From Ascidiella aspersa (lineage: Eukaryota), in the NCBI GenBank assembly GCA_963924565.1, contig OZ004612.1, positions 26,908,001-26,972,000 on the forward strand: a stretch of 64,000 bases of DNA, in the 5' to 3' direction. Each line of letters begins with the position of its first letter. Positions within the stretch are counted from its first letter, which is position 1. Shown here in pieces: positions 1 to 64,000 of the stretch. Both the position numbers and the translations under genes were made by a program. The notes below the pieces were generated by a model. That model made no database searches and was not told the DNA's origin. It saw only the letters and a list, made by a program, of their open reading frames with translations.

Positions 1-793
1 ACAACTGTACGACCTCCAAAAAATCTGTACGGTATCATTTCTTATTGTTTGTGATATTTATCGAAATATACGGGAAGTTTTTCCGTCATAAGTGGACATT
101 GCTTTTTCTGCTTTTAGAATGAAAAATTTTAATGACGCAAACAAACTTTAAACCGTGACTTTAGTAACTTGTATATGCTTTTGGAGCAAGTGTGGTTCTT
201 GCCAATTTTTAAACATTCAGTATAGAAATATTAAAATTTTACCAAGTGGCACATGATTGAAATGTGGCTTTTTGTTATGTGCAATAAACCGCCCTTCAAA
301 AAAAAAAAGGTTGTGAACCACTAGTATAGGTCATCAGCTGAAACGTGATGCTACCGGAAATCCCTATAGTTGGTTGCACTGGCATATGTCGGCGACCATA
401 CGTTGCTTACAGCAATACAAGTCACGACTCCAGTCCAACGGCTGCTCTGTGACTTCAAGCGACATGACAAGCTGGTTTAAAAAAAAACAACTAAACAGCA
501 CTTAACTCAAATAATCTTCTGAAAGCAAGTAGATTGGATAATACCAACACTTAAGCAAAACACATAAATTTCTGTTCACTGCGTATTTGACGTTTTGCCT
601 TCAGTGGTTTGTCGAATATATTTAAACTATCCTAAAACACTCCTAAGCAACGAGCAGTTATCGAACTTTTTTAGATGAGCAAAGTTATGTGTGTGAGTGA
701 GGAAATAACACATTTTTGCAACGTGTTGTTCATTGCGGTTAGTTAAGTAAAAAATGCGGCTCTTGGGCCATGACTGGTTTCCTGGTGTCTCGG

Positions 794-1195
794 CAGTGGC
801 GTAGCCAGCCGAAAATTGGGGGGGGGGGGGGCAAAAAGTTTGGACTTATATGTTTAGCTTTTGTCATTGTAGTAACTCCTGTAACGAACACAAAAACAAT
901 GCTAGCAAACCTTTTCGAGCAGCAACTGAATGAGTGTTAAACGCAATACCCAAAACTATTAAAAGAGCAAAAACTGTCTAAAAGTAGTAAAACTACATTA
1001 ATGTATAGCAAACGTAATATTAACTATAACGTTTGCGACGTTGCAATGCATGGCAATTAAAGGTGTTGTATGTCTGTGATCGAATGTTATGGTACTGCTC
1101 ATAAATGCTAAAAAAAAACAAATTATTAGGAATAAATTTGGGGGGGGGGGGGTGGAGCATGGCCCCTCAGTCAGCCCCCCCTGGCTACGCCTATG
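794..1195 (+). mobile_element. Non-autonomous hAT-like MITE (family A)
   Basis: TIRs CAGTGGCGTAGCCAG / CTGGCTACGCCTATG. Perfect 8-bp TSD TGTCTCGG (786-793, 1196-1203). Confidence 0.9.
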
Positions 1196-1756
1196 TGTCT
1201 CGGTGGCAATTAGTCACTCAGCCATATTCTCGAAAGTTTTTCTAGCTTTACCAGAGCGTACTTTCGGAAACGGGCTGCTTGTAAATCAACAAGGATGGCG
1301 GGTAAAACAAGTAACTACAATACTCGTCGCGCCAATCATATGACGGTCGCCTGTTAGCAGGCTTTAAGTTACCGCGACAACAATTATCAAAAGTATACGC
1401 CATAGCCACTGTAATAAATAGTTGACTAAATAAATAAAAATGAAGCAATGTGATACACGCCAAACTATTCACTACAGCATTTAAACGCTTTGCCTAAACC
1501 AAATTTGTTCAATCCTTTTTTATAGTTTGTTTTCATGAAACGTTTTAAACTAATGCAGGCGATTAACATAGTAGCAGCTAATTTACGGCGAGGTATAGTT
1601 AGGTAATTAGTCGATTTGTGTGTCGCAGACTAGATCGGGACACAATCCCCAAAGTAGCTGCTAAGGATAGGAATGACTTTACTTTCTCGAGCAAGACGTT
1701 TATTGGTCAGAACGATAATCAGTATACGGCAAATAGTGCTCGCATAAGGCTACAGC

Positions 1757-1920
1757 TTGTCTCTAACCAACGAGATTACAAATTGTGCTCAAAATACGTT
1801 CGATTCTCTAGGTATCCACCCGACGAATCCTGATGCAACACAACGCTATCCAAAACGAAATCGCACACAAAGATATCAGGCAGCGCTGAGAAAGGGGGGC
1901 TACGAAATTTATGATGTCAA
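1757..1920 (+). mobile_element. Possible relic of a Gypsy-type LTR retrotransposon 3' end
   Basis: Encodes RYPKRNRTQRY, similar to the RYPxRxR tails of Gypsy integrases, followed by a polypurine tract GAGAAAGGGGGG. No other domain is visible. Confidence 0.3.
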
Positions 1921-2172
1921 GTTACTCGACCTTTTCAGCTTTAAGAATCATTACGTCACAAATTTAATTATTGTAGCCCTTTTGTGCCAAACGATTGAGC
2001 GATGCTTTCAGCCGCGGGAACCGCCGGTGGCATTGCACACCGCCGACTTGGTTTCCTTGGGGCAATAAGGTTTTGTGTGAATTTTGCAGCCTCCGTTTTC
2101 TCAGCGCTGCGTGACTCCTTAGTGCGCGATTTGGCTGTTTTGTATTTCGTGGGGGTAGCTTGGGCCTTGTCG

Positions 2173-2540
2173 CAGTGGCGTAGCCAGCCGAAAATTTGGG
2201 AGGGGCTAACAAGTTTGAACTTTTTTGTTTAGCTTTTGTCATTGTGTTTACTGCCGTAAAGAGCACAAATAACATTGTTAGCAAACCGTTTCGAGCAGCA
2301 ACTGACTGGGTGTTAACGCAATACTCAAAAACCATTCAAAGAGCAAAAACTGACTAAAAGTACTAAACCTACATTGACGTATAGCAAACGTAATATTAAC
2401 TACATCGTTTGTGACGTAACAGTGGATGGCAATTGAAGGTGTGGCATACCTGTGATCGAATGTTATGGTACTGCTCATAAATGCTAAAAAAAAATATTAA
2501 GAGTAAAATATTTATAAATTTTGGGCCGGCCATGACCCCT
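2173..2540 (+). mobile_element. Family A MITE, 3'-truncated copy
   Basis: Collinear with 794-1170. The right TIR is missing. Confidence 0.85.
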
Positions 2541-3285
2541 GTTTGTTTTTTGAGTTATTGCTCATAATGGGACGAAGTTACCAGTTTGAATATAGTTTAA
2601 AGTTTTAGTTTTAACTTGAAGTTGGCTTGCTCTAATCAGTAAAAAAAGTCGTAGCAGATCAAAATTAGCGGTGAGTATGACGTCACACTGCGCTTGGTTC
2701 ACACGGCCGCGCGCGTTACGAAATTACGGGTTGCTTAATTATTATCCACTGCTGCTATAACCTTAGGTTTTACGTTTGTTAGCGGTCCCCGCTCGAAATA
2801 TTGTACTTTAAATATCGCGCTTATTGCAAAAGGCTACATAGTATTTCTATAAGAATACCCTAAATTTCCTATTTATCCTGGGCAACGCTGGTTATTTCGT
2901 CTAGTATTTTTAATTATGTGTTGTGGCGCACGGCTTTGACAAACTTACTCCCGATAAGGAAAATATAACATGTGATAAGGATATACAACTCGTTCGGTTT
3001 ACCTACAGTTAATTTAACTACGCGAAATTGTGTAGAGTAAGCCAAGCGAATAACAGTGGTTAGTGAAACAGAAATTACTCGATTTCTATATGTTTAAATT
3101 TTTATACCAAATGGAAAGCGACACATGAAGGTAATAAAACTAGTAAATACCCTTTATAAACTTGACAACGCTGTGTAGTTTACCTAGTTTATAATACCAT
3201 AATTACAGTCATAAATAACAGAGGCAATTTGTTCCCGCCTTTAACTGGTTACCCTTCGTGTGGGGTAATACTAATTGCGGAATAA

Positions 3286-3463
3286 TGAATGGTCGGAATG
3301 GTCGGAACGCTCACTAATTAAAGTGTTACCCCGTTAAAACAATTATTAAACCAACGCACAATATTTGAGTTAGGGTGGGGGTTAGCGTTTGGGTGAAGGT
3401 GGGTCAAGTGTTATTATATTTAATAATAATACTGTGAGCGTTCCGACCTTTCCGACCATTCAT
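3286..3463. mobile_element. MITE with ~30-bp TIRs and a GGGTTAG-like core
   Basis: ATGAATGGTCGGAATGGTCGGAACGCTCAC ... GTGAGCGTTCCGACCTTTCCGACCATTCAT. The core is shared with 12670-12740. Confidence 0.75.
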
Positions 3464-3860
3464 CAAGTCGTAAATTAGTGTTACCCGTCGTGTGTGAAAC
3501 GCTAATTTTCGGCATCAATTTAAAGAATCGAACTATCTACCTGTGGAAAACGCGACCACTGCTTCACCTACTGAGTTATTAAGCACAATCTCTCAGAAAA
3601 TGGTACGTCCACTATTATAACTACCGTTGTTTGAAATACCTAAGCAAAAACGACATACATTGTTAGCACTAATGTATCGCTATGATGTGCAAATTGTAAA
3701 TATGGGGCATGGCTCTGTAAACGCGACTTTGGCCTAAACTGTAACTGGATTTAGGTATTTTACATGCCTGCCTAAACAAACATGTTTTATAGAGTTAGCT
3801 CCACCAGGCAAAATATCAATAGATAGAAAAAAATCGCTCTTCTGGTGTAAACGAAGTATA

Positions 3861-3904
3861 AACCGACGTTTCGGCAGCAGATACCAGCAGACCTCATCAG
3901 GGTT
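3861..3904 (-). ncRNA. Minimal type-I hammerhead ribozyme motif (Penelope-like element relic)
   Basis: Reverse complement AACC-CUGAUGA-GG..CC-GAAA-CGUC-GGUU: intact core, 4-bp stem I, weak stem II. Confidence 0.55.
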
Positions 3905-6331
3905 AATAATTAAAACGAGAGTGCGTTAGCCATCTTATATACTGAGCAGTAAAAAATATTGAAAAAACGTAGATTAATAATTCTAGACGTCGCTGAAGTA
4001 TGCGATAAGCCGTGAAGCCGGATGACCCCGGCGCGAAACATGTTTTATGTTACAACCTTGTCTAACGTTAATAGACATGTGGCAGACTACATGAAAGCAC
4101 AAATATAAGCCAATTCTACTAATGTATAGAAACAAATACAGGTTAATATTAGTAGAAAGAAACACCAAAAATAGTGCTTCGCCTAGATTAGTGCCATTTT
4201 TCACTGTCTAACTAAAAAAACGCTACGAGTCTAAAACCAATTCCGTTGGACAATGTGCCACACATTCAGTGAAACAAGAATTGATTACAGACAATGCCAA
4301 ACCAATAAAGCTACACGCAAGTAGGCTACAATAATAAAATATGGAATTATAGGAACTTTGCCTCGCATAAATCTAATTATGGTAAACTCAGCCCTGATAA
4401 ACAGTATTCACAGATAAAAATCTTTTGCACGCAGTCAGGTGTAATTAACGCAAAAAAAAACTGTAAAAATCAACCAGAAAACTAAAAAACTACACGTTGA
4501 ACGCCAGTGATTGTCAAACAATCTTGGGTTTCCGGAAACATTAAGCAAATAAAAACTAAATTGCGCCACATTTTCTACGATTTCAAACGACTGTAATTCT
4601 ACATCGGCTCCAAATACACAGCAAGACTGTAATAAGTGAAGGCCGTTTTGTTATTATTAGCCATTTAATGGAGATGGTGCGTTGAACAACCACTTGCTTA
4701 TATGCAAACAAAATAGTATCAACCTTGCAAGGGTCTGAGGTGTTTTCATTATCACATAATCAGTGCTACATGGACAGGCATACATCAAATTAGACTTTCA
4801 ACAAATTACCAACCCATCTAGCTAATCTTTACCTTTCCTCGTAAAAGTTATTTACCAAAATTGAAAAAGGTTCCGTGGTACACCTGGTAACCTCTAAAAC
4901 TGTGCAATTTTTTTTGAGCCACTGAACGCTTTATGTATCAAATAAAATTGCGGAACACAAACGTAAGCTTATAAATGAGATTGTACCTAAATAAACATCA
5001 ACATCACGTTCGTTCAGTTTTCCTAGTGCGATACCTTGGCATGTTTGAATTAGAAAAAAAATTAATATTCGAGCTGTATTGCAATCCTATTTTTACTAAC
5101 GAGTCTTATTACTACATGCAATAAATTAAGCCAATTACAATATAAAAGGCAAACTGCTGATTATGGTAACTACTAACATAAAACAAAATCTACAAAGTCC
5201 AATGTGTTAAACCAGTGAGTTTAACCGGTGTCCATGGGACATTTGAAAAACTAATAAATTTGTCGTCGAACAGCTGACAAGTTTTCACGAAACACTAGTG
5301 TTCCGCGGAACATCCGGTTAATTTTATAATCGCTGACCAACACTGCGCTCCTAAGACCAAAGCAGTTAAATTTTCAACACTTTTTTGAGCAACAACGCCA
5401 AGTGAAAGTTTACAATATTTTCTTCTACATCCATAGGATAAATTATTTTTAAGCATTACTGTTTAAAATAAATGATAGCGCTTTATCTTATGTTTGGAGC
5501 ACGGGGTACACAATATCAATCTATTTATATATATATATAACTTCGTCGCAAAACTTTAAAGGTTTTCGTCTTGGCAAGCGCCTTAATAATGTTCGTAATA
5601 GTCGCGCCGCTTTTCTATTTGTCCAGTAAACTCGCCTCTTAGTCATTCAATCATACCATTATGTTTGCGTGATTCTCAGCAAATGCTTGATTTATAGACA
5701 GGAACTGAGAAGAAAACTCCCAGCTCGGAAGCCCTAGTTGTCTTCATCAGAATATTTACAGTCTAGACTCGAAAATGTATTATAGCTAAGTGGTACCGAA
5801 AAAGCCACTCCCTTGCTTTTGCGGTCGGAATGTATCTACTAATCAAATAGCTGTTCTCTTGTTAAGTAGACATGACAAAATGTCCTGGACCTGATGGCGT
5901 TATTAGGAACACGCAGTATTTGATTTTTTAAGCTCTGAATTATAATGCACAAGTATCTGTTTAAGTATAGATGGGAGGCGCTTAGTTACTCACAGTAAAC
6001 AACGCTAAACTGAAAAAGGCATTTTTTATCTGTCATAAGTTTTCTCTCTTCAAGTTTTCTAGGGGCGTAAAAATATTCGATTCTGACCAATACCCCAATA
6101 CATGAATATACTGTTGCTGCCAGGCATTATATTAATTATAAAGAGGGTTCTTCCGACAATTATTTATTCTGTACCGACGTTTCGATAACCTATCCATTAG
6201 AAGGCTGCAGCCGGTTATCACGTTTTCACGTTATTCACGCCTTGTTTCCTTTTTTCGCCTCGTTTTGCCACCTTGTTTTTTCGTCGTTTTTGTTCACTGT
6301 ATATATACCTCTACAAGGTTACAAGTTTATA

Positions 6332-6374
6332 TGCCCTGAAGAAGATTACCTGGATAGGTTATCGAAACGTCGGT
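6332..6374 (+). ncRNA. Minimal type-I hammerhead motif within an inverted-repeat Penelope-like relic (6134-6412)
   Basis: UGCC-CUGAAGA-A-GAUUACCU-GGAU-AGGUUAUC-GAAA-CGUC-GGUA. A 62-bp inverted repeat spans 6134-6195/6351-6412. Confidence 0.65.
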
Positions 6375-9300
6375 ACAGAATAAATAATTGTCGGAAGAAC
6401 CCTCTTTATAATTGACACCAATACATGTTGTGCGGTACATAAGAAGAAAGGCGTATTGCTTACGACAGATGCACTAAATATCGCAGTCAGGCGTAAATTG
6501 AGGCAAATGAAACGTGTCGCACACACAGGGCTGCGGATTGGATAAAATACACACGAGCTCGACTAATCCGACTTCGGCCAAAAAAATTAAACCTGAGTCT
6601 GACTCCCAACACCGCAACCCTGTACACATCCCTGTAAAGAAAAGGCGTTTACCGTTTGTTATAGAATAAACAAAATCACTAAATTAAATCAAAATGCCTA
6701 ATTATCGCTGTTATGCCACTTTGTTTTAAACGAAATGTCGCTGCATATTTGGCACGTAACATGCGGCTAAGGCAGGTGCTTAATAGTGATTCCTGGCAAC
6801 TCGTAACATTAAAATATGAACAAATTCGAACTTTTAAACCCATGACGCGCACAACTTTGTTTTGCGCATAATAATTTAGAAATGTTTGGCCGCACAACGT
6901 TTTCACTTAATGGTAAATCTTACAAAGATATTTGTCGCTGCTAGACTGAATAGGATATATATTTAAACCTCTTCATTGTATAATGCAATTTCTCAAAACG
7001 AAACCGTCCAATTTCTAACGTAAAGAATCCAAAATTCTCATTCAACACGTTGAAGTTGAAGTATATTGGTTAATTATGAGCCTCATTAATGTATTTTGCC
7101 TTGCCAATCAACCTAACTATTACTTCAAGAAAGAAACTTATTCAAATAGAATTGTTCATCATTTGCTTCATATTAAGCCTTAACTAAAAAAAAACAACCA
7201 CTCGACTGTTTGCTTCTGGGTTTCTAGACGTACTGGGCAATATTGATTTAAGCTTTCGCATATACAAGTTTAAAGTTTGCATGAAAGAGGAAAGGCGACA
7301 CGAAAAAGCGGAAATGATTCATTACCCGGAGCCTTTTTGGCAGCCGGGAACTGTTACAGTAACTTGTTCACACAGGTGAAATACTTTTATCTGTAACGGA
7401 AATATGTGTCACGATATAAAATTACTCATGTGTGAAACAGCCAAATGCTTTGTGCTCAGAGTGACAGCGAGTGTTTGGTAAAAGGCTTGAAAAAGTAGCA
7501 ACATTTTTGATTTTACACATTCAACAAAAAACTAAAATGACCCGAAACGCTACAAAGTATATAAAGCAGACAATACAGGATCGTTTATCGAAAAAAAAAG
7601 CACTACGTGGTTCGCTGCTGGTCTGCATTTGCTTTGTTCAAACCTATTTGCTGTATAATGTAATGTCTCGTACGGAAACCGTCCAATATCTGACGAAAAG
7701 CAAATACGTAAAGCAATATAAACAGACATGACATGATCGCTTAACGAAAAAATCAAAACGTTGTACAGCGAAAGTCGGTTAAGGGCACTGTTGCGGATTA
7801 AGTTTGAAATCGATTTTGTCCGCCCGTCCGCCACAAAACGCCTTCTCGGCTAGACAAGGGCGTTTTCTTCTGAACACAATTGGACGTTGGCGACCTGCTG
7901 TGCAATAACCGGCAATGTACAAGCGTCGGTCTGCGTTGGTGTATCCAGCTGTGAACGACGGGGCAGAGCGCAGTTCCTGTCGAGTTCTGTGTTTCCTTCG
8001 AAAAGCCTAGATTTTGCGCAACGTCACTACGAATAACGCGCACTTTTCCCACGAGCAATTACTCTTCGTAGTGCATAAATATAACTCTTGCAAAATAGTT
8101 GTGAATTTTGTTGTTTTATGCGCAAGATATGCAATTTATCAATGTAAATATGCCGAAAGTGCCCCGACTATGTTACGTTTTTTCGCGATGTTATCTTCTG
8201 TGCGAACTTCCGAGAAATAATCGGCCATAAAAAGAGGAAGTATGATAATAAACAAAAGTAAATAATCGTTAGCCGCATGAGAGCTTTTCTATTTTAATTT
8301 GTTTTCCTCGTGCTTTTTTCGCCATCTTTTTATAAATAAAAAAACAGAAAAAAATCAAACCTAGATTTTCGAATGGCCTAAATCTTTACCCCGGTTCCAA
8401 AATAGCAAAAGCTCCACATGTGTGATACCAGAGTACTACATTAATTAACTACTCTGAATCCACAATAACTGAAGATGATACAATTTCGTATCAAAGTGTC
8501 TTTATTAAAATGATGTCGATCTACTCGACATTTTTCGCCTTGAAAATCATTATTACGCTCAAATCATTGTCGTGATTTAATAATATGTTGAGTAAACAAA
8601 AACTAAAAAAAAAACCTTTAAAATAAACATGTTTTTTTAAATGAAACATGCAAAGCTAAGGTTTTCGGGCTAAACGAACTTCAAAAACGTCTTTGCGGGA
8701 CAACTATGCATTTACATACAAAAAGTTGGCAAAACTTCGATTGTTGATATTTCCAATCCAGGAGAGATATTACACCAGGTTGTAGCCTGTAATAGGTTTC
8801 TCTATAACCTAGTTAAAATATCTAAAAAAATATTACAAATGGCCTTTTACCCATTTCGTAAATGAGGTGGCAGGCCGGGCCGGATGATATTCATAGGTGG
8901 GCCGGATTTGACCCACAGGCCCTAGGTTGCCCAACGCCAATCCCTGAATTGGGCAATGTAACCAAACTCCGTTTGTTTTGTTTGTTTAAATTGCAATAAG
9001 TAATCTGTTGAGTTCCTGTTTTTTTAATTTACCCTAGTCTAGGTCCAAACCTAATGAATGTCAATGTGTATTTCTGATAGAAAACACGTTTGTTTTACCA
9101 ATGTTAGTTTCTCTTGTAAAGTAACGCCCGCGAAATGAACTTCCGTGACAATAACCAAATCGCAAACGCCCGTTTTACATGTTACTGCTGTTAAAACAGG
9201 ATGATAGCCTAACATACCGGTACAATCACAACAAAAGGGTTTCAATAAGTTACTATTCTATAATTGACTATAGTGCGCTTCGAAAACTTAGAACTATGTA

Positions 9301-9610
9301 AATCTATAACGATTCTGTCAATATATTTATCGTGACCTTAAATAAACAAAAACAAATTGTGTATTCGATTAGACACTATTATGTAAGTTATGTGGTTCCG
9401 ATTTTGTAAACAATAAAACTAAAAGTTTAAAAACCCGATTAAAACGAGGATCAGACATTTTATAAAGAAATACATATTTTCCTAATACTGGCATCGTCAG
9501 TTTCTATAAGGTTTTGTATCCATAAAGATACGTCCTTTTATATTATGATTTTGTAAGGGTTGCTGTTTATTTGTGGTAGGTTTAGTTCATCATATGCAAC
9601 TTGCTTAGAG

Positions 9611-9962
9611 CAGGGGTTCTTAAACTGGGGTCCATGGCTTTCTTGGGCGTCCGTGAACTAGTTTTAGGGGGGCCATGAAGGCCTAATTGAAATGCCATTG
9701 TAGGCCCTATTGTTAAATAGTAACCAATTTTTCAAAGAAAAGAGTTTAATTAAAAATAAAACAGTTTTTCACTGAATGTATTTATACTCGAATTAACTTT
9801 CAAATTTTGGATCGAAATCAGCGGGTTTCTGTAGTCTATTTGTATTGTTATTGTAAATGTATGACGTCATCTCTGAAAATAAAAAAAGTGCCAACCGTGG
9901 TCCACGCGAAGCAAAAAATTAAATTAGGGGCCCGCGGAAAAAAGTAAAAGAAGAACCAGCTG
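9611..9962 (+). mobile_element. hAT-like MITE (family B); related copy at ~58100-58415
   Basis: CAGGGGTTCTTAAAC...GAAGAACCAGCTG termini. Internal sequence is collinear with 58110-58415. Confidence 0.7.
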
Positions 9963-10554
9963 ATTTAAAGTGCATGTCATAGGCAATCATGGAGTAGTAG
10001 TAATCTTTAAAGAAACTGTGGGGTTCAAGTTCGTTTTCTGAATGTATAGTTTAATCGGTTGAAGGGCGTTTTAGTTGAAGCTTCATTTCTGAGTACGACT
10101 GTTTAGGTTTCATGTCTAACTCGCTAGCCAACCACAAAATGAGAGGAGAGATAGAATTTTATTTGTTGAATGCGAAACGACCAGATTCAAATTATAGAAG
10201 GCGGAGCAAGTGAACATTCAGAAGATGCTACTCATAAAATGTCTCAGCGCAGCTTCGCAAGACGTGACTCGATAATACAAAGGTCAATTTCCAGGCCTAC
10301 ATACGCAGGCCTGGCAAGTCGACCACTTACGACCGTGACTTCGCCACAACCAAATGAGCTAAATAACATATAACACAAGGGTGTCATTAACATAGCGTTA
10401 GACCCCAAATGCGAAAAGATCATAAATTTTCCACAGAAGAAAACATTGTAAAATAACAAATATGTCATGGCACAGTAATGTGAAAGGATTTCGACTGGCC
10501 AAATACCAGTCTGCCACTACAACTAAACATCAAAATCCAGAAACACGTGTATGG

Positions 10555-10945
10555 CCGTGTTGCAAATAAATTATTTTAAACTGACTTAAGTCTTGTTCAA
10601 GTCATTTATAAAATAACTTAAGTCCAAGTCAAGTTTTTTTCAAATAAATAATAACAAGCCAAGTCATAAAGCAAGTCAAGTCAGGTCTTTTTCATAAAAA
10701 TTAAACTTTAAACTATTAGAACTTTTCAACCCGTACGATTATAAGAAAAACTGATCTAAAAAATGAGAAAACGCAACATAAGTAATTTGTTTTATGTGCA
10801 AAAATGGATCAATTGCTCTATTTCATTAAAACAAATAATAAAAACACTTCATTTCAACTCAAGTCATTTGTTCAAATGGTTTAAGTCAAGTCAAAATAAA
10901 AAAAAAATGTAAAAACAGTGACTTAAGCCAAGTCATAACAACACT
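10555..10945 (+). mobile_element. Interspersed repeat built on CAAGTCA/TGACTT subrepeats
   Basis: Many CAAGTC(A) motifs. Related tracts at ~46010-46370 and ~50050-50430 (reverse), ~48800-48915 and ~53160-53295. Confidence 0.6.
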
Positions 10946-12600
10946 TGTATTTGCCTTATGATCCAGTGTGTTGAAAGAAAGCAATATAAGAGATGGATTT
11001 CGCACATTTCTCACGCTCCCCGTGCGATAACCTCGTTCGGTAAACGACCGCAAAGGCAACGCCCGGGTATCGAACGATGAATTGCAACCCGCGAGCTTTT
11101 CTCAGTGGGAGGCGCAACACGAACAAAAGGCAGCGGCAAAATTTAATAACAGAAGAGAATCGCCTAGCATTTAATATTGCTACAATCCTTTTCCGGTCTT
11201 CCGACGGTAACAATATTGTAAGCCGGGCGCTTTTATTAATGTGGAGGCTGTTTAACATAGATCCATTATTACGCCAATCAAAAAACATTACAGGCAATAG
11301 TTTATATATCCGTTATCTGAGGTGAAACGCAAATTCCCTTTCTAATTGTCCCCTTGGATTTAAATCCTAGTCCGATCTTGATTTTATCGTCATTGCAACG
11401 AATGTTGTTTTTGTATATTGCCAAACACATTCCACCGGAGAGACTTACCGGAATCAAAAGGGCTTGACCACAGAATACACGTTGTATATATTTGGTTTTT
11501 GGTTGCCAAATGCAATTCATTTTTTTTTTGTAATTTTTTTTTTTGTAATTATAAAATGCATGTGTTGCGTCAAAAATATAGGATCCTCTGTACTTCGCGG
11601 CCTGTCGGATGCCTGAGTGCTAGACTTGGCATTTTACAAGTATAATCAAACAGAGATCATTAAAAAAGCGGTCATTGATTAAAACGGACGCAAACGGAGA
11701 CGTTGTGATTTGGTCACGATCCCAGTCTAGCCCAACCTGACTGTCCCAAAATATACAATCTTTCCAACAAGTTTAAGCGATGCAAAAAAAGTACAAGGTA
11801 CAATGGTAACTAATGATTTTAAAAGGTGTCGATGTAAAAAGTGAAAAGATAAGGAACAAAACAAGTGAAATGGAAGGTGCCGCAAGGGTGGGATAGGTGA
11901 GAAAGCAAGTAAAAGCGCCATCGTGGAAATTACACAAACAAAACGAATAAAATAATCGGTGCAACACATGGACAAAATCATGATATGATCTATAGTAGAC
12001 TGTCATTTTTGTTGTTGAAAAAACGCTCTCCCTATTTTAATTGGATTTGTTACGGATGTAATAGTAATATTGAAGTTGTTATTAATAGGAAAAAATGTAT
12101 CAACGTTCAGAACTAAACAAAGGAAAAAAACTAAAATAGGTAATATATATATTATTTTAAAACTTCTACAAAAAGAGCAATTGAACAAATAACCAAAAAA
12201 GTCTGTAAAGAGTTCAGGCGCTTGGTTTGAAATGCCTTATTTCCTACGTTTTAAATACTTCCGGCACAAATTGTCCAAGCAACATACATGGCTTGCACTT
12301 GCCGGAAATGTACAATTAACACTTATAAGGCATGTGTCATAATTCTTTGCCATTTAAAGCCTTGGTGCGAGAAACTGCTTGCCCTTCGTTGCATTTCCTC
12401 ATTGCACCTTTCCCTATCTCGAGTTGCGTTGCAAGTTTTGCCATTGTCGAAAAACCTGTGACATTTAATAACAATCAAGCCAATTATATTGTGTCTTGGA
12501 CATTTACAAAATACTTTATTGCTATTGGTAATTGTTAAATAAACGGTGAACAACATTCACAGCACAACAAGCTGAAATTCTTCACCATTATGCAATTTTC

Positions 12601-12872
12601 GGCGCTCTTTTACTTATGTACGTGAAAAGTTATGCCAAAAACAAAACAAAATAATACCGCATACCACAACGCATATTGTTTGGGTTAGGGTGCGGGTTAG
12701 CGTTTGGGTGAGGGTGGGTCAAGTAATATTATGTTTAATATTAATAATAACTTGACCCACGCTCAACCAAACGCTAACCCGCACCCTAACCCAAACAATA
12801 TGCGTTGTGGTATGCGGCATTTGAAGAAAATTTTTTTTTATTAATTTTCACGTACATAAGTAAAAGAGCGCC
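12601..12872. mobile_element. Foldback/palindromic MITE
   Basis: Outer TIR GGCGCTCTTTTACTTATGTACGTGAAAA, an inner inverted repeat with ~70-bp arms, and an 8-bp TSD CAATTTTC (12593-12600, 12873-12880). Confidence 0.9.
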
Positions 12873-14796
12873 CAATTTTCTTCTCTTAGATCAGAATTTT
12901 TAAAAATTCAACACATTGTTTGATATAAGTTACCGCTATGTGAGTGTACTGCACTAGTTGAGACTTTCTTTCCCTAAATCACCAGCACTAAAGTAAGAAA
13001 GCAGTCAGCTGTTAACGTAAAACAGAAGGCAGCATTTTTATTTGAACTGGTGTTGAACCTACTGCACAAACACATTTCTGGGCTACGATTTGCCACACTT
13101 TCTGGGGGACCGTTCCTAAATGCCAATAGTGCCCCAATCCCGGATGTATTTCAAATCCTTCGATTTTTGCTTTATTGGTGAGCTTCTTGATACATTTGTT
13201 TATGTTCAACTAAAGTGCAACAAATCCAGGTGTATTTTTTACCTTGTGTAAAGCAGGACTGCGAAGTCGGTCCCGAGTCCGCCTCCGGCCAAAAAAATAC
13301 ACCCGAGTCCCGATTCCAGCTCCGACTCTACAGCCTGCATTTTATCCATTTACGCAACTAAATTAAGGTGGGTTTTATGCAATTCACTCATAAGCTGCAT
13401 GCGTTAACTCGTTAGCCAACCACAAGACGTACAAGTTATTAAAATAGTTGATAAACGAACACTCAGTTCAAACTATTGAGCGGCAAACAATCAAAACTGT
13501 AAACAGCACAGCGCTGTCAACAGCACAGTAAACAGCGCAAGACGATAACTGAGAAGAGTTAGTTTTCAAGCAGATAGGGGGCTCAAGTACACAAATCCCT
13601 GTGCTGACCGCACAGAGAGAATGCAAGCCAGTAAGCACTTTACAGTTTGGTGCGAGTAGACAATAAATCTGTGGCATAAGCCGATACAGCGTAAAATGCA
13701 GCGTAAACACAAAAGCTCTTAGTCGGTAATTATTCACGCACTCTCTTCAACTTAAAAGTTTAATATGTCAGCAGTGCCACTTGTTTTCAGTTTTTAAATA
13801 AGACGAATGTGGCTATCAATCAAGTATGATATCACAGTTATGCTAGTAAGCGTACCGCGAACATTTTTTTACGATGAGTGCCGTAAGCCTTAAAAGGGTG
13901 GGCCGCCGGATTAGTGTTATACATTCTGCCGAACACCAATTCAACCTCATTCAACCCAGACATGTCTTTTCAAGTCTAGACTGTCTTTGACCGCAACGTG
14001 TGCGCTGCTAAATATGGCAGTTAACGTGAACCGTTGCCAGTTACTGTTTTTCCCCACAGAACACTGCACGCTTGAACTGCTAGTTTTTCGTTCATAAACT
14101 TTATGTTTGAATAGACAACTTCGAACAGACTTCGCACATTTACAGAAACGATTTAGTTTCGTTTACGAGCTGTGTCACTTGCGAAAACTAAATGGCTCCT
14201 TTAAATAAATGCCAAAAACGACTCAACCGAAAGGCACTCAAATGTCAAAAGTTCTCAGAGGGTTCGCATTTAAAAAGTTTGAAATAATAATTTTGTGCTT
14301 TGAATAGCAACTTCGATATGTGGGTTAGTTTGTTTACCCCTATAAACCACGTGCTAAAGCAATGAAGCCAACTCAACCGGTTTCAAAACACAAGAAACCC
14401 ACAATCCTTTAGTAACTGGATGTCTCTCTCAATGGCTGCTTTCATATGGCCTCCTAAGGCTTTAAATTGTGTTTTTCCGCGGCTTTAAGTTATTCAACTT
14501 ACTTTGGGCGTTTTCGATGGCATTCGACAAATGGCTTGTTTTTGTGTTGGCTTGCTAGGTTATAGTTAGCTTCAGATGGAATATCCACGTTAAATTTTTG
14601 GTTTGCCTATATTTCGACTACGTTCCCCTCGTGTAAGTATAATACTTGCGTGTGTTGCGTCCCAACATGACATTGCGCTGTAGCAAATTTTGGCTAAATA
14701 TTCCTGAAAATATTAACTGTGCACTTTTTTGTTGTTAAATGGTGTTGATTTATCTGCAGCAATATTTTATTTGGAGTTGGATCGGACGGCTGGAAC

Positions 14797-15124
14797 CATA
14801 GGCGTAGCCAGGCGGGAGGGGGTTTGGGGGCAAAGGGGGCCATGGCCTCACAGGCATGCCACACCTCTATTACTATGTTTGCTATACTTATTATTATTAC
14901 TTTTGCTATACTTATTAATGTAGTTTCACTACCTTTTAGTCATTTTGCTTTTTCTCTTTTAATGTTTTTTGAGTATTGCATTAAAACTCAGTCAGATGCT
15001 GCTCGAAACGGTTTGCTAGCATATTTAATTTTGTTCGTTACGGCAGTTCATACAATGGCAAAGTTAAAAAAAGTTTAAAATTTTTGGGTCCTTAAAATTT
15101 TTTTTTCGGCTGTCTACGCCACTG
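14797..15124 (-). mobile_element. Family A MITE, reverse orientation, internally shorter
   Basis: Both TIRs present. Degenerate TSD GCTGGAAC/GCTGGGCC. Confidence 0.85.
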
Positions 15125-18100
15125 GCTGGGCCGGACTTTCTTGTGACCAACTGTTTGCAAGCAGTTAGCAAAACTGTTTTTCAACGCGAAAATTTGTCAA
15201 CCAAAAATTTCGTAGTTTTTTGCTTTTGATTTTTGTTCTGTGGAGCACAGTACGAACTCAGTTTTGTAACGTCACGTTTTTCCAATCATTCAAGTCAAAC
15301 ACGGGTCGAGTTGATGCTTAATGAGGGAAAATAATAAACAAAAAGTGTCAAAAATTAAAACTGCTTTTAGTCCAAGCAAACATATCGTCTATAAAGTATT
15401 ATTTGTTAAACTGAATAAATCAGTAGTCGGCAAACTTTTTTGTCGCGGCCTACTACCTAAAATCACTACAAAAACAGTGGCGGGTCCAGGATATTTTTTA
15501 AGGTGAAATATAACACGACGCCTTGATGCCCCAAACACTGCCATGATGCCATAATGTAAAACATACTATAAAATGAAGAACATAAGCAATGAATGTACGG
15601 CTATCACGCGGCCCACAACTGCATGATACCACTAAGCTATTTACAAGTAACTCGCGGCCCAGTCTGCCGAAATGAATGGTGACACATCTCAACTGTCTCT
15701 GGCGGAAACCATCGATTTCTTCAATCGTCTTGGCAGTTAAGCTTAATACGGTATTGCATTAGGCGTTTACTGTCCTATCTAGTTTCCTCTAAAACTTCAG
15801 AATACATTGTTAAATGTCAGTTGCACAACATTTGCTATCTAAAAGGGCACGCTAAACGTCTACAGTGATTAGCTTGTAAATGCGGCTTTTTGGAAGCAAA
15901 ATAACTTAGCTCAGACGGAAGATATGAAAAGACAAAAAGGTTAGTAATTTTTAATTGAAAGGTTAATAACTTTTAAGAATGTTTTCGTTACAGCAGTTTG
16001 TCCGCCTTTTTTGCAAGTGTTTTGCTGGAAAACATCCAAGGATTTTTGATAAGCGAAAAAAACGCAAATTTTGCATTAATTGTCACACAAGCTAGTAAAT
16101 GAACTGTTTCGTCACAGAAGCAGGTAAATAGCATTGTTATGTCACATAAGCATTACATTATTACGTCATAAAAACACAGTCCGCTTTACAATCAAGAACT
16201 ATTTTAACTAATTGGGCTAATGAATTAAAATTCCCAAGATATGGAACGGATATCCCCAGATCCCAAGGTCTCGGCTGAAATCCCAAGATCTTGGGAAAAA
16301 TCCCAAGGAGTGGCAGCCCTGGACCCAAACCGTTTTAAAAACTGGTCAAATTTACCTTCTTTTTTTTTGTGAAAAAAAGATAAATTTCATAGTCGTAAAT
16401 TTCACGCGGTTCAACGGGCTATTCCAACAATAACGCTAGTGTAATATTATTGCAGTTGCGATTAACTATGTTCCATATTCGCCACGCTGAATAATATATA
16501 TATATAATCAAAGCGCAGAGTAAAACATTTGATTTAAATTCAAACTAAAATAACTATCGCTTTATTGAACATAGGTAATTCTGCTAAATTGTTTTCATAA
16601 AACCATCTGGTACCCGGGGACATGGGAAGGTTAATAGGTAAAGCGCGACCAGTAAAAATAAGGGAACCATTGCAGAAGATGTACAGCGGCAAAGACCTTG
16701 CGAACTGCTTGAGTGGTCTTTCAAGCGAGATATTTTTTCCTTTGCCTCAGTGGGTAAATGCATCGACGCGACTAATTGCCTCGTGGTGAACTTCCAAATG
16801 TTGACAGCAGTGCATTGTGACGTTCGCTCGGCACGACTTAGCCTTGATTTATTTTCTTACGGACCACGCAAATAATAACGCAACGATGTGCTAACGTTGT
16901 TCTTGCACAAGGGTATTGTTCAACTGCTGTGGTTGGACACCGCTTTTGTCATATAAGCGGTGTACACGTTTTGAAGCAGTCAGGCCACTTACAGCTTGTG
17001 TACAGTTGTTGAACATTGATATTAGGAAAGGTATTGCAATCAAAGTTAAGTTTGCGCTTTCATGCACCCCCATACATAAATAAACAAATTTAGGCCATGG
17101 AAAAATAATAATCAACAGAGGAAAAATAATAATCACGAAATCAAATGCTTATAGTTAAATGTTTGAAGTTTGTGTACAATAAAACATGCGCACATAGATT
17201 CGGTGATTCTGAGATGGCTTCCGGTGTACTGCAGTTTGTGTACATTGCTAGCTCTGTTTAAACAGACAACTTTAAACTGGATTAACTTACTTCCTTTGCT
17301 TACAGACACGAGCTGCGTCACTTCAGAAAAGTAAACCAGGCTGTTTACAGTTTTTGCGGCCTGCAGAGAGGCTCAGCGAAAACAAGACACGAGATTAATC
17401 GTTTTTAACTCAAATTTCCGTCTTCGCCTTTCCCCCCAGTGAAACTTGCGGCGAGCGGCTGGACAAGCGATTAACATGCAAACGGTAACAGGCGTCTGCA
17501 AAGTGATATAAGAACGAATCCAGAAGTGGTGTTTCAAAGACCTCGCTTTTTTGGCCTGTTTGTTTTGGCTTGTAGTGCCAGCGCCGTAAATGGGGCTCTA
17601 ATTTCTGTTCGGTTCTCTTTTGCTGGTAGCGCCCGTTTGGTTTTTAAGTTGGTCAAGAAGAAAAAGGGTCCCAGTACAAAACGCACGTGTCACTTTTGAG
17701 GCGTGCTGATTCAACACGTTAGCGTTTAGAGCGTGCTTTAGTTCAGCAGTCAACCCAGCTTTTGTAAGAGTTTTTATTTTTTATGTACAGTGGATATACT
17801 TTGCAACTTGACAGATGCTTATGGCGTTCTAGGACTCAATTGTTTGTTTGTAACGTCTTTCAAAAGTAAAGTTAAATATACTTGTTAACCAAATATAAAC
17901 AGTGTTGTTTATTCGAATGATATTCAGTGAATCTAAATTTATATGATAAGTTAGATTTGGTCACGCAGCGAAGTTTTGATGTTGTGCCTTTAGTAAAGTG
18001 AATCTCAAACTGTTTGCCGAGGTACACTAATGTGTCTCGAGAGATTGCTAATTGTGCCGTAAATATTTTGGTAATTTTGCCAAATAAGGTATTTTTATGA

Positions 18101-19289
18101 CAAATAGGCATACACGCAAGCATTTCAGATTGCAAAAAGTATTATGCATTATGGTATTGACAGTATAAGGTTGTCTATATATGGTTTGTCGTGTATAAAA
18201 GACGTTTGTCAAGTTACTAAACTATAGTTCTGTTAAAAGAGTGCCGCGAAATAGTTAATTTTTTAGTGTGCCGCAAGTTAAAAAAGATTGAGAACCACTG
18301 ATTTAGAGAAATTTATCTATAAAATAAACACCGAGGGTCAGTTAGCAGAATATCCCTTGGTTATTCCCAGTATTTTGGCATATCTCACATTTTTTGCGGA
18401 TTAAATTGGCCTGAAGTCATCAGACTATTCTTACCGTTGGCGTTACAACTAACGGTTAAAACTGGATGCGATGCAAGCCTTAATGTGATTGTGTTACCAT
18501 GAAAGAGAAGTATACTTGCTCAGTGAAGGCATAATTATTACAGCCTTTGGCGTTTATTGAGAAAAGGTACACACGCTTACTATTATTTCAACTTATATTG
18601 CACAATTTACGGACCAAATATCAAGTAGCTAAACTATGCTGCTACAATGCCGGACGTTTAATGTCATTGCGAAAAGGATTATGTGGTTACCACGAATATT
18701 TGCAAGTATTAATTGAAAACAATGTACTCAGTTAAGTTAAGTGCCCGTAAATTACACTTTTGAACAGCGTTACACAAATTTTATTTACATGCGAACTATC
18801 AAAAGGTGTCTCAAGGTTGTGTTGCAAATGCTGTACTATATTCGTACAAATGCAATGCATTTTTTCAGCGCTCGTGTCGCTCGAAACCACTTCCTGTAAA
18901 ATTGCAAAGCCTTCTCACGTTACGCTACTGTAGGCCTACATTTAGGACTGAGAATACTAATCCTTTGCGCAGTCATTTCTGTAAATAAGTGTTTCTCTTG
19001 CTAGGACCGAAAGCTAAAGCGTGAACATAACAGCAAATCTTTGGACCTAATTCTTTTCACTTAACTTTTATCAGTGAACAATACATATTACATTTGTATA
19101 AATAAGTTTTCCAAATTATTAAATATGAGCCTTGCACTTTTGCCGCAATATGGAGAAATCATACTTAGAACCCATCTAAACATCTAACCGTGTGAATAAC
19201 TGCAATCGGCGACCCAACCAAACTAAACTCTGACACAAATTTAGGTCGCGATTATGGGGTGAGAAACACCGCTATAATGGTTTCCTACA

Positions 19290-19650
19290 GTATTACGGTA
19301 TGACTTTATATGCGCACGAGTCTTACCATGCCGTGTTTATAACCTTTCCAGTATGCCCCCAAGGCAACGTCGTTAGTGGTTATCGTGTTTGCAACTCGAT
19401 TGCAAAGTAACGTGGAAAAAACAGAAGTGGTTCTACAACTTTCTTTAGCCTGCGGCACATTAGAAAAAGTAAAAAAAAAATCACGACACACTATCTAAAG
19501 TCCTGAAATAACGACGTGACAATCAGCTGAACTACACGGCAAAGTTGTACATAAAAAGCCGTGTTAGTCCAGGTGCGATGCCATTTAAGCACATCTGGTT
19601 TCGGGTCTCTTTGTGAGACAATTTGGGTATTTCAAAATTACAATAAAAGT
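19290..19650 (+). promoter_or_regulatory. Conserved putative promoter/5' region of paralog 1 (equivalent 28880-29220 in paralog 2)
   Basis: High non-coding identity between the two units (e.g. AAAAACAGAAGTGGTTCTACAACTTTCT, CGACACACTATCTAAAGTCC, GTGACAATCAGCTGAACTA), followed by diverged T-rich sequence up to a splice acceptor. Confidence 0.45.
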
Positions 19651-20202
19651 TAAGAGCAAAAACTACTTGACACAAATGATTGTTCGACGTCTATTTGATT
19701 GTGTTTTGTTGGTTTTGTTTTGATTGTGATTTGTTATTCTTACTTTTGCACTTTTAGTGTAAATGCAATATTTTTTTGTAAGTTTCTACAGTATTTTATT
19801 CTTAGTGATCGCATATTGTACGGTTCTTTCAGTTGCTCTATTTAACTGTTAATTTCGGTTAGTATTATTGCTCCAATTTTTTTGTTGTTTTATCGTTGAT
19901 GGTAGTTTGCAGCCAGTGTATGTTTTTTCGATGTATAGTAATGAATAGCAGGGAAATATAATCAGTTAACAAATGGATAGTTGGCATTCAAATCTTGCAT
20001 TTGCTATCAAATTTTTTATTTTGCTAGATTACAAAATCTTCCGCGGCACGCTTGGGCCTCTCGAGGCACACATTTTGAGAATAACGGTTTTCCATTGAAA
20101 ACAAACGTCGACGATTCTGTTATAATTCCAGGTCTTTGATTAGACAAACGAGCCAACGTACTGTGCCTCTAAAAGCAAGACGTCATACCAAGAGTCCTGA
20201 AA

Positions 20203-23200
20203 ATGAACCTCAACGCATTGCATCAGTGGAAGCAGTCCAGCACCAACACCAACAATAACAATACCAGCGTTGAAGCTCGTGCAGATCGCGGCGTTCAAAA
20301 CGGCCAGACCATCGTCTTTTCTCAGAACGTGGGATTCTCACGGAGTTCAACTGGCTCGTATCAACATCCACGATCACATAACTCCAGCAAAACATACCAC
20401 ACCAGCTCTAGAACTTCTAAGAGCGCGCCAACATATTACAAGTTGCAGCAGGCGACCGCTGGTGCCTATCACTGTGAGATGCAGAACAACCAAGGTCAGA
20501 CTTTCGCCGACCAAGCAAACCAGCAAACAGGCTGCAACGTCAACCAGCAGGTGATTCAGTACAACATTAACGTGGGCAACTTGCCCGAGCCTCGTACGCA
20601 CGTGAACCAGTTGGCATGCTTACAACAACAGCAGCAACATGAACACCAGAGTATTACGCCACTGCAGCTGCAGCAAAGTAGAATGCTTAAAGGACAGTAT
20701 CCGTCTAGCACCCACAACCCAAAGTTGGCGATCCTAAACGGTCAACAGTACGTCGGCGGTGTGCGGCGCACTTTACTCGATGTATCACTGGGATCCCTCA
20801 GCACCCAGCAGTGCTTTCGAAGCAACAGCGCGGAGTTGTCCTTGGAAAACCACACAACCCAAAACAAGCACATGAAATCAGTCGACTACGAAAGAAATGC
20901 TCAGATCGATGCTGAGACTGGTAAATACCTTAACTTGCCATCCAAGACGCCTGGACCGTTTGTGAATATCGCCAAAGGACAAACAACTACCAATCAGAAA
21001 GGGCAGCGTCAACGCTCGTCGCCACCAAATCAAAAGGACAACAACACTTTCTATTACCCATCAACTGTTGCAACACAATACCAACAAACCCGCTACCAAG
21101 AAGCAGCAATACCAATGCCGAATCAACCGCCACCTGCTTATTCAACGATATCAACACCGTTCGAACAGCAACCACGACAGTATTCAACGATACCAACTCC
21201 AACCCAGCAACTTTCCCGTCAGCGTCCATTACAGTGCGCAAGGCAGCAGCCGTTCATAGAACTGCAACGCCAACAAAACAAACCTTGTTCTACTCTGCAG
21301 CAACCACAACAAACTGAAAGAGTCTCCCCACAACAAAACCAACGATTGTCTCCCCGAAGTCACCGGCGATCCCCTCAGATCCAGCAAGTATTTCCCCAAG
21401 CTCCAAATCCACAACCTCAATCTTCCCCCCAACTTCAGCAGCCATCACTTGTAGAGAAGCTGACACGTGTGGTGACTTCGGGTGAGTTAACATGTATTTT
21501 TAAAACACAAATTAGATGGATATTTGGTAATCAAGCCATAAGACCGAGATAAGAACAATATCAACGTCAGAATAAAACACAATTTGGAATAAGGCCAAAT
21601 AAGGATAGATAATGATATTATTACTGTCTAAATCGAATTAGTCCTAAATCCATCGGAATAAGACCCAAAACGTCAGAATCAGGCCTAAACAACACTTAAA
21701 CTAACCCCAAACCCCATCCCTAAGTACTTTTCACAACTTTTAACCCTCACTTTCCGACAAAGGACATAGCCTAATTGCCTCTATCTAATTTTAATAAAAT
21801 ATGACAGCATTTAAGTTAAAGTCTGTAACCCAGATATGATAAAGTTTTGTAACTTGATCATGTTTTTTCAGACAGCGACATGCGCACTGCAACAACTGGC
21901 GGCGACCATCCTTACGACTTGACTCTCGAAGACCTCGTTAGTGAAGTGAAAGGCCTAAACAAGACTAGGATAAACCTGGAACACATGTCTTTACCTCAGC
22001 AGACAACCACCAACCGGTTGTCACCTTTTAACCAAAGAAAGACGCAGAAAAACGAGAACTCTAGTGATATCCAGATTGCCAACTGCTTCTCACTGCAAGG
22101 CAATGTCAATTCGAACAGCGGCAAGAGATTAACGTCGCAGGAAGCCGCCGCAAAGACTGCAAGGAATCACAAGGTGCTGCAGTCACATTCGCCGGTTTTG
22201 GAGCCCGGAGATTCCGCCGACATGGATTTCCTGCTTTCATGCTCGAAAAATACAACAGAGGAGCGAGGAAGTGACGACCGCTTGCTGCCGCGAATTGTCG
22301 CTCGGTTCCTCGGCAAGGACGTCAGCGAAGTGAGGTCACGTGATTACGTCATGTACGCGCTGTCAGACGACCCGCGCGTCGCCGAGGCCGCCATAGCTGC
22401 GCATCTCCAAGAACGCACCAAGATGTTCGTGTGCCTAGAATTCCCGCCCATGAGTCCTTGGAACGCCGGCGCCCGTGAAGCCAAGAAGGCTTTTTTCCTT
22501 GTAAAGAACGCGGGAGACGTTACTTGCGTTGTTAACTTCTACCCTTGCACCAGTGTACGGATGGTGCTGGTTGTTTGTAGGCTGTGTCAGCAAGCCGAGA
22601 GAAGACTGCAGAATACTACATTAGTCCCCGAAGTGAATTTAACCACCACTACAAGCGAAGAGAGCCAAATCCCGATGCAGTCAGAGCTTCTAAATCCCAG
22701 CTCTGTCACAAAGCCACCAGCAGAGCAATCGTTGAACGTCCAGGCGGTTTCAAACCCGAAAACGCCCCTTACACGCCCCTCTACTATCGATCCGTTGTCC
22801 AATAGTAATCAAGCCAGGTCAAACCTTGTCAAAGATTCAGCCATTGCTAGCGACGAGCGTCGATCTTCGAATATTTTTGAGCTTTTAAATTCCAGTTTCC
22901 TCCCTGAGCCACAAGCAGAGCAAGGTTCAAACAATTCAGCCGTTTTTAGAGTGGAAACGCCTCCTACACGCCCAGCTCCTGTCAATCAACAGCAAAAGAG
23001 TCCAACGCATGAGGAAACGGAAGGACAAGGCTCAAATGTGAGTATTTCCAGCGGTGAAACGCCTCCTCTACGCCCGTCGCCCACAAAACATCAGATGAAC
23101 AACTCTATACAAGAGAAAACTGCAGAGCAAAGTAAAGACCAAGCTCCCTTGTCTTCCTCTGTCAATCAAACTCGGCCGCAATCGTGTTCTATCGAGAGCG

Positions 23201-24180
23201 AAGAAGAGAAGATGACGCGGATCCGCAAAGAGGTCGAGGCGCTGCTCAACGCCGGCAAACCGGATTTGCGGAAAGCGGCGGCGAAGCGATCGCGTGGCGA
23301 CCACGAGCTGCTCACCCTGGACCGCTTCCGGCGAAAGCGGAAGTCGCGCGGAATCGACGTCGACTCGAGAAGCACTGTAAGCGACGTCACAATTCGGGAC
23401 ATATCGTCGCCAAACGCGAAACTTCAAGATTGTGTTGTGGATCGTATTCCTTCCTCCGTAACTAACAAAATTCAGATGAGTTCCCCAACCAAAAATAATG
23501 ACGTCATATCCGAACACAATGACGTCGCAGTCGACAACGTCATTATCAAAGTGGAACGAGATGAAATTGACTACGACCTTTACCGTGAAAATAAAGCTAA
23601 TCGCTATGACGTCATATCTGGACACGATGTTACCGAGCATAGTGACGCCAAAATCCAGCAAGATGATGTCAGAATAAACTACGATGACGTCAGTGCTGAG
23701 CAAAATGGAATGAGAAGTGAACACGAAGACTTTGAAGCTAGTTACAATGAAGTCGGAGTTGAACAAGATGACGTCATTTCTGAGCACGATGACGTAGTAT
23801 CTGATCACGATGACGTCGAAACGGATTGCGATGACATTGGTGCTGATCAAGATGACGTCAGATCTCAGGAAGATGTTGTGATTAGACGCGATGACGAAAT
23901 CGTCGCTTTAGCAAAACGGAGTCCCGAAAAGGTCGCACTCAATTGCGGAAAAGTGGCGAAACGGAGCAAAGACGCGGTAAACTCGAACTTACGGAAACGG
24001 AAAAGGGCGTCGATGAGGGCCGGTTCTTGCCGCGCGCCACGCCTCGACCTCGTCTACAGGAGCTACCTCGACTCGTTGCAGCCGTCGCCAATTGTTTCTC
24101 GACAATGCGCGCCTCGTGACGTAACAATCATTCCGTGTTCTGTTCGTATTTCCGACGTTTTTTCGTTGAATGTCGCTTAA
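20203..24180 (+). CDS. Uncharacterised large, mostly disordered, probably nuclear protein, paralog 1. Exons 20203-21481 + 21872-24180, ~1195 aa
   Basis: ORFs 20203 (Q-rich) and 21880 join in frame through a phase-1 intron (TCG G|gtgagt ... ttttttcag|AC AGC GAC ATG). The same intron position occurs in both other paralogs. An in-frame TGA at 20137 supports ATG 20203 as the start. RKRKR NLS near the C-terminus. Confidence 0.85.
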
Positions 24181-26771
24181 TTCGCCGAATCGAGAACAAT
24201 TTATACACCATTATTTTTTCGCCACACGATCTTCATTCGCTTTTCTGTTTTTTTTTTTTTTTAGTCGAATTCGTATTAAAAATATTTTTTTCATAAAAAG
24301 TTTTTGTTCTCTGAAGGTCGTAGATAGCTTTGGAAAATCACTAAATCGAACGCATAGCGCATACCTGTTAACTGTACGATTATAGTACACAATAGGCACA
24401 GTAACCTTACTTTTATGTTTTCATTGCTTGGGGTCGAATTTGGCAAAGTCACATTTGTTAGATTCAGTGCAGTGTTCATTAAAGTAGACTTGGTTCAGAT
24501 AGCCAGTTTATATCACGAAGAAATAGTTAAATTACAAAATACAATAGATGTGCGACTACAGGTGCTTGGATCATTACATATATATACATATTTGCCCAAA
24601 GTGTAAAAAGTGTCACAAACTAAAACCAGTTTAAAGTCCAAGCTAACAAATCGCTAGGAATGCCTTGTTTCTTTAACTTACTGAACAAATGAATGGTGTT
24701 GGGTGACGTATCTCGACTGTCTCTGGCGGAAACCATTTCTACTCGACGTAACAGATGAACGAATGATATTGCATTAGGCGTCTACTGCCCTGTATGGTTT
24801 CCTTTAAAACTTCAACATTTGCCGTTAAATAGGGCACGCTAAAATTCTACAGTGGTTAGCCTGTAAATGTGACTTTTTGGAAGCTAAAATGACTTAGCTC
24901 AGACGGAAGATATGACAAGGAAAACAAATTTGAAAGGTAACTTTTATGACAGTTTTCGTTACAGCAGTTAGCCCGCCCTTTGACGAGACCTATTCCACGA
25001 AATATTTTCTGTGCATGTGTTTTGCTGAAAGAAGGCAAAGTTTTACAAAAAGCGAAAAAAGCACGAGTTTCGCATTAATTGTTTGTAATTTGAATAAATC
25101 GTTGAAAAAAACATCATTAAAAACATAACGACAGGCTCCAGTTTAGGAAAATTAACGCTTGTGTAATATCATTGCAGTTGCAAGTAATTATGTTCCATCT
25201 TCGGCACACTAAGTAGAAATAATCACGCCGCTGATTATAGTATGTGATATAAAATTAAATTAACGCCTTATTAAACATAAGTAAGCAAAAAAAATGTAGA
25301 TCCAGCTGGTACGCAGAACATTGAAAGGCCAATAGGTAAAGCGCGACCAGAAAAATAAGGCACCACTGCAGTACAAGATATACAGCGGCAAAGACCTTGC
25401 GAACTGCTTGAGTGGTCGTTTAAGCAAGCGTATTTTTTTTCTTGGCCTCTGTGGAGAAATGCATCGACGCGACTATTTGCCTCGTGGTGAACTTCCAAAT
25501 GTTTACAGCAGTGCAATGTGACGTTCGTCTGCCGCCACTTAAGCCTATAGCTTCGTTTTCTGGCGTACCATAATTCGCAACGATGTGCTAATGAAGTTCT
25601 TGCACAAGGGTGTTGTTTAACTGTTGTAGTTGGACACCGCTGTTGTCATATAAGCGATGTACACGTTGTAAAGCAGTCAGGCCCCTTGCAGTTTGTGTAC
25701 AGTTGTTGAACACCGGTATTTGGAAAGGTATTGAAATCAAAAATTTAGTCTGCGCTTTGATGCACGTGCATACAAAAAAAACTTATCAAGGCCATGGAAA
25801 AATAATCTTTAAATTTTGATATATAAGGTGTATTTTGTTTACTCTGAAATCCGTTTCTTCTCTGTTGTTTTTGACGTCAAATCTTTATAAGTAAATACTT
25901 GTAGTTTGTGTACAATGAAACAAGCACACACACAAATGAGGCGAGTCTGCAATGGCTTTCGCTGTACTGTAGTTTGTGAACATTGCTAGCTCTGTTTGAA
26001 CAGACAACAACTGGCTTCATTCCTTTACTTACGTAAACGACTCAGTTTTGCTTACAAGCTGTATCACACCAGGAAGTAAACCGTGCTGTGCTGTGTACAG
26101 TTTTTCGAACAGCTAGACCAGTGATTTTCGCCGCGGCGCACCGGTTGAGAAACGCTGAGCTAGACAAACGATTGACGTTCCAACAGTTTTTGCCTAGGAA
26201 TGTGCGTGTCTTGTAACGGGCGACTGAAAGGCGATAAGCAAGAACCCAGAAGTGGTGTTTCAAAGCCCCCGTCTTTTCGGGCCTTTAAGCCTGTTTGTTT
26301 TGCCGCGAGTGCGCGCAGCGAAAATAGGGCTCTAATTTCTGTTCATCCCTCTTTTGCCGACGGCGCCCGTTTGATTTTTAAGTAGGTCAGAAAGAAAAAG
26401 GGGCCCAGTACTAAATGCACGTGTACCCTTTGAGGCGTGCTGATTCAACAGGTTAGCGTTTAGACAGCGTGCTCTAGTTCAGCAGTGCGCCAAGCTTTGT
26501 GAGATTTTTGTTGTTTATGCACAGTTAATATAATTTACACTTGTTAGATGCTGACACTTGTTAGATGCGTTCATAGACAAGTATTTGTTTATGTTACATC
26601 TTTCAACAGTGAAGTTTTATCAATACGCAAAGATAAACAGTGTTGTTTAATTGAATGTTATTCAGGGAACCCCACATTTATATGACAAGTTAGATCTGGA
26701 ACGCGTAGCGATGTGTGGTTATTGTGTGTCTTTATAGTGAAGTGATTCTCAAACTGCGTGTAACTCTAGTC

Positions 26772-27540
26772 CAGTGGTTCTCAACCTTTTATGCTTCGTG
26801 GCCCCCTTTGAAAGGCTCTCGACCCTCGTGGCCCCCTGCTTATAAAAATACCAAGCATTATGTTTAACGTATTTTACTTGTTTTACTTTTTCACGTTAAT
26901 AACAAATACTGCAATTAATCAACAAATAAATGCACTTACTTTTAAAAATTGTACAAATAAGTCATTTTAATTTTAATTAACTTAGTTAGTCATTACAAAT
27001 CATGTTCTTCGACGCCGCCAAGGTATTTTTTATATTCGGCTCTGTTTTGTACTGAACCAAGCGATGTCACTACATTCGTCGAGATAATTTTTCGATTTTC
27101 GTTTTATTTATGCGTTACTATTAGCCTACTTGACAAATAAGCTGTGCATGAACCGTTGAATGTTGGCCTAAAAATGACCTTGAATATTTGAATAACCCTG
27201 GGTACTTTATGCTTTTTACGATGGAATGTTTCTTTTGCAACTGAACGCCCGAAATTGCAAACCATTTTACCTGGCATTGCACATTAGTTGCTCGCCTAAC
27301 AGCATTTTTCGGACGCTTAATGATTAGGCAAGTGTATCGGCAGGAAATAATTTGCATGGCTACGTTACAAAATTTAGGTTAACAGTCATAATGAAAAACA
27401 CGAAATTAAGTTACCTGATAAATTTTGAAATAGTGAAACTTTGTTTTTCGCAATATCTAGATAGATAGTTATGCCCGTTTCCCCCCAATGACCCCTCCGT
27501 GGCCCCCCAGAGGGCCGAGGGCCACGGTTGATAAACCCTG
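26772..27540 (+). mobile_element. hAT (Charlie-like) non-autonomous element
   Basis: CAGTGGTTCTCAACC ... GGTTGATAAACCCTG termini. Perfect 8-bp TSD CTCTAGTC. Absent from the paralogous site near 18020. Confidence 0.9.
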
Positions 27541-29795
27541 CTCTAGTCACTAGTGTGACTCTTGATAAGTGTGCGGTAAATCCTTTGGTAATTTTGAAAA
27601 ACGAGGTATTTTTATTACATATAGGCATACACGCAAGCATTTCAAATTAAAATATTAACTATAAGCATACAAAATGGACACGATTAAGTCTACCTTTAGT
27701 TTGTTGTGTCACTGTGTGTAAAGTTTTATTGTAAAGTTACTAAATTATTGTTCTGTTAAAAGTTTGCCGCGAAATAACTATTTTTTAATTTGCCGTAAGC
27801 TAAAACAAGTTTGACAACCACTGCTTTAGAGCAAGTTATGGATATAATAAACACCGACAATTATTCAAGGCCAGTTGGAAAAATATCCACGAGTCCTCAG
27901 TTAGCCTCAGTCTTTAGACATATTTCACTTTTTTTACGGATTAAAACGTTCATCGGACCTATGTTGCCGTTGGATATACAATGTTTAACGCTTGGTTGTA
28001 GTTTGAGCCCCGGGGCTATTGTATCATCGTAAAATAAAAGACGGCTTGCTAAATGAAGACATATTAAATACAGTTGGTTTAAAAGAAAAAAAATATAGTC
28101 CACACGATTATTTTGAACTTTTTTCAACTTGTATTGCAAAATTTTATGTTAATAGAATATCAAGCAGCTAAAATATGGTGCTGGTTACGCGATTTTGGAT
28201 GTGTTAAGTCAATGTGCTAATTGGCAAAACAATAATTAAGTGGTTACAGCGAATTTTTAAAAAATAATAATTTAAAAAATAATTTACTCTTTTTCGCCCA
28301 ATCCGCTGGTTATTATTGCATAGTTAAGTACCCGTTAATTATACGGTTGAACAGTGTTACACATGTTGTCTTCACGTACGAACTATAAAAAGTTGTCACA
28401 AGGTTTTGTTGCAAGTGCTGTAAACAAATAGCGCTTGTATCGCTAGAAACAAGTTCCTGCAAAATCGCAAAGCCTTCTCGTGTTACGCCGCTGTAAATTT
28501 ATGTCGAGAACCACTAATCCTTTGCGCGGCTATTTGTTTAAACCAGTGTTTCTCTGGCGAGAACCCGAAGCTAAAGCGTGGACATAACAGCGAATCTTTG
28601 GCGACCTATCATCTTCACTTAACTTTTATAAGCGAACTAAACATATTAAATTTGTATAATTAATTTTCCAAATTATTAAATATGAGACATGTCTTGCTGT
28701 TTTGCCTTCGCAATTTTAGTATTGGAGAAATCATACTTAGAACCAATCTCAATACATCTAACTGTGTGAACTACTGCAGTCGGCGACCCAACCATATAAA
28801 ACGATGATACAAATTTAGGTCGCGACTCATAGGTTAAGAAACACTGCTATAATGGTCTTCCACAGTATTGTGGTTTGCCTTTATATGCGCACGAGTCTTA
28901 ACGTGTCGTGTTGATAACCTTTCCAGTATGCCCCAAGGCAACGTCGTTGGTTGTTATTGTGTTTGTAACTCGATTGTGAAGTAAGGAGGGAAAAACAGAA
29001 GTGGTTCTACAACTTTCTGCAGCCTGCGGCAGAACAGAAAAAATAATAACAACTTCGCGACACACTATCTAAAGTCCTAGAATAACAACGTGACAATCAG
29101 CTGAACTAGACTGCAAGGCATTGTATACAAGCCGTAGTCAGTACAGTTGCAATGCCATTTAAGTCTAGCACGTCCGACGGCCTATTAATAAAATTTGGTT
29201 ATTTTCAATATTACAATAAACGTAGAGGAACTACAAGGCAATAAGGTTTAGAATCGCTGCAAAACAGGCTCAAGAAGTTAATGCCAGAACGAAGGGAAAA
29301 CTGTTTTACAAAAATGTTGTTTCAACGTCAATTTCGTTTTGCTTCGTTGAAACTTGCTATTGCACTTTTTCGTGTTTTATAAGTTTTTTACCGAATTTGG
29401 ACGGTTGTTTTAGTTGTTGTAATTACCTTTCAGTTAGTAATATTACTGCAATTCTTTGTCAAAACAACATTTTTTAGTTATCATGTATTGCATTTTTTGC
29501 GATATCTTTGCTAGTATCTTCTAGTCGGTAAATATTTTTCAATGTATAGTAGGTGAATGTTATCAGTATTTAAAGGATTCAAATCTCTAATACATGCTTG
29601 TTGTCATATTTGTAATAACGATAGCTTATTTTCCGAGATTACCAAAAATTTGACGTCACGCATGAGCCCCTCGAGTCAAACATGTTGAGAAATTCAAATC
29701 AAACATCAACGATTCTGTTATTATTTCAGGTCTTTGATTAGACAAACAGGCCAACGTACTGTGACCAGCAAGCATTCAAAACAAAAGTCGTTAAA

Positions 29796-32700
29796 ATGGA
29801 CCGCAGCGCATTACATCAGTGGCAGCAAACCAGCATCAACACCAACAATAACAATTGCGGCAGTGAAGCTCGTGCAGATCGCGGCGTTCAAAACGGCCAG
29901 ACCATCGTCTTTTCTCAGAACGTCGGATTCTCACGGAGTTCAACTGGCTCGTATCAACATCCAAGATCACACAACTCCAGCAAAGCACACTACACCAGCG
30001 CTAGAACGTCAAAGAGCGCTCCACCACATTACAAGAAGCAGCAGGCGACCGCTGGTGCCTATCACTATCAAATACGGAACAACCAAGGTCAGACTTTCGC
30101 CGACCAAACCCAAGTAAACCAGCAGACAGGCTGCAACGTCAACCATCAGGTGATCCAGTACAACATCAACGTGGGCAACTTGCCCGAGAATCGTACGCAC
30201 GTGAACCAAGTGGTATGCTTACAACAACAACAACAAGAACAGGAACAACAACATGGAAAGCAGAGTATTACGCCACTGCAGCTGCAGCAGAGTAGAATGC
30301 TGAAAGGACAGCATCCGTCTAGCGCCTACAACCCAAAGCTGGCGCCCGAAAACACTCATCAGTACTTCGGCGGATTGCGGCGAACATTGGTCGATCTGCA
30401 GCACGAATCTCTCAGCGCCCAGCAGTACTTTCGCAGCAACAGCGCGGAATTGTCTCTGGAAACCCAACCGAACAAGAACCAGTATATGAAACCCGGTGCG
30501 TACAAAAGCAGGACTCAGATCCATTCCGAGTCCGATAAATACCTTAACTTGCCATCCACGACTCCTGGACCGTTTGTGAATATCGCTAAAGGACAAACTA
30601 CCGCCAAACATAAAGTGCAGCGTCAACGCTCGTCGCCACCAAATCAACAATACGGCCATTTCTACTATTCACCAGCGGTTACAACACAATACCAACAAAC
30701 TCCCCACCAACACGCAGCAATACCAACACAGGATCAACAACTGCCACCTGCTTATTCAACGATATTAACACCGTTCGAACAGCAACCCCATCTGTATTCA
30801 ACGGTACCAACTCAAAGCCAGCAACTTTCTCCTCAGCTTCCATTACAGTGCGCAAGGCAGCAGCCGTTCATAGAACTGCAACGCCAACAAAACAAACCTT
30901 GTTCTACTCTGCAGCAACCACAACAAACTGAAAGAGTCTCCCCCCAACAAAACCAACGATCATCCCCTTCAAATCAACGTGAGTCCCTTCAGACTCAGCA
31001 AGTATCTCCCCAAGCTCCCAATCCACCTCCACAATCATCCCCTCAACTTCAACAGCCATCACTTGGAGAGCAGCTGACACGTGTGGTGACCTCTGGTGAG
31101 TTTATATGTATTTGAAAAACACAATGTATGTATATTTGATATTTAATAATATTATATGATATTTACAGTTTATTTTAAACACATTTGACTAAAATAACAT
31201 CCGAACTTGCCACTTAAAAGTTAATTTCAGTTACATTAATTTAAAAATGAATTGCCCCAATCCTTAAATCATTTTTTTAAATTTAAGTCCTAAAGATATT
31301 AAGCCGGAAATTCCAAACTTTGGTTAATAATGATAATAATTGAAACAGCGGCAGAGAACTTTCAGGTCAATTCAAATTAAACTTTTCCAAGAAAAGAAGT
31401 TCAGTGTTTTATACTAAAGTTCGCAATTTAACGTTTGCATAATTTACGAAACGTTATGTTACTCCGTGATATGCTTCGAATGCAAAACCCAATTAGGAAG
31501 AATCCCAAATATTTATACTTGTGTATTGAGGGATTACGACACGGAATTGCATTGTAACTTTATCGTATTTTTAAGACAGCAACATGCGCAGTACAACAAC
31601 GGGCGGCGACCATCCTTACGATTTGACTCTTGATGATCTCCTTAATGAAGTGGAGGGCCTAAACAAGACCAGGATAAACCTGGAAGACAGGTCTTCATCT
31701 CAGCAGACAACCAGCAACTGGTTGTCGCCTTTCAATCAAAGAAAGTCGCAAAACAACGAGATCTGCGACGACATCCAGATCGTCAACTGCTTCTCGCTGC
31801 AAGGCAAGGTCGATTCGAACAGCGGCAAGAGATTAACGTCGCAGGAAGTCGCCGCAAAGACAGCAAGGAACCACAAGGTGCTGCAGTCACATTCGCCGGC
31901 TTTAGAACCCGGATACTCCGACGACGCGAATTCCCTCCTTTTATTCTCAACAAATTCTACAAAGGAGAAAGGTAGTGACGACCGCTTGCTGCCGCGAATC
32001 GTCGCCCGGTTCCTAGGCAAGGACGTCAGTGACGTGAGGTCACGCGATTACGTCATGTACGCGCTGTCAGACGACCCGCGCGTCGCCGAGGCCACCATAG
32101 CTGCGCATTCCCAAGAATCGACCGAGATGTTCGTGTGCCTAGAATTCCCGCCCAGAAGTCGTTGGAGCGGCGGCGCCCGTGAAGCTAAAAAGGCTTTCTG
32201 TCCTGTAAAGAACGTGGGCGACGTTTCTTGCATTGTCAACTTGTACTCATGCACCAGTGTACGGATGGTACTGGTTGTTGTTAGGATGAGTCAACGCGCC
32301 GAGAGAATGGTTCAGCATACTAGACCAATCCCTCAAGTGGATTTAACAACCTCTAGAAGCGATGATGGCAAAACCCTGATGCAGTCAGAAATTCCACAGC
32401 CCAGCTCTGTCCCACAGCCACCAGCAGAGCAATCGTTGAACGTCCAGGCGGTTTCAAACCCCAAAACGCCCCTTACACGCCCCTCTACTATCGATCCGTT
32501 GTCCAATAGTAATCAAGCCAGGCTAGACCTTGACGCGGATTCAACCATTGCTAGCGACGAACGTCTATCTTCGAATATTTTTGAGCTTCTAATGCCCAAT
32601 TCTATTCCAGAGCCACCAGTAGAGCAAACTTTAAACACCCCAGCTATTTTTAGAGTGGAAACGCCCCCTACACGCCCAGCTCCTGTCAATGAACAGCAAA

Positions 32701-33929
32701 AGAGTCCAACGCCTAAAGAAACCGAAGAACAGGGTTCAAAGATGGAGGTTTCCAGCAGTGAAACACCTTCTGTACGCCCATCGCCCGTCGAACACCAGTT
32801 GAACCACTTTATACAAGCGAAGACATCAGATCAGCATTCCCAGCCGCCACCTGTCAATCAAACAATACAAGAAAGAGCAGCCGAGCAAAGTGAAGACAAA
32901 TCTCAGTTGGCCTCGCCTGTCGATCAATCTGCGCCGCCATCTTGTTCTATCGAGAGCGAAGAAGAGAAGATGACGCGGATCCGCAAAGAGGTCGAGGCGC
33001 TGCTCAACGCCGGCAAACCGGATTTGCGGAAAGCGGCGGCGAAGCGATCGCGTGGCGACCCCGAGCTGCTCACCCTGGACCGCTTCCGGCGAAAGTGGAA
33101 GTCGCGCGGAATCGACCTCTACTCGAGAAGCGCCGTAAGTGACGTCACAATTCGGGAAAAATCGTCAACTGTGAAACATCGGGTTGATGAACGTATTCTC
33201 TCAGTAACTGATAAAGGCCACTCGAGTTCCCCAACCAAGAATGATGTCGTCATATCCCAACACACTGGCGTCACAGCCCAAAACGTCATCGTTAAAGTGG
33301 AACGAGATGAAATAGACTACGACCTTTACCGCGGCACTACAGCCAATCGTTATGACATCACATCGACACACTATGATACCGAACATGGTGACGCGATAGC
33401 CCTGCAAGATGACGACAGAATAGAGTTCTTTGACGTCAGGGATGGGCACAATGACATCAGAACTGAGCACGAAGACTTCGGAGCTAATTACAATGAAGTC
33501 CGAGTTGAGCAAAATGACGTCATTTCTGAGCACGATGACGTCATTTCTGATCGCGATGACTTCGAAACGGATTGTGATGACATTGGTGCTGAAAAAGATG
33601 ACGTCAGATCTCAGCACGATGGTGTGATCAGGTGCGATGACGAAATGGTCTCTTTAGCAAAACAGACTCCCGGTAACGCCTCACTAAATTGCGGAAAAGC
33701 GGCAAAACGGAGCGAAAACGCGGTAAACGCGAACTTGCGGAAACGGAAAAGGGCGTCGATGCGGGCCGGTTCTTGCCGCGCGCCACGCCTCGACCTCGTC
33801 TACAGGAGCTACCTCGACTCGTTGCAGCCTTCGCCCATTGTTCCTCGACAATGCGCGCCTCATGACGTAACAATCATTCCGTGTTCTGTTCGTATTTCCG
33901 ACATTTTTTCGTTGAACACTGTCGCTTAA
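29796..33929 (+). CDS. Paralog 2 of the same family. Exons 29796-31095 + 31576-33929, ~1217 aa
   Basis: Clear end-to-end protein similarity to paralog 1. Phase-1 intron TCT G|gtgagt ... tttttaag|AC AGC AAC ATG keeps the frame. Confidence 0.85.
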
Positions 33930-34809
33930 TTCGCCGAATCGCGAACAATTTAGACGCCATATTTTTTTCGCCACACGCTCTTCATTTGTTTTTCTGTTAT
34001 TTTCCTTTTGCTCGAATTCCTATTAAAATCTTTTTTATTTAAATCTTTGTTTTCTGAAGGTCGTATATAGCTTTGGAAATCACCAAATGGACCAAATAGA
34101 AGATGACTAAAGTTAGGACTATTTCACTTCCTATAAAACAGACAATAAACTTTTAGGTTTAAATTGCTTAGGGATGGAAGTAGCCTGTCTAAATGACCTT
34201 TGATCGATTTACAGCCGTGATCATTAAAGAACACCAGATTGCATCTTGAAGAAATAGTAAAAATATAAAGACTATACAGATTGACCATAAAGCTCAACGT
34301 CTGTATGACCATAGGATCAATTAAGATGTATTTATGCGGATTAGGGTATTTTACAACTTCATGCACCATAACTTAAACATCGATTACGCTAGTAAAAATA
34401 AATAAAGTAAAACAAGCATAACAATTTGTGAATTAAGTCTTAAATCACTTATAAAATCGCCAATATATTTAGCTGTGATCAAGTGGCACATTACTTGATG
34501 CTACAAAGTATAGGGTTGGCTCTAGGCTATAGTCAGCTTTCAGAAACCGTTATTATTAAACGGTTAACCATATCCGCCATTCCAAGTGCAAACTATACGA
34601 ATTGTTTGGTCTTTTTTTGGTTTGTAGCCATTTTTTTGGTTTTGTAGCGATTCGCTTTGAATCAAAATTACTGAAATCATAGCGTCATTAATAGACCGGC
34701 ATATTGTTATGAAACATTATGCGACGAATCAATCTGTTAAATTTGAAAGGCATCATGCGAAGTTTATGGTGAAACAAAAGCCTATATTCTGCATTGCCTA
34801 GACGAAAAT

Positions 34810-34950
34810 CCCTGAGGTCGTGAGTTCAAACCTTACCGAAGAGACTATAGTTGTTTATCTAACCTGGCCATTCTTGCAAAAATTCCCTAAGGCTTCCATT
34901 GTACTGTGACCCGTTGTCGTTGGTCAGTACGACCTCCGAAATGCTACGTC
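34810..34950 (+). mobile_element. 5'-truncated copy of the tRNA-derived SINE family
   Basis: GAGGTCGTGAGTTCAAACC B-box region plus a body similar to the other copies. Confidence 0.6.
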
Positions 34951-37900
34951 GCAAGTTCGTAACTTTTAGAGAACTCCGCTAACTCACCGTTTAAATATTT
35001 ATGCTCACCAAACTAGCAAAACTTTTTTTTTGAACAATACAACGGTTAAAAGAAAACTAGTATAGCTTTTATTTTTTCGTTCTTTAATGTTGTTTATTTT
35101 ACTGTTTAGGTCACTTAAAATTACTTAGAACTGCTTGAGTGACATTTTCAACAGGCGCAATTCTATCTCCGCCTTGGGTAAATGCTTCGGCGCGCAACGG
35201 CGACTATAATTGCCTTTTCGTGTTCTGCCCAATATTGCTACGAGTTCACTGGGAAGTTCACTAGTCATCCCTTACTTCGTTTCATTTCCTAAAGACCTGC
35301 TGAGTGCTCAGCACAAGTACAGCTTATCCAGCCAGGCGATTTACGTGTTAGCCGTCTTTTCCCTCCTGGAATTCTTGGCACATGGAGGGGCAAGTTATCA
35401 GGCTGACTGGGTTTGCCCCAGGATTGTTTACATACAACAGTGTTCCGCAACCTATTGCTCACTCCCAAAATTTGGGTCGCCGACTACAGTACTTCAAAAT
35501 GTGAGATTGGTTCAGAGCAAGATTCTTCACAACTCTTTCACAAAATCGCGGATCGAATACGAATAAATGGCCCTTAAATACTAAATTTGAACTGATCAAT
35601 GCTGTTGTCTTATTTGTTTTTAGTTCATGTTAAGCTCGCAAATATTAAGTGAAGATAATTAGGTCGCCAAAGCTTGACCGTTATAATTACGTTTAGTATT
35701 AAAGTGGCCGCGAACAAAAGGCTGAGAAACACGGGCTTACAATAAAAGGCGCCAGAAAGAGCAAAAACGAGAATCCAGAGGGTATCTTTTAAGCCCTTGC
35801 TTTTCTTATTTTCCGAAAGCCTAACATGTTTTGCCAAGAAATGTGGCTCTTATAGTTTTACTTTTTTCCACCTTGCCTCTTGTCCTGGTTCTAATTAAGT
35901 CCACAGAAAAAAGGCGACCATTGCAAAACTCCCGTGCGCTGTTTGGTTCGGCTTAATCGACAGGTTTGAATTTCGTACAGCGTTCCAGCATTTAAACCAG
36001 ATTGAGCAAGAAAGGTTCTAATTCGTAATGCTGCTGCTTCAAGTTGTATGTGCTTGCACTTGTGCTGATGTGTTTCAGAAACATTTGTTTTGTTCAGCAG
36101 TTTTTTTACAAGTAAAGCTTTTATCTAAACTTGTCGAGTAAACGGAAACATGTAAGTGTTATTTTATTTTAAAAATTATTATAATTGAATGCTTATTAAA
36201 CGCGGTAACCCAAGTCGACCATTTCATTTATTTTAGTAATATAAATGTGGTGTCTCACACTGTACGCCTAGACGTTGGATATTCAACGCATGGAAAATGG
36301 TGGACGGTGGGTCACAGGGAAACCGGAAAGCAAGACTGTTAATAAACAACAGACAACTTAAAGCTAGTTAAACTTACAGTCAATTTCTTTTTTCATATCC
36401 AACTTTAATTCAACTGGATTGAAAGGCATTCACGTTATCAGACCTGACTTTATCGTGGGCTGTTTAACTAACGCTTGAAAAATTTGACAACTTTGAGCCT
36501 CGAGGCGAAAGGATCAGCGGTAATAGGTGTCGGTCTTGTTATGAGGACATAATTACTGTTTTGTTAACAAATATGCTGCTTATGTTTTGTACCTATTACA
36601 ATTTCATAACTACTATTTTATAACAACTAGAACTTTAAACGGTAACTTTGATCCTAAACATATATAACCGTTTTTTTTATAGTAAAATCATGAAAGTAAA
36701 TTATGAAGCTAGTTAATCCGTGGCAGTCGTTTGGTCTGAAGCTGTTTTTAGGTGAAATATCAGTTTTTAGGTTAAGTATTTACAAAAAATTTTAACAAAG
36801 TAATAAAATGTAATTAAAAAAATTTACTCTATAACGCCGAGGTCCTGTAGTTAAAACCAGTTAGTAAACTGTTTGTAACGCGCGCCCTAACTTTTTCTTG
36901 TTTTCGTGCACGCTCGGTATGAAATTTTGGAGATGACGTCATACATAGACGATGAAAAACAAATTGACTGGTGAGACCCGTAATTTTTGGTATGACAAAC
37001 ATGAAAATTGAATAAGGCATTCATGGACCCCCTAAAAGGTTCGTAACCCAAAGGGTTTCATTTTTATTAACCCTCGATTTTTATCAACAATCTTTGTTGG
37101 TGGCGGTATTTGTCTATTTCAAAATTTAGAAACCAGGGTTGGCAAGCTTTTGCACACACGCACTTGATCAGATTAAAGTAGAAATGCAATAATGACGTAG
37201 AAATACAATGCAGTTCATATTTTTTACGAAACGTATCCGATCCGATACCAATTGACGTCATAGCTAAAATCAAACATGTAAAAGTGATGAAATTAAAATT
37301 TGTTGAAGCGCACTTTTCAGTTTATCGGACCAGGATCTTTCTTTAGCGAGAAAGTTAGTTACTTCCAATTGTTAACGTACTATATTTCAAATATATTTAT
37401 CTTTCAAGATGGGAACCACTGTGTTGGATCGTGAATGAAGGTTGACATTTTTACGTTATTTTTATTAACGGTTGGCACTGATCCCGCCCTAGTATCGGAC
37501 GAGTACCGATACTAGTGTTACGTGATTACTAACACATTAAACAACTAATTAATTAATTGCCATAGGCCAAATCAAGTTTGTGTTATCATCAAGTTATATT
37601 ACAAAATGATAAATAGGGTTTTAGCTTAGTGCGTTCCAGCCTTCGTTTTCCAAGCATTTTCTTTAGTTGCATAATATCATATTTGATGATGTAATGTTTT
37701 CTATATTGTTGTGCCGGTAAATTAGTTTGTCGATTTAATTGCAAAAATCCTGAGTTTTCGTGCGTCCGCTCGCCTCGTTTCAAACTTGACATATAACCAA
37801 TTGTTTCTTATCTATAAACAGTCCTTGCGGGCGGTGATAAACACAGTCTGCCAAACAAGCCATTTATTTCGCTGGTGCCTTACTCCCGCTGCAAATTGGC

Positions 37901-38342
37901 CTTAGAATGGCCGCCGTAATCTTAAAAGAGTGCCTAGCCATGTTTTTAAAGTGCCGACCAGTCTTATTGGCCAAATATGACGTAACTTTCGTGTTCCTCT
38001 CTTTCTACGTGCATGCCTTATCTTAGCGGTTTTTCGCGCAGTGTTTAGCCGACAATGGCTGCGATAGGCGGTGGCTGTCACACAATAACTTTGGAAACAA
38101 ATATACGTTCGTTAATGCTATTTGACAGCCTTTTACTTCACATTGTTAACAATATACTTTTGATTGGTATTTTAGTTGTGGTTATGACAGGTAGCATATC
38201 TAGCCAGAAACCTTCGCCAACCAACAGAACTCACGTCGCTGCTCCCTTCCGGGCAGCTGTATGGGGTTAGGCGTCAGACCCTATGCAAGTCGCGGTGGGG
38301 GCAAAAACTAGTACTTCGCATCAAGTAGTGACTCTGATACGA

Positions 38343-38867
38343 AATAATCATACCTCAATATATTATGGTATGCCCGCAATAATCATACCTCAATATATTA
38401 TGGTATGCCCGCAATAATCATACCTCAATATATTATGGTATGCCCGCAATAATCATACCTCAATATATTATGGTATGCCCGCAATAATCATACCTCAATA
38501 TATTATGGTATGCCCGCAATAATCATACCTCAATATATTATGGTATGCCCGCAATAATCATACCTCAATATATTATGGTATGCCCGCAATAATCATACCT
38601 CAATATATTATGGTATGCCCGCAATAATCATACCTCAATATATTATGGTATGCCCGCAATAATCATACCTCAATATATTATGGTATGCCCGCAATAATCA
38701 TACCTCAATATATTATGGTATGCCCGCAATAATCATACCTCAATATATTATGGTATGCCCGCAATAATCATACCTCAATATATTATGGTATGCCCGCAAT
38801 AATCATACCTCAATATATTATGGTATGCCCGCAATAATCATACCTCAATATATTATGGTATGCCCGC
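38343..38867. repeat. Perfect minisatellite, 15 x 35 bp (AATAATCATACCTCAATATATTATGGTATGCCCGC)
   Basis: 525 bp = 15 identical units, with no spacers. Confidence 0.97.
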
Positions 38868-39419
38868 ATACATGCACGAAACGCTGTTAAACATCTTGCT
38901 TTCACCTTATAAAGCGACTGAAAATTGTGTTTGTAAATCAAGAGCTAACTGTCCGAAGCCATGCTTATTTGCAATACTTGTTGGTTATTTAACAAAAATA
39001 AAAAAATGTTGAGAATCTCTCGAGGCGTACACTTTAAATATGTGCGTGTTGTTGATTTATTTGGTGTTTAAGTTTTTCTGTTGAATTTACTGAAGTTTGT
39101 ATGGTTGCTACAAGCCATATTTGTCAGTTAGTATTAACATTTAATTGTGATTAAATTGTATTAATAGCAACAGGTTTTATTATCATTGTTTAGTATTTGC
39201 TAGCTAAGGCAGCTTTTTAGTAAAACCTTCTTGTTGCATTAATGTCTCAACTGAGCTAGAAAGTTATATTAAGTTTTTGTTGGTTTGCATTAATTAATTT
39301 TTACTCAATTTTCTAAAGTCGTGAAACGTCGACGTTACTGTTATAATTACAGGTCGTCATTAGGCGAACACAAAACATTCGGATTCCGACACCGAATTCT
39401 ATAATACACAGTCGTTAAG

Positions 39420-42400
39420 ATGGACATTAACTCGGTAAATCAGTGGCAACATTCGGCCAACAACAGCAACAACAACAGTCACATCATCAGTGAAAGTCAA
39501 GCACATCGCGGCGCACAAAGCAACCCGGCCATCTTTTCGCAGAACGTGGGCTTTTCTAGGAGCTATACACGTCCCTTTCAACCTCCCGCCCATTTCAACA
39601 ACTCTAGCAGAAACCACGATTTTTGCACGTGGAACAACGCAGAATACAACCGGCAGCAGGCCAATTGTAGTCGGCAGTGGCAGAACAACAATGGCCAAAC
39701 CTTCGCCGACCAAACCCAACTAAACCAGCAGACAGGCTACAACGCCAACCAGCAGGTGATCCAGTACAACATCAACGTGGGCAACTTGTCCGACCCGCAA
39801 ACCCACGTGAACCAGTTGGTATGCTTACAAAAACAGCAGCAGCAACAACAACAACATGAACCGCACAGTACTACCCCACTGCAGCTCCAGCACAAAATGA
39901 TGAATGGCCAGCTTTATGAAGTCTACAATCAAAACCCGGTGTCTCTAAACACTCATCAGTTCGTCGGCGGTGTGCGGCACACTATAGCTGATGTACATCA
40001 TGGAACCCTCAGCACCCAGCCGTATTTTCGCAGCAACAACGCGGATTTGTCGCTGAAAAACCACCCGAAAAGTAACCAACACATGAAACCGGTTAAGTAT
40101 GGAAGCAATGTCTGTTATGAGGACAATAAACACATTAACTTGTCGTCCACGAAGCCCTCACCGGTTGTGAAAATCTGCGAACGACAATGTGCTTCTCATA
40201 GAGGGCAGCGTCATCGCTCGTTGCCATCAAATCAACAGCACAGTACTTTTCACTATCGAGCAGCGGTTCCAACACAATACCAACCATCACCCTATCAACA
40301 CGCAGCAATACCAACGCAGAATCAACAACTGCCATCTGCTTATTCAACGATAGCAACTCCGTTCGAACAGCAACCCCGACAGTATTCAACGATACCAACT
40401 CAAAGTCAGCAACTTCCATTGCAGTCTCCATTAAAGCAGCAGTTGTTTAGAGAGCTTCAACAAAAACAAAATCAACCGCGCTATACTCTACAGCAATCAC
40501 AACAAACTGAAGAAATCTCCCCCCAACAAAACCAACGATTCTCCCATACAAATCAACAGGAATCCTTTATAAACCAGCGAGTATCTCCCCAAGTTCCAAA
40601 TCCACCTCCACAATCATCCCCTCGACTTCAACAGGCACGACTTGGTGAGCAGTTGACACTTGTGTTGTCTTCCGGTAATTTATCTTAAGTGCTTAAAACT
40701 AAAAATAAATAGATATTCGACATTAACTATTATTTGCTTGATTAATCTGATGATGGCATAAGAAATTGCCGAAACGTTTGAAAATAAAGCATGTCGCTTT
40801 TAACGTCTATTTGGGCCGTTATTTTCACCATTAAACTTATATCCTATTTATTTGTTAAATTAAAAGTCACTATTTAAAAAAATATGACTTAAATTAATGA
40901 TATATTTTCTTCGATTAAAGGAAGGAATCCCGAAACTACATTTAAACTCTAACACAATTAAATGGATTTGCTAATACCCCTGCTCAGTTGGTAGAGCGAC
41001 GGTCCCGACTTGACCGGAGGTCGTGAGTTCGAACCTCACTGCAGGCTACTTGTTTTCCTAGCCTGCCCTGCTTGCATCATTGATCGACAGATTTGACGAA
41101 GAGTCTGCAATGGCTTTCGGTATACTATTGTTAATACATTGTAAGCATAACTGAACAATATCACGATATACCCTAAACTTTAAACAAATATTAGCGAATT
41201 TAAATTAAGGTCGTTAGGTTAAGGCGGTTTCCAGGTTAAGGCGGTTTCCAAGTTTTTGTGTGTTTGGGGGGATGGACTTTTGTGTTCAGAGCTCGGTACT
41301 GTTGTTTTCTTAACTTCATGTGTTACTCTTTCAGACAGCGACGTGCACAGCACAACAACACGTGCTGACTTTCCTCGCGATTTGACTCTAGACAACCTAA
41401 TAGAGGAAGTGGAAAACTTAAGCAAGCCACAAATAAATCCGAAGGACAAGTCTCAGCATCAGAAGAAGTCGCCGAACAACGAGAACTGCGACGACATCCA
41501 GAACGCCAGCTACATCGCGTTGCAAGGCAAGGTCGATTTGAACAGGTGCAATAGATTAACGTCGCATGAAGCCGCCGCAAAGACTGCAAGAAACAAAACG
41601 TTGCGACAGTCACATTCGCTGGATTTAGAGCCCCAAGACACGATCAACACAACTTTCATGCGATCATGCTCGACAAATACAACAAAGGAGCGAGGTTGCG
41701 ACGACCTCGTGCTGCCGCCAACCGTCTGTCGGTTCCTGGGAAACGACGTCAGACACGTGAGGTCACGCGATTACGTCATGTACTTGTTGTCAAACGACCC
41801 GCGGGTCGCCGAGGCCGCCATAGCTGCGCATCTCCAAGAACGCTTCAAGATGTTCGTGTGCGTCGAATTTCCGCCTAGGAGTCCTTTAAGCGACGGTAGA
41901 GAAACTAAGAAGGCTTTCTGCCTTGTAAAGAACGCGGGCGACGTTTCTTTTATCGTCAACTTGTACTCATGCACCAGTGTACGGATGGTGCTGGTAGTTC
42001 GTAGGATGAACCAGTCCGCCAAAAGAACAGTTCAAAATAATAGACCAATCCCTGAATTGGTTTTAACCACAACAGCAAGGGACAAACGCGAATCACCGAT
42101 TCCATCAGGTTATTTACTGCCCAGTTATTTCCCAGATCTACCAACTGAGCTAGCTATAAATGTCCAGGCGGTTCCAAACCAGGAAACGCCCCCAACACGC
42201 CCCTCGCCCACCAAAGAGCAGCTGAATAATTCCATAAATGAAATTAAAGCGGGGCAAACTGAACCACAAGCTCCGCAGAACTCGTCCATCGTCCACTTCC
42301 TGGGCAATGACTTCAGCGAAGTGAGGTCACGCGATTACGTCATGTACGCACTGTCAGACGACCCGCGCGTCGCTGAGGCCGCCATAGCTGCGCATCTCCA

Positions 42401-43859
42401 CGAAAGCACCAAGATGTTCGTGTGCGTCGAATTCCCGCCCAGGAGTCCGTGGAGCGCCGGCGCCCGTGAAGTACCGAAGAGCTACTTCCTTGTAAAGAAC
42501 GTTCGCGATGTCTTGCGTATCGTCAACTTCTACCCATGCACTAGTGTACGGACAGTGCTGGTCGTTTGTAGGATGAGCCAGAACACCGAGATAAAAGTAC
42601 AACAGACCAGGTCATTCCCTGAACTGGATTTAACAGACGAGGGCAAATCACCGATTCTGTCAGATCTTGTAAGGCACATCCCGGCCTCTGGTCCACCGGC
42701 TGAGCAAGTTACAAGCGTATCCGGGGATGCGCCCCACACAAGCCCCTCTTCCAGCAATCAACAAACCAAGAGTTCAGCCCGGGAAAACACATCACAACGA
42801 GTAAGCCAAAGTTCAAAGGTCGTCGTTTACAGCGCAGAACCGCCCCCTACATGCCCAGGTCCTGTTAATCAACAGCAAAGCAGTCCAAACCCTGAGGAAA
42901 TAAAACGACAAGATTCAAATGTGAATGTTTCAAGCGCAGAACAGCCCACTACTCGCCTCTCACCAACAAAATTGCCGCTAATTAACTCTATACAAGAAAC
43001 TACAGTGGAGCAAAGTGAAGACCAAGTTCACTTGTCCTCATCTGTCAATCAAACTCGGCCGCCATCTTGTTCTATTGAAAGCGAAGAAGAGAAGATGACG
43101 CGGATCCGCAAAGAGGTCGAGGCGCTGCTCAACGCTGGCAAACCGGATTTGCGGAAAGCGGCGGCGAAGCGATCGCGTGGCGACCACGAGCCTCCCACCC
43201 TGGACCGCTTCTGGCGAAAGTGGAAATCGCGCGAAATCGACGTCGACTCGAGAAGCACCATAAGTGACGTCACAATCCGGGACGAAACTCCGCCAACCGC
43301 AAAACTACAAGATTGTGTTCAGAAACGCGTCCTTTCCGCTCCAGCAAAAGAAAAAGCCCAGTCGAGTTCCCCCAAAATAAATGATGACGTCACATCTGAA
43401 CGCGATGACGTCAAGATCGAAAGCGTGATCATCAGGGTGGATCCCAATGATCTCGACTATGACCTTCACCGCTACCTCAATGACAATCCAGTTGACGTTA
43501 AATCTGGTCTTAATGACGTCATAGGCGGGCAAGATGACGCGGGAGCCGATCAAGATGACGTCACAGCAAGACGCGATGACGAAACTAAGCGGTTAAATCC
43601 CGAAATGGCCGCGCTCAATTACGGAAAATCAGCGAATCAAAGCAAAGACGCCGAAATTGTTAACTTACGGAAACGGAAAAGGGCGTCGATGAGAGCCGGT
43701 TCTTGCCGCGCGCCACGCCTCGACCTCGTCTACAGGAGCTACCTCGACTCGTTGCAGCCGTCGCCCATTGTTCCTCGACAATGCGTGCCTCGTGACGTAA
43801 CAATCATTCCATGCTCCGTTCGCATTTCCGACATTTTTTCGTTAAATAATATCGCTTAA
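39420..43859 (+). CDS. Paralog 3 of the same family, more divergent, with the central domain duplicated. Exons 39420-40674 + 41335-43859, ~1259 aa
   Basis: Similarity to paralogs 1 and 2. Phase-1 intron TCC G|gtaatt ... ctttcag|AC AGC GAC GTG. The track's N-terminal extension from 41256 is intronic. Confidence 0.85.
40743..40783 (+). ncRNA. Minimal hammerhead-like motif in the intron of paralog 3
   Basis: CUGAUGA-U-GGCA-loop-UGCC-GAAA-CGUU. Stem I is poorly paired, so it is probably inactive. Confidence 0.45.
40975..41125 (+). mobile_element. tRNA-derived SINE in the intron of paralog 3
   Basis: A-box-like GCTCAGTTGGT and B-box GAGTTCGAACC, with no complete cloverleaf. Homologous to 62297-62520 (-) and 34810-34950. 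Confidence 0.75.
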
Positions 43860-44679
43860 TTCGCCGCATTGTGCGCAAAAGATTTGTTGAAAAAATGTGT
43901 TTGTCTGGAGGTTGTTAAAAATTTTATTTAGATAGTTTAATCAAAAAGCTTTTTATTCACACTATAATAACAAAAATGACTACTGTAGGAACAGACATCT
44001 GGACAAGACCATTCTGTGACTATTGAAAAAGACAACGATACATTCTTCAGAAATTTGATGTCTATAATAACAGCGCCTGTATTGATCTTTGCGGTATTAA
44101 GCCTCAGGCAGTGGATAATTAGTAAATACGGCGTTTAGTGTTACTGGTCTAACTATTATTAACCTGACTAGCCCATGATAGAGGTTATCACGCGGGCTTA
44201 AGCCGTAATAAAACGAGTTATCCTAAGTTCGTATAAGTACAAAAACAATCAAATTCTGCCCTGTATAAATAGTTTTATAATTTGCTAAGCTGGCCAATTA
44301 ACTAATCTGGTAGCTTCCCTAAATGTACCAAAATACTAAAGATACAATAATATCAAATACAGTGACTTCGGTGCACAATCTACCCAGCAGAGACAGAAAG
44401 AAGATGAGTAGCCAGAGCAATTATATTAGTTCCCAAGTCGCTATCGCCATTATAACCCGTTCTCAAAAAGCCTATGGGCTGACCGTACTTTGCTTTTCAC
44501 CTATACTTATCAAACACGCTTACTGTAACTTCACCGTGCGTGCGGCATGTCCCGCTAAGGTTCGTGCAGTTAAAACGTGGCTTTGGGCATGTTGAATCAT
44601 TCATCGTTTACCAATAAGAGCTGCTGGGGGCTCTTAAGCTAGCTTAAAAAATGTCCTGTTATTTACATTCGAAAAATTG

Positions 44680-45690
44680 CAAAAAAGAGCTCCGCTTTTA
44701 GTAAGTCTGGTTGCGACAAAAACTTGATCGCGTACCTGCTGCATTTAAATAGTGTTTTCCACAGCGAGTCATAAGTGTTAAAAGCAAAAGCGACTGCCTT
44801 ACAATCAAGGCTGCGGAGTAGGACTAGGAACGACACCGCAGCCTTGCTTACAATATGCTGTTTTTGGCGACTGTAATAGCCGGTCTAATGACGCAGGGCT
44901 ACGGAGTCGGTAAAATATAACCTGTGAATAAACCTAAGTTTGACTCCCATCAAATGTGCGATGTTTTACGTCCCGCATAGGTCGTCAACAATATAGCAGG
45001 TGTATATACTATAATTATACAGCAATCCACTCATAGAGGTTGTACTTAAGTTTAACCCACAATACAGTGGCTGGAAAGTATGCCACAATACACAGTTGCA
45101 CCTTACAGTTTACAGTTTGCCGAAATGGTATCATGCGCACGTCGGACTCGAGACTCGATTAGTCTTACTCAAGTCCGACTCCGCATCCCTAACAGCAATA
45201 AAAAGGAAATCAAAGCAATTGATATTGAAAGATATCAGCAAGCAAATACGATTCCACCTTTATAATTCACACTTTGCTTATCAGTTTCGAAATTCGGTAC
45301 TGCGCATGCGCACGTCGTATTAGGGACTCGGGTGGTCTTATACTCTCGAGTCCCCAGTCCCAAATCTCGAGGCCTGACTCCGACTCCACAGCCCTTCCAG
45401 GAAGGAAAATGGAATCGAAGTGATATATTTTACACTTTAGCAGCAAGCGGATACGTTAAAATGAAATGTACAGAAATCAATCGTCCGTTTTAAAACCTTT
45501 AAACGGCGACGAATAGAAAGATGATTGAACACGCTTTAACGATGATAGACGTGGTACACGTAAAGATGCTTTATTGACAATGGGACGTAAACCTGCTGTT
45601 GAAAACACGTTTAAATTAACACCACGTCAAATTAATATTTGCTGTGGCACTTTGCTGTACTTTGCCTAATTTAAAACATTTAGCTTTTTG
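44680..45690 (-). pseudogene. Inverted orphan copy of the peptide-gene terminal (3'-UTR) exon and downstream flank
   Basis: 45255-45690 is the reverse complement of ~47830-48265, including the acceptor and AATAAA. 44680-45045 is the reverse complement of ~52830-53085. I found no coding exons attached. Confidence 0.7.
44806..44846. mobile_element. 41-bp micro-MITE of the CAGGGCTGCGGAGTCGG family
   Basis: CAAGGCTGCGG...CCGCAGCCTTG flanked by the 8-bp direct repeat CTTACAAT. Longer relatives at ~6527-6622, ~13254-13337 and ~48125-48397. Confidence 0.75.
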
Positions 45691-46527
45691 ATTCAATACT
45701 GAATTCCTGGCAATTACATGTTAAAGATATATATAGCTGTATATTATTTAAATAGCCCAATGCGTCACAAGACTAACTTACAAGAAAGTTAGTCACATCA
45801 CGGCATGGTATTTCCTTCTTTGCAAAAAGCTGCCAGACACGTTTAAGCGTCATTCAATATTCAAGTGTTTTAATAAACAGGAAATCAGCTAGTGAGAAGG
45901 GTGTAGGGACAAACTGCGATTTCAATTCAGTCTGCAGTTGTGTTTTTCCTGTGAACAGAATATTACTTAAATTAAGAATTTTCGAGAGATTGCCCAGTTC
46001 ATAATTTGACACAAATGATTTGACTTGACTTGAGTTTTATAAATAAATAACTGGTGTCTAAAGAAAGGTTTCCTTAAAACAAAAGTGTTTTTAAAAAAAT
46101 TTTGTTATAAAATTGACTTATTCGTCTCAACTTTGTACCAAAAACAATTTGCTTGCTGCACATTGCGTTTGGTTATTTTTAGTTAAGTAATTGTTCACAG
46201 TCGGACGAGTTTATCAGTTTTATTAGTTTAACGTTTTATTTCAATTCTTTTTATGTCAATGACTGGACTTTAAATAAACTTCTTTAATAATAAGTTGCCT
46301 GGGACTTGTTGTGTTTTGCACATGACTTGACTTGGACTAAATTCGTCTCAAAAGAAGTTGTATACAACGTTGGTCCTACCACATGCGTTATGCTAAAACG
46401 AGTTAAATACTATGATGACGTTGCTTGTATCTTTCAGTGATAAATCATAACTTCAAACAACCATCCGACTTTAAGCAAATTAAGCTCTTTCTGTTGACTT
46501 ACAACGTTATAAGTAGGCCACAGCGAA

Positions 46528-47514
46528 ATGAACAAGCTGTTTTTTGTTGCTGTTGTGTTTGCTGTACTCTTGATGCTGGTAGAAATAGCGATGTCTCAAA
46601 ATCGCGGGTGGGTAAGTTGGGCATTTACATAAAGATTGTAATCGCATTGCTTTATTTTGACCCTATGAACGGACATAAGGCTTACGTGATCGCGCTTCTT
46701 ATTGAAGAAAGTATAAAGATGCGAGAAAACAAGTATAAGGTTCACAAACACGGAATACACGCTAGAATTTTACTGGCGCTGCGATATCTTTATTTTGACT
46801 ACCCAATGTTTTCTCGGAACTCTTGGTACAAAGTTGACTTGGCTATGTTGCCTTATACCTTTATGTGATAAATTACCTCACCGTTTTCAAAAGGTTGCAA
46901 ATTACTATTAAAGTCAAAATGACATGACTTTGGCTAAAGCCATTTAAATTAACCCTGGCCCAAAGTACCGCACTTTAATCATTGCCCTCTCATAATGTAA
47001 ACAAAATTGTCTTACAAACTTTCAGCGGCCAATACGGTAAATTCAATAGACTCGGCGAACCAGTAGACGATGACGACAAAGGTTTCATGGTAAGTTAAAG
47101 CTAATGCGAATACTATTGGAGGCTATTGCTCTGCTTAATAAACTAGGTCTTAAGAGGCACATTTATGTAGTTCCTTGAAAATAAATTATCAAAACGTATT
47201 TATTCAGATATGTCGATTTACTAGACCTTTTGAATTTGCCGTTAATTTTCAAGCTACATTACATTATTGGTGCATACTGTACACATTTAAGACATCATTT
47301 TCATAATTATAACTGACGGATAAAGTTTATTGTATAACAATATACACGTGTTTTCTATCCGAATTTGACTTGTCTTTTGTACCACCTAAGCTGTTTAATG
47401 TTTTCTGCTATCGGGAATTACAAAACTCAATCTTTCAAAGGTTAAAAATTAAAACATTGCCGATTTTTACAGGCAAATCTTGGATTCGGAAATGATTTTA
47501 ATTTGGGAGATTAA
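46528..47514 (+). CDS. Small secreted prepropeptide, copy A (61 aa): MNKLFFVAVVFAVLLMLVEIAMS-QNRGGQYGKFNRLGEPVDDDDKGFMANLGFGNDFNLGD. Exons 46528-46607, 47026-47089, 47473-47514
   Basis: Hydrophobic signal peptide. Exon sizes and phases match copies B and C. The model needs the GTGGGT donor at 46608 rather than GTAAGT at 46612. 3'-UTR intron from 47538, last exon ~47932 with AATAAA at 47949. Confidence 0.7.
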
Positions 47515-49526
47515 TAATCATCAAACCATCAAACTGTGTAAGTCAAACTTCTGTTTTATTCACCTATAATTTCAACATATATGAATTTTGCTTAAATTGA
47601 ACTAACTCAACTCAATATTATGAGCTAAGTGATTAATCACGTGATGTGGCTTAAATGAAGTTTAGCATATTTGTAACACAAACTAAATAAAGTAGAAATG
47701 GAACGCCTAAAGTATTGTCAATTCTGCATGAATTTTGATAAGATAAGCAAAACTAATAGAAACAGTATTGAGTCATCTATATCTTTAGCATGTAACTAAA
47801 TCAATCAAACAAAAAAACAAATGTATTTTATCGAAAAGCTCAATGCTTTTGTTTAGGCAAAGCACAAGTGCCACAACCCATTAAAAGTCATATTTGTCGT
47901 GGTGTTAATTTAAACGTGTTTTCAACAGCAGGTTTACGTCCCATTGTCAATAAAGCATCTCTACGTCTACCGCGTCGTCGCTAAAGCGTGTTCAACCATA
48001 TTTTTCTACATCGCCGTTCAAAGGTTTTAAAACGGACGATTGATTTCTGTACATTTCATTTTAACGTATTCGCTTGCTGCTAAAGTGTAAAATATATCAC
48101 TTCGATTCCATTTTCCTTCCTGGAAGGGCTGTGGAGTCGGAGTCAGGCCTCGAGATTTGGGACTGGGGACTCGAGAGTATAAGACCACCCGAGTCCCTAA
48201 TACGACGTGCGCATGCGCAGTACCGAATTTCGAAACTGATGAGCAAAGTGTAAATTGTAAAGGTTGTATTGCCTATAGTGAAATATTTTCCAACCAGGAA
48301 ATTTGGTGATGAGCATATTTGCATCGGACTCCAGACTCGGGTAGTTTTACGCAGTATTACTAAAGTCCCAAGTACCGACTCCCAATCCGCAGCCCTGACT
48401 GTAAGGTAGCAGTTTTTGCATTTTATCACTTATGACTTGCTGTGTAAAACATAATTATTTAAATGTGATTGTTTTACGATCATGTTTGTTTCGCAGCCCA
48501 ACTTCCTAAAAGAGAAGCTATTCTCTATGTTTTGACTGTAAATAAAATCTCGACCTGGAAATATTTACGTTGAAATTTCGAGACAGTCTGAACGGTGATT
48601 ATTATCTTCCTTGTTATTATCACCAGTTCACAAAACTGAAGTAATGGCCAAATTAATTTCTTTGTTATCCTTGACATTATACCGTTGTACACGTATTAGG
48701 GCGAAATACTTTATAATCAAAATACTAAAGGAAACAATGATAGTAAATACAGTGACTGTTACATTTAATAATTGGATTAAATAACTAAACACATTCGAGT
48801 CACAAAGACATGAAATTTGTCTAAATGACTTAAGTTAGGCCAAGTAAGTTCATTTACAAGACTTATATCAAGTCAAGTCTTAAGAAAACAGTGGCTTAAG
48901 TGCACCATAAGTCAAGCTTTTGGCATACCCATTATAGCACTATTACCAAGCCATATTACGTAACAGGAGGCAATCAATGTTAAAGCAAATATAATTTAGT
49001 TTTATCCCAAAACACTTAATCCAGTTTTTGCTATACATTTTTCCTAATACCGATATAAAATAGATTTTCGAAACTATTAAGTAGCCTATACTCCTGTGAT
49101 TTTAGGGAACACCTTGAGGTCGGCGGTCCCATTAAAAATCATGATTTATGCTGCATAGCAGTCTATAGGCCTATAACACTGAAAGTTCGGCTTTCATAAT
49201 ATGACTGCCACATAAATAGTCGTTCACGTTTATCGTCTTGTGCGTGGTTCAGAAAACTTCAAATAGCCCAACGCGTCATTACAAGAAAGTGAGTAGCAGC
49301 ACGGAATGGTCGTTATTTCTTAGAAAAAAGTTGCCAGACACGTTTAAACATCGTTCATCATACAAGTTTCAAACAGGAAATCAGCTTGAATGAGTGTTGC
49401 TAGTGGAGGAATAAGGGTTAACAGCGATTTCAATGCAGTTGACAAGAAATGGGGTAGAGAAATGTCAAAAGGCTTAGGTAGAGAAATGTAAAAAGATGCC
49501 TTACCCAGTGCAGTCATGACTTAGAT

Positions 49527-50043
49527 CAGGGGTGTGCAACCTTTCACACTGCCGGGCCAAATATGTGTATTCGTATTAGACCACGGGCCACTTCCATATA
49601 TTTCGACTACCTGTTAGTGACTATCACGAAAAGAAAACCATTTCGTTTTTAGTTTACTGCGAATCAACGGAAAAGATTTTAAAATCATTTTTTTTAATTT
49701 TAAAGTTGGCTTGCTTTCCCAACCACGATATCCAGGTTTACTTGAATTAAGTTTTGGCAACCCGGAGTCCATTTTTAAAGTGTACATTAGTCAGTTCTGG
49801 CCGATGAGGGGATTTGATAAGCCCGAGTTCAGAAAAACTTTTTCACACACGTACATTGAACCGAACAATGCCATCTTTAAAGCGACAAAATTTCTCAACT
49901 GTGGAAACTTATTGAGATAACTTATTCTTTATTGAGACCAATTTTTATTATACTATTGTTATATGGACCACAGGTAGCTATTCAAAAGCATTTCAAGAAC
50001 AAAAAATTTGCAGCGCTTAGTGCAATCAGGTTGCACGCACCTG
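49527..50043 (+). mobile_element. hAT-like MITE upstream of peptide gene B
   Basis: CAGGGGTGTGCAACCT ... AGGTTGCACGCACCTG termini. Perfect TSD ACTTAGAT. Confidence 0.9.
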
Positions 50044-50581
50044 ACTTAGATCAATGACTTGAAATAAGTTCATTTAAAGACACCAATTTCAATGACTTGA
50101 ATCGATACAAATATTTGGACTAAAATGAATTGACTTGACCCAAGTCATTTTGACGACAACTATAGGTTTAAAATAAAATCTAATTATTTTTTTTGTATTT
50201 TTTTTTATGTTTTTTTTTTTTCTAATTATTTTTTTTGTAATATAATAGACTTGTTTGTCTCAAATGTTGTACGTAAAACAAAATTTAACTACGATTTGTC
50301 TGTTTTTTTAGCTCAGTTATTGCTTATATAGTCGGCCGCATTTATTACTTTTATTAGTTTACAAGAGGACTTCTTCAATAATGACTTGACTTGGACTAAA
50401 TTAATTTCAAAATAACTTGTGTACAACACTGATCCTATCACATGCGGTATGGTAAAACTAGTTAAATACTATGATAGCGCTGCTTGTGTACTTCAGTGAT
50501 AACTCATATTTTTAACCAAACATCCCATTTTAAGCTGGGTAAGCTCTTTTTATTGAGTTACAACGCAATAAGTACGTCGAA

Positions 50582-51839
50582 ATGAACAAGCTGGTTATTG
50601 TTGCTGTTGTGTTTGCTGTAGTCTTGATGTTGGCAGAAATAGCAATGTCGCAAAAACGGGGGTAAGTTGAGTTTTTGCATCGCTATATTTTATCCTTTGT
50701 ACGTACAGAAGGCTACGTGATATTAGCGCGCTTTCTAACTGAATAAAGTATAAAGATGCACGAAAATCAGTTTAAGGTCCACCAATATGGAATACACGGT
50801 AGCATTTTACTTGTGCTGCGATATCTCTATTTCGACTACCCTAGGTTTTCTTGATACTCTATAGCTACAATGTAGACTTGGCTATGTTGACTTATACCTT
50901 TACCGTATGTGCTATATCACCTCACTGTTTTCAAATAAGTTCAAATGATTATTAAAGGCAAAATGACATGAATTTAGCTAAAGCCATTTGAACTTAATCC
51001 CGGACCAAATGCACCGTTTGTTGATAATTGCCTTCTCATAATGCAACCTATGTTATTTTACAAACTTTGTTTAACCTTTAGCGGCCATTACGGGAAATTT
51101 GACAGATTCGGCAAACAAGGAGATGGTTATCACAAGGACTTCATGGTAAATTGATAAATGCAAATGCTATAAAATCCATCGCTGTATTTGTAGTTAAACC
51201 AGGAGGAACTGCCGGTTGGAAGTAATAACGTCGTCTTACGAGACACACTTATATAGCCGGAAAATGATTGTCAAAGCTAAATAAAGACGTTGAGATGCGG
51301 ACTGGTATCATCATCATTAGTCGTATCATTACCGCTGTACCTGCTTTAACACGTGAATGTGCTAGTTAATGCTCTCCGAATGATTAGAAACTTTAAAAGA
51401 AAATAATTGCGGTTCACATTTTATAACGGAGGTTGAAAAGATTTCAGTCACAATAACTGATGATGATACAAGCTCGTATCGAAACGTCTTTTTCAGATGA
51501 TGTCGATTTACTCGACCTTTTTGGATTTGGCATTAATTTTTAAGCTACATTACATTAATAGTTCATATTATACTTCTACAAATAAATTTTTATATGTTTA
51601 TTAACTCACCGATTAAGTGTTAAGTTTATTGTATAACAATATAAACGTGTTTGCCATCCGAATTTTTCTCTTCCTTTGCACCACATAATCGGTTTAATGT
51701 TTTCTTTGACGAAAGTGGTATCGGAAATTCTAAATATCGCATCGACGACACTCAATTTTTCAAATGTTGAAAATTAAAAAATTGCCGATTTTTACAGGAA
51801 AATCTTGGATTCGGAAATAATTTTAATTTGGAAGATTAA
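50582..51839 (+). CDS. Small secreted prepropeptide, copy B (61 aa): MNKLVIVAVVFAVVLMLAEIAMS-QKRGGHYGKFDRFGKQGDGYHKDFMENLGFGNNFNLED. Exons 50582-50661, 51082-51145, 51798-51839
   Basis: Canonical splice sites (GG|gtaagt, ctttag|C, ATG|gtaaat, tttacag|GAA) give an open frame ending in TAA at the homologous position. UTR intron from 51860, last exon 52275 with AATAAA at 52292. Confidence 0.8.
51452..51492 (+). ncRNA. Minimal type-I hammerhead motif in intron 2 of peptide gene B
   Basis: AAUAA-CUGAUGA-U-GAUAC-AAGCUC-GUAUC-GAAA-CGUC-UUUU, with a perfect 5-bp stem II. A core-mutated relative lies at ~8462-8507. Confidence 0.6.
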
Positions 51840-52632
51840 TCAGCAAACCATCAAACTTCGTGAGTTAAACATCTGTTTTAGTGACTTATGTTACAACATG
51901 CACTTTTGCATTTATTAAAGCTAACTAACTCAACTCAATATTATGGGTTGCGGAATTAAGTGATTATTAACGTAATATGGCTCAAATGGAGCAAATGGAG
52001 TTATTTGTAACACAAACTAAATAAAGTAGAAATGAAACACCTAAGAGTGTCAATTCTGCATACCTTGCATTAGGATAAGATAAGTAAAACTAATAGAAAC
52101 AGTATTGAGCCATCTATATCTTTAGCATGTAACTAAATCAATCAAATAAAAAACAAGTTTCAGGATTTCAGTATTTAATCGAAAAGCTCAATGCTTTGGG
52201 TTAAGAAAAGCTCAAGTGCCACAATTTATTTAGTCATATTTGTCGTGGTGTTAATTTAAATGTGTTTTTAACAGGTTTACTTTCCATTGTCAATAAAGCA
52301 TCTTTCCGTGTACCACGTCTATCATCGTTAAAGCGTGTTCAATCATCTTTCTATTCGTCGCCGTTTAAAGGTTTTGCAACGGAAGGTTCATTTCTGTAAA
52401 TTTCAATACAGCTTACTCGCTTGCTGCTAAAGTTTAAAATCGATCACTCCAATTTCTATTTCCTTGCTGGCAGGGTTGCGAAGTGGGGACATGGAAAATG
52501 AGTAAGGCATCTTAAGAGTACCAGAGTTCCGAGTTCGACGCGCGCGTGCGCAGTACCAAATTTCAAAACTAACAAGCAGACTGTAAATTGTAAACAGACT
52601 GTAAATTGTAAGAGAAAATGCATTAAAACGCA

Positions 52633-52715
52633 ATTAGTACACCGAAAGCCATTGCAGACCCACCGAATCTGTTGATATATTCGGTGAAGCCGCAGTGGCT
52701 TTCGGTGTACTAATT
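52633..52715. repeat. Short hairpin/inverted repeat
   Basis: AATTAGTACACCGAAAGCCA ... TGGCTTTCGGTGTACTAATT. Single arms also occur at ~17215, ~25945 and ~41105. Confidence 0.75.
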
Positions 52716-54545
52716 ATACGTAAGCCGTAATCGTTGGTCAAAAAGCAGCTTCAGAAGGGCTAGACCTCAGTGGTTAATGTGTGTTCATGTGTCATTGAAT
52801 CATGTATTGTTGGTATTAAATTCATATGACACCTCTATGAGTGGATTGCTGTATATCCACCATGACGCAAAACATCGCACATTTGGTGTGAGTCTTACTT
52901 GGTTTTTATTTTTATGGCCGTAGTCAAACTCCGGAATTGTACGCAGGTTATATTTAACCGACTCCGCAGCCCAGCGTTGTTAGGCCGGCCATTTCGTTTT
53001 ATTACTTATGGCTCGCTGTGGAAAACACTTCTATTTAAATGCAATACTTGTCACAGCCGAACTTACTAAACGCGGAGCTATTCTCAATATTTCCAACGTG
53101 AAAAAAATCTCGTAATCTAACAATACGCACAGTTCGTTTAATATCGATTTAATTCAGTCAACTAAGTTCAAGTGAAGTCTTTTTTAATAAATAATAAGTC
53201 AAATTATAATTACGGGAATCAACTACAAGTCAAGTCCTTGTCATGAAAAGTCAAGTCATCCAAAAACAGTTACTTAAATACACTAAAGTCATGTCAATAA
53301 GCGATTTGCAGCGACGTGAATTACCAGAGGATGTTCGTGTGGAAAATGTTTGCGTGTACAGGAAATAGCTTGCATGTTTTGGAATGAATCCAACATCGTT
53401 TTCGTCTTCGTTAGTAAAATAGCATTACAGTAACGCGCAAAGAACAAAACTCATGTAACATGGCTTTTAACTGTTTTGTGTTCGAAACAGTTTCAAGCGC
53501 ACACAAAGTATTATATTTGTTGGTGAATATAATAGAAGTTTATCAAGCAGCACAACGGCTTTTTACGGCTGTAAAAAAGCTGACTAGTTCAATTTAAGTT
53601 AACCTTGGATTTTCTTACTTGTGAAATGTGTTTATGCAGTTGACAAATAGTTTGTGTGTTAAACTTCGCACATAACGGCCTAACATTTGTAAATAAAAGA
53701 TAGTTTAGACCTGGCTTATGCGGGTTCTCCAATGCCTATTGCAGTTGAACTTTGCACATAAGCAAAAAAGACTATTCCCTGGTATACAGTGTATAATTTA
53801 GAGTTATAATTTAAATTTCCGAATTAAATGCATAAAGTTGTAAGTGCACTACTATACGTTAATAAACGTTACTTCATGACATTCAACTTGCATTGGTGTC
53901 TTGTTTGTTTGAGACAGACATATTTCTTTAGCGAAATAAATTGTTAAATGAGATTTGCAATTTATTACTCGGAAAATATGAAAAAATAAATCTAAGCTAT
54001 CACTTGCATAATTTGAATAAAACACGCGTTTTAACACACACAGTAGTAAATTTTTTTCGGCGATTTGCGCGAATCGTATTTATAGTTTTCGGGGAGTGTT
54101 TAGATATATGCTGTCCTTTATATAAGAACAGAATAAAGGGCCTTGTTCAAATTGTTATTTTTTTCAACCTATAACTAGATGTAAAAAGCATTATATGGCT
54201 CTCATGGACATACAACCAAGAACATTTGGCTTTTATGGCTCCCTTGGCTAAAGAGGTTCCTGACCCCTGTCTTAGAGAAACACTGGGGTATGGGAACAGA
54301 ATTGCGTTTTTCTCTGTAAAAATCACCGTGACACGTTTAAACTTTTACTCCGAATTCTAACAGCAGGAAGCCATTGTGAGCTTCGAAGGATGTCGGTCTG
54401 TAGCACAAGTTACTCGCGTTAATAGCGAATAAACCAACACAATTTGCAGTTACGCATTAGTTATGAAGAACGAGTTTAAGTCGCTCCAGGAGAACATTTC
54501 GCGGAAATACGAGTTTCAAGAAAAGAATTATCACATGCGTTAATA

Positions 54546-54864
54546 CAGTGCTTCTCAACCTATGGGTGGCTGTTTTATTTGGTTGGGTCGCCGACCGCAG
54601 TATAGTCACATGTTTATACTAATTGAGGTTGGTTCTGAGAACATTTTTTCTTAAGAAAATTAAGGAAGCAATACAAATAATGTCTTGTAATAATTATTAA
54701 AATTATAAATTATTTTTGCTAGTGCGTATTTTTTGTTCACTTACAAGAAGCTAGTTTTTATTTCGCTTACAAGAAAACAAAAAAAAAAATTGGGTCGCCA
54801 AAGCTTAGTCGTCATACTTCCGGTTAATATTTGGGTCGCCGCGAAATAAGGTTGAAAAGCACTG
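54546..54864 (+). mobile_element. hAT-like MITE in the promoter of peptide gene C
   Basis: CAGTGCTTCTCAACCT ... AGGTTGAAAAGCACTG termini. TSD CGTTAATA/CGTTAACA. Confidence 0.88.
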
Positions 54865-54992
54865 CGTTAACATATAACAAGATTATTATTTTCGTGGTAA
54901 TTGATTGGTCATTTTAGTAATAATTATTCAATCAGATGATTTTTTTATCTAGGTAAACAAATCTATTTAGCTTACAAGCTACCCACATCGAA

Positions 54993-55728
54993 ATGAACAA
55001 ACTGGTATTTGTTGCTGTTGTGTTTGCCGCCCTTTTGATGCTGGCAGAAATAGCAATGTCGCAAGGAGAGTAAGTTCTGCATGGAATTAAATGCTAGAAT
55101 TAAATCAACTGGCAAGCTTATACCTTTCTGTTAGATTTGAATACCTGTATGGTAGTAGTGCGCTTTTTAACCAACTTCGTAAAATAAAATATGCAAAAAA
55201 TGTAAGGCCGCCCAATATTGAACACCTTAACATGGTGGCTAGTTCAAAACCTCCAATCAATTGACGCCAAGGCTACTTAAACATAAACGCACCCACATCT
55301 TGATTTAAACATGGTCGACTTGAGTGTTGAATCAAAAATGCATGACTATGTCTTAAGTCATTTCGGACCATAATTAACCCTTTTCGAAATGCAGTGTGGA
55401 ATACTTAACAAACTTGCTGTTTTACCTTTTAGAGGTGGTTTCGGTTTGATGGACAGACTAAGCAGACCAAATGATTACTACAGAGGCTTCATGGTGAGTT
55501 ACTATACTTACACTACTGTACTGTACTTCAAACAAGGAAAAACTGTCAGTACAAAAGCGATGAAGATATCGTATAAGTTTAGATCATTAAAACCTCCTAT
55601 CTCACTTATTGTTAGGTATGTTTCAAACAATGCAAGACATGCTTGATGCTTGTTGTTTTTTAAATCACAAACATATTTTTTTACAGGAAGAAAATGAGTT
55701 CGAAGATAATATTATTCTCGGTGATTAA
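54993..55728 (+). CDS. Small secreted prepropeptide, copy C (59 aa): MNKLVFVAVVFAALLMLAEIAMS-QGEGGFGLMDRLSRPNDYYRGFMEENEFEDNIILGD. Exons 54993-55069, 55433-55493, 55687-55728
   Basis: GA|gtaagt, ttttag|A, ATG|gtgagt, ttacag|GAA. Phases 2 and 0 are conserved with copies A and B. UTR intron from 55749, last exon 56291 with AATAAA at 56308. Confidence 0.8.
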
Positions 55729-58099
55729 TTACCGAACCATATAACGTCGTAAGTATGTATCATTTAAATTACATCATACTTCTTAAAAAACATAAACTAA
55801 TTGAATTTTCTATTATGAGTTGATGGATTAAGTGATAAAGATTAAAATTAAGTTTGATATATGTTTGTTGGTTGTATATAAGCTGCATTAAATCAAGTAA
55901 TAGCGAAAAGTGATATTCTACTGACTTGAGTAATTTTCGGTTTACTAATTTCTGTACTTAGTATTATTAATATTTGTCATTGATGTAAAAAGAAAATGGT
56001 TTGTTTTTCACCATTCGTATTCAGGCAAATTTTTTTACTTGAAATAAAATGGTGACTTTGTACAAACACGAAATTTAAACACGAAAAACAAAAGTTAAAA
56101 AACTAACATCTCTTTAATTTATAAAATGCCGTGTATTTAAAAAGAATCTCAACGCATGATGCAACCTTTGTAAATCAACCACAAGTTCACTGTTTAATCA
56201 AAGAGTTGAGTGTTGTAATGCCAGCAATGAACGGCATACGCCACAATCTATATAATGACTCGCGTTTTCTATGCATATTTGTTTAAACAGGTTCACCATT
56301 CATCGCCAATAAATCATGTTCATGAGTTCCCTTTGGTCGTCGTTAAAAAGCTTGTTCAACCATTCATTTAGCACTGATTCACGCTTAAACGCTGTAACGA
56401 ACGAATAACGTCTATGATCTGGATGAAGCGTATTCGATTGATAAAGTAGTAAATCATTTCCATTTATTTCCTTTTTTTATTTTTATTTTCCTTGACCTAG
56501 CTGCCTAAACCAGTCACAACAGAACTTTTAACACCCGAATGTTAACACAGTTGTCTTATTTTGTATCCTTTTATGCTATCTGTACTCTGTAGAATCATAC
56601 TTGTTTGTATTAGCTTGGCGCTGTAGGCTAATCAATGATAGAGGAGCTGTGTTGAATTTTCGAATTTAATTTGGATTCCTCAATCTGGCAATACGCACGT
56701 TGAAATGTCGAGATAGCCTATTTAATTCTAAGTGGATGAAGTCAGATAGATAACTTGCTTTAATATTCAGTCAACAGCGCTTTATAACTGGCTAAATTCA
56801 TTTCGACGTCATCAATAATGTATTTAACATTGGAAATTTGCACCCCCGATGTATATATCATATCTCTTTGTACATCAAGAAAGACAGAAGAACATCAAAA
56901 TGTTTAAACTTAAATCTCCTATAAGCTTAAGTAGACGAAACCACAATAGTAAAATATATTGAATCTGATAACGCCTGAAATATAAGTGACCGGTCAAACA
57001 GATGTAAGTCTGTTGTTTGTAACTCCCTGTCGCAATTTAAAATAGTTAAAAATATTTTCGTGATAAAATTGAGCGTTAACCATTTACCGCAACCCGCTGC
57101 TTTCTTCCTTTGCTTAAATGTTGTTTTCGTTTGGCTTTTTTAAAAGTAAGCTATTCCATTCTGCTAAGTATGGTTTTTGGTTGCAAGACCCATAAGCTTC
57201 CAATCTTGTCGTGTTTTGTAAAATACCGACTTATTGAGACGTGAATTACCAATTGGTGTTCGTGTAAAGCAAATTGTGTCGACAGGAAATAGTTTGCACG
57301 TTTTGGCATGAATTCAACATTGCTTACGTCTGCATTAATAACTAGCATTAAACAGTAAAGCACAAAGTAAAAAAACAAACATGTAACGTGGCTTTTTATT
57401 TTGCGATTAAGTTATCACTAAGTTGTACTTTGTGATAGAAACTAATGCAATTTACCTTTGCACATGCGACCCCTGCCATTGCGTTATTGTGTCTCATTAA
57501 AAGTTATTTTTCAAGATTGCTGCATTGAATACATACAATAGATTGTAAAACTGCCTTACTGTGTTTAGCTACGTTAATAAAGTCATTTCCAGTCGTTCAA
57601 CATGTACTGGTGTCTCGTTTGTTAGAGACAGGCGAACTGTTTAATTAGGTTGAAACGCCTTGATACCTTGCAATGCTCAGTAAAATCACCAAGGGGTTAA
57701 AATAAATGTATGTAGAACGGCTTTTTAAAAACAGTAATGACCAATAAAAACACTTTAAATGTGTAAGTACATAGAGGATCAAAACACGTTGGTTGAAAGG
57801 CAAACTTGTATAAAGTTTGTTGGAGCCCACTCTTAAGACTTTGTTAATTTCAACTTTAGCAATTGGCATGGAAATTAGCAAACTGATATTTATTGATTTC
57901 TCCGGCTCCGATGTTGCTAGAAAAAACGAATAAGTTGCTTCACGTATAAGTACTACATTATATTGGGGCTCATGGTTGGCAAAAGTCCTACACGCCTAGT
58001 TATAAATTCTTTATTTACTTGTCTTTTACGTATATCCTGTAATCCAAAAACCTAATGCATTAGGCGAGTAAACATTCCCTTAAACGTCTCCTCGCATTT

Positions 58100-58415
58100 T
58101 AGTTGTAAACTTCGTCCCTTGGGGGTCCGTAAACTACTTTTTATAGGGGGTCCATGAAGGTCTAATTGAAATATTAGTGTTTATTTAAGAAGTAATCAAT
58201 TTATTAAAGAAATCAATTTAATTAAAAATAAAACGGTTTTGCGCTGAATGTATTTAGACGCCATTTCACTTTCACAATTTTGGACCAAAATCAGCAAATT
58301 TATGAAGTCTATTTGTACTGTGACGTCAATTTATGCCGTAATTTTTTAATTTTTTTTTGCCTACAGTGGTCCACGCGAGATGAAAGAAAATTTTAGGGGT
58401 CCGCGGTAAAAAAAT
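58100..58415 (+). mobile_element. Family B MITE, termini eroded
   Basis: Collinear with 9640-9945 (ggggtccatgaagg..., gtggtccacgcga..., ggggtccgcgg). Confidence 0.65.
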
Positions 58416-61400
58416 GTATTTATTTAACTTTATGCGATTCTACTTGTAACAGCTTTCATAGCGGTTTGAATCACCGTGTTACGTTATCGTGTGTACCTTG
58501 ATTTGCAAATATATACTCAACGAGCAATATCAACTGAGTGAATGACTCTGTCCAGAGTCCAAGAAGTTAAGGACAGGTATTTTAGCGGCCTGTTCTTTGG
58601 AGTGAGATATATACATTAAGGAACGTGGAAGAAATTTAGGTAGCCGTGGCCTCGCCTTACGGGCCAGCGCCTTACTTGCAACCCGCAAAGCTAAAAGGAC
58701 TAACACTACATTACACCATTCATCCTTTATATATATAACAACACCAACAGATAGAGTTAACTGACCAACCCTGCATAAAACCGTTCATTCTACACCAAAG
58801 CGTATAAATAACACTGACATCTACCACAATACCAATAATAACTAGACGGGGGTGCGGTTGTTGTGTATTTTGTCATGGGGTATACTTTTAGGGCTTAGTG
58901 TTTTATTTCAATTAAATTTATTTTATTTTATTTTTCAGGAAGTATTAGTGGGCCTTTATACAAAGGATTATTTACCAGGGTTACTTTAAACTAATTATTA
59001 ATTTCACTTTGGTTCGTGGTTTGGTATATGCGTCGCATGTCTATATAGTTTCCTAAAAAAAGCAAAAACAGATATGGGCCGAAATTTTGCAAGGTTATTA
59101 AATCTGATACCTTAAGTACCCCATTTTTACTTCGCTTTTTTTTCAGAGCTTCGTCAAAAAGCAATGTTGTGTGTTGTGTTCTAAATGGATAGACTGAATG
59201 ATCAGCTGGAATTTATGTCATTATAAACAGTAAATATGCGAAGGCGAAATCTCATTTTATTGAAATAGGTCAACGTAAGAAAAATCCGTAATTTGTTTAT
59301 TAGTGAAAATGGCATACCTTTAAAACCGTTGCAATACGCGCGATATTTACCTTAAGCATTTGGCGGTTAAACCGCGCAAAAATTGACTAAGTCTGCCATA
59401 CAAACTACCAAGCAAAATCGCGTCTCAAGTGAGCACAATTATTTATGTATTGTCGTGACAATAAATTCAAATATGCAAGACATTTGGGGAATGATCGCAA
59501 TATATATTTAATAAATACAATTTACGTAAATAATGCGCACCGCCATGCTATTTGGCCAGATAACATGTTTAAAAAACAAATCTATTTTAATTGAAATGGT
59601 TAACACCCCTGGCTTGCTATACTTTTGCCAATAAATTACTAAGACGAGCCGCTTCGCACAATGAAAGTTGCACTGCTGGACAATAAAGCGCAGCAGGCGT
59701 CGCTTCGCGAGCTGAACGAAACAAGCCAATATGACCGAATTCTGTATTAAAGTTGTACTACCGCTAGATAGGAGAAGATAGCTACGGAGAGCTGAAACGA
59801 TGACGTCACAAAATTTTGGGTTTTTTGTAGGTTTTAATCGATAGTCCCTAGGGGTGCAGACTATACCTTTTATACACACCTAAAAAACACTCTACGGCAT
59901 GTTTGAAAATTTGAGAATTATAGGATGTATACTTTTTTTATAAAGCTTCGGACAAAAATCGGTCGGAAACATTTAACGGCAAAAACAAGATATGTCCCGA
60001 AAATAAATTTTCGGCCCATATAATAATCAACGATAGACATTTCCTACTACAAACCCAGAAAGCATTTTCATGGTAATTTTCTTTCAAGTGTAACTTACTT
60101 ACAAATGACAAAATTCTCAATAACAAAATGCCTTTTATTGCAAATAGCAAACCAAACTAAACTGAAAAACAAAACGAAAGCAGACCCATTGATTAATCAA
60201 ACAACAAGTAAAGCAAACAAAACTTGTAGGCTACATCAACAAAGCCGAAAACTAACTAATTGCTACTTTTCGCGAACGGGATAACCGCAAATTTACGAAC
60301 AAAACAATAACAATATAATGTTTTATTATTAAATCTAGGAGTAGCCCACCAATTACAATAACAAAAACTGAAAGCCTATATAGTGGCACTGTTTACAAAT
60401 ATCTAAGTTCTAACTAACCTCATGAAGCTTGATTGTGCGTAAGCTTGTCAACAGTGAAATGCAGCTTCTCAACATTGCCACTTGTTTTCAGTCTTGGTAT
60501 AAGACAAATATCAAGAATTATAATATATGCCCATAAAATCATGCAGGTTACGAATATGGACCTAAAGATGAAAACAAGGCAATATTAGTTTTTTTTAATT
60601 AAGCTTGGATCATAGTAGGAATAGCATACAAATGTGAAAATTTCCTGCCAAATAATAAAGGTAAACAGGTTAACAATGAAACAGCACTTACCAGGTCGGC
60701 TCGGTAGTGCAATTCAAATTTCCCTCTTAAGCTTTGCAAACTACAGCCGAACACGCCTGTTTGATTGGAATTATATTTACACCAAGCAGGTTTTAGCAAA
60801 AGTCGACAAAAAGGTGCAGAAATACAGTAATAATTACTTAATTGCTTAAAGCGTTCGCTTGGTTGTCGCTAGCCTAGAGCATTTTTACGAATACTGAATT
60901 CGCTTAATGCTTGTACAACACACTAGAAGAGCTGGACACATATCACATAGGTAATCACTTTTCCTGTTCAAAGAATTAGATTTAAAAACTATTCATCCCA
61001 AGGAAACCATGCATATTATGGCAAGTTACGCCGTGTGACTTCAACTCTACAAAGTGAGAGTTTTGTTAACTTAAACTATAAATGCTATTATTTCGAGCAA
61101 TTATGCGAAATCTCTTTTTATGTACTTAATGCGTCACGTATACCCGTTTCAATCAAAAGTTTTCATTCAAAACAAATTAAATAAAATTTGGCGCGATTAG
61201 ACTAAATTCAGTTAGAATTTGCGCACGAGTTCGCTCGAGAACTACAAGCGTTTTTAAGATAAATTGCTTTATGACGTCATGCCATGACAATACTTTGTGA
61301 CGTCATCCCCAACAAAATTTCGTGACCCATAACAAAATCGTAAATACACCTCTACTGTAATTAACAACCAAATATTGTTAGGTGGTTTGTAAAATAATTG

Positions 61401-62131
61401 AACCTAAATCCGACCGATTTTTTTAATTGCTTCCTGCCTTTAATCAGCAAAAAACGCAGGTGTGAGCAAACAGTTGAAAGGTTTACGCCGGTTGTCATTT
61501 GGCTTGGCAATTCTATATCAGCTAATACCGCATGCAGACTGTTGAATCATAAATACCAAGCGTGCATTGTGTGGCTACATCCGAATTGGCAGGCCTACAG
61601 TTGTAGCAGGTTAGTATACAGTACAGTAATTGTTATCAACTGAGGATGTATGTTTAGTTTAATTCAGTTGCTGCAAATAAACAGTGAGATTGATTAGATT
61701 TAAAGGAAAAAAACGAATTTCTATGTTACAATGACTGCGCTATTTATTTATTGTAGACAAGTCCTACTTCAATTTCATACCAGTCATTTATGGTTTCGGT
61801 AAATGACTACATTTGTTGTGTACTGTAAGTGATTAAAAAGCGTAGGCTATGTGCCTTTTTAACACTTGTCAAACAAAATAGTTATTACCGGCACCTTAGT
61901 TTTAACAAGAAATGCTACTTGTATATTATATTAATTACTTGATGCGCAATAACTGCAGTGATAGCAATAGTAAGGTAGCTTTAGATCAATTAAAGCTTTT
62001 AAAACAAAATATATAAATGTTTAAGTAAGACCAATGCTAAAACCGCGATCCCTGTCGTATTTAAATCAGGTAAAACAATGACCGCATACATTTTTTATTA
62101 GAGCTTAGTTTGCCAAACAGTGACTATAAGT

Positions 62132-63894
62132 ATGTTGAGTGCTTTGATTGTTGCTTATCTACTGAATAGCGTCCAAGCCGATCTGGACTTCAAACAAATC
62201 GGCAGAACTTCCAATGGCCGACCACAGATTTCGAAGCGGGACCCTCAAATGGTGAATATACAGAAACGTTGTTTGAGTGAAAAATTTATCCAATCTTGTA
62301 TGTATGTGTACTGTGTTATCACGACCTTCTGGAGTCGTACTTAGCTAACGATAACGGCACACCGGATGCCTTCGGAAAGGTTTATCGAAATCAGACGGCT
62401 GGGGCAGGATTATAAGGCAAGAAAAGTCAGGCTTTAAAAACAACTAGCCTGCGGTGCGGTTCGAACTCACGACCTCCGTTCGTAGCTGTACCGTCTCTCT
62501 ATAAACTGAGCTACACAGGCTCTGAGGAAAACACGTCGAGAAACGACCATAGCACCATTGTCTACTGCATCCACTATAATGTAGTACAATTGCGGGTTAT
62601 ATATAATAAGGTTATGATGAAGATATCAATCTGAAGAATTGTACTTTGATCTTCCTAGTTCTGAACTAGGCACGTACGTTATGTGTGAACTGGACGACGC
62701 TAGCGTTTTGCGCCAGACGCTAACGCTAAACAAAACGCGTCTAGAGTGAACCAAACAAAACGCGTCTAGTGTGAACCAACCTCAAGGGGTCGCGGAACGT
62801 AAACGTTTCAACATGGTTTCATCGATTCCTATTTTTCTCTAAAAACACACTGGTTTATAGAACAAAAAGAAGGACTAACTGACTGTTTCAAATTTCCTTC
62901 CAACCTTTGGGGGTCGCGAAACCAGACGCTAACACTAACGCCAAAGAAAACGCGTCTAGTGTGCACCAACCTTAAGGTGTCGCATAACTATTTAGTTAAT
63001 TTAGTTAGCTAGGTTATACTGTGCGTTAAAGTAAGTCTGCATCCATATTTAAAAAGGTTAATTTTCTAAAAATACAAAATTTACCGGCACACTTGACAAT
63101 ATCTATAGAGGTACACAGTATGCCACGACAAACAATTAGAGATTAGCTGCTTTGTGGACTTTACACCTTTTAAACTCTACAACAAGATACATTGAGTGAC
63201 CGTTGGGTTTTCTTGGCCGCCTATTACAGGTATTCACATGGTTAGGATTCATTGAGAATGGCTCTGAACAAGTTTCGCCAATACTCTAGTAAATTGTAGA
63301 AGCAATGCAAAGACATGACGCATATTTATTAAATTTAAAATTATTTATTATAATGTATTATATTTTGTTCGCTTACAAAAAGTTCAGCGAAGAGAATTAT
63401 GTCACCAAAGCTTCGCACTTGTGGGACGCGTACCACAGGTTGGATGTTTGGAACCACTGCTCTAAGGTTACGGGTTTTTTTGGCAACCGCTTGATAATTA
63501 CTCTTGTCATTCGTATTACAAGAAACCATTTTTTTTAAACCAACCTGGCCTAGATATTTCGAACAACAAATAGTACACCAGTAGTACAAAATGGTTCGAG
63601 TGACGTTATGGTTGATCAAAACTGACGACTTCAAGGTGGCTAGATCACAGTCGATCTCTTATGCATGAATGTTTTTTTTATTATTTTCAAACAGGTTAGA
63701 TCAGCATCAGTGGCCATCCCACCTACACAGAACTCTTTTGCGAGCGTGTATTACAATGTCGGCTTCCAGATATCCTGCTACCAGGGATGGTATTACAACA
63801 TCGACACCATCACCAACATAATACTCTGGTATGGCAAGTATGGTTGCTGGTGCGGACTTGGCGGAAGCGGTTCCACAGTGGATGAAATTGACAG
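62132..63894 (+). CDS. Secreted phospholipase A2 (group I/II/V/X-like fold), 5' part only. Exons 62132-62251 and 63695-63894; the gene continues beyond the window
   Basis: Exon 2 encodes YGKYGCWCGLGGSGSTVDEIDR, the sPLA2 Ca2+-binding loop, and ends in a phase-2 donor (GAC AG|gtttgt) just before the expected CCxxHD. Exon 1 encodes a signal-peptide-like N-terminus and a KR-containing propeptide and joins in phase 0. The exon 1 assignment is less certain than exon 2. Confidence 0.85.
62297..62520 (-). mobile_element. tRNA-derived SINE in the PLA2 intron
   Basis: Reverse complement reads GCCTGTGTAGCTCAG...GGAGGTCGTGAGTTCGAACC..., with a body ending in a short ACAT-repeat tail. Confidence 0.75.
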
Positions 63895-64000
63895 GTTTGT
63901 TACCATGCAAAATGCCTGGAATTGGGTAGCTTAAAATGTCAAATTGTATCAGAATGGAAAAATGTTGGATTTCGAAAACATATACGTATGTATTTATTTG

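What the first reader, a model, noticed from the sequence alone, without database searches (positions are those of the whole stretch)
24133..24168. Conserved C-terminal motif suggests the triplicated proteins are ATF7IP/SETDB1-type silencing adaptors
Seen: all three paralogs end in PCSVRISD[VI]FSL, and copies 1 and 2 carry a second similar motif, IQI[AV]NCFSL (~22069-22095, ~31773-31800). They also have IKVE/VKVE/VKIE SUMO-consensus sites, an RKRKR NLS and long Q/P-rich disordered regions. Known, from memory: the ITEIFSL-type motif of MBD1 and related motifs in ZMYM2, ZNF518 and RESF1 bind the FNIII domain of ATF7IP/MCAF1, the SETDB1 cofactor, and CxVxI resembles PxVxL HP1-chromoshadow ligands. 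Inference: a lineage-specific, tandemly amplified and rapidly diverging family of heterochromatin/transposon-silencing adaptors. Short motifs can match by chance.
Basis: inference. Interest (0 to 1): 0.75.

Follow-up and report, generated by a model that had tools for sequence, protein, structure and literature searches.

The report
Conserved tail motif, orphan sea-squirt genes
Six neighbouring sea-squirt genes with no known relatives encode long, mostly floppy nuclear proteins whose last dozen residues are kept by selection and resemble the peptide that mammalian proteins use to dock onto the gene-silencing cofactor ATF7IP; binding itself is untested.

Summary
All three window genes end in PCSVRISD[VI]FSL at the stated coordinates. 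Copies 1 and 2 also carry IQI[AV]NCFSL.

The family has six members, not three, all within about 120 kb of one contig. Five of them keep the tail. The sixth has a stop codon and a frameshift exactly there.

The tail is conserved at the protein level. Its synonymous divergence equals the gene background (pS 0.355 against 0.319), while its non-synonymous divergence is low (pN 0.086 against 0.190). The 47 codons just upstream are instead conserved at the nucleotide level (pS 0.085), which I cannot explain.

The tail fits the published ATF7IP-FNIII-interacting motif (FAM) at every mutation-defined position, I-x-x-[IV]-x-S-L. It lies in a predicted disordered region next to an RKRKR signal. The genome also encodes an ATF7IP-type fn3_4 domain.

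No homologue turned up among 1.84 billion representative proteins, and no Pfam family or known fold matched. Orthologue conservation and binding could therefore not be tested. The HP1 (PxVxL) reading is weak.

My verdict is a genuine, selected C-terminal motif in an orphan nuclear family. ATF7IP docking is the best single hypothesis, at about 0.35.

The scan had already noted this family in the adjacent window (s1-802088). It had also noted an ATF7IP-like motif elsewhere in this genome (s1-802447).

The parts
20203..21481 (+). Copy 1, Q-rich exon 1 (from the first ATG of the ORF to the inferred donor G|GTGAGT)
   Evidence: ORF. Donor read. Phase 1 and the same position in all copies. Not confirmed by RNA reads (one search shows no joint). 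Upstream exons were not examined.
21872..24180 (+). Copy 1, exon 2 (inferred acceptor ttttttcag| at 21869-21871, through the TAA stop)
   Evidence: The frame continues from exon 1 (G + AC = Asp).
22069..22095 (+). Copy 1, N-terminal FSL motif IQIANCFSL
   Evidence: It fits I-x-x-[IV]-x-S-L except for Cys at the I/V position.
22306..22575 (+). Copy 1, about 90-residue alpha/beta domain, the only confidently folded part
   Evidence: AF2 gave mean pLDDT 65.4 and a beta-alpha-beta-beta-alpha-beta order. There was no Pfam hit, no Foldseek hit at E<=0.001 and a best VIA Z of 5.0. pN/pS is 0.37.
23182..23301 (+). Copy 1, invariant block SCSIESEEEKMTRIRKEVEALLNAGKPDLRKAAAKRSRGD (predicted helix)
   Evidence: Alignment. 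The helix reaches pLDDT about 82. pS is only 0.076.
23545..23556 (+). Copy 1, IKVE SUMO-consensus-type site inside the acidic DDV-repeat region
   Evidence: A psi-K-x-E stands at the aligned column in 4 of 5 intact copies. Copy 3 has R there and a VKIE upstream. About one such site per protein is expected by chance (my estimate).
23989..24129 (+). Copy 1, C-block LRKRKRAS...QCAPRDVTI including the RKRKR nuclear-localisation-type signal (23992-24006)
   Evidence: Nearly invariant in all 6 copies, at synonymous sites too (pS 0.085). Exactly 6 copies in the genome.
24133..24168 (+). Copy 1, tail PCSVRISDVFSL (the finding), 3 residues before the stop
29796..31095 (+). Copy 2, exon 1
   Evidence: donor G|GTGAGT.
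31576..33929 (+). Copy 2, exon 2
31773..31799 (+). Copy 2, N-terminal motif IQIVNCFSL
33879..33914 (+). Copy 2, tail PCSVRISDIFSL
39420..40674 (+). Copy 3, exon 1 (donor G|GTAATT at the homologous place)
41335..43859 (+). Copy 3, exon 2, with the alpha/beta domain duplicated internally (41733-41999 and 42297-42566) and a degenerate N motif (41496-41522, IQNASYIAL)
43809..43844 (+). Copy 3, tail PCSVRISDIFSL

Best explanation
The window holds three of six clustered, two-exon genes of a sea-squirt-restricted orphan family. Each encodes a nuclear protein of about 1,200 residues. It has a Q-rich exon 1, one small alpha/beta domain, long disordered linkers and an acidic DDV-repeat region with a psi-K-x-E site. 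It ends with an invariant basic/helical C-block and then the tail ...C-S-[VI]-R-I-[SF]-D-[VI]-F-S-L-N. The tail is a functional short linear motif. Its most likely job is to dock onto the C-terminal FNIII (fn3_4) domain of the host ATF7IP orthologue, as the FAM motifs of MBD1, MGA and ZMYM2/4 do in mammals. The protein would then bring ATF7IP-SETDB1 (H3K9 methylation) to whatever the rest of the protein recognises. The N-terminal IQI[AV]NCFSL may be a weaker second site, as ZMYM2 has two. The SUMO-type site may add a second contact. What is shown: the motif, its selection, its disordered and nuclear-type context, the six-gene cluster, and the presence of the fn3_4 domain. What is inferred: binding, nuclear localisation, SETDB1 recruitment and any target.
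For: The tail is present in 5 of 5 intact copies and fits I-x-x-[IV]-x-S-L. The positions that match are those whose Arg substitution abolishes ATF7IP binding in MBD1, ZMYM2 and MGA (PMC7706265 and PMC12303078, passages). Chance expectation is 0.05 per 1,200 residues for the loose pattern and 2.5e-5 for I[ST][DE][IV]FSL, computed post hoc. Selection acts on the protein: tail pS 0.355 and pN 0.086 against 0.319 and 0.190 for the whole exon. Six of the 9 amino-acid-conserved tail codons carry synonymous differences. The only copy without the tail (L012) has a TGA at the Cys codon plus a 1-nt deletion, and it also has a large internal deletion. In the AF2 model the tail lies in a region of pLDDT <50, that is, not buried in a confident fold. 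RKRKR is invariant in 6 of 6 copies. The host fn3_4 domain scores 62.7 bits in the genome scan, and 64.4 and 27.1 bits for the two exons against a cut-off of 27.1. The frame stops right after it. In long open frames, the tight motif was found only in this family.
Against: No binding evidence of any kind exists. FAM has been defined only in mouse and human proteins, and only two papers in the library use the term. I could not see the published alignment, because the figure is not held and the supplements are closed. My consensus therefore rests on the MGA 9-mer, the printed 'ITEFSL' and the mutated residue numbers. No orthologues were available, so deep conservation is untested. The SETDB1-binding Pfam domain of ATF7IP (PF16788) was not detected in the genome. 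That PF16794 marks ATF7IP is my recollection, not a tool result. The N motif has Cys at the critical I/V position and is lost in copy 3 and altered in L012. One paralogue also has a chance loose match (IKEVESL) inside a predicted helix, which shows the loose pattern is not specific. Expression evidence is thin: a few RNA reads, and the splice junction was not seen.
Confidence: 0.35

Rival explanations
1. The tail is a functional docking motif, but for a partner other than ATF7IP. The partner could be an unknown nuclear protein, an HP1 chromoshadow dimer through C-S-V-R-I, SUMO through DVTII, or a C-terminus-reading domain. On this view the likeness to FAM is coincidental.
For: Protein-level selection on the tail says nothing about the partner. 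Short hydrophobic strand motifs are used by many domains. The family is an orphan, so its partners may be lineage-specific too.
Against: C-S-[VI]-R-I lacks the Pro and the Leu of P-x-V-x-L, and its central V is I in one paralogue. DVTII is DVTIT or DVTIN in the other three copies, so a SUMO-interacting core is not conserved. Residues after FSL vary in number and kind (NVA, NTVA, NNIA, NNVA), which argues against a motif read from the free C-terminus. The 7-residue match to the MBD1-type FAM is much tighter than chance.
Confidence: 0.3
2. The tail is not a separate motif. It is the end of a larger C-terminal module (C-block plus tail, about 65 residues) that folds on binding or self-associates. 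Concerted evolution (gene conversion) keeps that module uniform among the copies.
For: The 47 codons before the tail are invariant in 6 of 6 copies, with pS 0.085 against 0.32 overall. AF2 draws helices there at low confidence. A second block shows the same nucleotide-level conservation (pS 0.076).
Against: The regime changes sharply at the tail, where pS rises to 0.355. Among amino-acid-conserved codons, 6 of 9 in the tail carry synonymous differences against 6 of 43 in the C-block (p = 0.0027). The tail is therefore maintained differently from the C-block. No confident fold is predicted (pLDDT 33-47).
Confidence: 0.15
3. The tail is a trafficking or stability signal, such as a hydrophobic nuclear-export-type signal (I-xx-[IV]-xx-L-x-[VI]) or a C-terminal degron.
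For: The spacing of the hydrophobic residues in ISD[VI]FSLN[V] loosely resembles export-signal patterns (my reading, from memory). The motif also sits at the extreme C-terminus.
Against: The fourth hydrophobic position is not kept: NVA, NTVA and NNIA shift it. No tool here tests this idea.
Confidence: 0.1
4. There is no function. The shared ending only reflects recent duplication or gene conversion.
For: The neighbouring C-block shows that something, conversion or constraint, does homogenise nucleotides in this gene end.
Against: Synonymous divergence in the tail is at background level (4-7 synonymous differences in about 13 synonymous sites for the deeper pairs), while the amino acids are kept. 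The copies are old (pS 0.21-0.38 between pairs).
Confidence: 0.05

Closest known systems
[quoted passage not shown] 2020, PMC7706265; MGA study, PMC12303078)
   Same: It shares the heptad I-x-x-[IV]-x-S-L, with hydrophobic residues at the positions whose Arg substitution kills ATF7IP binding. As with ZMYM2, a second, weaker copy may be present. The carrier is nuclear-type and the motif sits in a disordered context.
   Different: The carrier is an orphan protein with no zinc finger, MBD, T-box or other known DNA-binding domain. The motif is 3-4 residues from the C-terminus. The organism is a tunicate, where this interaction has never been reported (0 papers with ATF7IP and ascidian). Binding is untested.
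KRAB zinc-finger proteins with TRIM28/KAP1-SETDB1 (review passage in PMC13108219; their amplification and arms race are recalled)
   Same: It is a lineage-specific, tandemly amplified, fast-evolving gene family. On the proposed reading, a constant effector-docking element is paired with a more variable remainder.
   Different: There are no KRAB and no zinc fingers. There are six genes, not hundreds. The docking would be to ATF7IP rather than TRIM28. The one folded domain is the conserved part (pN/pS 0.37), not the variable one.
HP1 chromoshadow ligands (P-x-V-x-L)
   Same: A hydrophobic x-V-x-[LI] core (C-S-V-R-I) sits directly before the FAM-like heptad.
   Different: The Pro and the Leu of the canonical motif are absent, and the central V is I in one paralogue. 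The resemblance is weak.
SUMO-assisted recruitment of MCAF1/ATF7IP by MBD1 (Uchimura et al. 2006, seen only as reference 119 of PMC13108219; content recalled)
   Same: A psi-K-x-E site lies in an acidic region of the same protein that carries the FAM-like motif.
   Different: SUMOylation is not shown. One such site per protein is expected by chance. The aligned site is K-to-R in copy 3.

Membership tests
FAM-bearing ATF7IP adaptors | A sequence of the type I-x-x-[IV]-x-S-L, with I/V and L at the positions whose Arg substitution abolishes binding | tested here: met
   The tails read ISDVFSL, ISDIFSL (three copies) and IFDVFSL, so 5 of 5 intact copies fit. The consensus was taken from passages of PMC7706265 and PMC12303078. 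The published alignment figure and the supplements were not visible.
FAM-bearing ATF7IP adaptors | Direct binding to the ATF7IP FNIII domain that is lost on I/V-to-R and L-to-R mutation | not testable with these tools
No experiment was possible.
FAM-bearing ATF7IP adaptors | An ATF7IP-type FNIII domain encoded by the same organism | tested here: met
   PF16794 scored 62.7 bits at G000:C2:37437066-37437203(-). The two exons scored 64.4 and 27.1 bits against a cut-off of 27.1, and the stop comes right after the domain. That PF16794 is the ATF7IP C-terminal domain is recalled. PF16788 was not found.
FAM-bearing ATF7IP adaptors | The motif is accessible (disordered) and sits in a nuclear protein | tested here: inconclusive
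   The tail lies in a pLDDT <50 region of a shallow-alignment AF2 model. RKRKR is invariant. Localisation is not measured.
FAM-bearing ATF7IP adaptors | The motif is conserved in orthologues | not testable with these tools
   There were no homologues outside this genome: 0 hits from 8,000 scored candidates, and 1 spurious repeat hit in 1.84 billion representatives. Organism B contigs are 97-100% identical, too close to inform.
HP1 chromoshadow-domain ligands (PxVxL) | P-x-V-x-L core | tested here: not met
   The core reads C-S-V-R-I in 4 copies and C-S-I-R-I in 1. The consensus is recalled.
SUMO-interacting motif | A conserved hydrophobic core [VIL]-x-[VIL]-[VIL] with acidic flank | tested here: not met
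   D-V-T-I-I occurs only in the three window copies. The others read DVTIT or DVTIN. The consensus is recalled.
Any Pfam family or known fold | A significant profile or structural match | tested here: not met
   Pfam gave 0 hits above cut-off for 6 ORFs. The only listed hit was Cnl2_NKP2 at 12.4 bits against a cut-off of 27. Foldseek found 0 matches at E<=0.001. The best VIA-wide Z was 5.0. The Atlas gave no usable hit twice.

The most novel reading that the evidence does not exclude
A tunicate-specific, tandemly amplified, fast-evolving family of adaptors plugs an orphan alpha/beta domain into the ancient ATF7IP-SETDB1 heterochromatin machinery. It would do so through one or two FAM-type peptides, perhaps helped by SUMO. 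That would be a KRAB-ZFP-like solution invented independently outside vertebrates. On this reading the effector-docking end is held constant by a mix of protein-level selection (the tail) and nucleotide-level homogenisation (the C-block), while the disordered body diverges.
Probability: 0.2. Interest if true: 0.75.

Novelty: new variant of a known kind. Interest (0 to 1): 0.45.

Why it matters
FAM-FNIII docking is so far described only for a handful of mammalian proteins. If the tail binds ATF7IP, it would show that this docking is older than vertebrates. It would also show that new, lineage-specific proteins can acquire it, giving a handle on how SETDB1 is targeted in a chordate that lacks KRAB-ZFPs. 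The prediction is concrete and cheap to test: a 20-residue peptide, one small domain and two point mutants. If it fails, the family still offers a clean case of an orphan gene cluster with a selected C-terminal peptide. It also has two coding blocks conserved at synonymous sites for no known reason.

Tried and rejected
Pfam on the six ORFs gave nothing above cut-off.

The word-based homologue search with exon 2 of copy 2 scored 8,000 candidates, and none reached E<=0.001. The profile search of 1.84 billion representatives with the six-copy alignment returned 1 hit. That hit, P0001, is a GH[NY]DVKT repeat protein matching only the acidic DDV-repeat region, so I rejected it.

The ESM Atlas gave no usable hit for the domain or for the last 90 residues. 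Fold searches of the domain model found nothing convincing. Foldseek's best E-value was 0.055, and the best VIA-wide Z was 5.0 at rmsd 10. Y-family polymerase little-finger domains and designed ferredoxin-like proteins recur among the weak rows, which fits a generic beta-alpha-beta-beta-alpha-beta sandwich only.

I considered an RNA structure as the cause of the nucleotide-level conservation of the C-block and rejected it. The fold z-score was +1.5, with 188 of 200 shuffles folding at least as well, and Rfam had no match over 19500-44500. I also rejected a dispersed element as the cause, because the C-block plus tail DNA has exactly 6 copies in the genome.

I ran genome-wide pattern scans for other carriers of the tight motif. 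The broad pattern was swamped by a repeat: 391 matches against 200 for the control. The narrower pattern gave 32 matches against 18 for the control. I examined 30 of those 32 as loci. Four are this family. Eight are a repeat copy with the same 20 letters (seven in 16-residue frames, two in 47- and 54-residue frames counted among them as listed). Ten end in F rather than L, one of them inside a giant RING-containing open frame. The remaining FSL-ending matches lie in open frames of 10-135 residues that do not look coding. So no other candidate carrier was found, although short exons would escape this test.

I tried to confirm the host gene as ATF7IP beyond the fn3_4 domain. PF16788 was not found. 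There was no ORF of 100 residues or more in the 10 kb fetched. A PDB search with the last fn3_4 exon found only FNDC3A at E = 0.026, so no solved ATF7IP FNIII or complex was reached. A paper search for PF16794 was useless. The Fujita 2003 MBD1/MCAF paper (PMC152570) is not held.

RNA evidence is thin. In run X5, of which about 6 in 100 was read, 87 reads were laid. Most fell on an intron repeat, and 70 of the 87 were only 90-95% alike. No splice joint was seen. Seven reads carry a loose end identical to the paralogue in L003, so that paralogue is transcribed. The CAC insertion behind 24170 seen in X1 equals the copy 2 sequence. It may be a cross-laid copy 2 contig, so I do not count it as an allele.

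The weak match on contig C5 (E = 6.3e-4) was not followed. The supplements and figures of PMC7706265, which hold the FAM alignment and the interactor table, could not be seen and bear on the exact consensus.

The spliced protein was never joined. All searches, alignments and folds used exon 2 (or exon 1) alone.
Full report
WHAT IS THERE

The window is G000:C6:26908001-26972000 of a 308.6-Mb genome. I did not verify that label.

Between 20.2 and 43.9 kb lie three tandem + strand genes at a period of about 9.7 kb. GC rises to 0.45-0.51 in them, against 0.33-0.40 around them. Each gene has two long open frames:
- a Q-rich frame of about 430 codons
- a frame of 766-867 codons

The two frames are linked by an inferred phase-1 intron. 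In copy 1 the donor is TCG G|GTGAGT after 21481, and the acceptor is ttttttcag| before 21872. The homologous sites are 31095/31576 in copy 2 and 40674/41335 in copy 3. RNA reads did not confirm the junction. Everything below rests on exon 2, or on exon 1 alone.

THE OBSERVATION

The stretch 24133-24168 encodes PCSVRISDVFSL, followed by N-V-A and the stop. Copies 2 and 3 end in PCSVRISDIFSL plus NTVA and NNIA.

A six-frame search of the whole genome with exon 2 of copy 2 gave 17 matches. Sixteen of them fall in six places within about 120 kb of contig C6: two minus-strand genes upstream of the window, the three window genes, and one gene downstream. The seventeenth is a weak match on C5 (E = 6.3e-4), which I did not follow. 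The DNA of the C-terminal 196 bases has exactly 6 copies in the genome.

The tails of the other copies are as follows:
- L008 copy: INSCSVRISDIFSLNNVA
- L003 copy: ITPCSIRIFDVFSLNNVA
- L012 copy: a TGA in place of the Cys codon, plus a 1-nt deletion in the F-S codons

The L012 copy also lacks about 90 residues of the middle region, and its N motif reads ...CFSA. So 5 of 6 copies keep the tail. Four of 6 keep the N motif intact. Copy 3 lost its N motif through five clustered non-synonymous point changes with no indel.

IS THE CONSERVATION MEANINGFUL?

I computed Nei-Gojobori proportions on a codon alignment of the six exon-2 sequences, pooled over the 15 non-independent pairs.

| Region | pS | pN | pN/pS |
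|---|---|---|---|
| Whole exon 2 | 0.319 | 0.190 | 0.59 |
| Disordered linker | - | - | 0.72 |
| Disordered middle region | - | - | 0.66 |
| Alpha/beta domain | - | - | 0.37 |
| Last 18 codons (tail) | 0.355 | 0.086 | 0.24 |

The tail has background synonymous divergence, so its amino acids are held by selection on the protein. The DNA alignment shows synonymous differences at the P, C, S, R, D, I, F and L codons of the tail.

By column, among the five intact copies, the 14 tail codons split into 3 invariant, 6 synonymous-only and 5 non-synonymous. The disordered background splits 50/38/290 (Fisher p = 0.0016).

The 47 codons just upstream (LRKRKRASMRAGSCRAPRLDLVYRSYLDSLQPSPIV...DVTI) behave differently. 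They are invariant in 6 of 6 copies, and their synonymous sites are nearly invariant too (pS 0.085). The 40-residue block SCSIESEEEK...RGD does the same (pS 0.076). Among amino-acid-conserved codons, 6 of 9 in the tail vary synonymously, against 6 of 43 in the C-block (p = 0.0027).

I could not explain this nucleotide-level conservation:
- The C-block RNA folds no better than shuffles (z = +1.5).
- Rfam has no match.
- The stretch is not part of a repeat.

Short-tract gene conversion retained by selection, or some unknown nucleotide constraint, remains open.

WHAT THE PROTEINS ARE

- Pfam finds nothing above cut-off in any of the six ORFs.
- The word-indexed search scored 8,000 candidates and found none at E<=0.001.
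- An HMMER profile of the six copies, run against 1.84 billion representative proteins, returned one hit. It is a GH[NY]DVKT repeat protein that matches only the acidic repeat region, which I reject.
- The ESM Atlas gave no usable hit for the domain or for the C-terminal 90 residues.

AlphaFold2 on an alignment of the seven copies of the folded-looking region (copy 3 has two) gives a modest model. Mean pLDDT is 65.4, and the order of elements is helix, then beta-alpha-beta-beta-alpha-beta. Foldseek against the PDB finds nothing at E<=0.001. VIA-align over 48,161 chains finds nothing better than Z 5.0. This fits a generic two-layer alpha/beta sandwich and assigns no function.

AlphaFold2 on the whole exon 2 of copy 2 leaves 673 of 783 residues below pLDDT 50. 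Only the domain and one helix in the invariant middle block (about 82) have any confidence. The C-block and tail score 33-47. With only six sequences in the alignment, this is weak evidence. It is nonetheless consistent with a mostly disordered protein whose tail is exposed.

THE ATF7IP READING

Tsusaka et al. 2020 (PMC7706265; abstract and passages read) pulled down partners of the ATF7IP FNIII domain. They found 'ITEFSL'-like sequences in MBD1, ZMYM2 (two), ZMYM4, ZFP518A and MGA, and named them FAM. They showed that Arg substitution of the I/V and the L abolishes binding (ZMYM2 V187/L190 and V217/L220; MBD1 I576/L579 from earlier work).

The MGA study (PMC12303078, passages) gives the MGA FAM as IVNVTSLAA. 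Changing it to RVNRTSRAA destroys binding. From these passages the key pattern is I-x-x-[IV]-x-S-L.

The tail I-[SF]-D-[VI]-F-S-L fits this pattern in 5 of 5 intact copies.

With the family's own composition, the loose pattern is expected 0.05 times per 1,200 residues. The tight form I[ST][DE][IV]FSL is expected 2.5e-5 times. Both figures are post hoc. One paralogue also has a chance loose match (IKEVESL) in a predicted helix. The N motif fits except for Cys at the I/V position.

The host has the partner domain. PF16794 (fn3_4) matches one place in the genome at 62.7 bits. The two adjacent exons score 64.4 and 27.1 bits against a cut-off of 27.1, and the frame stops right after the domain. That PF16794 is the C-terminal domain of ATF7IP is my recollection.

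Three attempts to go further did not succeed:
- PF16788, the SETDB1-binding region, was not found.
- The fetched 10 kb had only small exons.
- No solved ATF7IP FNIII structure was reached with the exon fragment.

A scan of the genome for the tight motif gave 32 matches against 18 for the reversed control, and I examined 30 of them. Four are this family. Eight are a repeat copy with the same 20 letters. Ten end in F rather than L, one of them inside a giant RING-containing frame. The rest sit in open frames of 10-135 residues that do not look coding. No other candidate carrier emerged, though short exons would be missed.

WHAT IS WEAK OR AGAINST

- Nothing here measures or predicts binding.
- FAM is known only from mouse and human. 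Only 2 papers in the library use the term, and none links ATF7IP with ascidians.
The organism B contigs are 97-100% identical and therefore uninformative.
- The HP1 idea fails the canonical consensus: the core is C-S-[VI]-R-I.
- The SIM-like DVTII is confined to the three window copies.
- A psi-K-x-E site is expected about once per protein by chance, and it is K-to-R at the aligned place in copy 3.
- Expression evidence is thin. Of 87 RNA reads laid from about 6% of run X5, most hit an intron repeat. The few exon reads lie with the first mate on the minus strand, which fits a + strand RNA in a common stranded library. Seven reads match the L003 paralogue exactly.

VERDICT

This is a six-gene orphan cluster encoding mostly disordered, probably nuclear proteins, with a C-terminal peptide under protein-level purifying selection.

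The best single mechanism is FAM-type docking onto the ATF7IP fn3_4 domain (confidence 0.35). Almost as likely is another partner (0.30). A larger C-terminal module (0.15), a trafficking or stability signal (0.10) and no function (0.05) follow.

If the ATF7IP reading holds, it is a new variant of a known kind of interaction, in an unexpected lineage and carrier. The test is cheap and well defined.

The scan had already noted the family in the neighbouring window (s1-802088), its folded domain (s1-805339), and an ATF7IP-like motif in another protein of this genome (s1-802447, not tested here).

Noticed in passing
window 23989-24129, 33735-33875, 43665-43805 (C-block) and 23182-23301, 32940-33059, 43065-43184 (middle block): Two coding blocks are conserved at synonymous sites in all six paralogues (pS 0.085 and 0.076 against 0.32 for the exon). 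Flanking codons, including the tail, show normal synonymous divergence. No stable RNA fold (z = +1.5), no Rfam match and no extra genomic copies explain this.
   Followed up: partly
L012:1780-1900 (G000:C6, about 27002540-27002660): The sixth paralogue has a TGA in place of the tail's Cys codon and a 1-nt deletion in the F-S codons. It also has an internal deletion of about 90 residues and an L-to-A change in the N motif. Its alpha/beta domain still looks constrained (pN 0.056, pS 0.203 against its sister copy). It is either a young pseudogene or a tail-less variant.
   Followed up: partly
window 41733-41999 and 42297-42566: Copy 3 carries an internal duplication of the alpha/beta domain with its linker. 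It has also lost the N-terminal FSL motif through five clustered non-synonymous point changes (41496-41522).
   Followed up: partly
window 21470-21763 (intron of copy 1): This is a very high-copy repeat. Contig word depth reaches 32,811-155,568, against about 50-100 in the flanks, in the two runs that look like DNA. Most of the RNA reads laid also fall here. It is probably a short dispersed element.
   Followed up: no
G000:C2:23917959-23945691 and other places on C1 and C2: The 20-mer ATTTGTGAAATTTTCAGATT recurs at spacings of about 1.35-2.8 kb in long arrays. This suggests a tandem repeat or gene array of about 1.4-kb units.
   Followed up: no
L056 (G000:C3:30729140-30732159): An open frame of at least 1,006 residues runs off both ends of the locus. 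It contains a RING-type Cys pattern and an ISEIFSF heptad inside what looks like folded sequence. It may be the 'giant protein' of note s1-802447, but I could not check that.
   Followed up: no
eight places, e.g. G000:C1:19349329, C3:7465223, C6:17948067: A dispersed repeat contains ATTTCTGATGTTTTCTCTCT, which reads ISDVFSL in one frame. That frame is open for only 16-54 residues. I take it as a chance match in non-coding repeat DNA.
   Followed up: yes
window 1-64000: CpG observed/expected is 1.11 over the whole window and 1.23-1.31 in the three second exons. There is no CpG depletion here.
   Followed up: no

Follow-up and report, generated by a model that had tools for sequence, protein, structure and literature searches.

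Three tandem genes, designated g1, g2 and g3, lie within the window (a 64,000-nt stretch of the genome of Ascidiella aspersa), and they appear to be real paralogous peptide genes of an ascidian whose products are probably secreted. The explanation considered here to be fairly probable is that this trio of secreted-peptide paralogues forms a divergent branch of an MNKL family of ~40 genes. The original prediction had treated the trio as a family complete in itself, a view that gave way when a profile of the signal exon retrieved 40 such exons from the genome. Its suggestion that the peptides were probably undescribed has stood, as none of the Pfam families, protein collections or papers searched contains the trio sequences. 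A profile search against 1.84 billion representative proteins likewise gave no relevant match, signals of 23 residues being near the detection limit. Ascidians, which depend on innate defence, provide salt-tolerant antimicrobial peptides. Genes with micro-exons of 42–80 nt may escape gene prediction, and a single short signal-exon profile that recovers ~40 genes in one genome offers a handle on the tunicate-wide repertoire.

Gene structure, conservation and transcription

Each gene is predicted to produce an mRNA of ~250–280 nt from four exons, the coding sequence being divided among three micro-exons of 80, 64 and 42 nt in g1 and g2 and 77, 61 and 42 nt in g3. The coding exons all have GT..AG borders, and their first intron is in phase 2, their second in phase 0. 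An additional intron occupies the 3' UTR of all three genes, its donor positioned 20–23 nt past the stop codon, and AATAAA is found ~20 nt inside each last exon. The predicted architecture of four exons, with coding exons of ~80, ~62 and 42 nt and a 3'-UTR intron, is thereby confirmed.

All three genes are encoded on the forward strand. The ATG of g1 is located at 46528, and its first coding exon (46528..46607) specifies the signal peptide, three further residues and the first 2 nt of a codon that the intron divides. Two potential donors 4 nt apart follow this exon; the frame is kept only with the weaker GTGGGT at 46608, while a 4-nt insertion places the consensus GTAAGT at 46612 out of frame. 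Exon 2 (47026..47089) is rich in Gly, aromatic residues and Asp, and exon 3 (47473..47537) contains 13 codons and a stop codon (CDS 47473–47514, stop 47512–47514), then 23 nt of 3' UTR and the donor GTAAGT. The 3'-UTR exon (47929..47975, 3' end approximate) has its acceptor at 47928 or 47931 and AATAAA at 47949–47954. In g2, the ATG at 50582 opens coding exon 1 (50582..50661, donor GTAAGT), which is followed by coding exon 2 (51082..51145), exon 3 (51798..51859; CDS 51798–51839 with 13 codons and the stop at 51837–51839, 20 nt of 3' UTR and donor GTGAGT) and a 3'-UTR exon (52275..52320, 3' end approximate) with AATAAA at 52292–52297. The corresponding features of g3 are an ATG at 54993, coding exon 1 (54993..55069, donor GTAAGT), coding exon 2 (55433..55493), exon 3 (55687..55748; CDS 55687–55728 with 13 codons and the stop at 55726–55728, 20 nt of 3' UTR and donor GTAAGT) and a 3'-UTR exon (56291..56335, 3' end approximate) with AATAAA at 56308–56313.

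An open frame of 60 codons has a chance probability of ~0.011 per gene at the local composition. A conserved 17-mer occurs exactly three times as an exact match within the window, and a DNA search found three occurrences of the trio signal exon in 308.6 Mb. Identity between g1 and g2 is 89% in exon 1, 92% in exon 3 and 79% in the introns, while exon 2, at 73% versus this intron value, is not diverging significantly faster. With g3, alignment is still possible only for exons 1 and 3 and the 3'-UTR exon. Purifying selection acts on the signal peptide even relative to this old paralogue, as judged from a dN/dS of ~0.12 (Fisher p 0.004–0.008). The dN/dS comparison proposed as a check thus bore out constraint on the signal peptide.

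Evidence of transcription came from ~6% of one RNA run derived from a bulk sample. Depth over g2 was confined to bins holding exons 1–4 and was in the sense orientation, with none in intron-only bins. The four exon bins contained 248, 176, 108 and 32 nt of coverage, amounts that fit ~3–4 spliced 151-nt reads and not unspliced reads; depth reached 3 at 50644 in exon 1, and exon 2 was covered by three reads with three distinct starts. The proposed RNA mapping therefore had a mixed outcome: sense depth over g2 followed the predicted exons, but no g2 splice joint was among those listed from this ~6% of the run (at least three reads per joint), and g3 had zero reads in the same fraction. Exon-2 reads of g2 carried T>C at 51100 (synonymous) and T>C at 51107 (Phe to Leu), both of which were also present in one DNA sample, and G>A at 55702 in exon 3 of g3 (Glu to Lys) was found in one DNA sample. 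The trio coding exons were free of indels in the contigs listed for DNA samples from two other individuals. In the genome as a whole, the 16-nt ascidian spliced leader occurred 623 times, as compared with 0–1 for a control, which marks it as that of an ascidian.

Features of the predicted peptides

The precursors, at 59–61 residues by exon sums, fall within a published 50–100-residue criterion (PMC7387483). Exon 1 encodes a 23-residue signal peptide that would direct the pre-peptide to the secretory pathway. It begins with a Lys-containing N-terminus followed by a 15-residue hydrophobic core, has Ala at –3 and Ser at –1, and is invariant in 18 of 23 columns of the trio alignment, much as its predicted near-invariance had implied. 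Cleavage past Ala-Met-Ser would free an N-terminal Gln, which is the next residue in all three genes, as anticipated, and which could cyclise to pyroglutamate. The product to be secreted would be a 36–38-residue peptide, probably disordered, in which Gly, aromatic and acidic residues are abundant. A composition count found no Cys in the mature part of any trio peptide and a Gly content of 17–21%.

Net charge in g1, g2 and g3 is –3, 0 and –6 for the mature part and –2, +1 and +1 for exon 2. For the 13-residue tail it is –2, –3 and –6, which agrees with the acidic, Cys-free tail originally described; the published anionic criterion is –3 to –10 over an 18-residue window (PMC7387483), a span longer than these tails. 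The exon-2 peptides of the other two genes are 52% and 45% identical to that of g1, with six columns invariant across the trio (Gly1, Gly4, Arg8, Asp14, Phe20 and Met21) and conservative changes elsewhere. The middle exon had been characterised as Gly/aromatic/basic and fast-diverging; the Gly and aromatic content was borne out, but the segment is not basic and diverges at about the intron rate. For helical antimicrobial peptides, the criterion is an 18-residue window with a charge of +3 to +10, hydrophobicity of 0–0.6 and a hydrophobic moment of 0.1–1.0 (PMC7387483). No exon-2 window of the trio reaches +3, the values being –2 for g1, +1 to +2 for g2 and +1 for g3. A single 18-residue window of g2 that spans the exon 1/2 joint is +3 by hand count, and 6 of its 18 residues are Gly. 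Assignment of the trio to the ascidian linear cationic α-helical antimicrobial peptides was rejected on the basis of charge and the cationic amphipathic-helix criterion.

The signal-exon superfamily and its known counterparts

A signal-exon profile built from the trio alone identified relatives on other chromosomes at E-values of 6e-5 to 0.03. An 11-row profile gave 40 matches at E ≤ 1e-3, with clusters on chromosomes 6, 2, 3 and 8, although these E-values call for caution because they are partly circular, 11 members having built the profile. The superfamily exons open with ATG and encode MNKL, and in 26 of 30 loci a phase-2 donor lies 71–89 nt into the exon, a range that includes the 80, 80 and 77 nt of the trio. 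Identity among these exons is 80–87% at the nucleotide level between chromosomes, while their flanks are unalignable. As judged from sequence comparison, the trio is a divergent, non-cationic branch of this genome-wide family, some members of which look like antimicrobial-peptide precursors.

The nearest relatives of the trio appear, as the likeliest assignment, to be a branch at 0.86–2.44 Mb on the same chromosome, chromosome 6, with a cationic exon 2 (loci L025–L029, L035, L039, L046 and L047). These genes share with the trio a homologous exon 1 and its phase-2 intron, an exon 2 that opens on a run of Gly and continues with Gly-Lys-hydrophobic-acid/amide-Arg-hydrophobic, an exon 3 that starts Glu-Glu-Asn and contains Asn-Asp-Phe-Asn, and a GTAAGT donor at the stop codon or just past it. 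Their exon 2 is 58–76 nt in length and runs from phase 2 to 0; in L026 it is 64 nt, as in g1 and g2, and the intron-1 lengths are alike. The chromosome 6 relatives have an almost invariant 22-residue tail and an exon 2 of +3 to +6, whereas the tail of the trio has 13 residues and its peptides lack a net positive charge. Profile–profile comparison of the two branches (hhalign) gave P values of 0.018 and 0.012 for exons 2 and 3, respectively, and pairwise shuffle tests of these exons gave p values of 0.005 to 0.45; the case for homology past exon 1 is therefore one of weak similarity together with matching exon order, phase and size. The family scaffold would consist of the MNKL signal exon, a phase-2 intron shortly past the cleavage site and a short, highly variable exon 2, with a short tail exon identified in the trio and the chromosome 6 branch. 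The latter branch, with its strongly cationic exon 2, would have the build of ascidian antimicrobial-peptide precursors, and the trio would have retained this scaffold while dropping the positive charge.

The 'novel LCAMP family' of Ciona (KH.S921.1 family) has a conserved 23-residue MNK-type signal, and synthetic versions of the peptides of two candidates whose Cys-free cores are cationic, KH.S921.1 (a named member) and KH.S1531.4, are antimicrobial (PMC7387483). The trio signal is of the same length as the published 80% Ciona consensus and, by inspection only, matches 6 of its 15 defined positions (1–3, 14, 17 and 19; PMC7387483). Like the trio, the Ciona MNK family comprises several paralogous small, Cys-free ascidian precursors with a weak or short acidic tail and a signal that starts Met-Asn-Lys and has Leu at positions 14 and 17 and Glu at position 19; conservation of this signal greatly exceeds that of the mature part. 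In Ciona the peptides are amphipathic helices of strong positive charge, with measured antimicrobial activity, whereas those of the trio are neutral to anionic and Gly-rich. The signal-exon superfamily, its cationic members and the Ciona MNK family (PMC7387483) lend support to the original comparison with host-defence precursors, but the variable cationic core that it included is absent from the trio. Inspection of the consensus, with its 6 of 15 matches, would tie the ~40 genes to a family of proven activity.

Precursors of the haemocyte antimicrobial peptides Ci-MAM/Ci-PAP, clavanin and styelin likewise consist of a signal, an active middle and an acidic C-terminal piece, which in styelins and clavanins, as in g2 and g3, opens with Glu or Asp at the (in the trio presumed) boundary (PMC7387483). 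The trio differs from them in its unrelated signal and in a middle segment that is not a predicted helix and, with a net charge of –2 to +1, lies below the charge threshold. Conserved signals joined to very different mature peptides, in tandem clusters, also characterise dermaseptin-type frog skin precursors and cone-snail toxin superfamilies. These are unrelated to the trio in sequence and taxon, and the conserved unit of the trio is a separate micro-exon.

Possible roles and alternative explanations

If the trio does belong to the MNKL family, its products may tentatively be viewed as secreted effectors of host-defence lineage whose activity has shifted from direct membrane attack, a guess rated somewhat short of even. 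In a broader and rather doubtful proposal, the ~40 MNKL genes would represent an undescribed, unannotated defence system, shared among distant ascidians and of common origin with the Ciona MNK antimicrobial peptides; in it, one micro-exon would provide secretion and the next would be freely swapped or rewritten. The trio would then be a scaffold converted to a new, non-cationic role as a signal, regulator or anionic partner. It would offer a natural experiment, a defence-peptide gene in which positive charge was lost and selection maintained.

The trio might instead encode precursors of signalling peptides (neuropeptides, hormones or pheromones), the spread of conserved residues serving as a receptor-binding epitope. 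The six invariant exon-2 positions are more position-specific than is usual for membrane-active peptides, the N-terminal Gln is universal in the trio, the RNA level in the bulk sample is low, and g2 carries Lys-Arg after this Gln as well as an Arg-Phe-Gly-Lys site. This reading is nevertheless unlikely, given that basic cleavage sites and a Gly-plus-basic amidation signal are limited to g2, that the RNA sample and one DNA sample carry a Phe-to-Leu polymorphism in its Arg-Phe site, and that the apparent closest relatives resemble defence-peptide precursors. A classical neuropeptide or prohormone precursor, an option named in the original prediction, was rejected because conserved mono- or dibasic sites and an amidation Gly are missing across the trio, Lys-Arg and Gly-Lys occurring in g2 alone. 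Peptides of the CCK/cionin type end in Gly-Trp-Met-Asp-Phe followed by Gly and a dibasic site, with a sulfatable Tyr upstream. The likeness in g3 (Tyr-Tyr-Arg-Gly-Phe-Met, then acidic residues) lacks the amidated C-terminal motif, and no copy has an Asp-Phe-Gly-dibasic end, which led to rejection of this assignment as well.

Ascidians also make modified aromatic peptides of the DOPA/TOPA kind, and the Cys-free composition of the trio, rich in Gly, Tyr, Phe, Asn and Asp, would suit precursors of such heavily modified small peptides, akin to tunichromes or plicatamide, or else minor constituents of adhesive or tunic secretions. This is very unlikely: there is no short repeated unit, no known precursor for comparison and no sequence feature specific to this reading, and the conserved positions are spread over the entire peptide. 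Decay is another quite unlikely explanation, under which the trio would be functionless offshoots of the superfamily, with residual transcription of g2 and peptides without a role. The misplaced consensus donor of g1, the lack of RNA reads on g3, the near-intron divergence of exon 2 between g1 and g2, and the disappearance of the cationic character seen in relatives could all be accommodated in this way. Against it, all three frames are open at the chance probability given above, start, stop and splice sites and phases are intact, the contigs listed for two further individuals show no indels in the coding exons, the signal peptide is constrained even relative to g3, and the exon-2 scaffold and tail are conserved.

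Gene structure, conservation and expression of the trio

The window consists of AT-rich animal DNA, in which models rebuilt from the sequence reveal one small gene in three copies of the same orientation between 46.5 and 56.3 kb, referred to here as g1, g2 and g3 (the trio). The coding exons, all on the plus strand, occupy 46528-46607, 47026-47089 and 47473-47514 in g1 and 50582-50661, 51082-51145 and 51798-51839 in g2 (80, 64 and 42 nt, encoding pre-peptides of 61 residues in both), and 54993-55069, 55433-55493 and 55687-55728 in g3 (77, 61 and 42 nt; 59 residues). All intron borders are GT..AG, with phase 2 after exon 1 and phase 0 after exon 2. An additional intron in each 3' UTR starts 20-23 nt past the stop codon and ends ~20 nt ahead of AATAAA; a junction so near the stop is not expected to elicit nonsense-mediated decay under the usual 50-55-nt rule. 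The three micro-exon genes of the original prediction are confirmed, with corrections to charge and to the g1 donor. Compared with g2, g1 carries four additional bases immediately ahead of intron 1 and remains in frame only via the donor GTGGGT at 46608, while the textbook donor GTAAGT at 46612 shifts the frame and introduces a stop four codons into exon 2, so that g1 may be partly or wholly disabled.

A 17-mer drawn from the signal region has exactly three copies in the window, compared with 0.3 loose matches expected, and the probability of a 60-codon open frame arising by chance at the local composition is about 0.011. The g1-g2 alignment spans the entire locus at ~76-79% identity; exon 1 (89%) and exon 3 (92%) are more conserved than the introns (p about 0.02 for each). 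The middle exon, described originally as fast-diverging, is 73% identical between g1 and g2, at or slightly under the intron level, and it does not vary freely, as Gly1, Gly4, Arg8, Asp14, Phe20 and Met21 are invariant across the trio and several further columns contain conservative changes. g3 can be aligned to the other copies only in exon 1 (87%), in exon 3 together with its UTR, and in the last exon; it is an old copy that has nonetheless retained its start, stop, splice sites and phases. The dN/dS of the signal peptide relative to g3 is about 0.12 (Fisher p 0.004-0.008).

The signal part, in which 18 of 23 columns are invariant, contains a Lys near its start, a 15-residue hydrophobic core, Ala at -3 and Ser at -1, and is followed by Gln in all three genes. 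The mature parts of g1, g2 and g3 (38, 38 and 36 residues) are free of Cys and contain 17-21% Gly. The cationic core that had been proposed is absent according to the computed charges, which are -2, +1 and +1 for exon 2 of g1, g2 and g3, -2, -3 and -6 for the tails, and -3, 0 and -6 for the whole mature parts.

The interval 50330-56329, spanning g2 and g3, was examined with reads from two DNA-like runs and from one RNA run labelled as the same species, of which ~6% was read. RNA depth per exon bin of g2 was 1.24 in exon 1, 0.65 and 0.23 in exon 2, 0.54 in exon 3 and 0.16 in the last exon, and zero in intron-only bins except at a repeat within intron 2. The first mate lay on the minus strand in all g2 reads, which in most stranded libraries indicates plus-strand RNA. 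Summed coverage over the four exons (about 248, 176, 108 and 32 nt) fits three or four 151-nt spliced reads across exons of 80, 64, 62 and ~40 nt, and would not fit unspliced reads. No g2 splice joint appeared among those listed from this ~6% under a three-read rule, and we infer from coverage that g2 is spliced at the exact predicted sites. g3 had zero RNA reads in the same fraction of the run. Two T>C variants in g2, at 51100 (synonymous) and 51107 (Phe to Leu), were found in RNA reads and in one DNA sample, and a Glu to Lys variant at 55702 in g3 in the other DNA sample; the contigs listed for the samples held no indels in coding exons of g2 or g3.

A genome-wide signal-exon family

The most useful result of this analysis concerns the place of the trio, which had been described as a hidden family of three and is an odd, non-cationic branch of a ~40-gene signal-exon family of defence-peptide type, counted as profile matches. 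DNA and single-protein searches of the 308.6-Mb assembly recovered only the three copies of the trio signal exon; the wider family needed a profile. A profile of the trio exon-1 frames, compared with the six-frame translation of the genome, gave 36 further matches in the signal part only, with an MNKL start and a hydrophobic core much like that of the trio. A refined profile (24 columns, 11 members) gave 40 matches at E <= 1e-3, E-values that are partly circular in that the 11 members built the profile, and independent features agree. These matches lie on chromosomes C6 (14 at 0.86-2.44 Mb and the three of this window at 26.95 Mb), C2 (11 at 30.13-30.19 Mb), C8 (seven at 1.83-1.86 and 4.08 Mb) and C3 (five at 7.40-7.42 Mb). 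Apart from dead-looking copies they start at ATG, and a phase-2 donor occurs at 71-89 nt in 26 of 30 loci. Copies on different chromosomes share 80-87% nucleotide identity in exon 1, and their flanks are unalignable. The dead-looking copies include L044 (G000:C3:7410596), with an in-frame TGA inside the signal, and five copies, L049-L053 (G000:C2:30139108-30179164), that have GTG for ATG and alternate with intact ones. In other clusters, exon 2 encodes quite different peptides behind the same signal exon: one exon 2 of 49 nt is common to C8 and C3 copies, and that of locus L045 is rich in Tyr, Gly and Lys. Single-exon members on C8 were considered and rejected, the 66-residue open frames being upstream read-through only.

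The likeliest nearest relatives of the trio are the genes of the C6 0.86-2.44 Mb branch, whose exons 2 and 3 were located through conservation between paralogues. Exon 2 of this branch (58-76 nt, phase 2 to 0; 64 nt in L026, matching g1 and g2) begins with a Gly run followed by Gly-Lys-Leu-Glu/Gln-Arg-Ile and has a net charge of +3 to +6, and several of its peptides fall within the numeric thresholds for helical antimicrobial peptides of a Ciona study (PMC7387483). Exon 3 encodes a nearly invariant 22-residue tail that starts with Glu-Glu-Asn and contains Asn-Asp-Phe-Asn, and its stop codon overlaps GTAAGT. The trio has the same order, phases and sizes of exons, with Gly..Gly-Lys-Phe-Asp/Asn-Arg-Phe/Leu as the counterpart of the exon 2 motif and Glu-Asn/Glu..Asn-Asp/Asn-Phe-Asn as that of the tail. 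Profile-profile comparison gave P values of 0.018 for exon 2 and 0.012 for exon 3, and composition-preserving shuffles of single pairs gave p values of 0.005 to 0.45 for these exons. The two groups are probably homologous across all three coding exons. Downstream of the L026 gene, at a distance of about 3.4-4.4 kb, a ~66-nt tandem repeat lies in L055 (G000:C6:1903000-1912999, minus strand), and it also occurs in L054 at about 3980-4290; it can be read as a Pro/Thr-rich unit (Pro-Pro-Ala-Asn-Met-Thr-Pro-Thr-Thr..), several frames being open, and represents a minisatellite or else a mucin-like exon.

Comparison with known peptides and possible functions

The trio and its relatives belong to no Pfam or Rfam family, and are found in no protein collection or paper, among those searched. 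Spliced models were searched one exon at a time. All exon peptides lacked a Pfam match, and 44000-58000 lacked an Rfam match. Word-indexed protein searches with the g2 exon-1 open frame and the L026 exon-2 open frame returned no candidates, which does not signify absence from other species, because of the length window of that search and because gene callers tend to overlook genes of this kind. A profile search of 1.84 billion representative proteins gave no relevant match; its sole match, P0001, aligns with nothing but non-coding flanking sequence in the query (profile positions 2-16) and was rejected. In full-text literature, peptide strings of the trio matched only an unrelated rotavirus paper, and those of the superfamily only a Ciona consensus.

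This consensus comes from a Ciona screen for linear cationic helical antimicrobial peptides, in which most precursors ran from a signal through a cationic helix to an anionic region, and signals were conserved within families (PMC7387483). A new family of six candidates shared a 23-residue MNK-type signal, and for KH.S921.1, a named member, the synthetic peptide showed antimicrobial activity at low micromolar levels (PMC7387483). The signal described here agrees with the MNK-type signal in length, in the first three residues and in Leu at 14 and 17, and also in Glu at 19 for the trio and the clusters on C2 and C3; by inspection, 6 of 15 defined consensus positions match, which serves as a lead only. 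Under the criteria of that screen, the trio agrees in size, signal and lack of Cys but not in charge.

The original interpretation as bioactive secreted peptides is supported in part. That the trio encodes defence-related secreted effectors is a tentative reading, held at somewhat below an even chance. Signalling peptides are unlikely: an RFamide reading of g2 was rejected, as the site is missing from g1 and g3 and its Phe is polymorphic, a CCK/cionin reading lacks an amidated C-terminal motif, and a neuropeptide-type reading likewise fails at its defining sites. Decay of the trio is slightly less probable again, and other secreted roles account for what remains.

Other features of the window and genome

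A GC-rich gene occurs in three tandem copies ~10 kb apart (20203-24180, 29796-33929 and 39420-43859, plus strand), each containing a pair of long open frames, of about 420-450 and 770-870 residues, that have no Pfam match. The open frame at 63665-63931 (plus strand) contains the Ca-binding loop of secreted phospholipase A2 (PF00068, E 1.1e-6, 29.5 bits), scoring just below the cut-off because the frame is a single exon; a gene for this enzyme likely begins at the window end, downstream of the trio. Very high-copy repeats lie at 51330-51529, 52530-52929, 54130-54329, 54530-54929 and 55930-56129, with summed contig depths of 2e3 to 2e5 versus about 30-100 in the flanks and RNA reads on both strands. 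The first sits inside intron 2 of g2, which accounts for its length of 652 nt versus 383 nt in g1.

Each trio ATG is preceded, at 13-18 nt, by the motif ATAAG(T) or CAAG (46506-46527, 50563-50581 and 54976-54992), which the C6 relatives also carry ahead of their ATG. The motif might serve as a trans-splice acceptor or as an element of the start site, and its g2 copy is identical to the final six bases of the spliced leader. This 16-nt ascidian leader has 623 occurrences in the genome, compared with 0-1 for the reversed control, which marks the genome as that of an ascidian. Some copies, exact over 16 nt, lie in tandem arrays of 584-bp period at G000:C3:5242219-5294152, presumably the SL RNA gene cluster, and further copies are scattered over other chromosomes.
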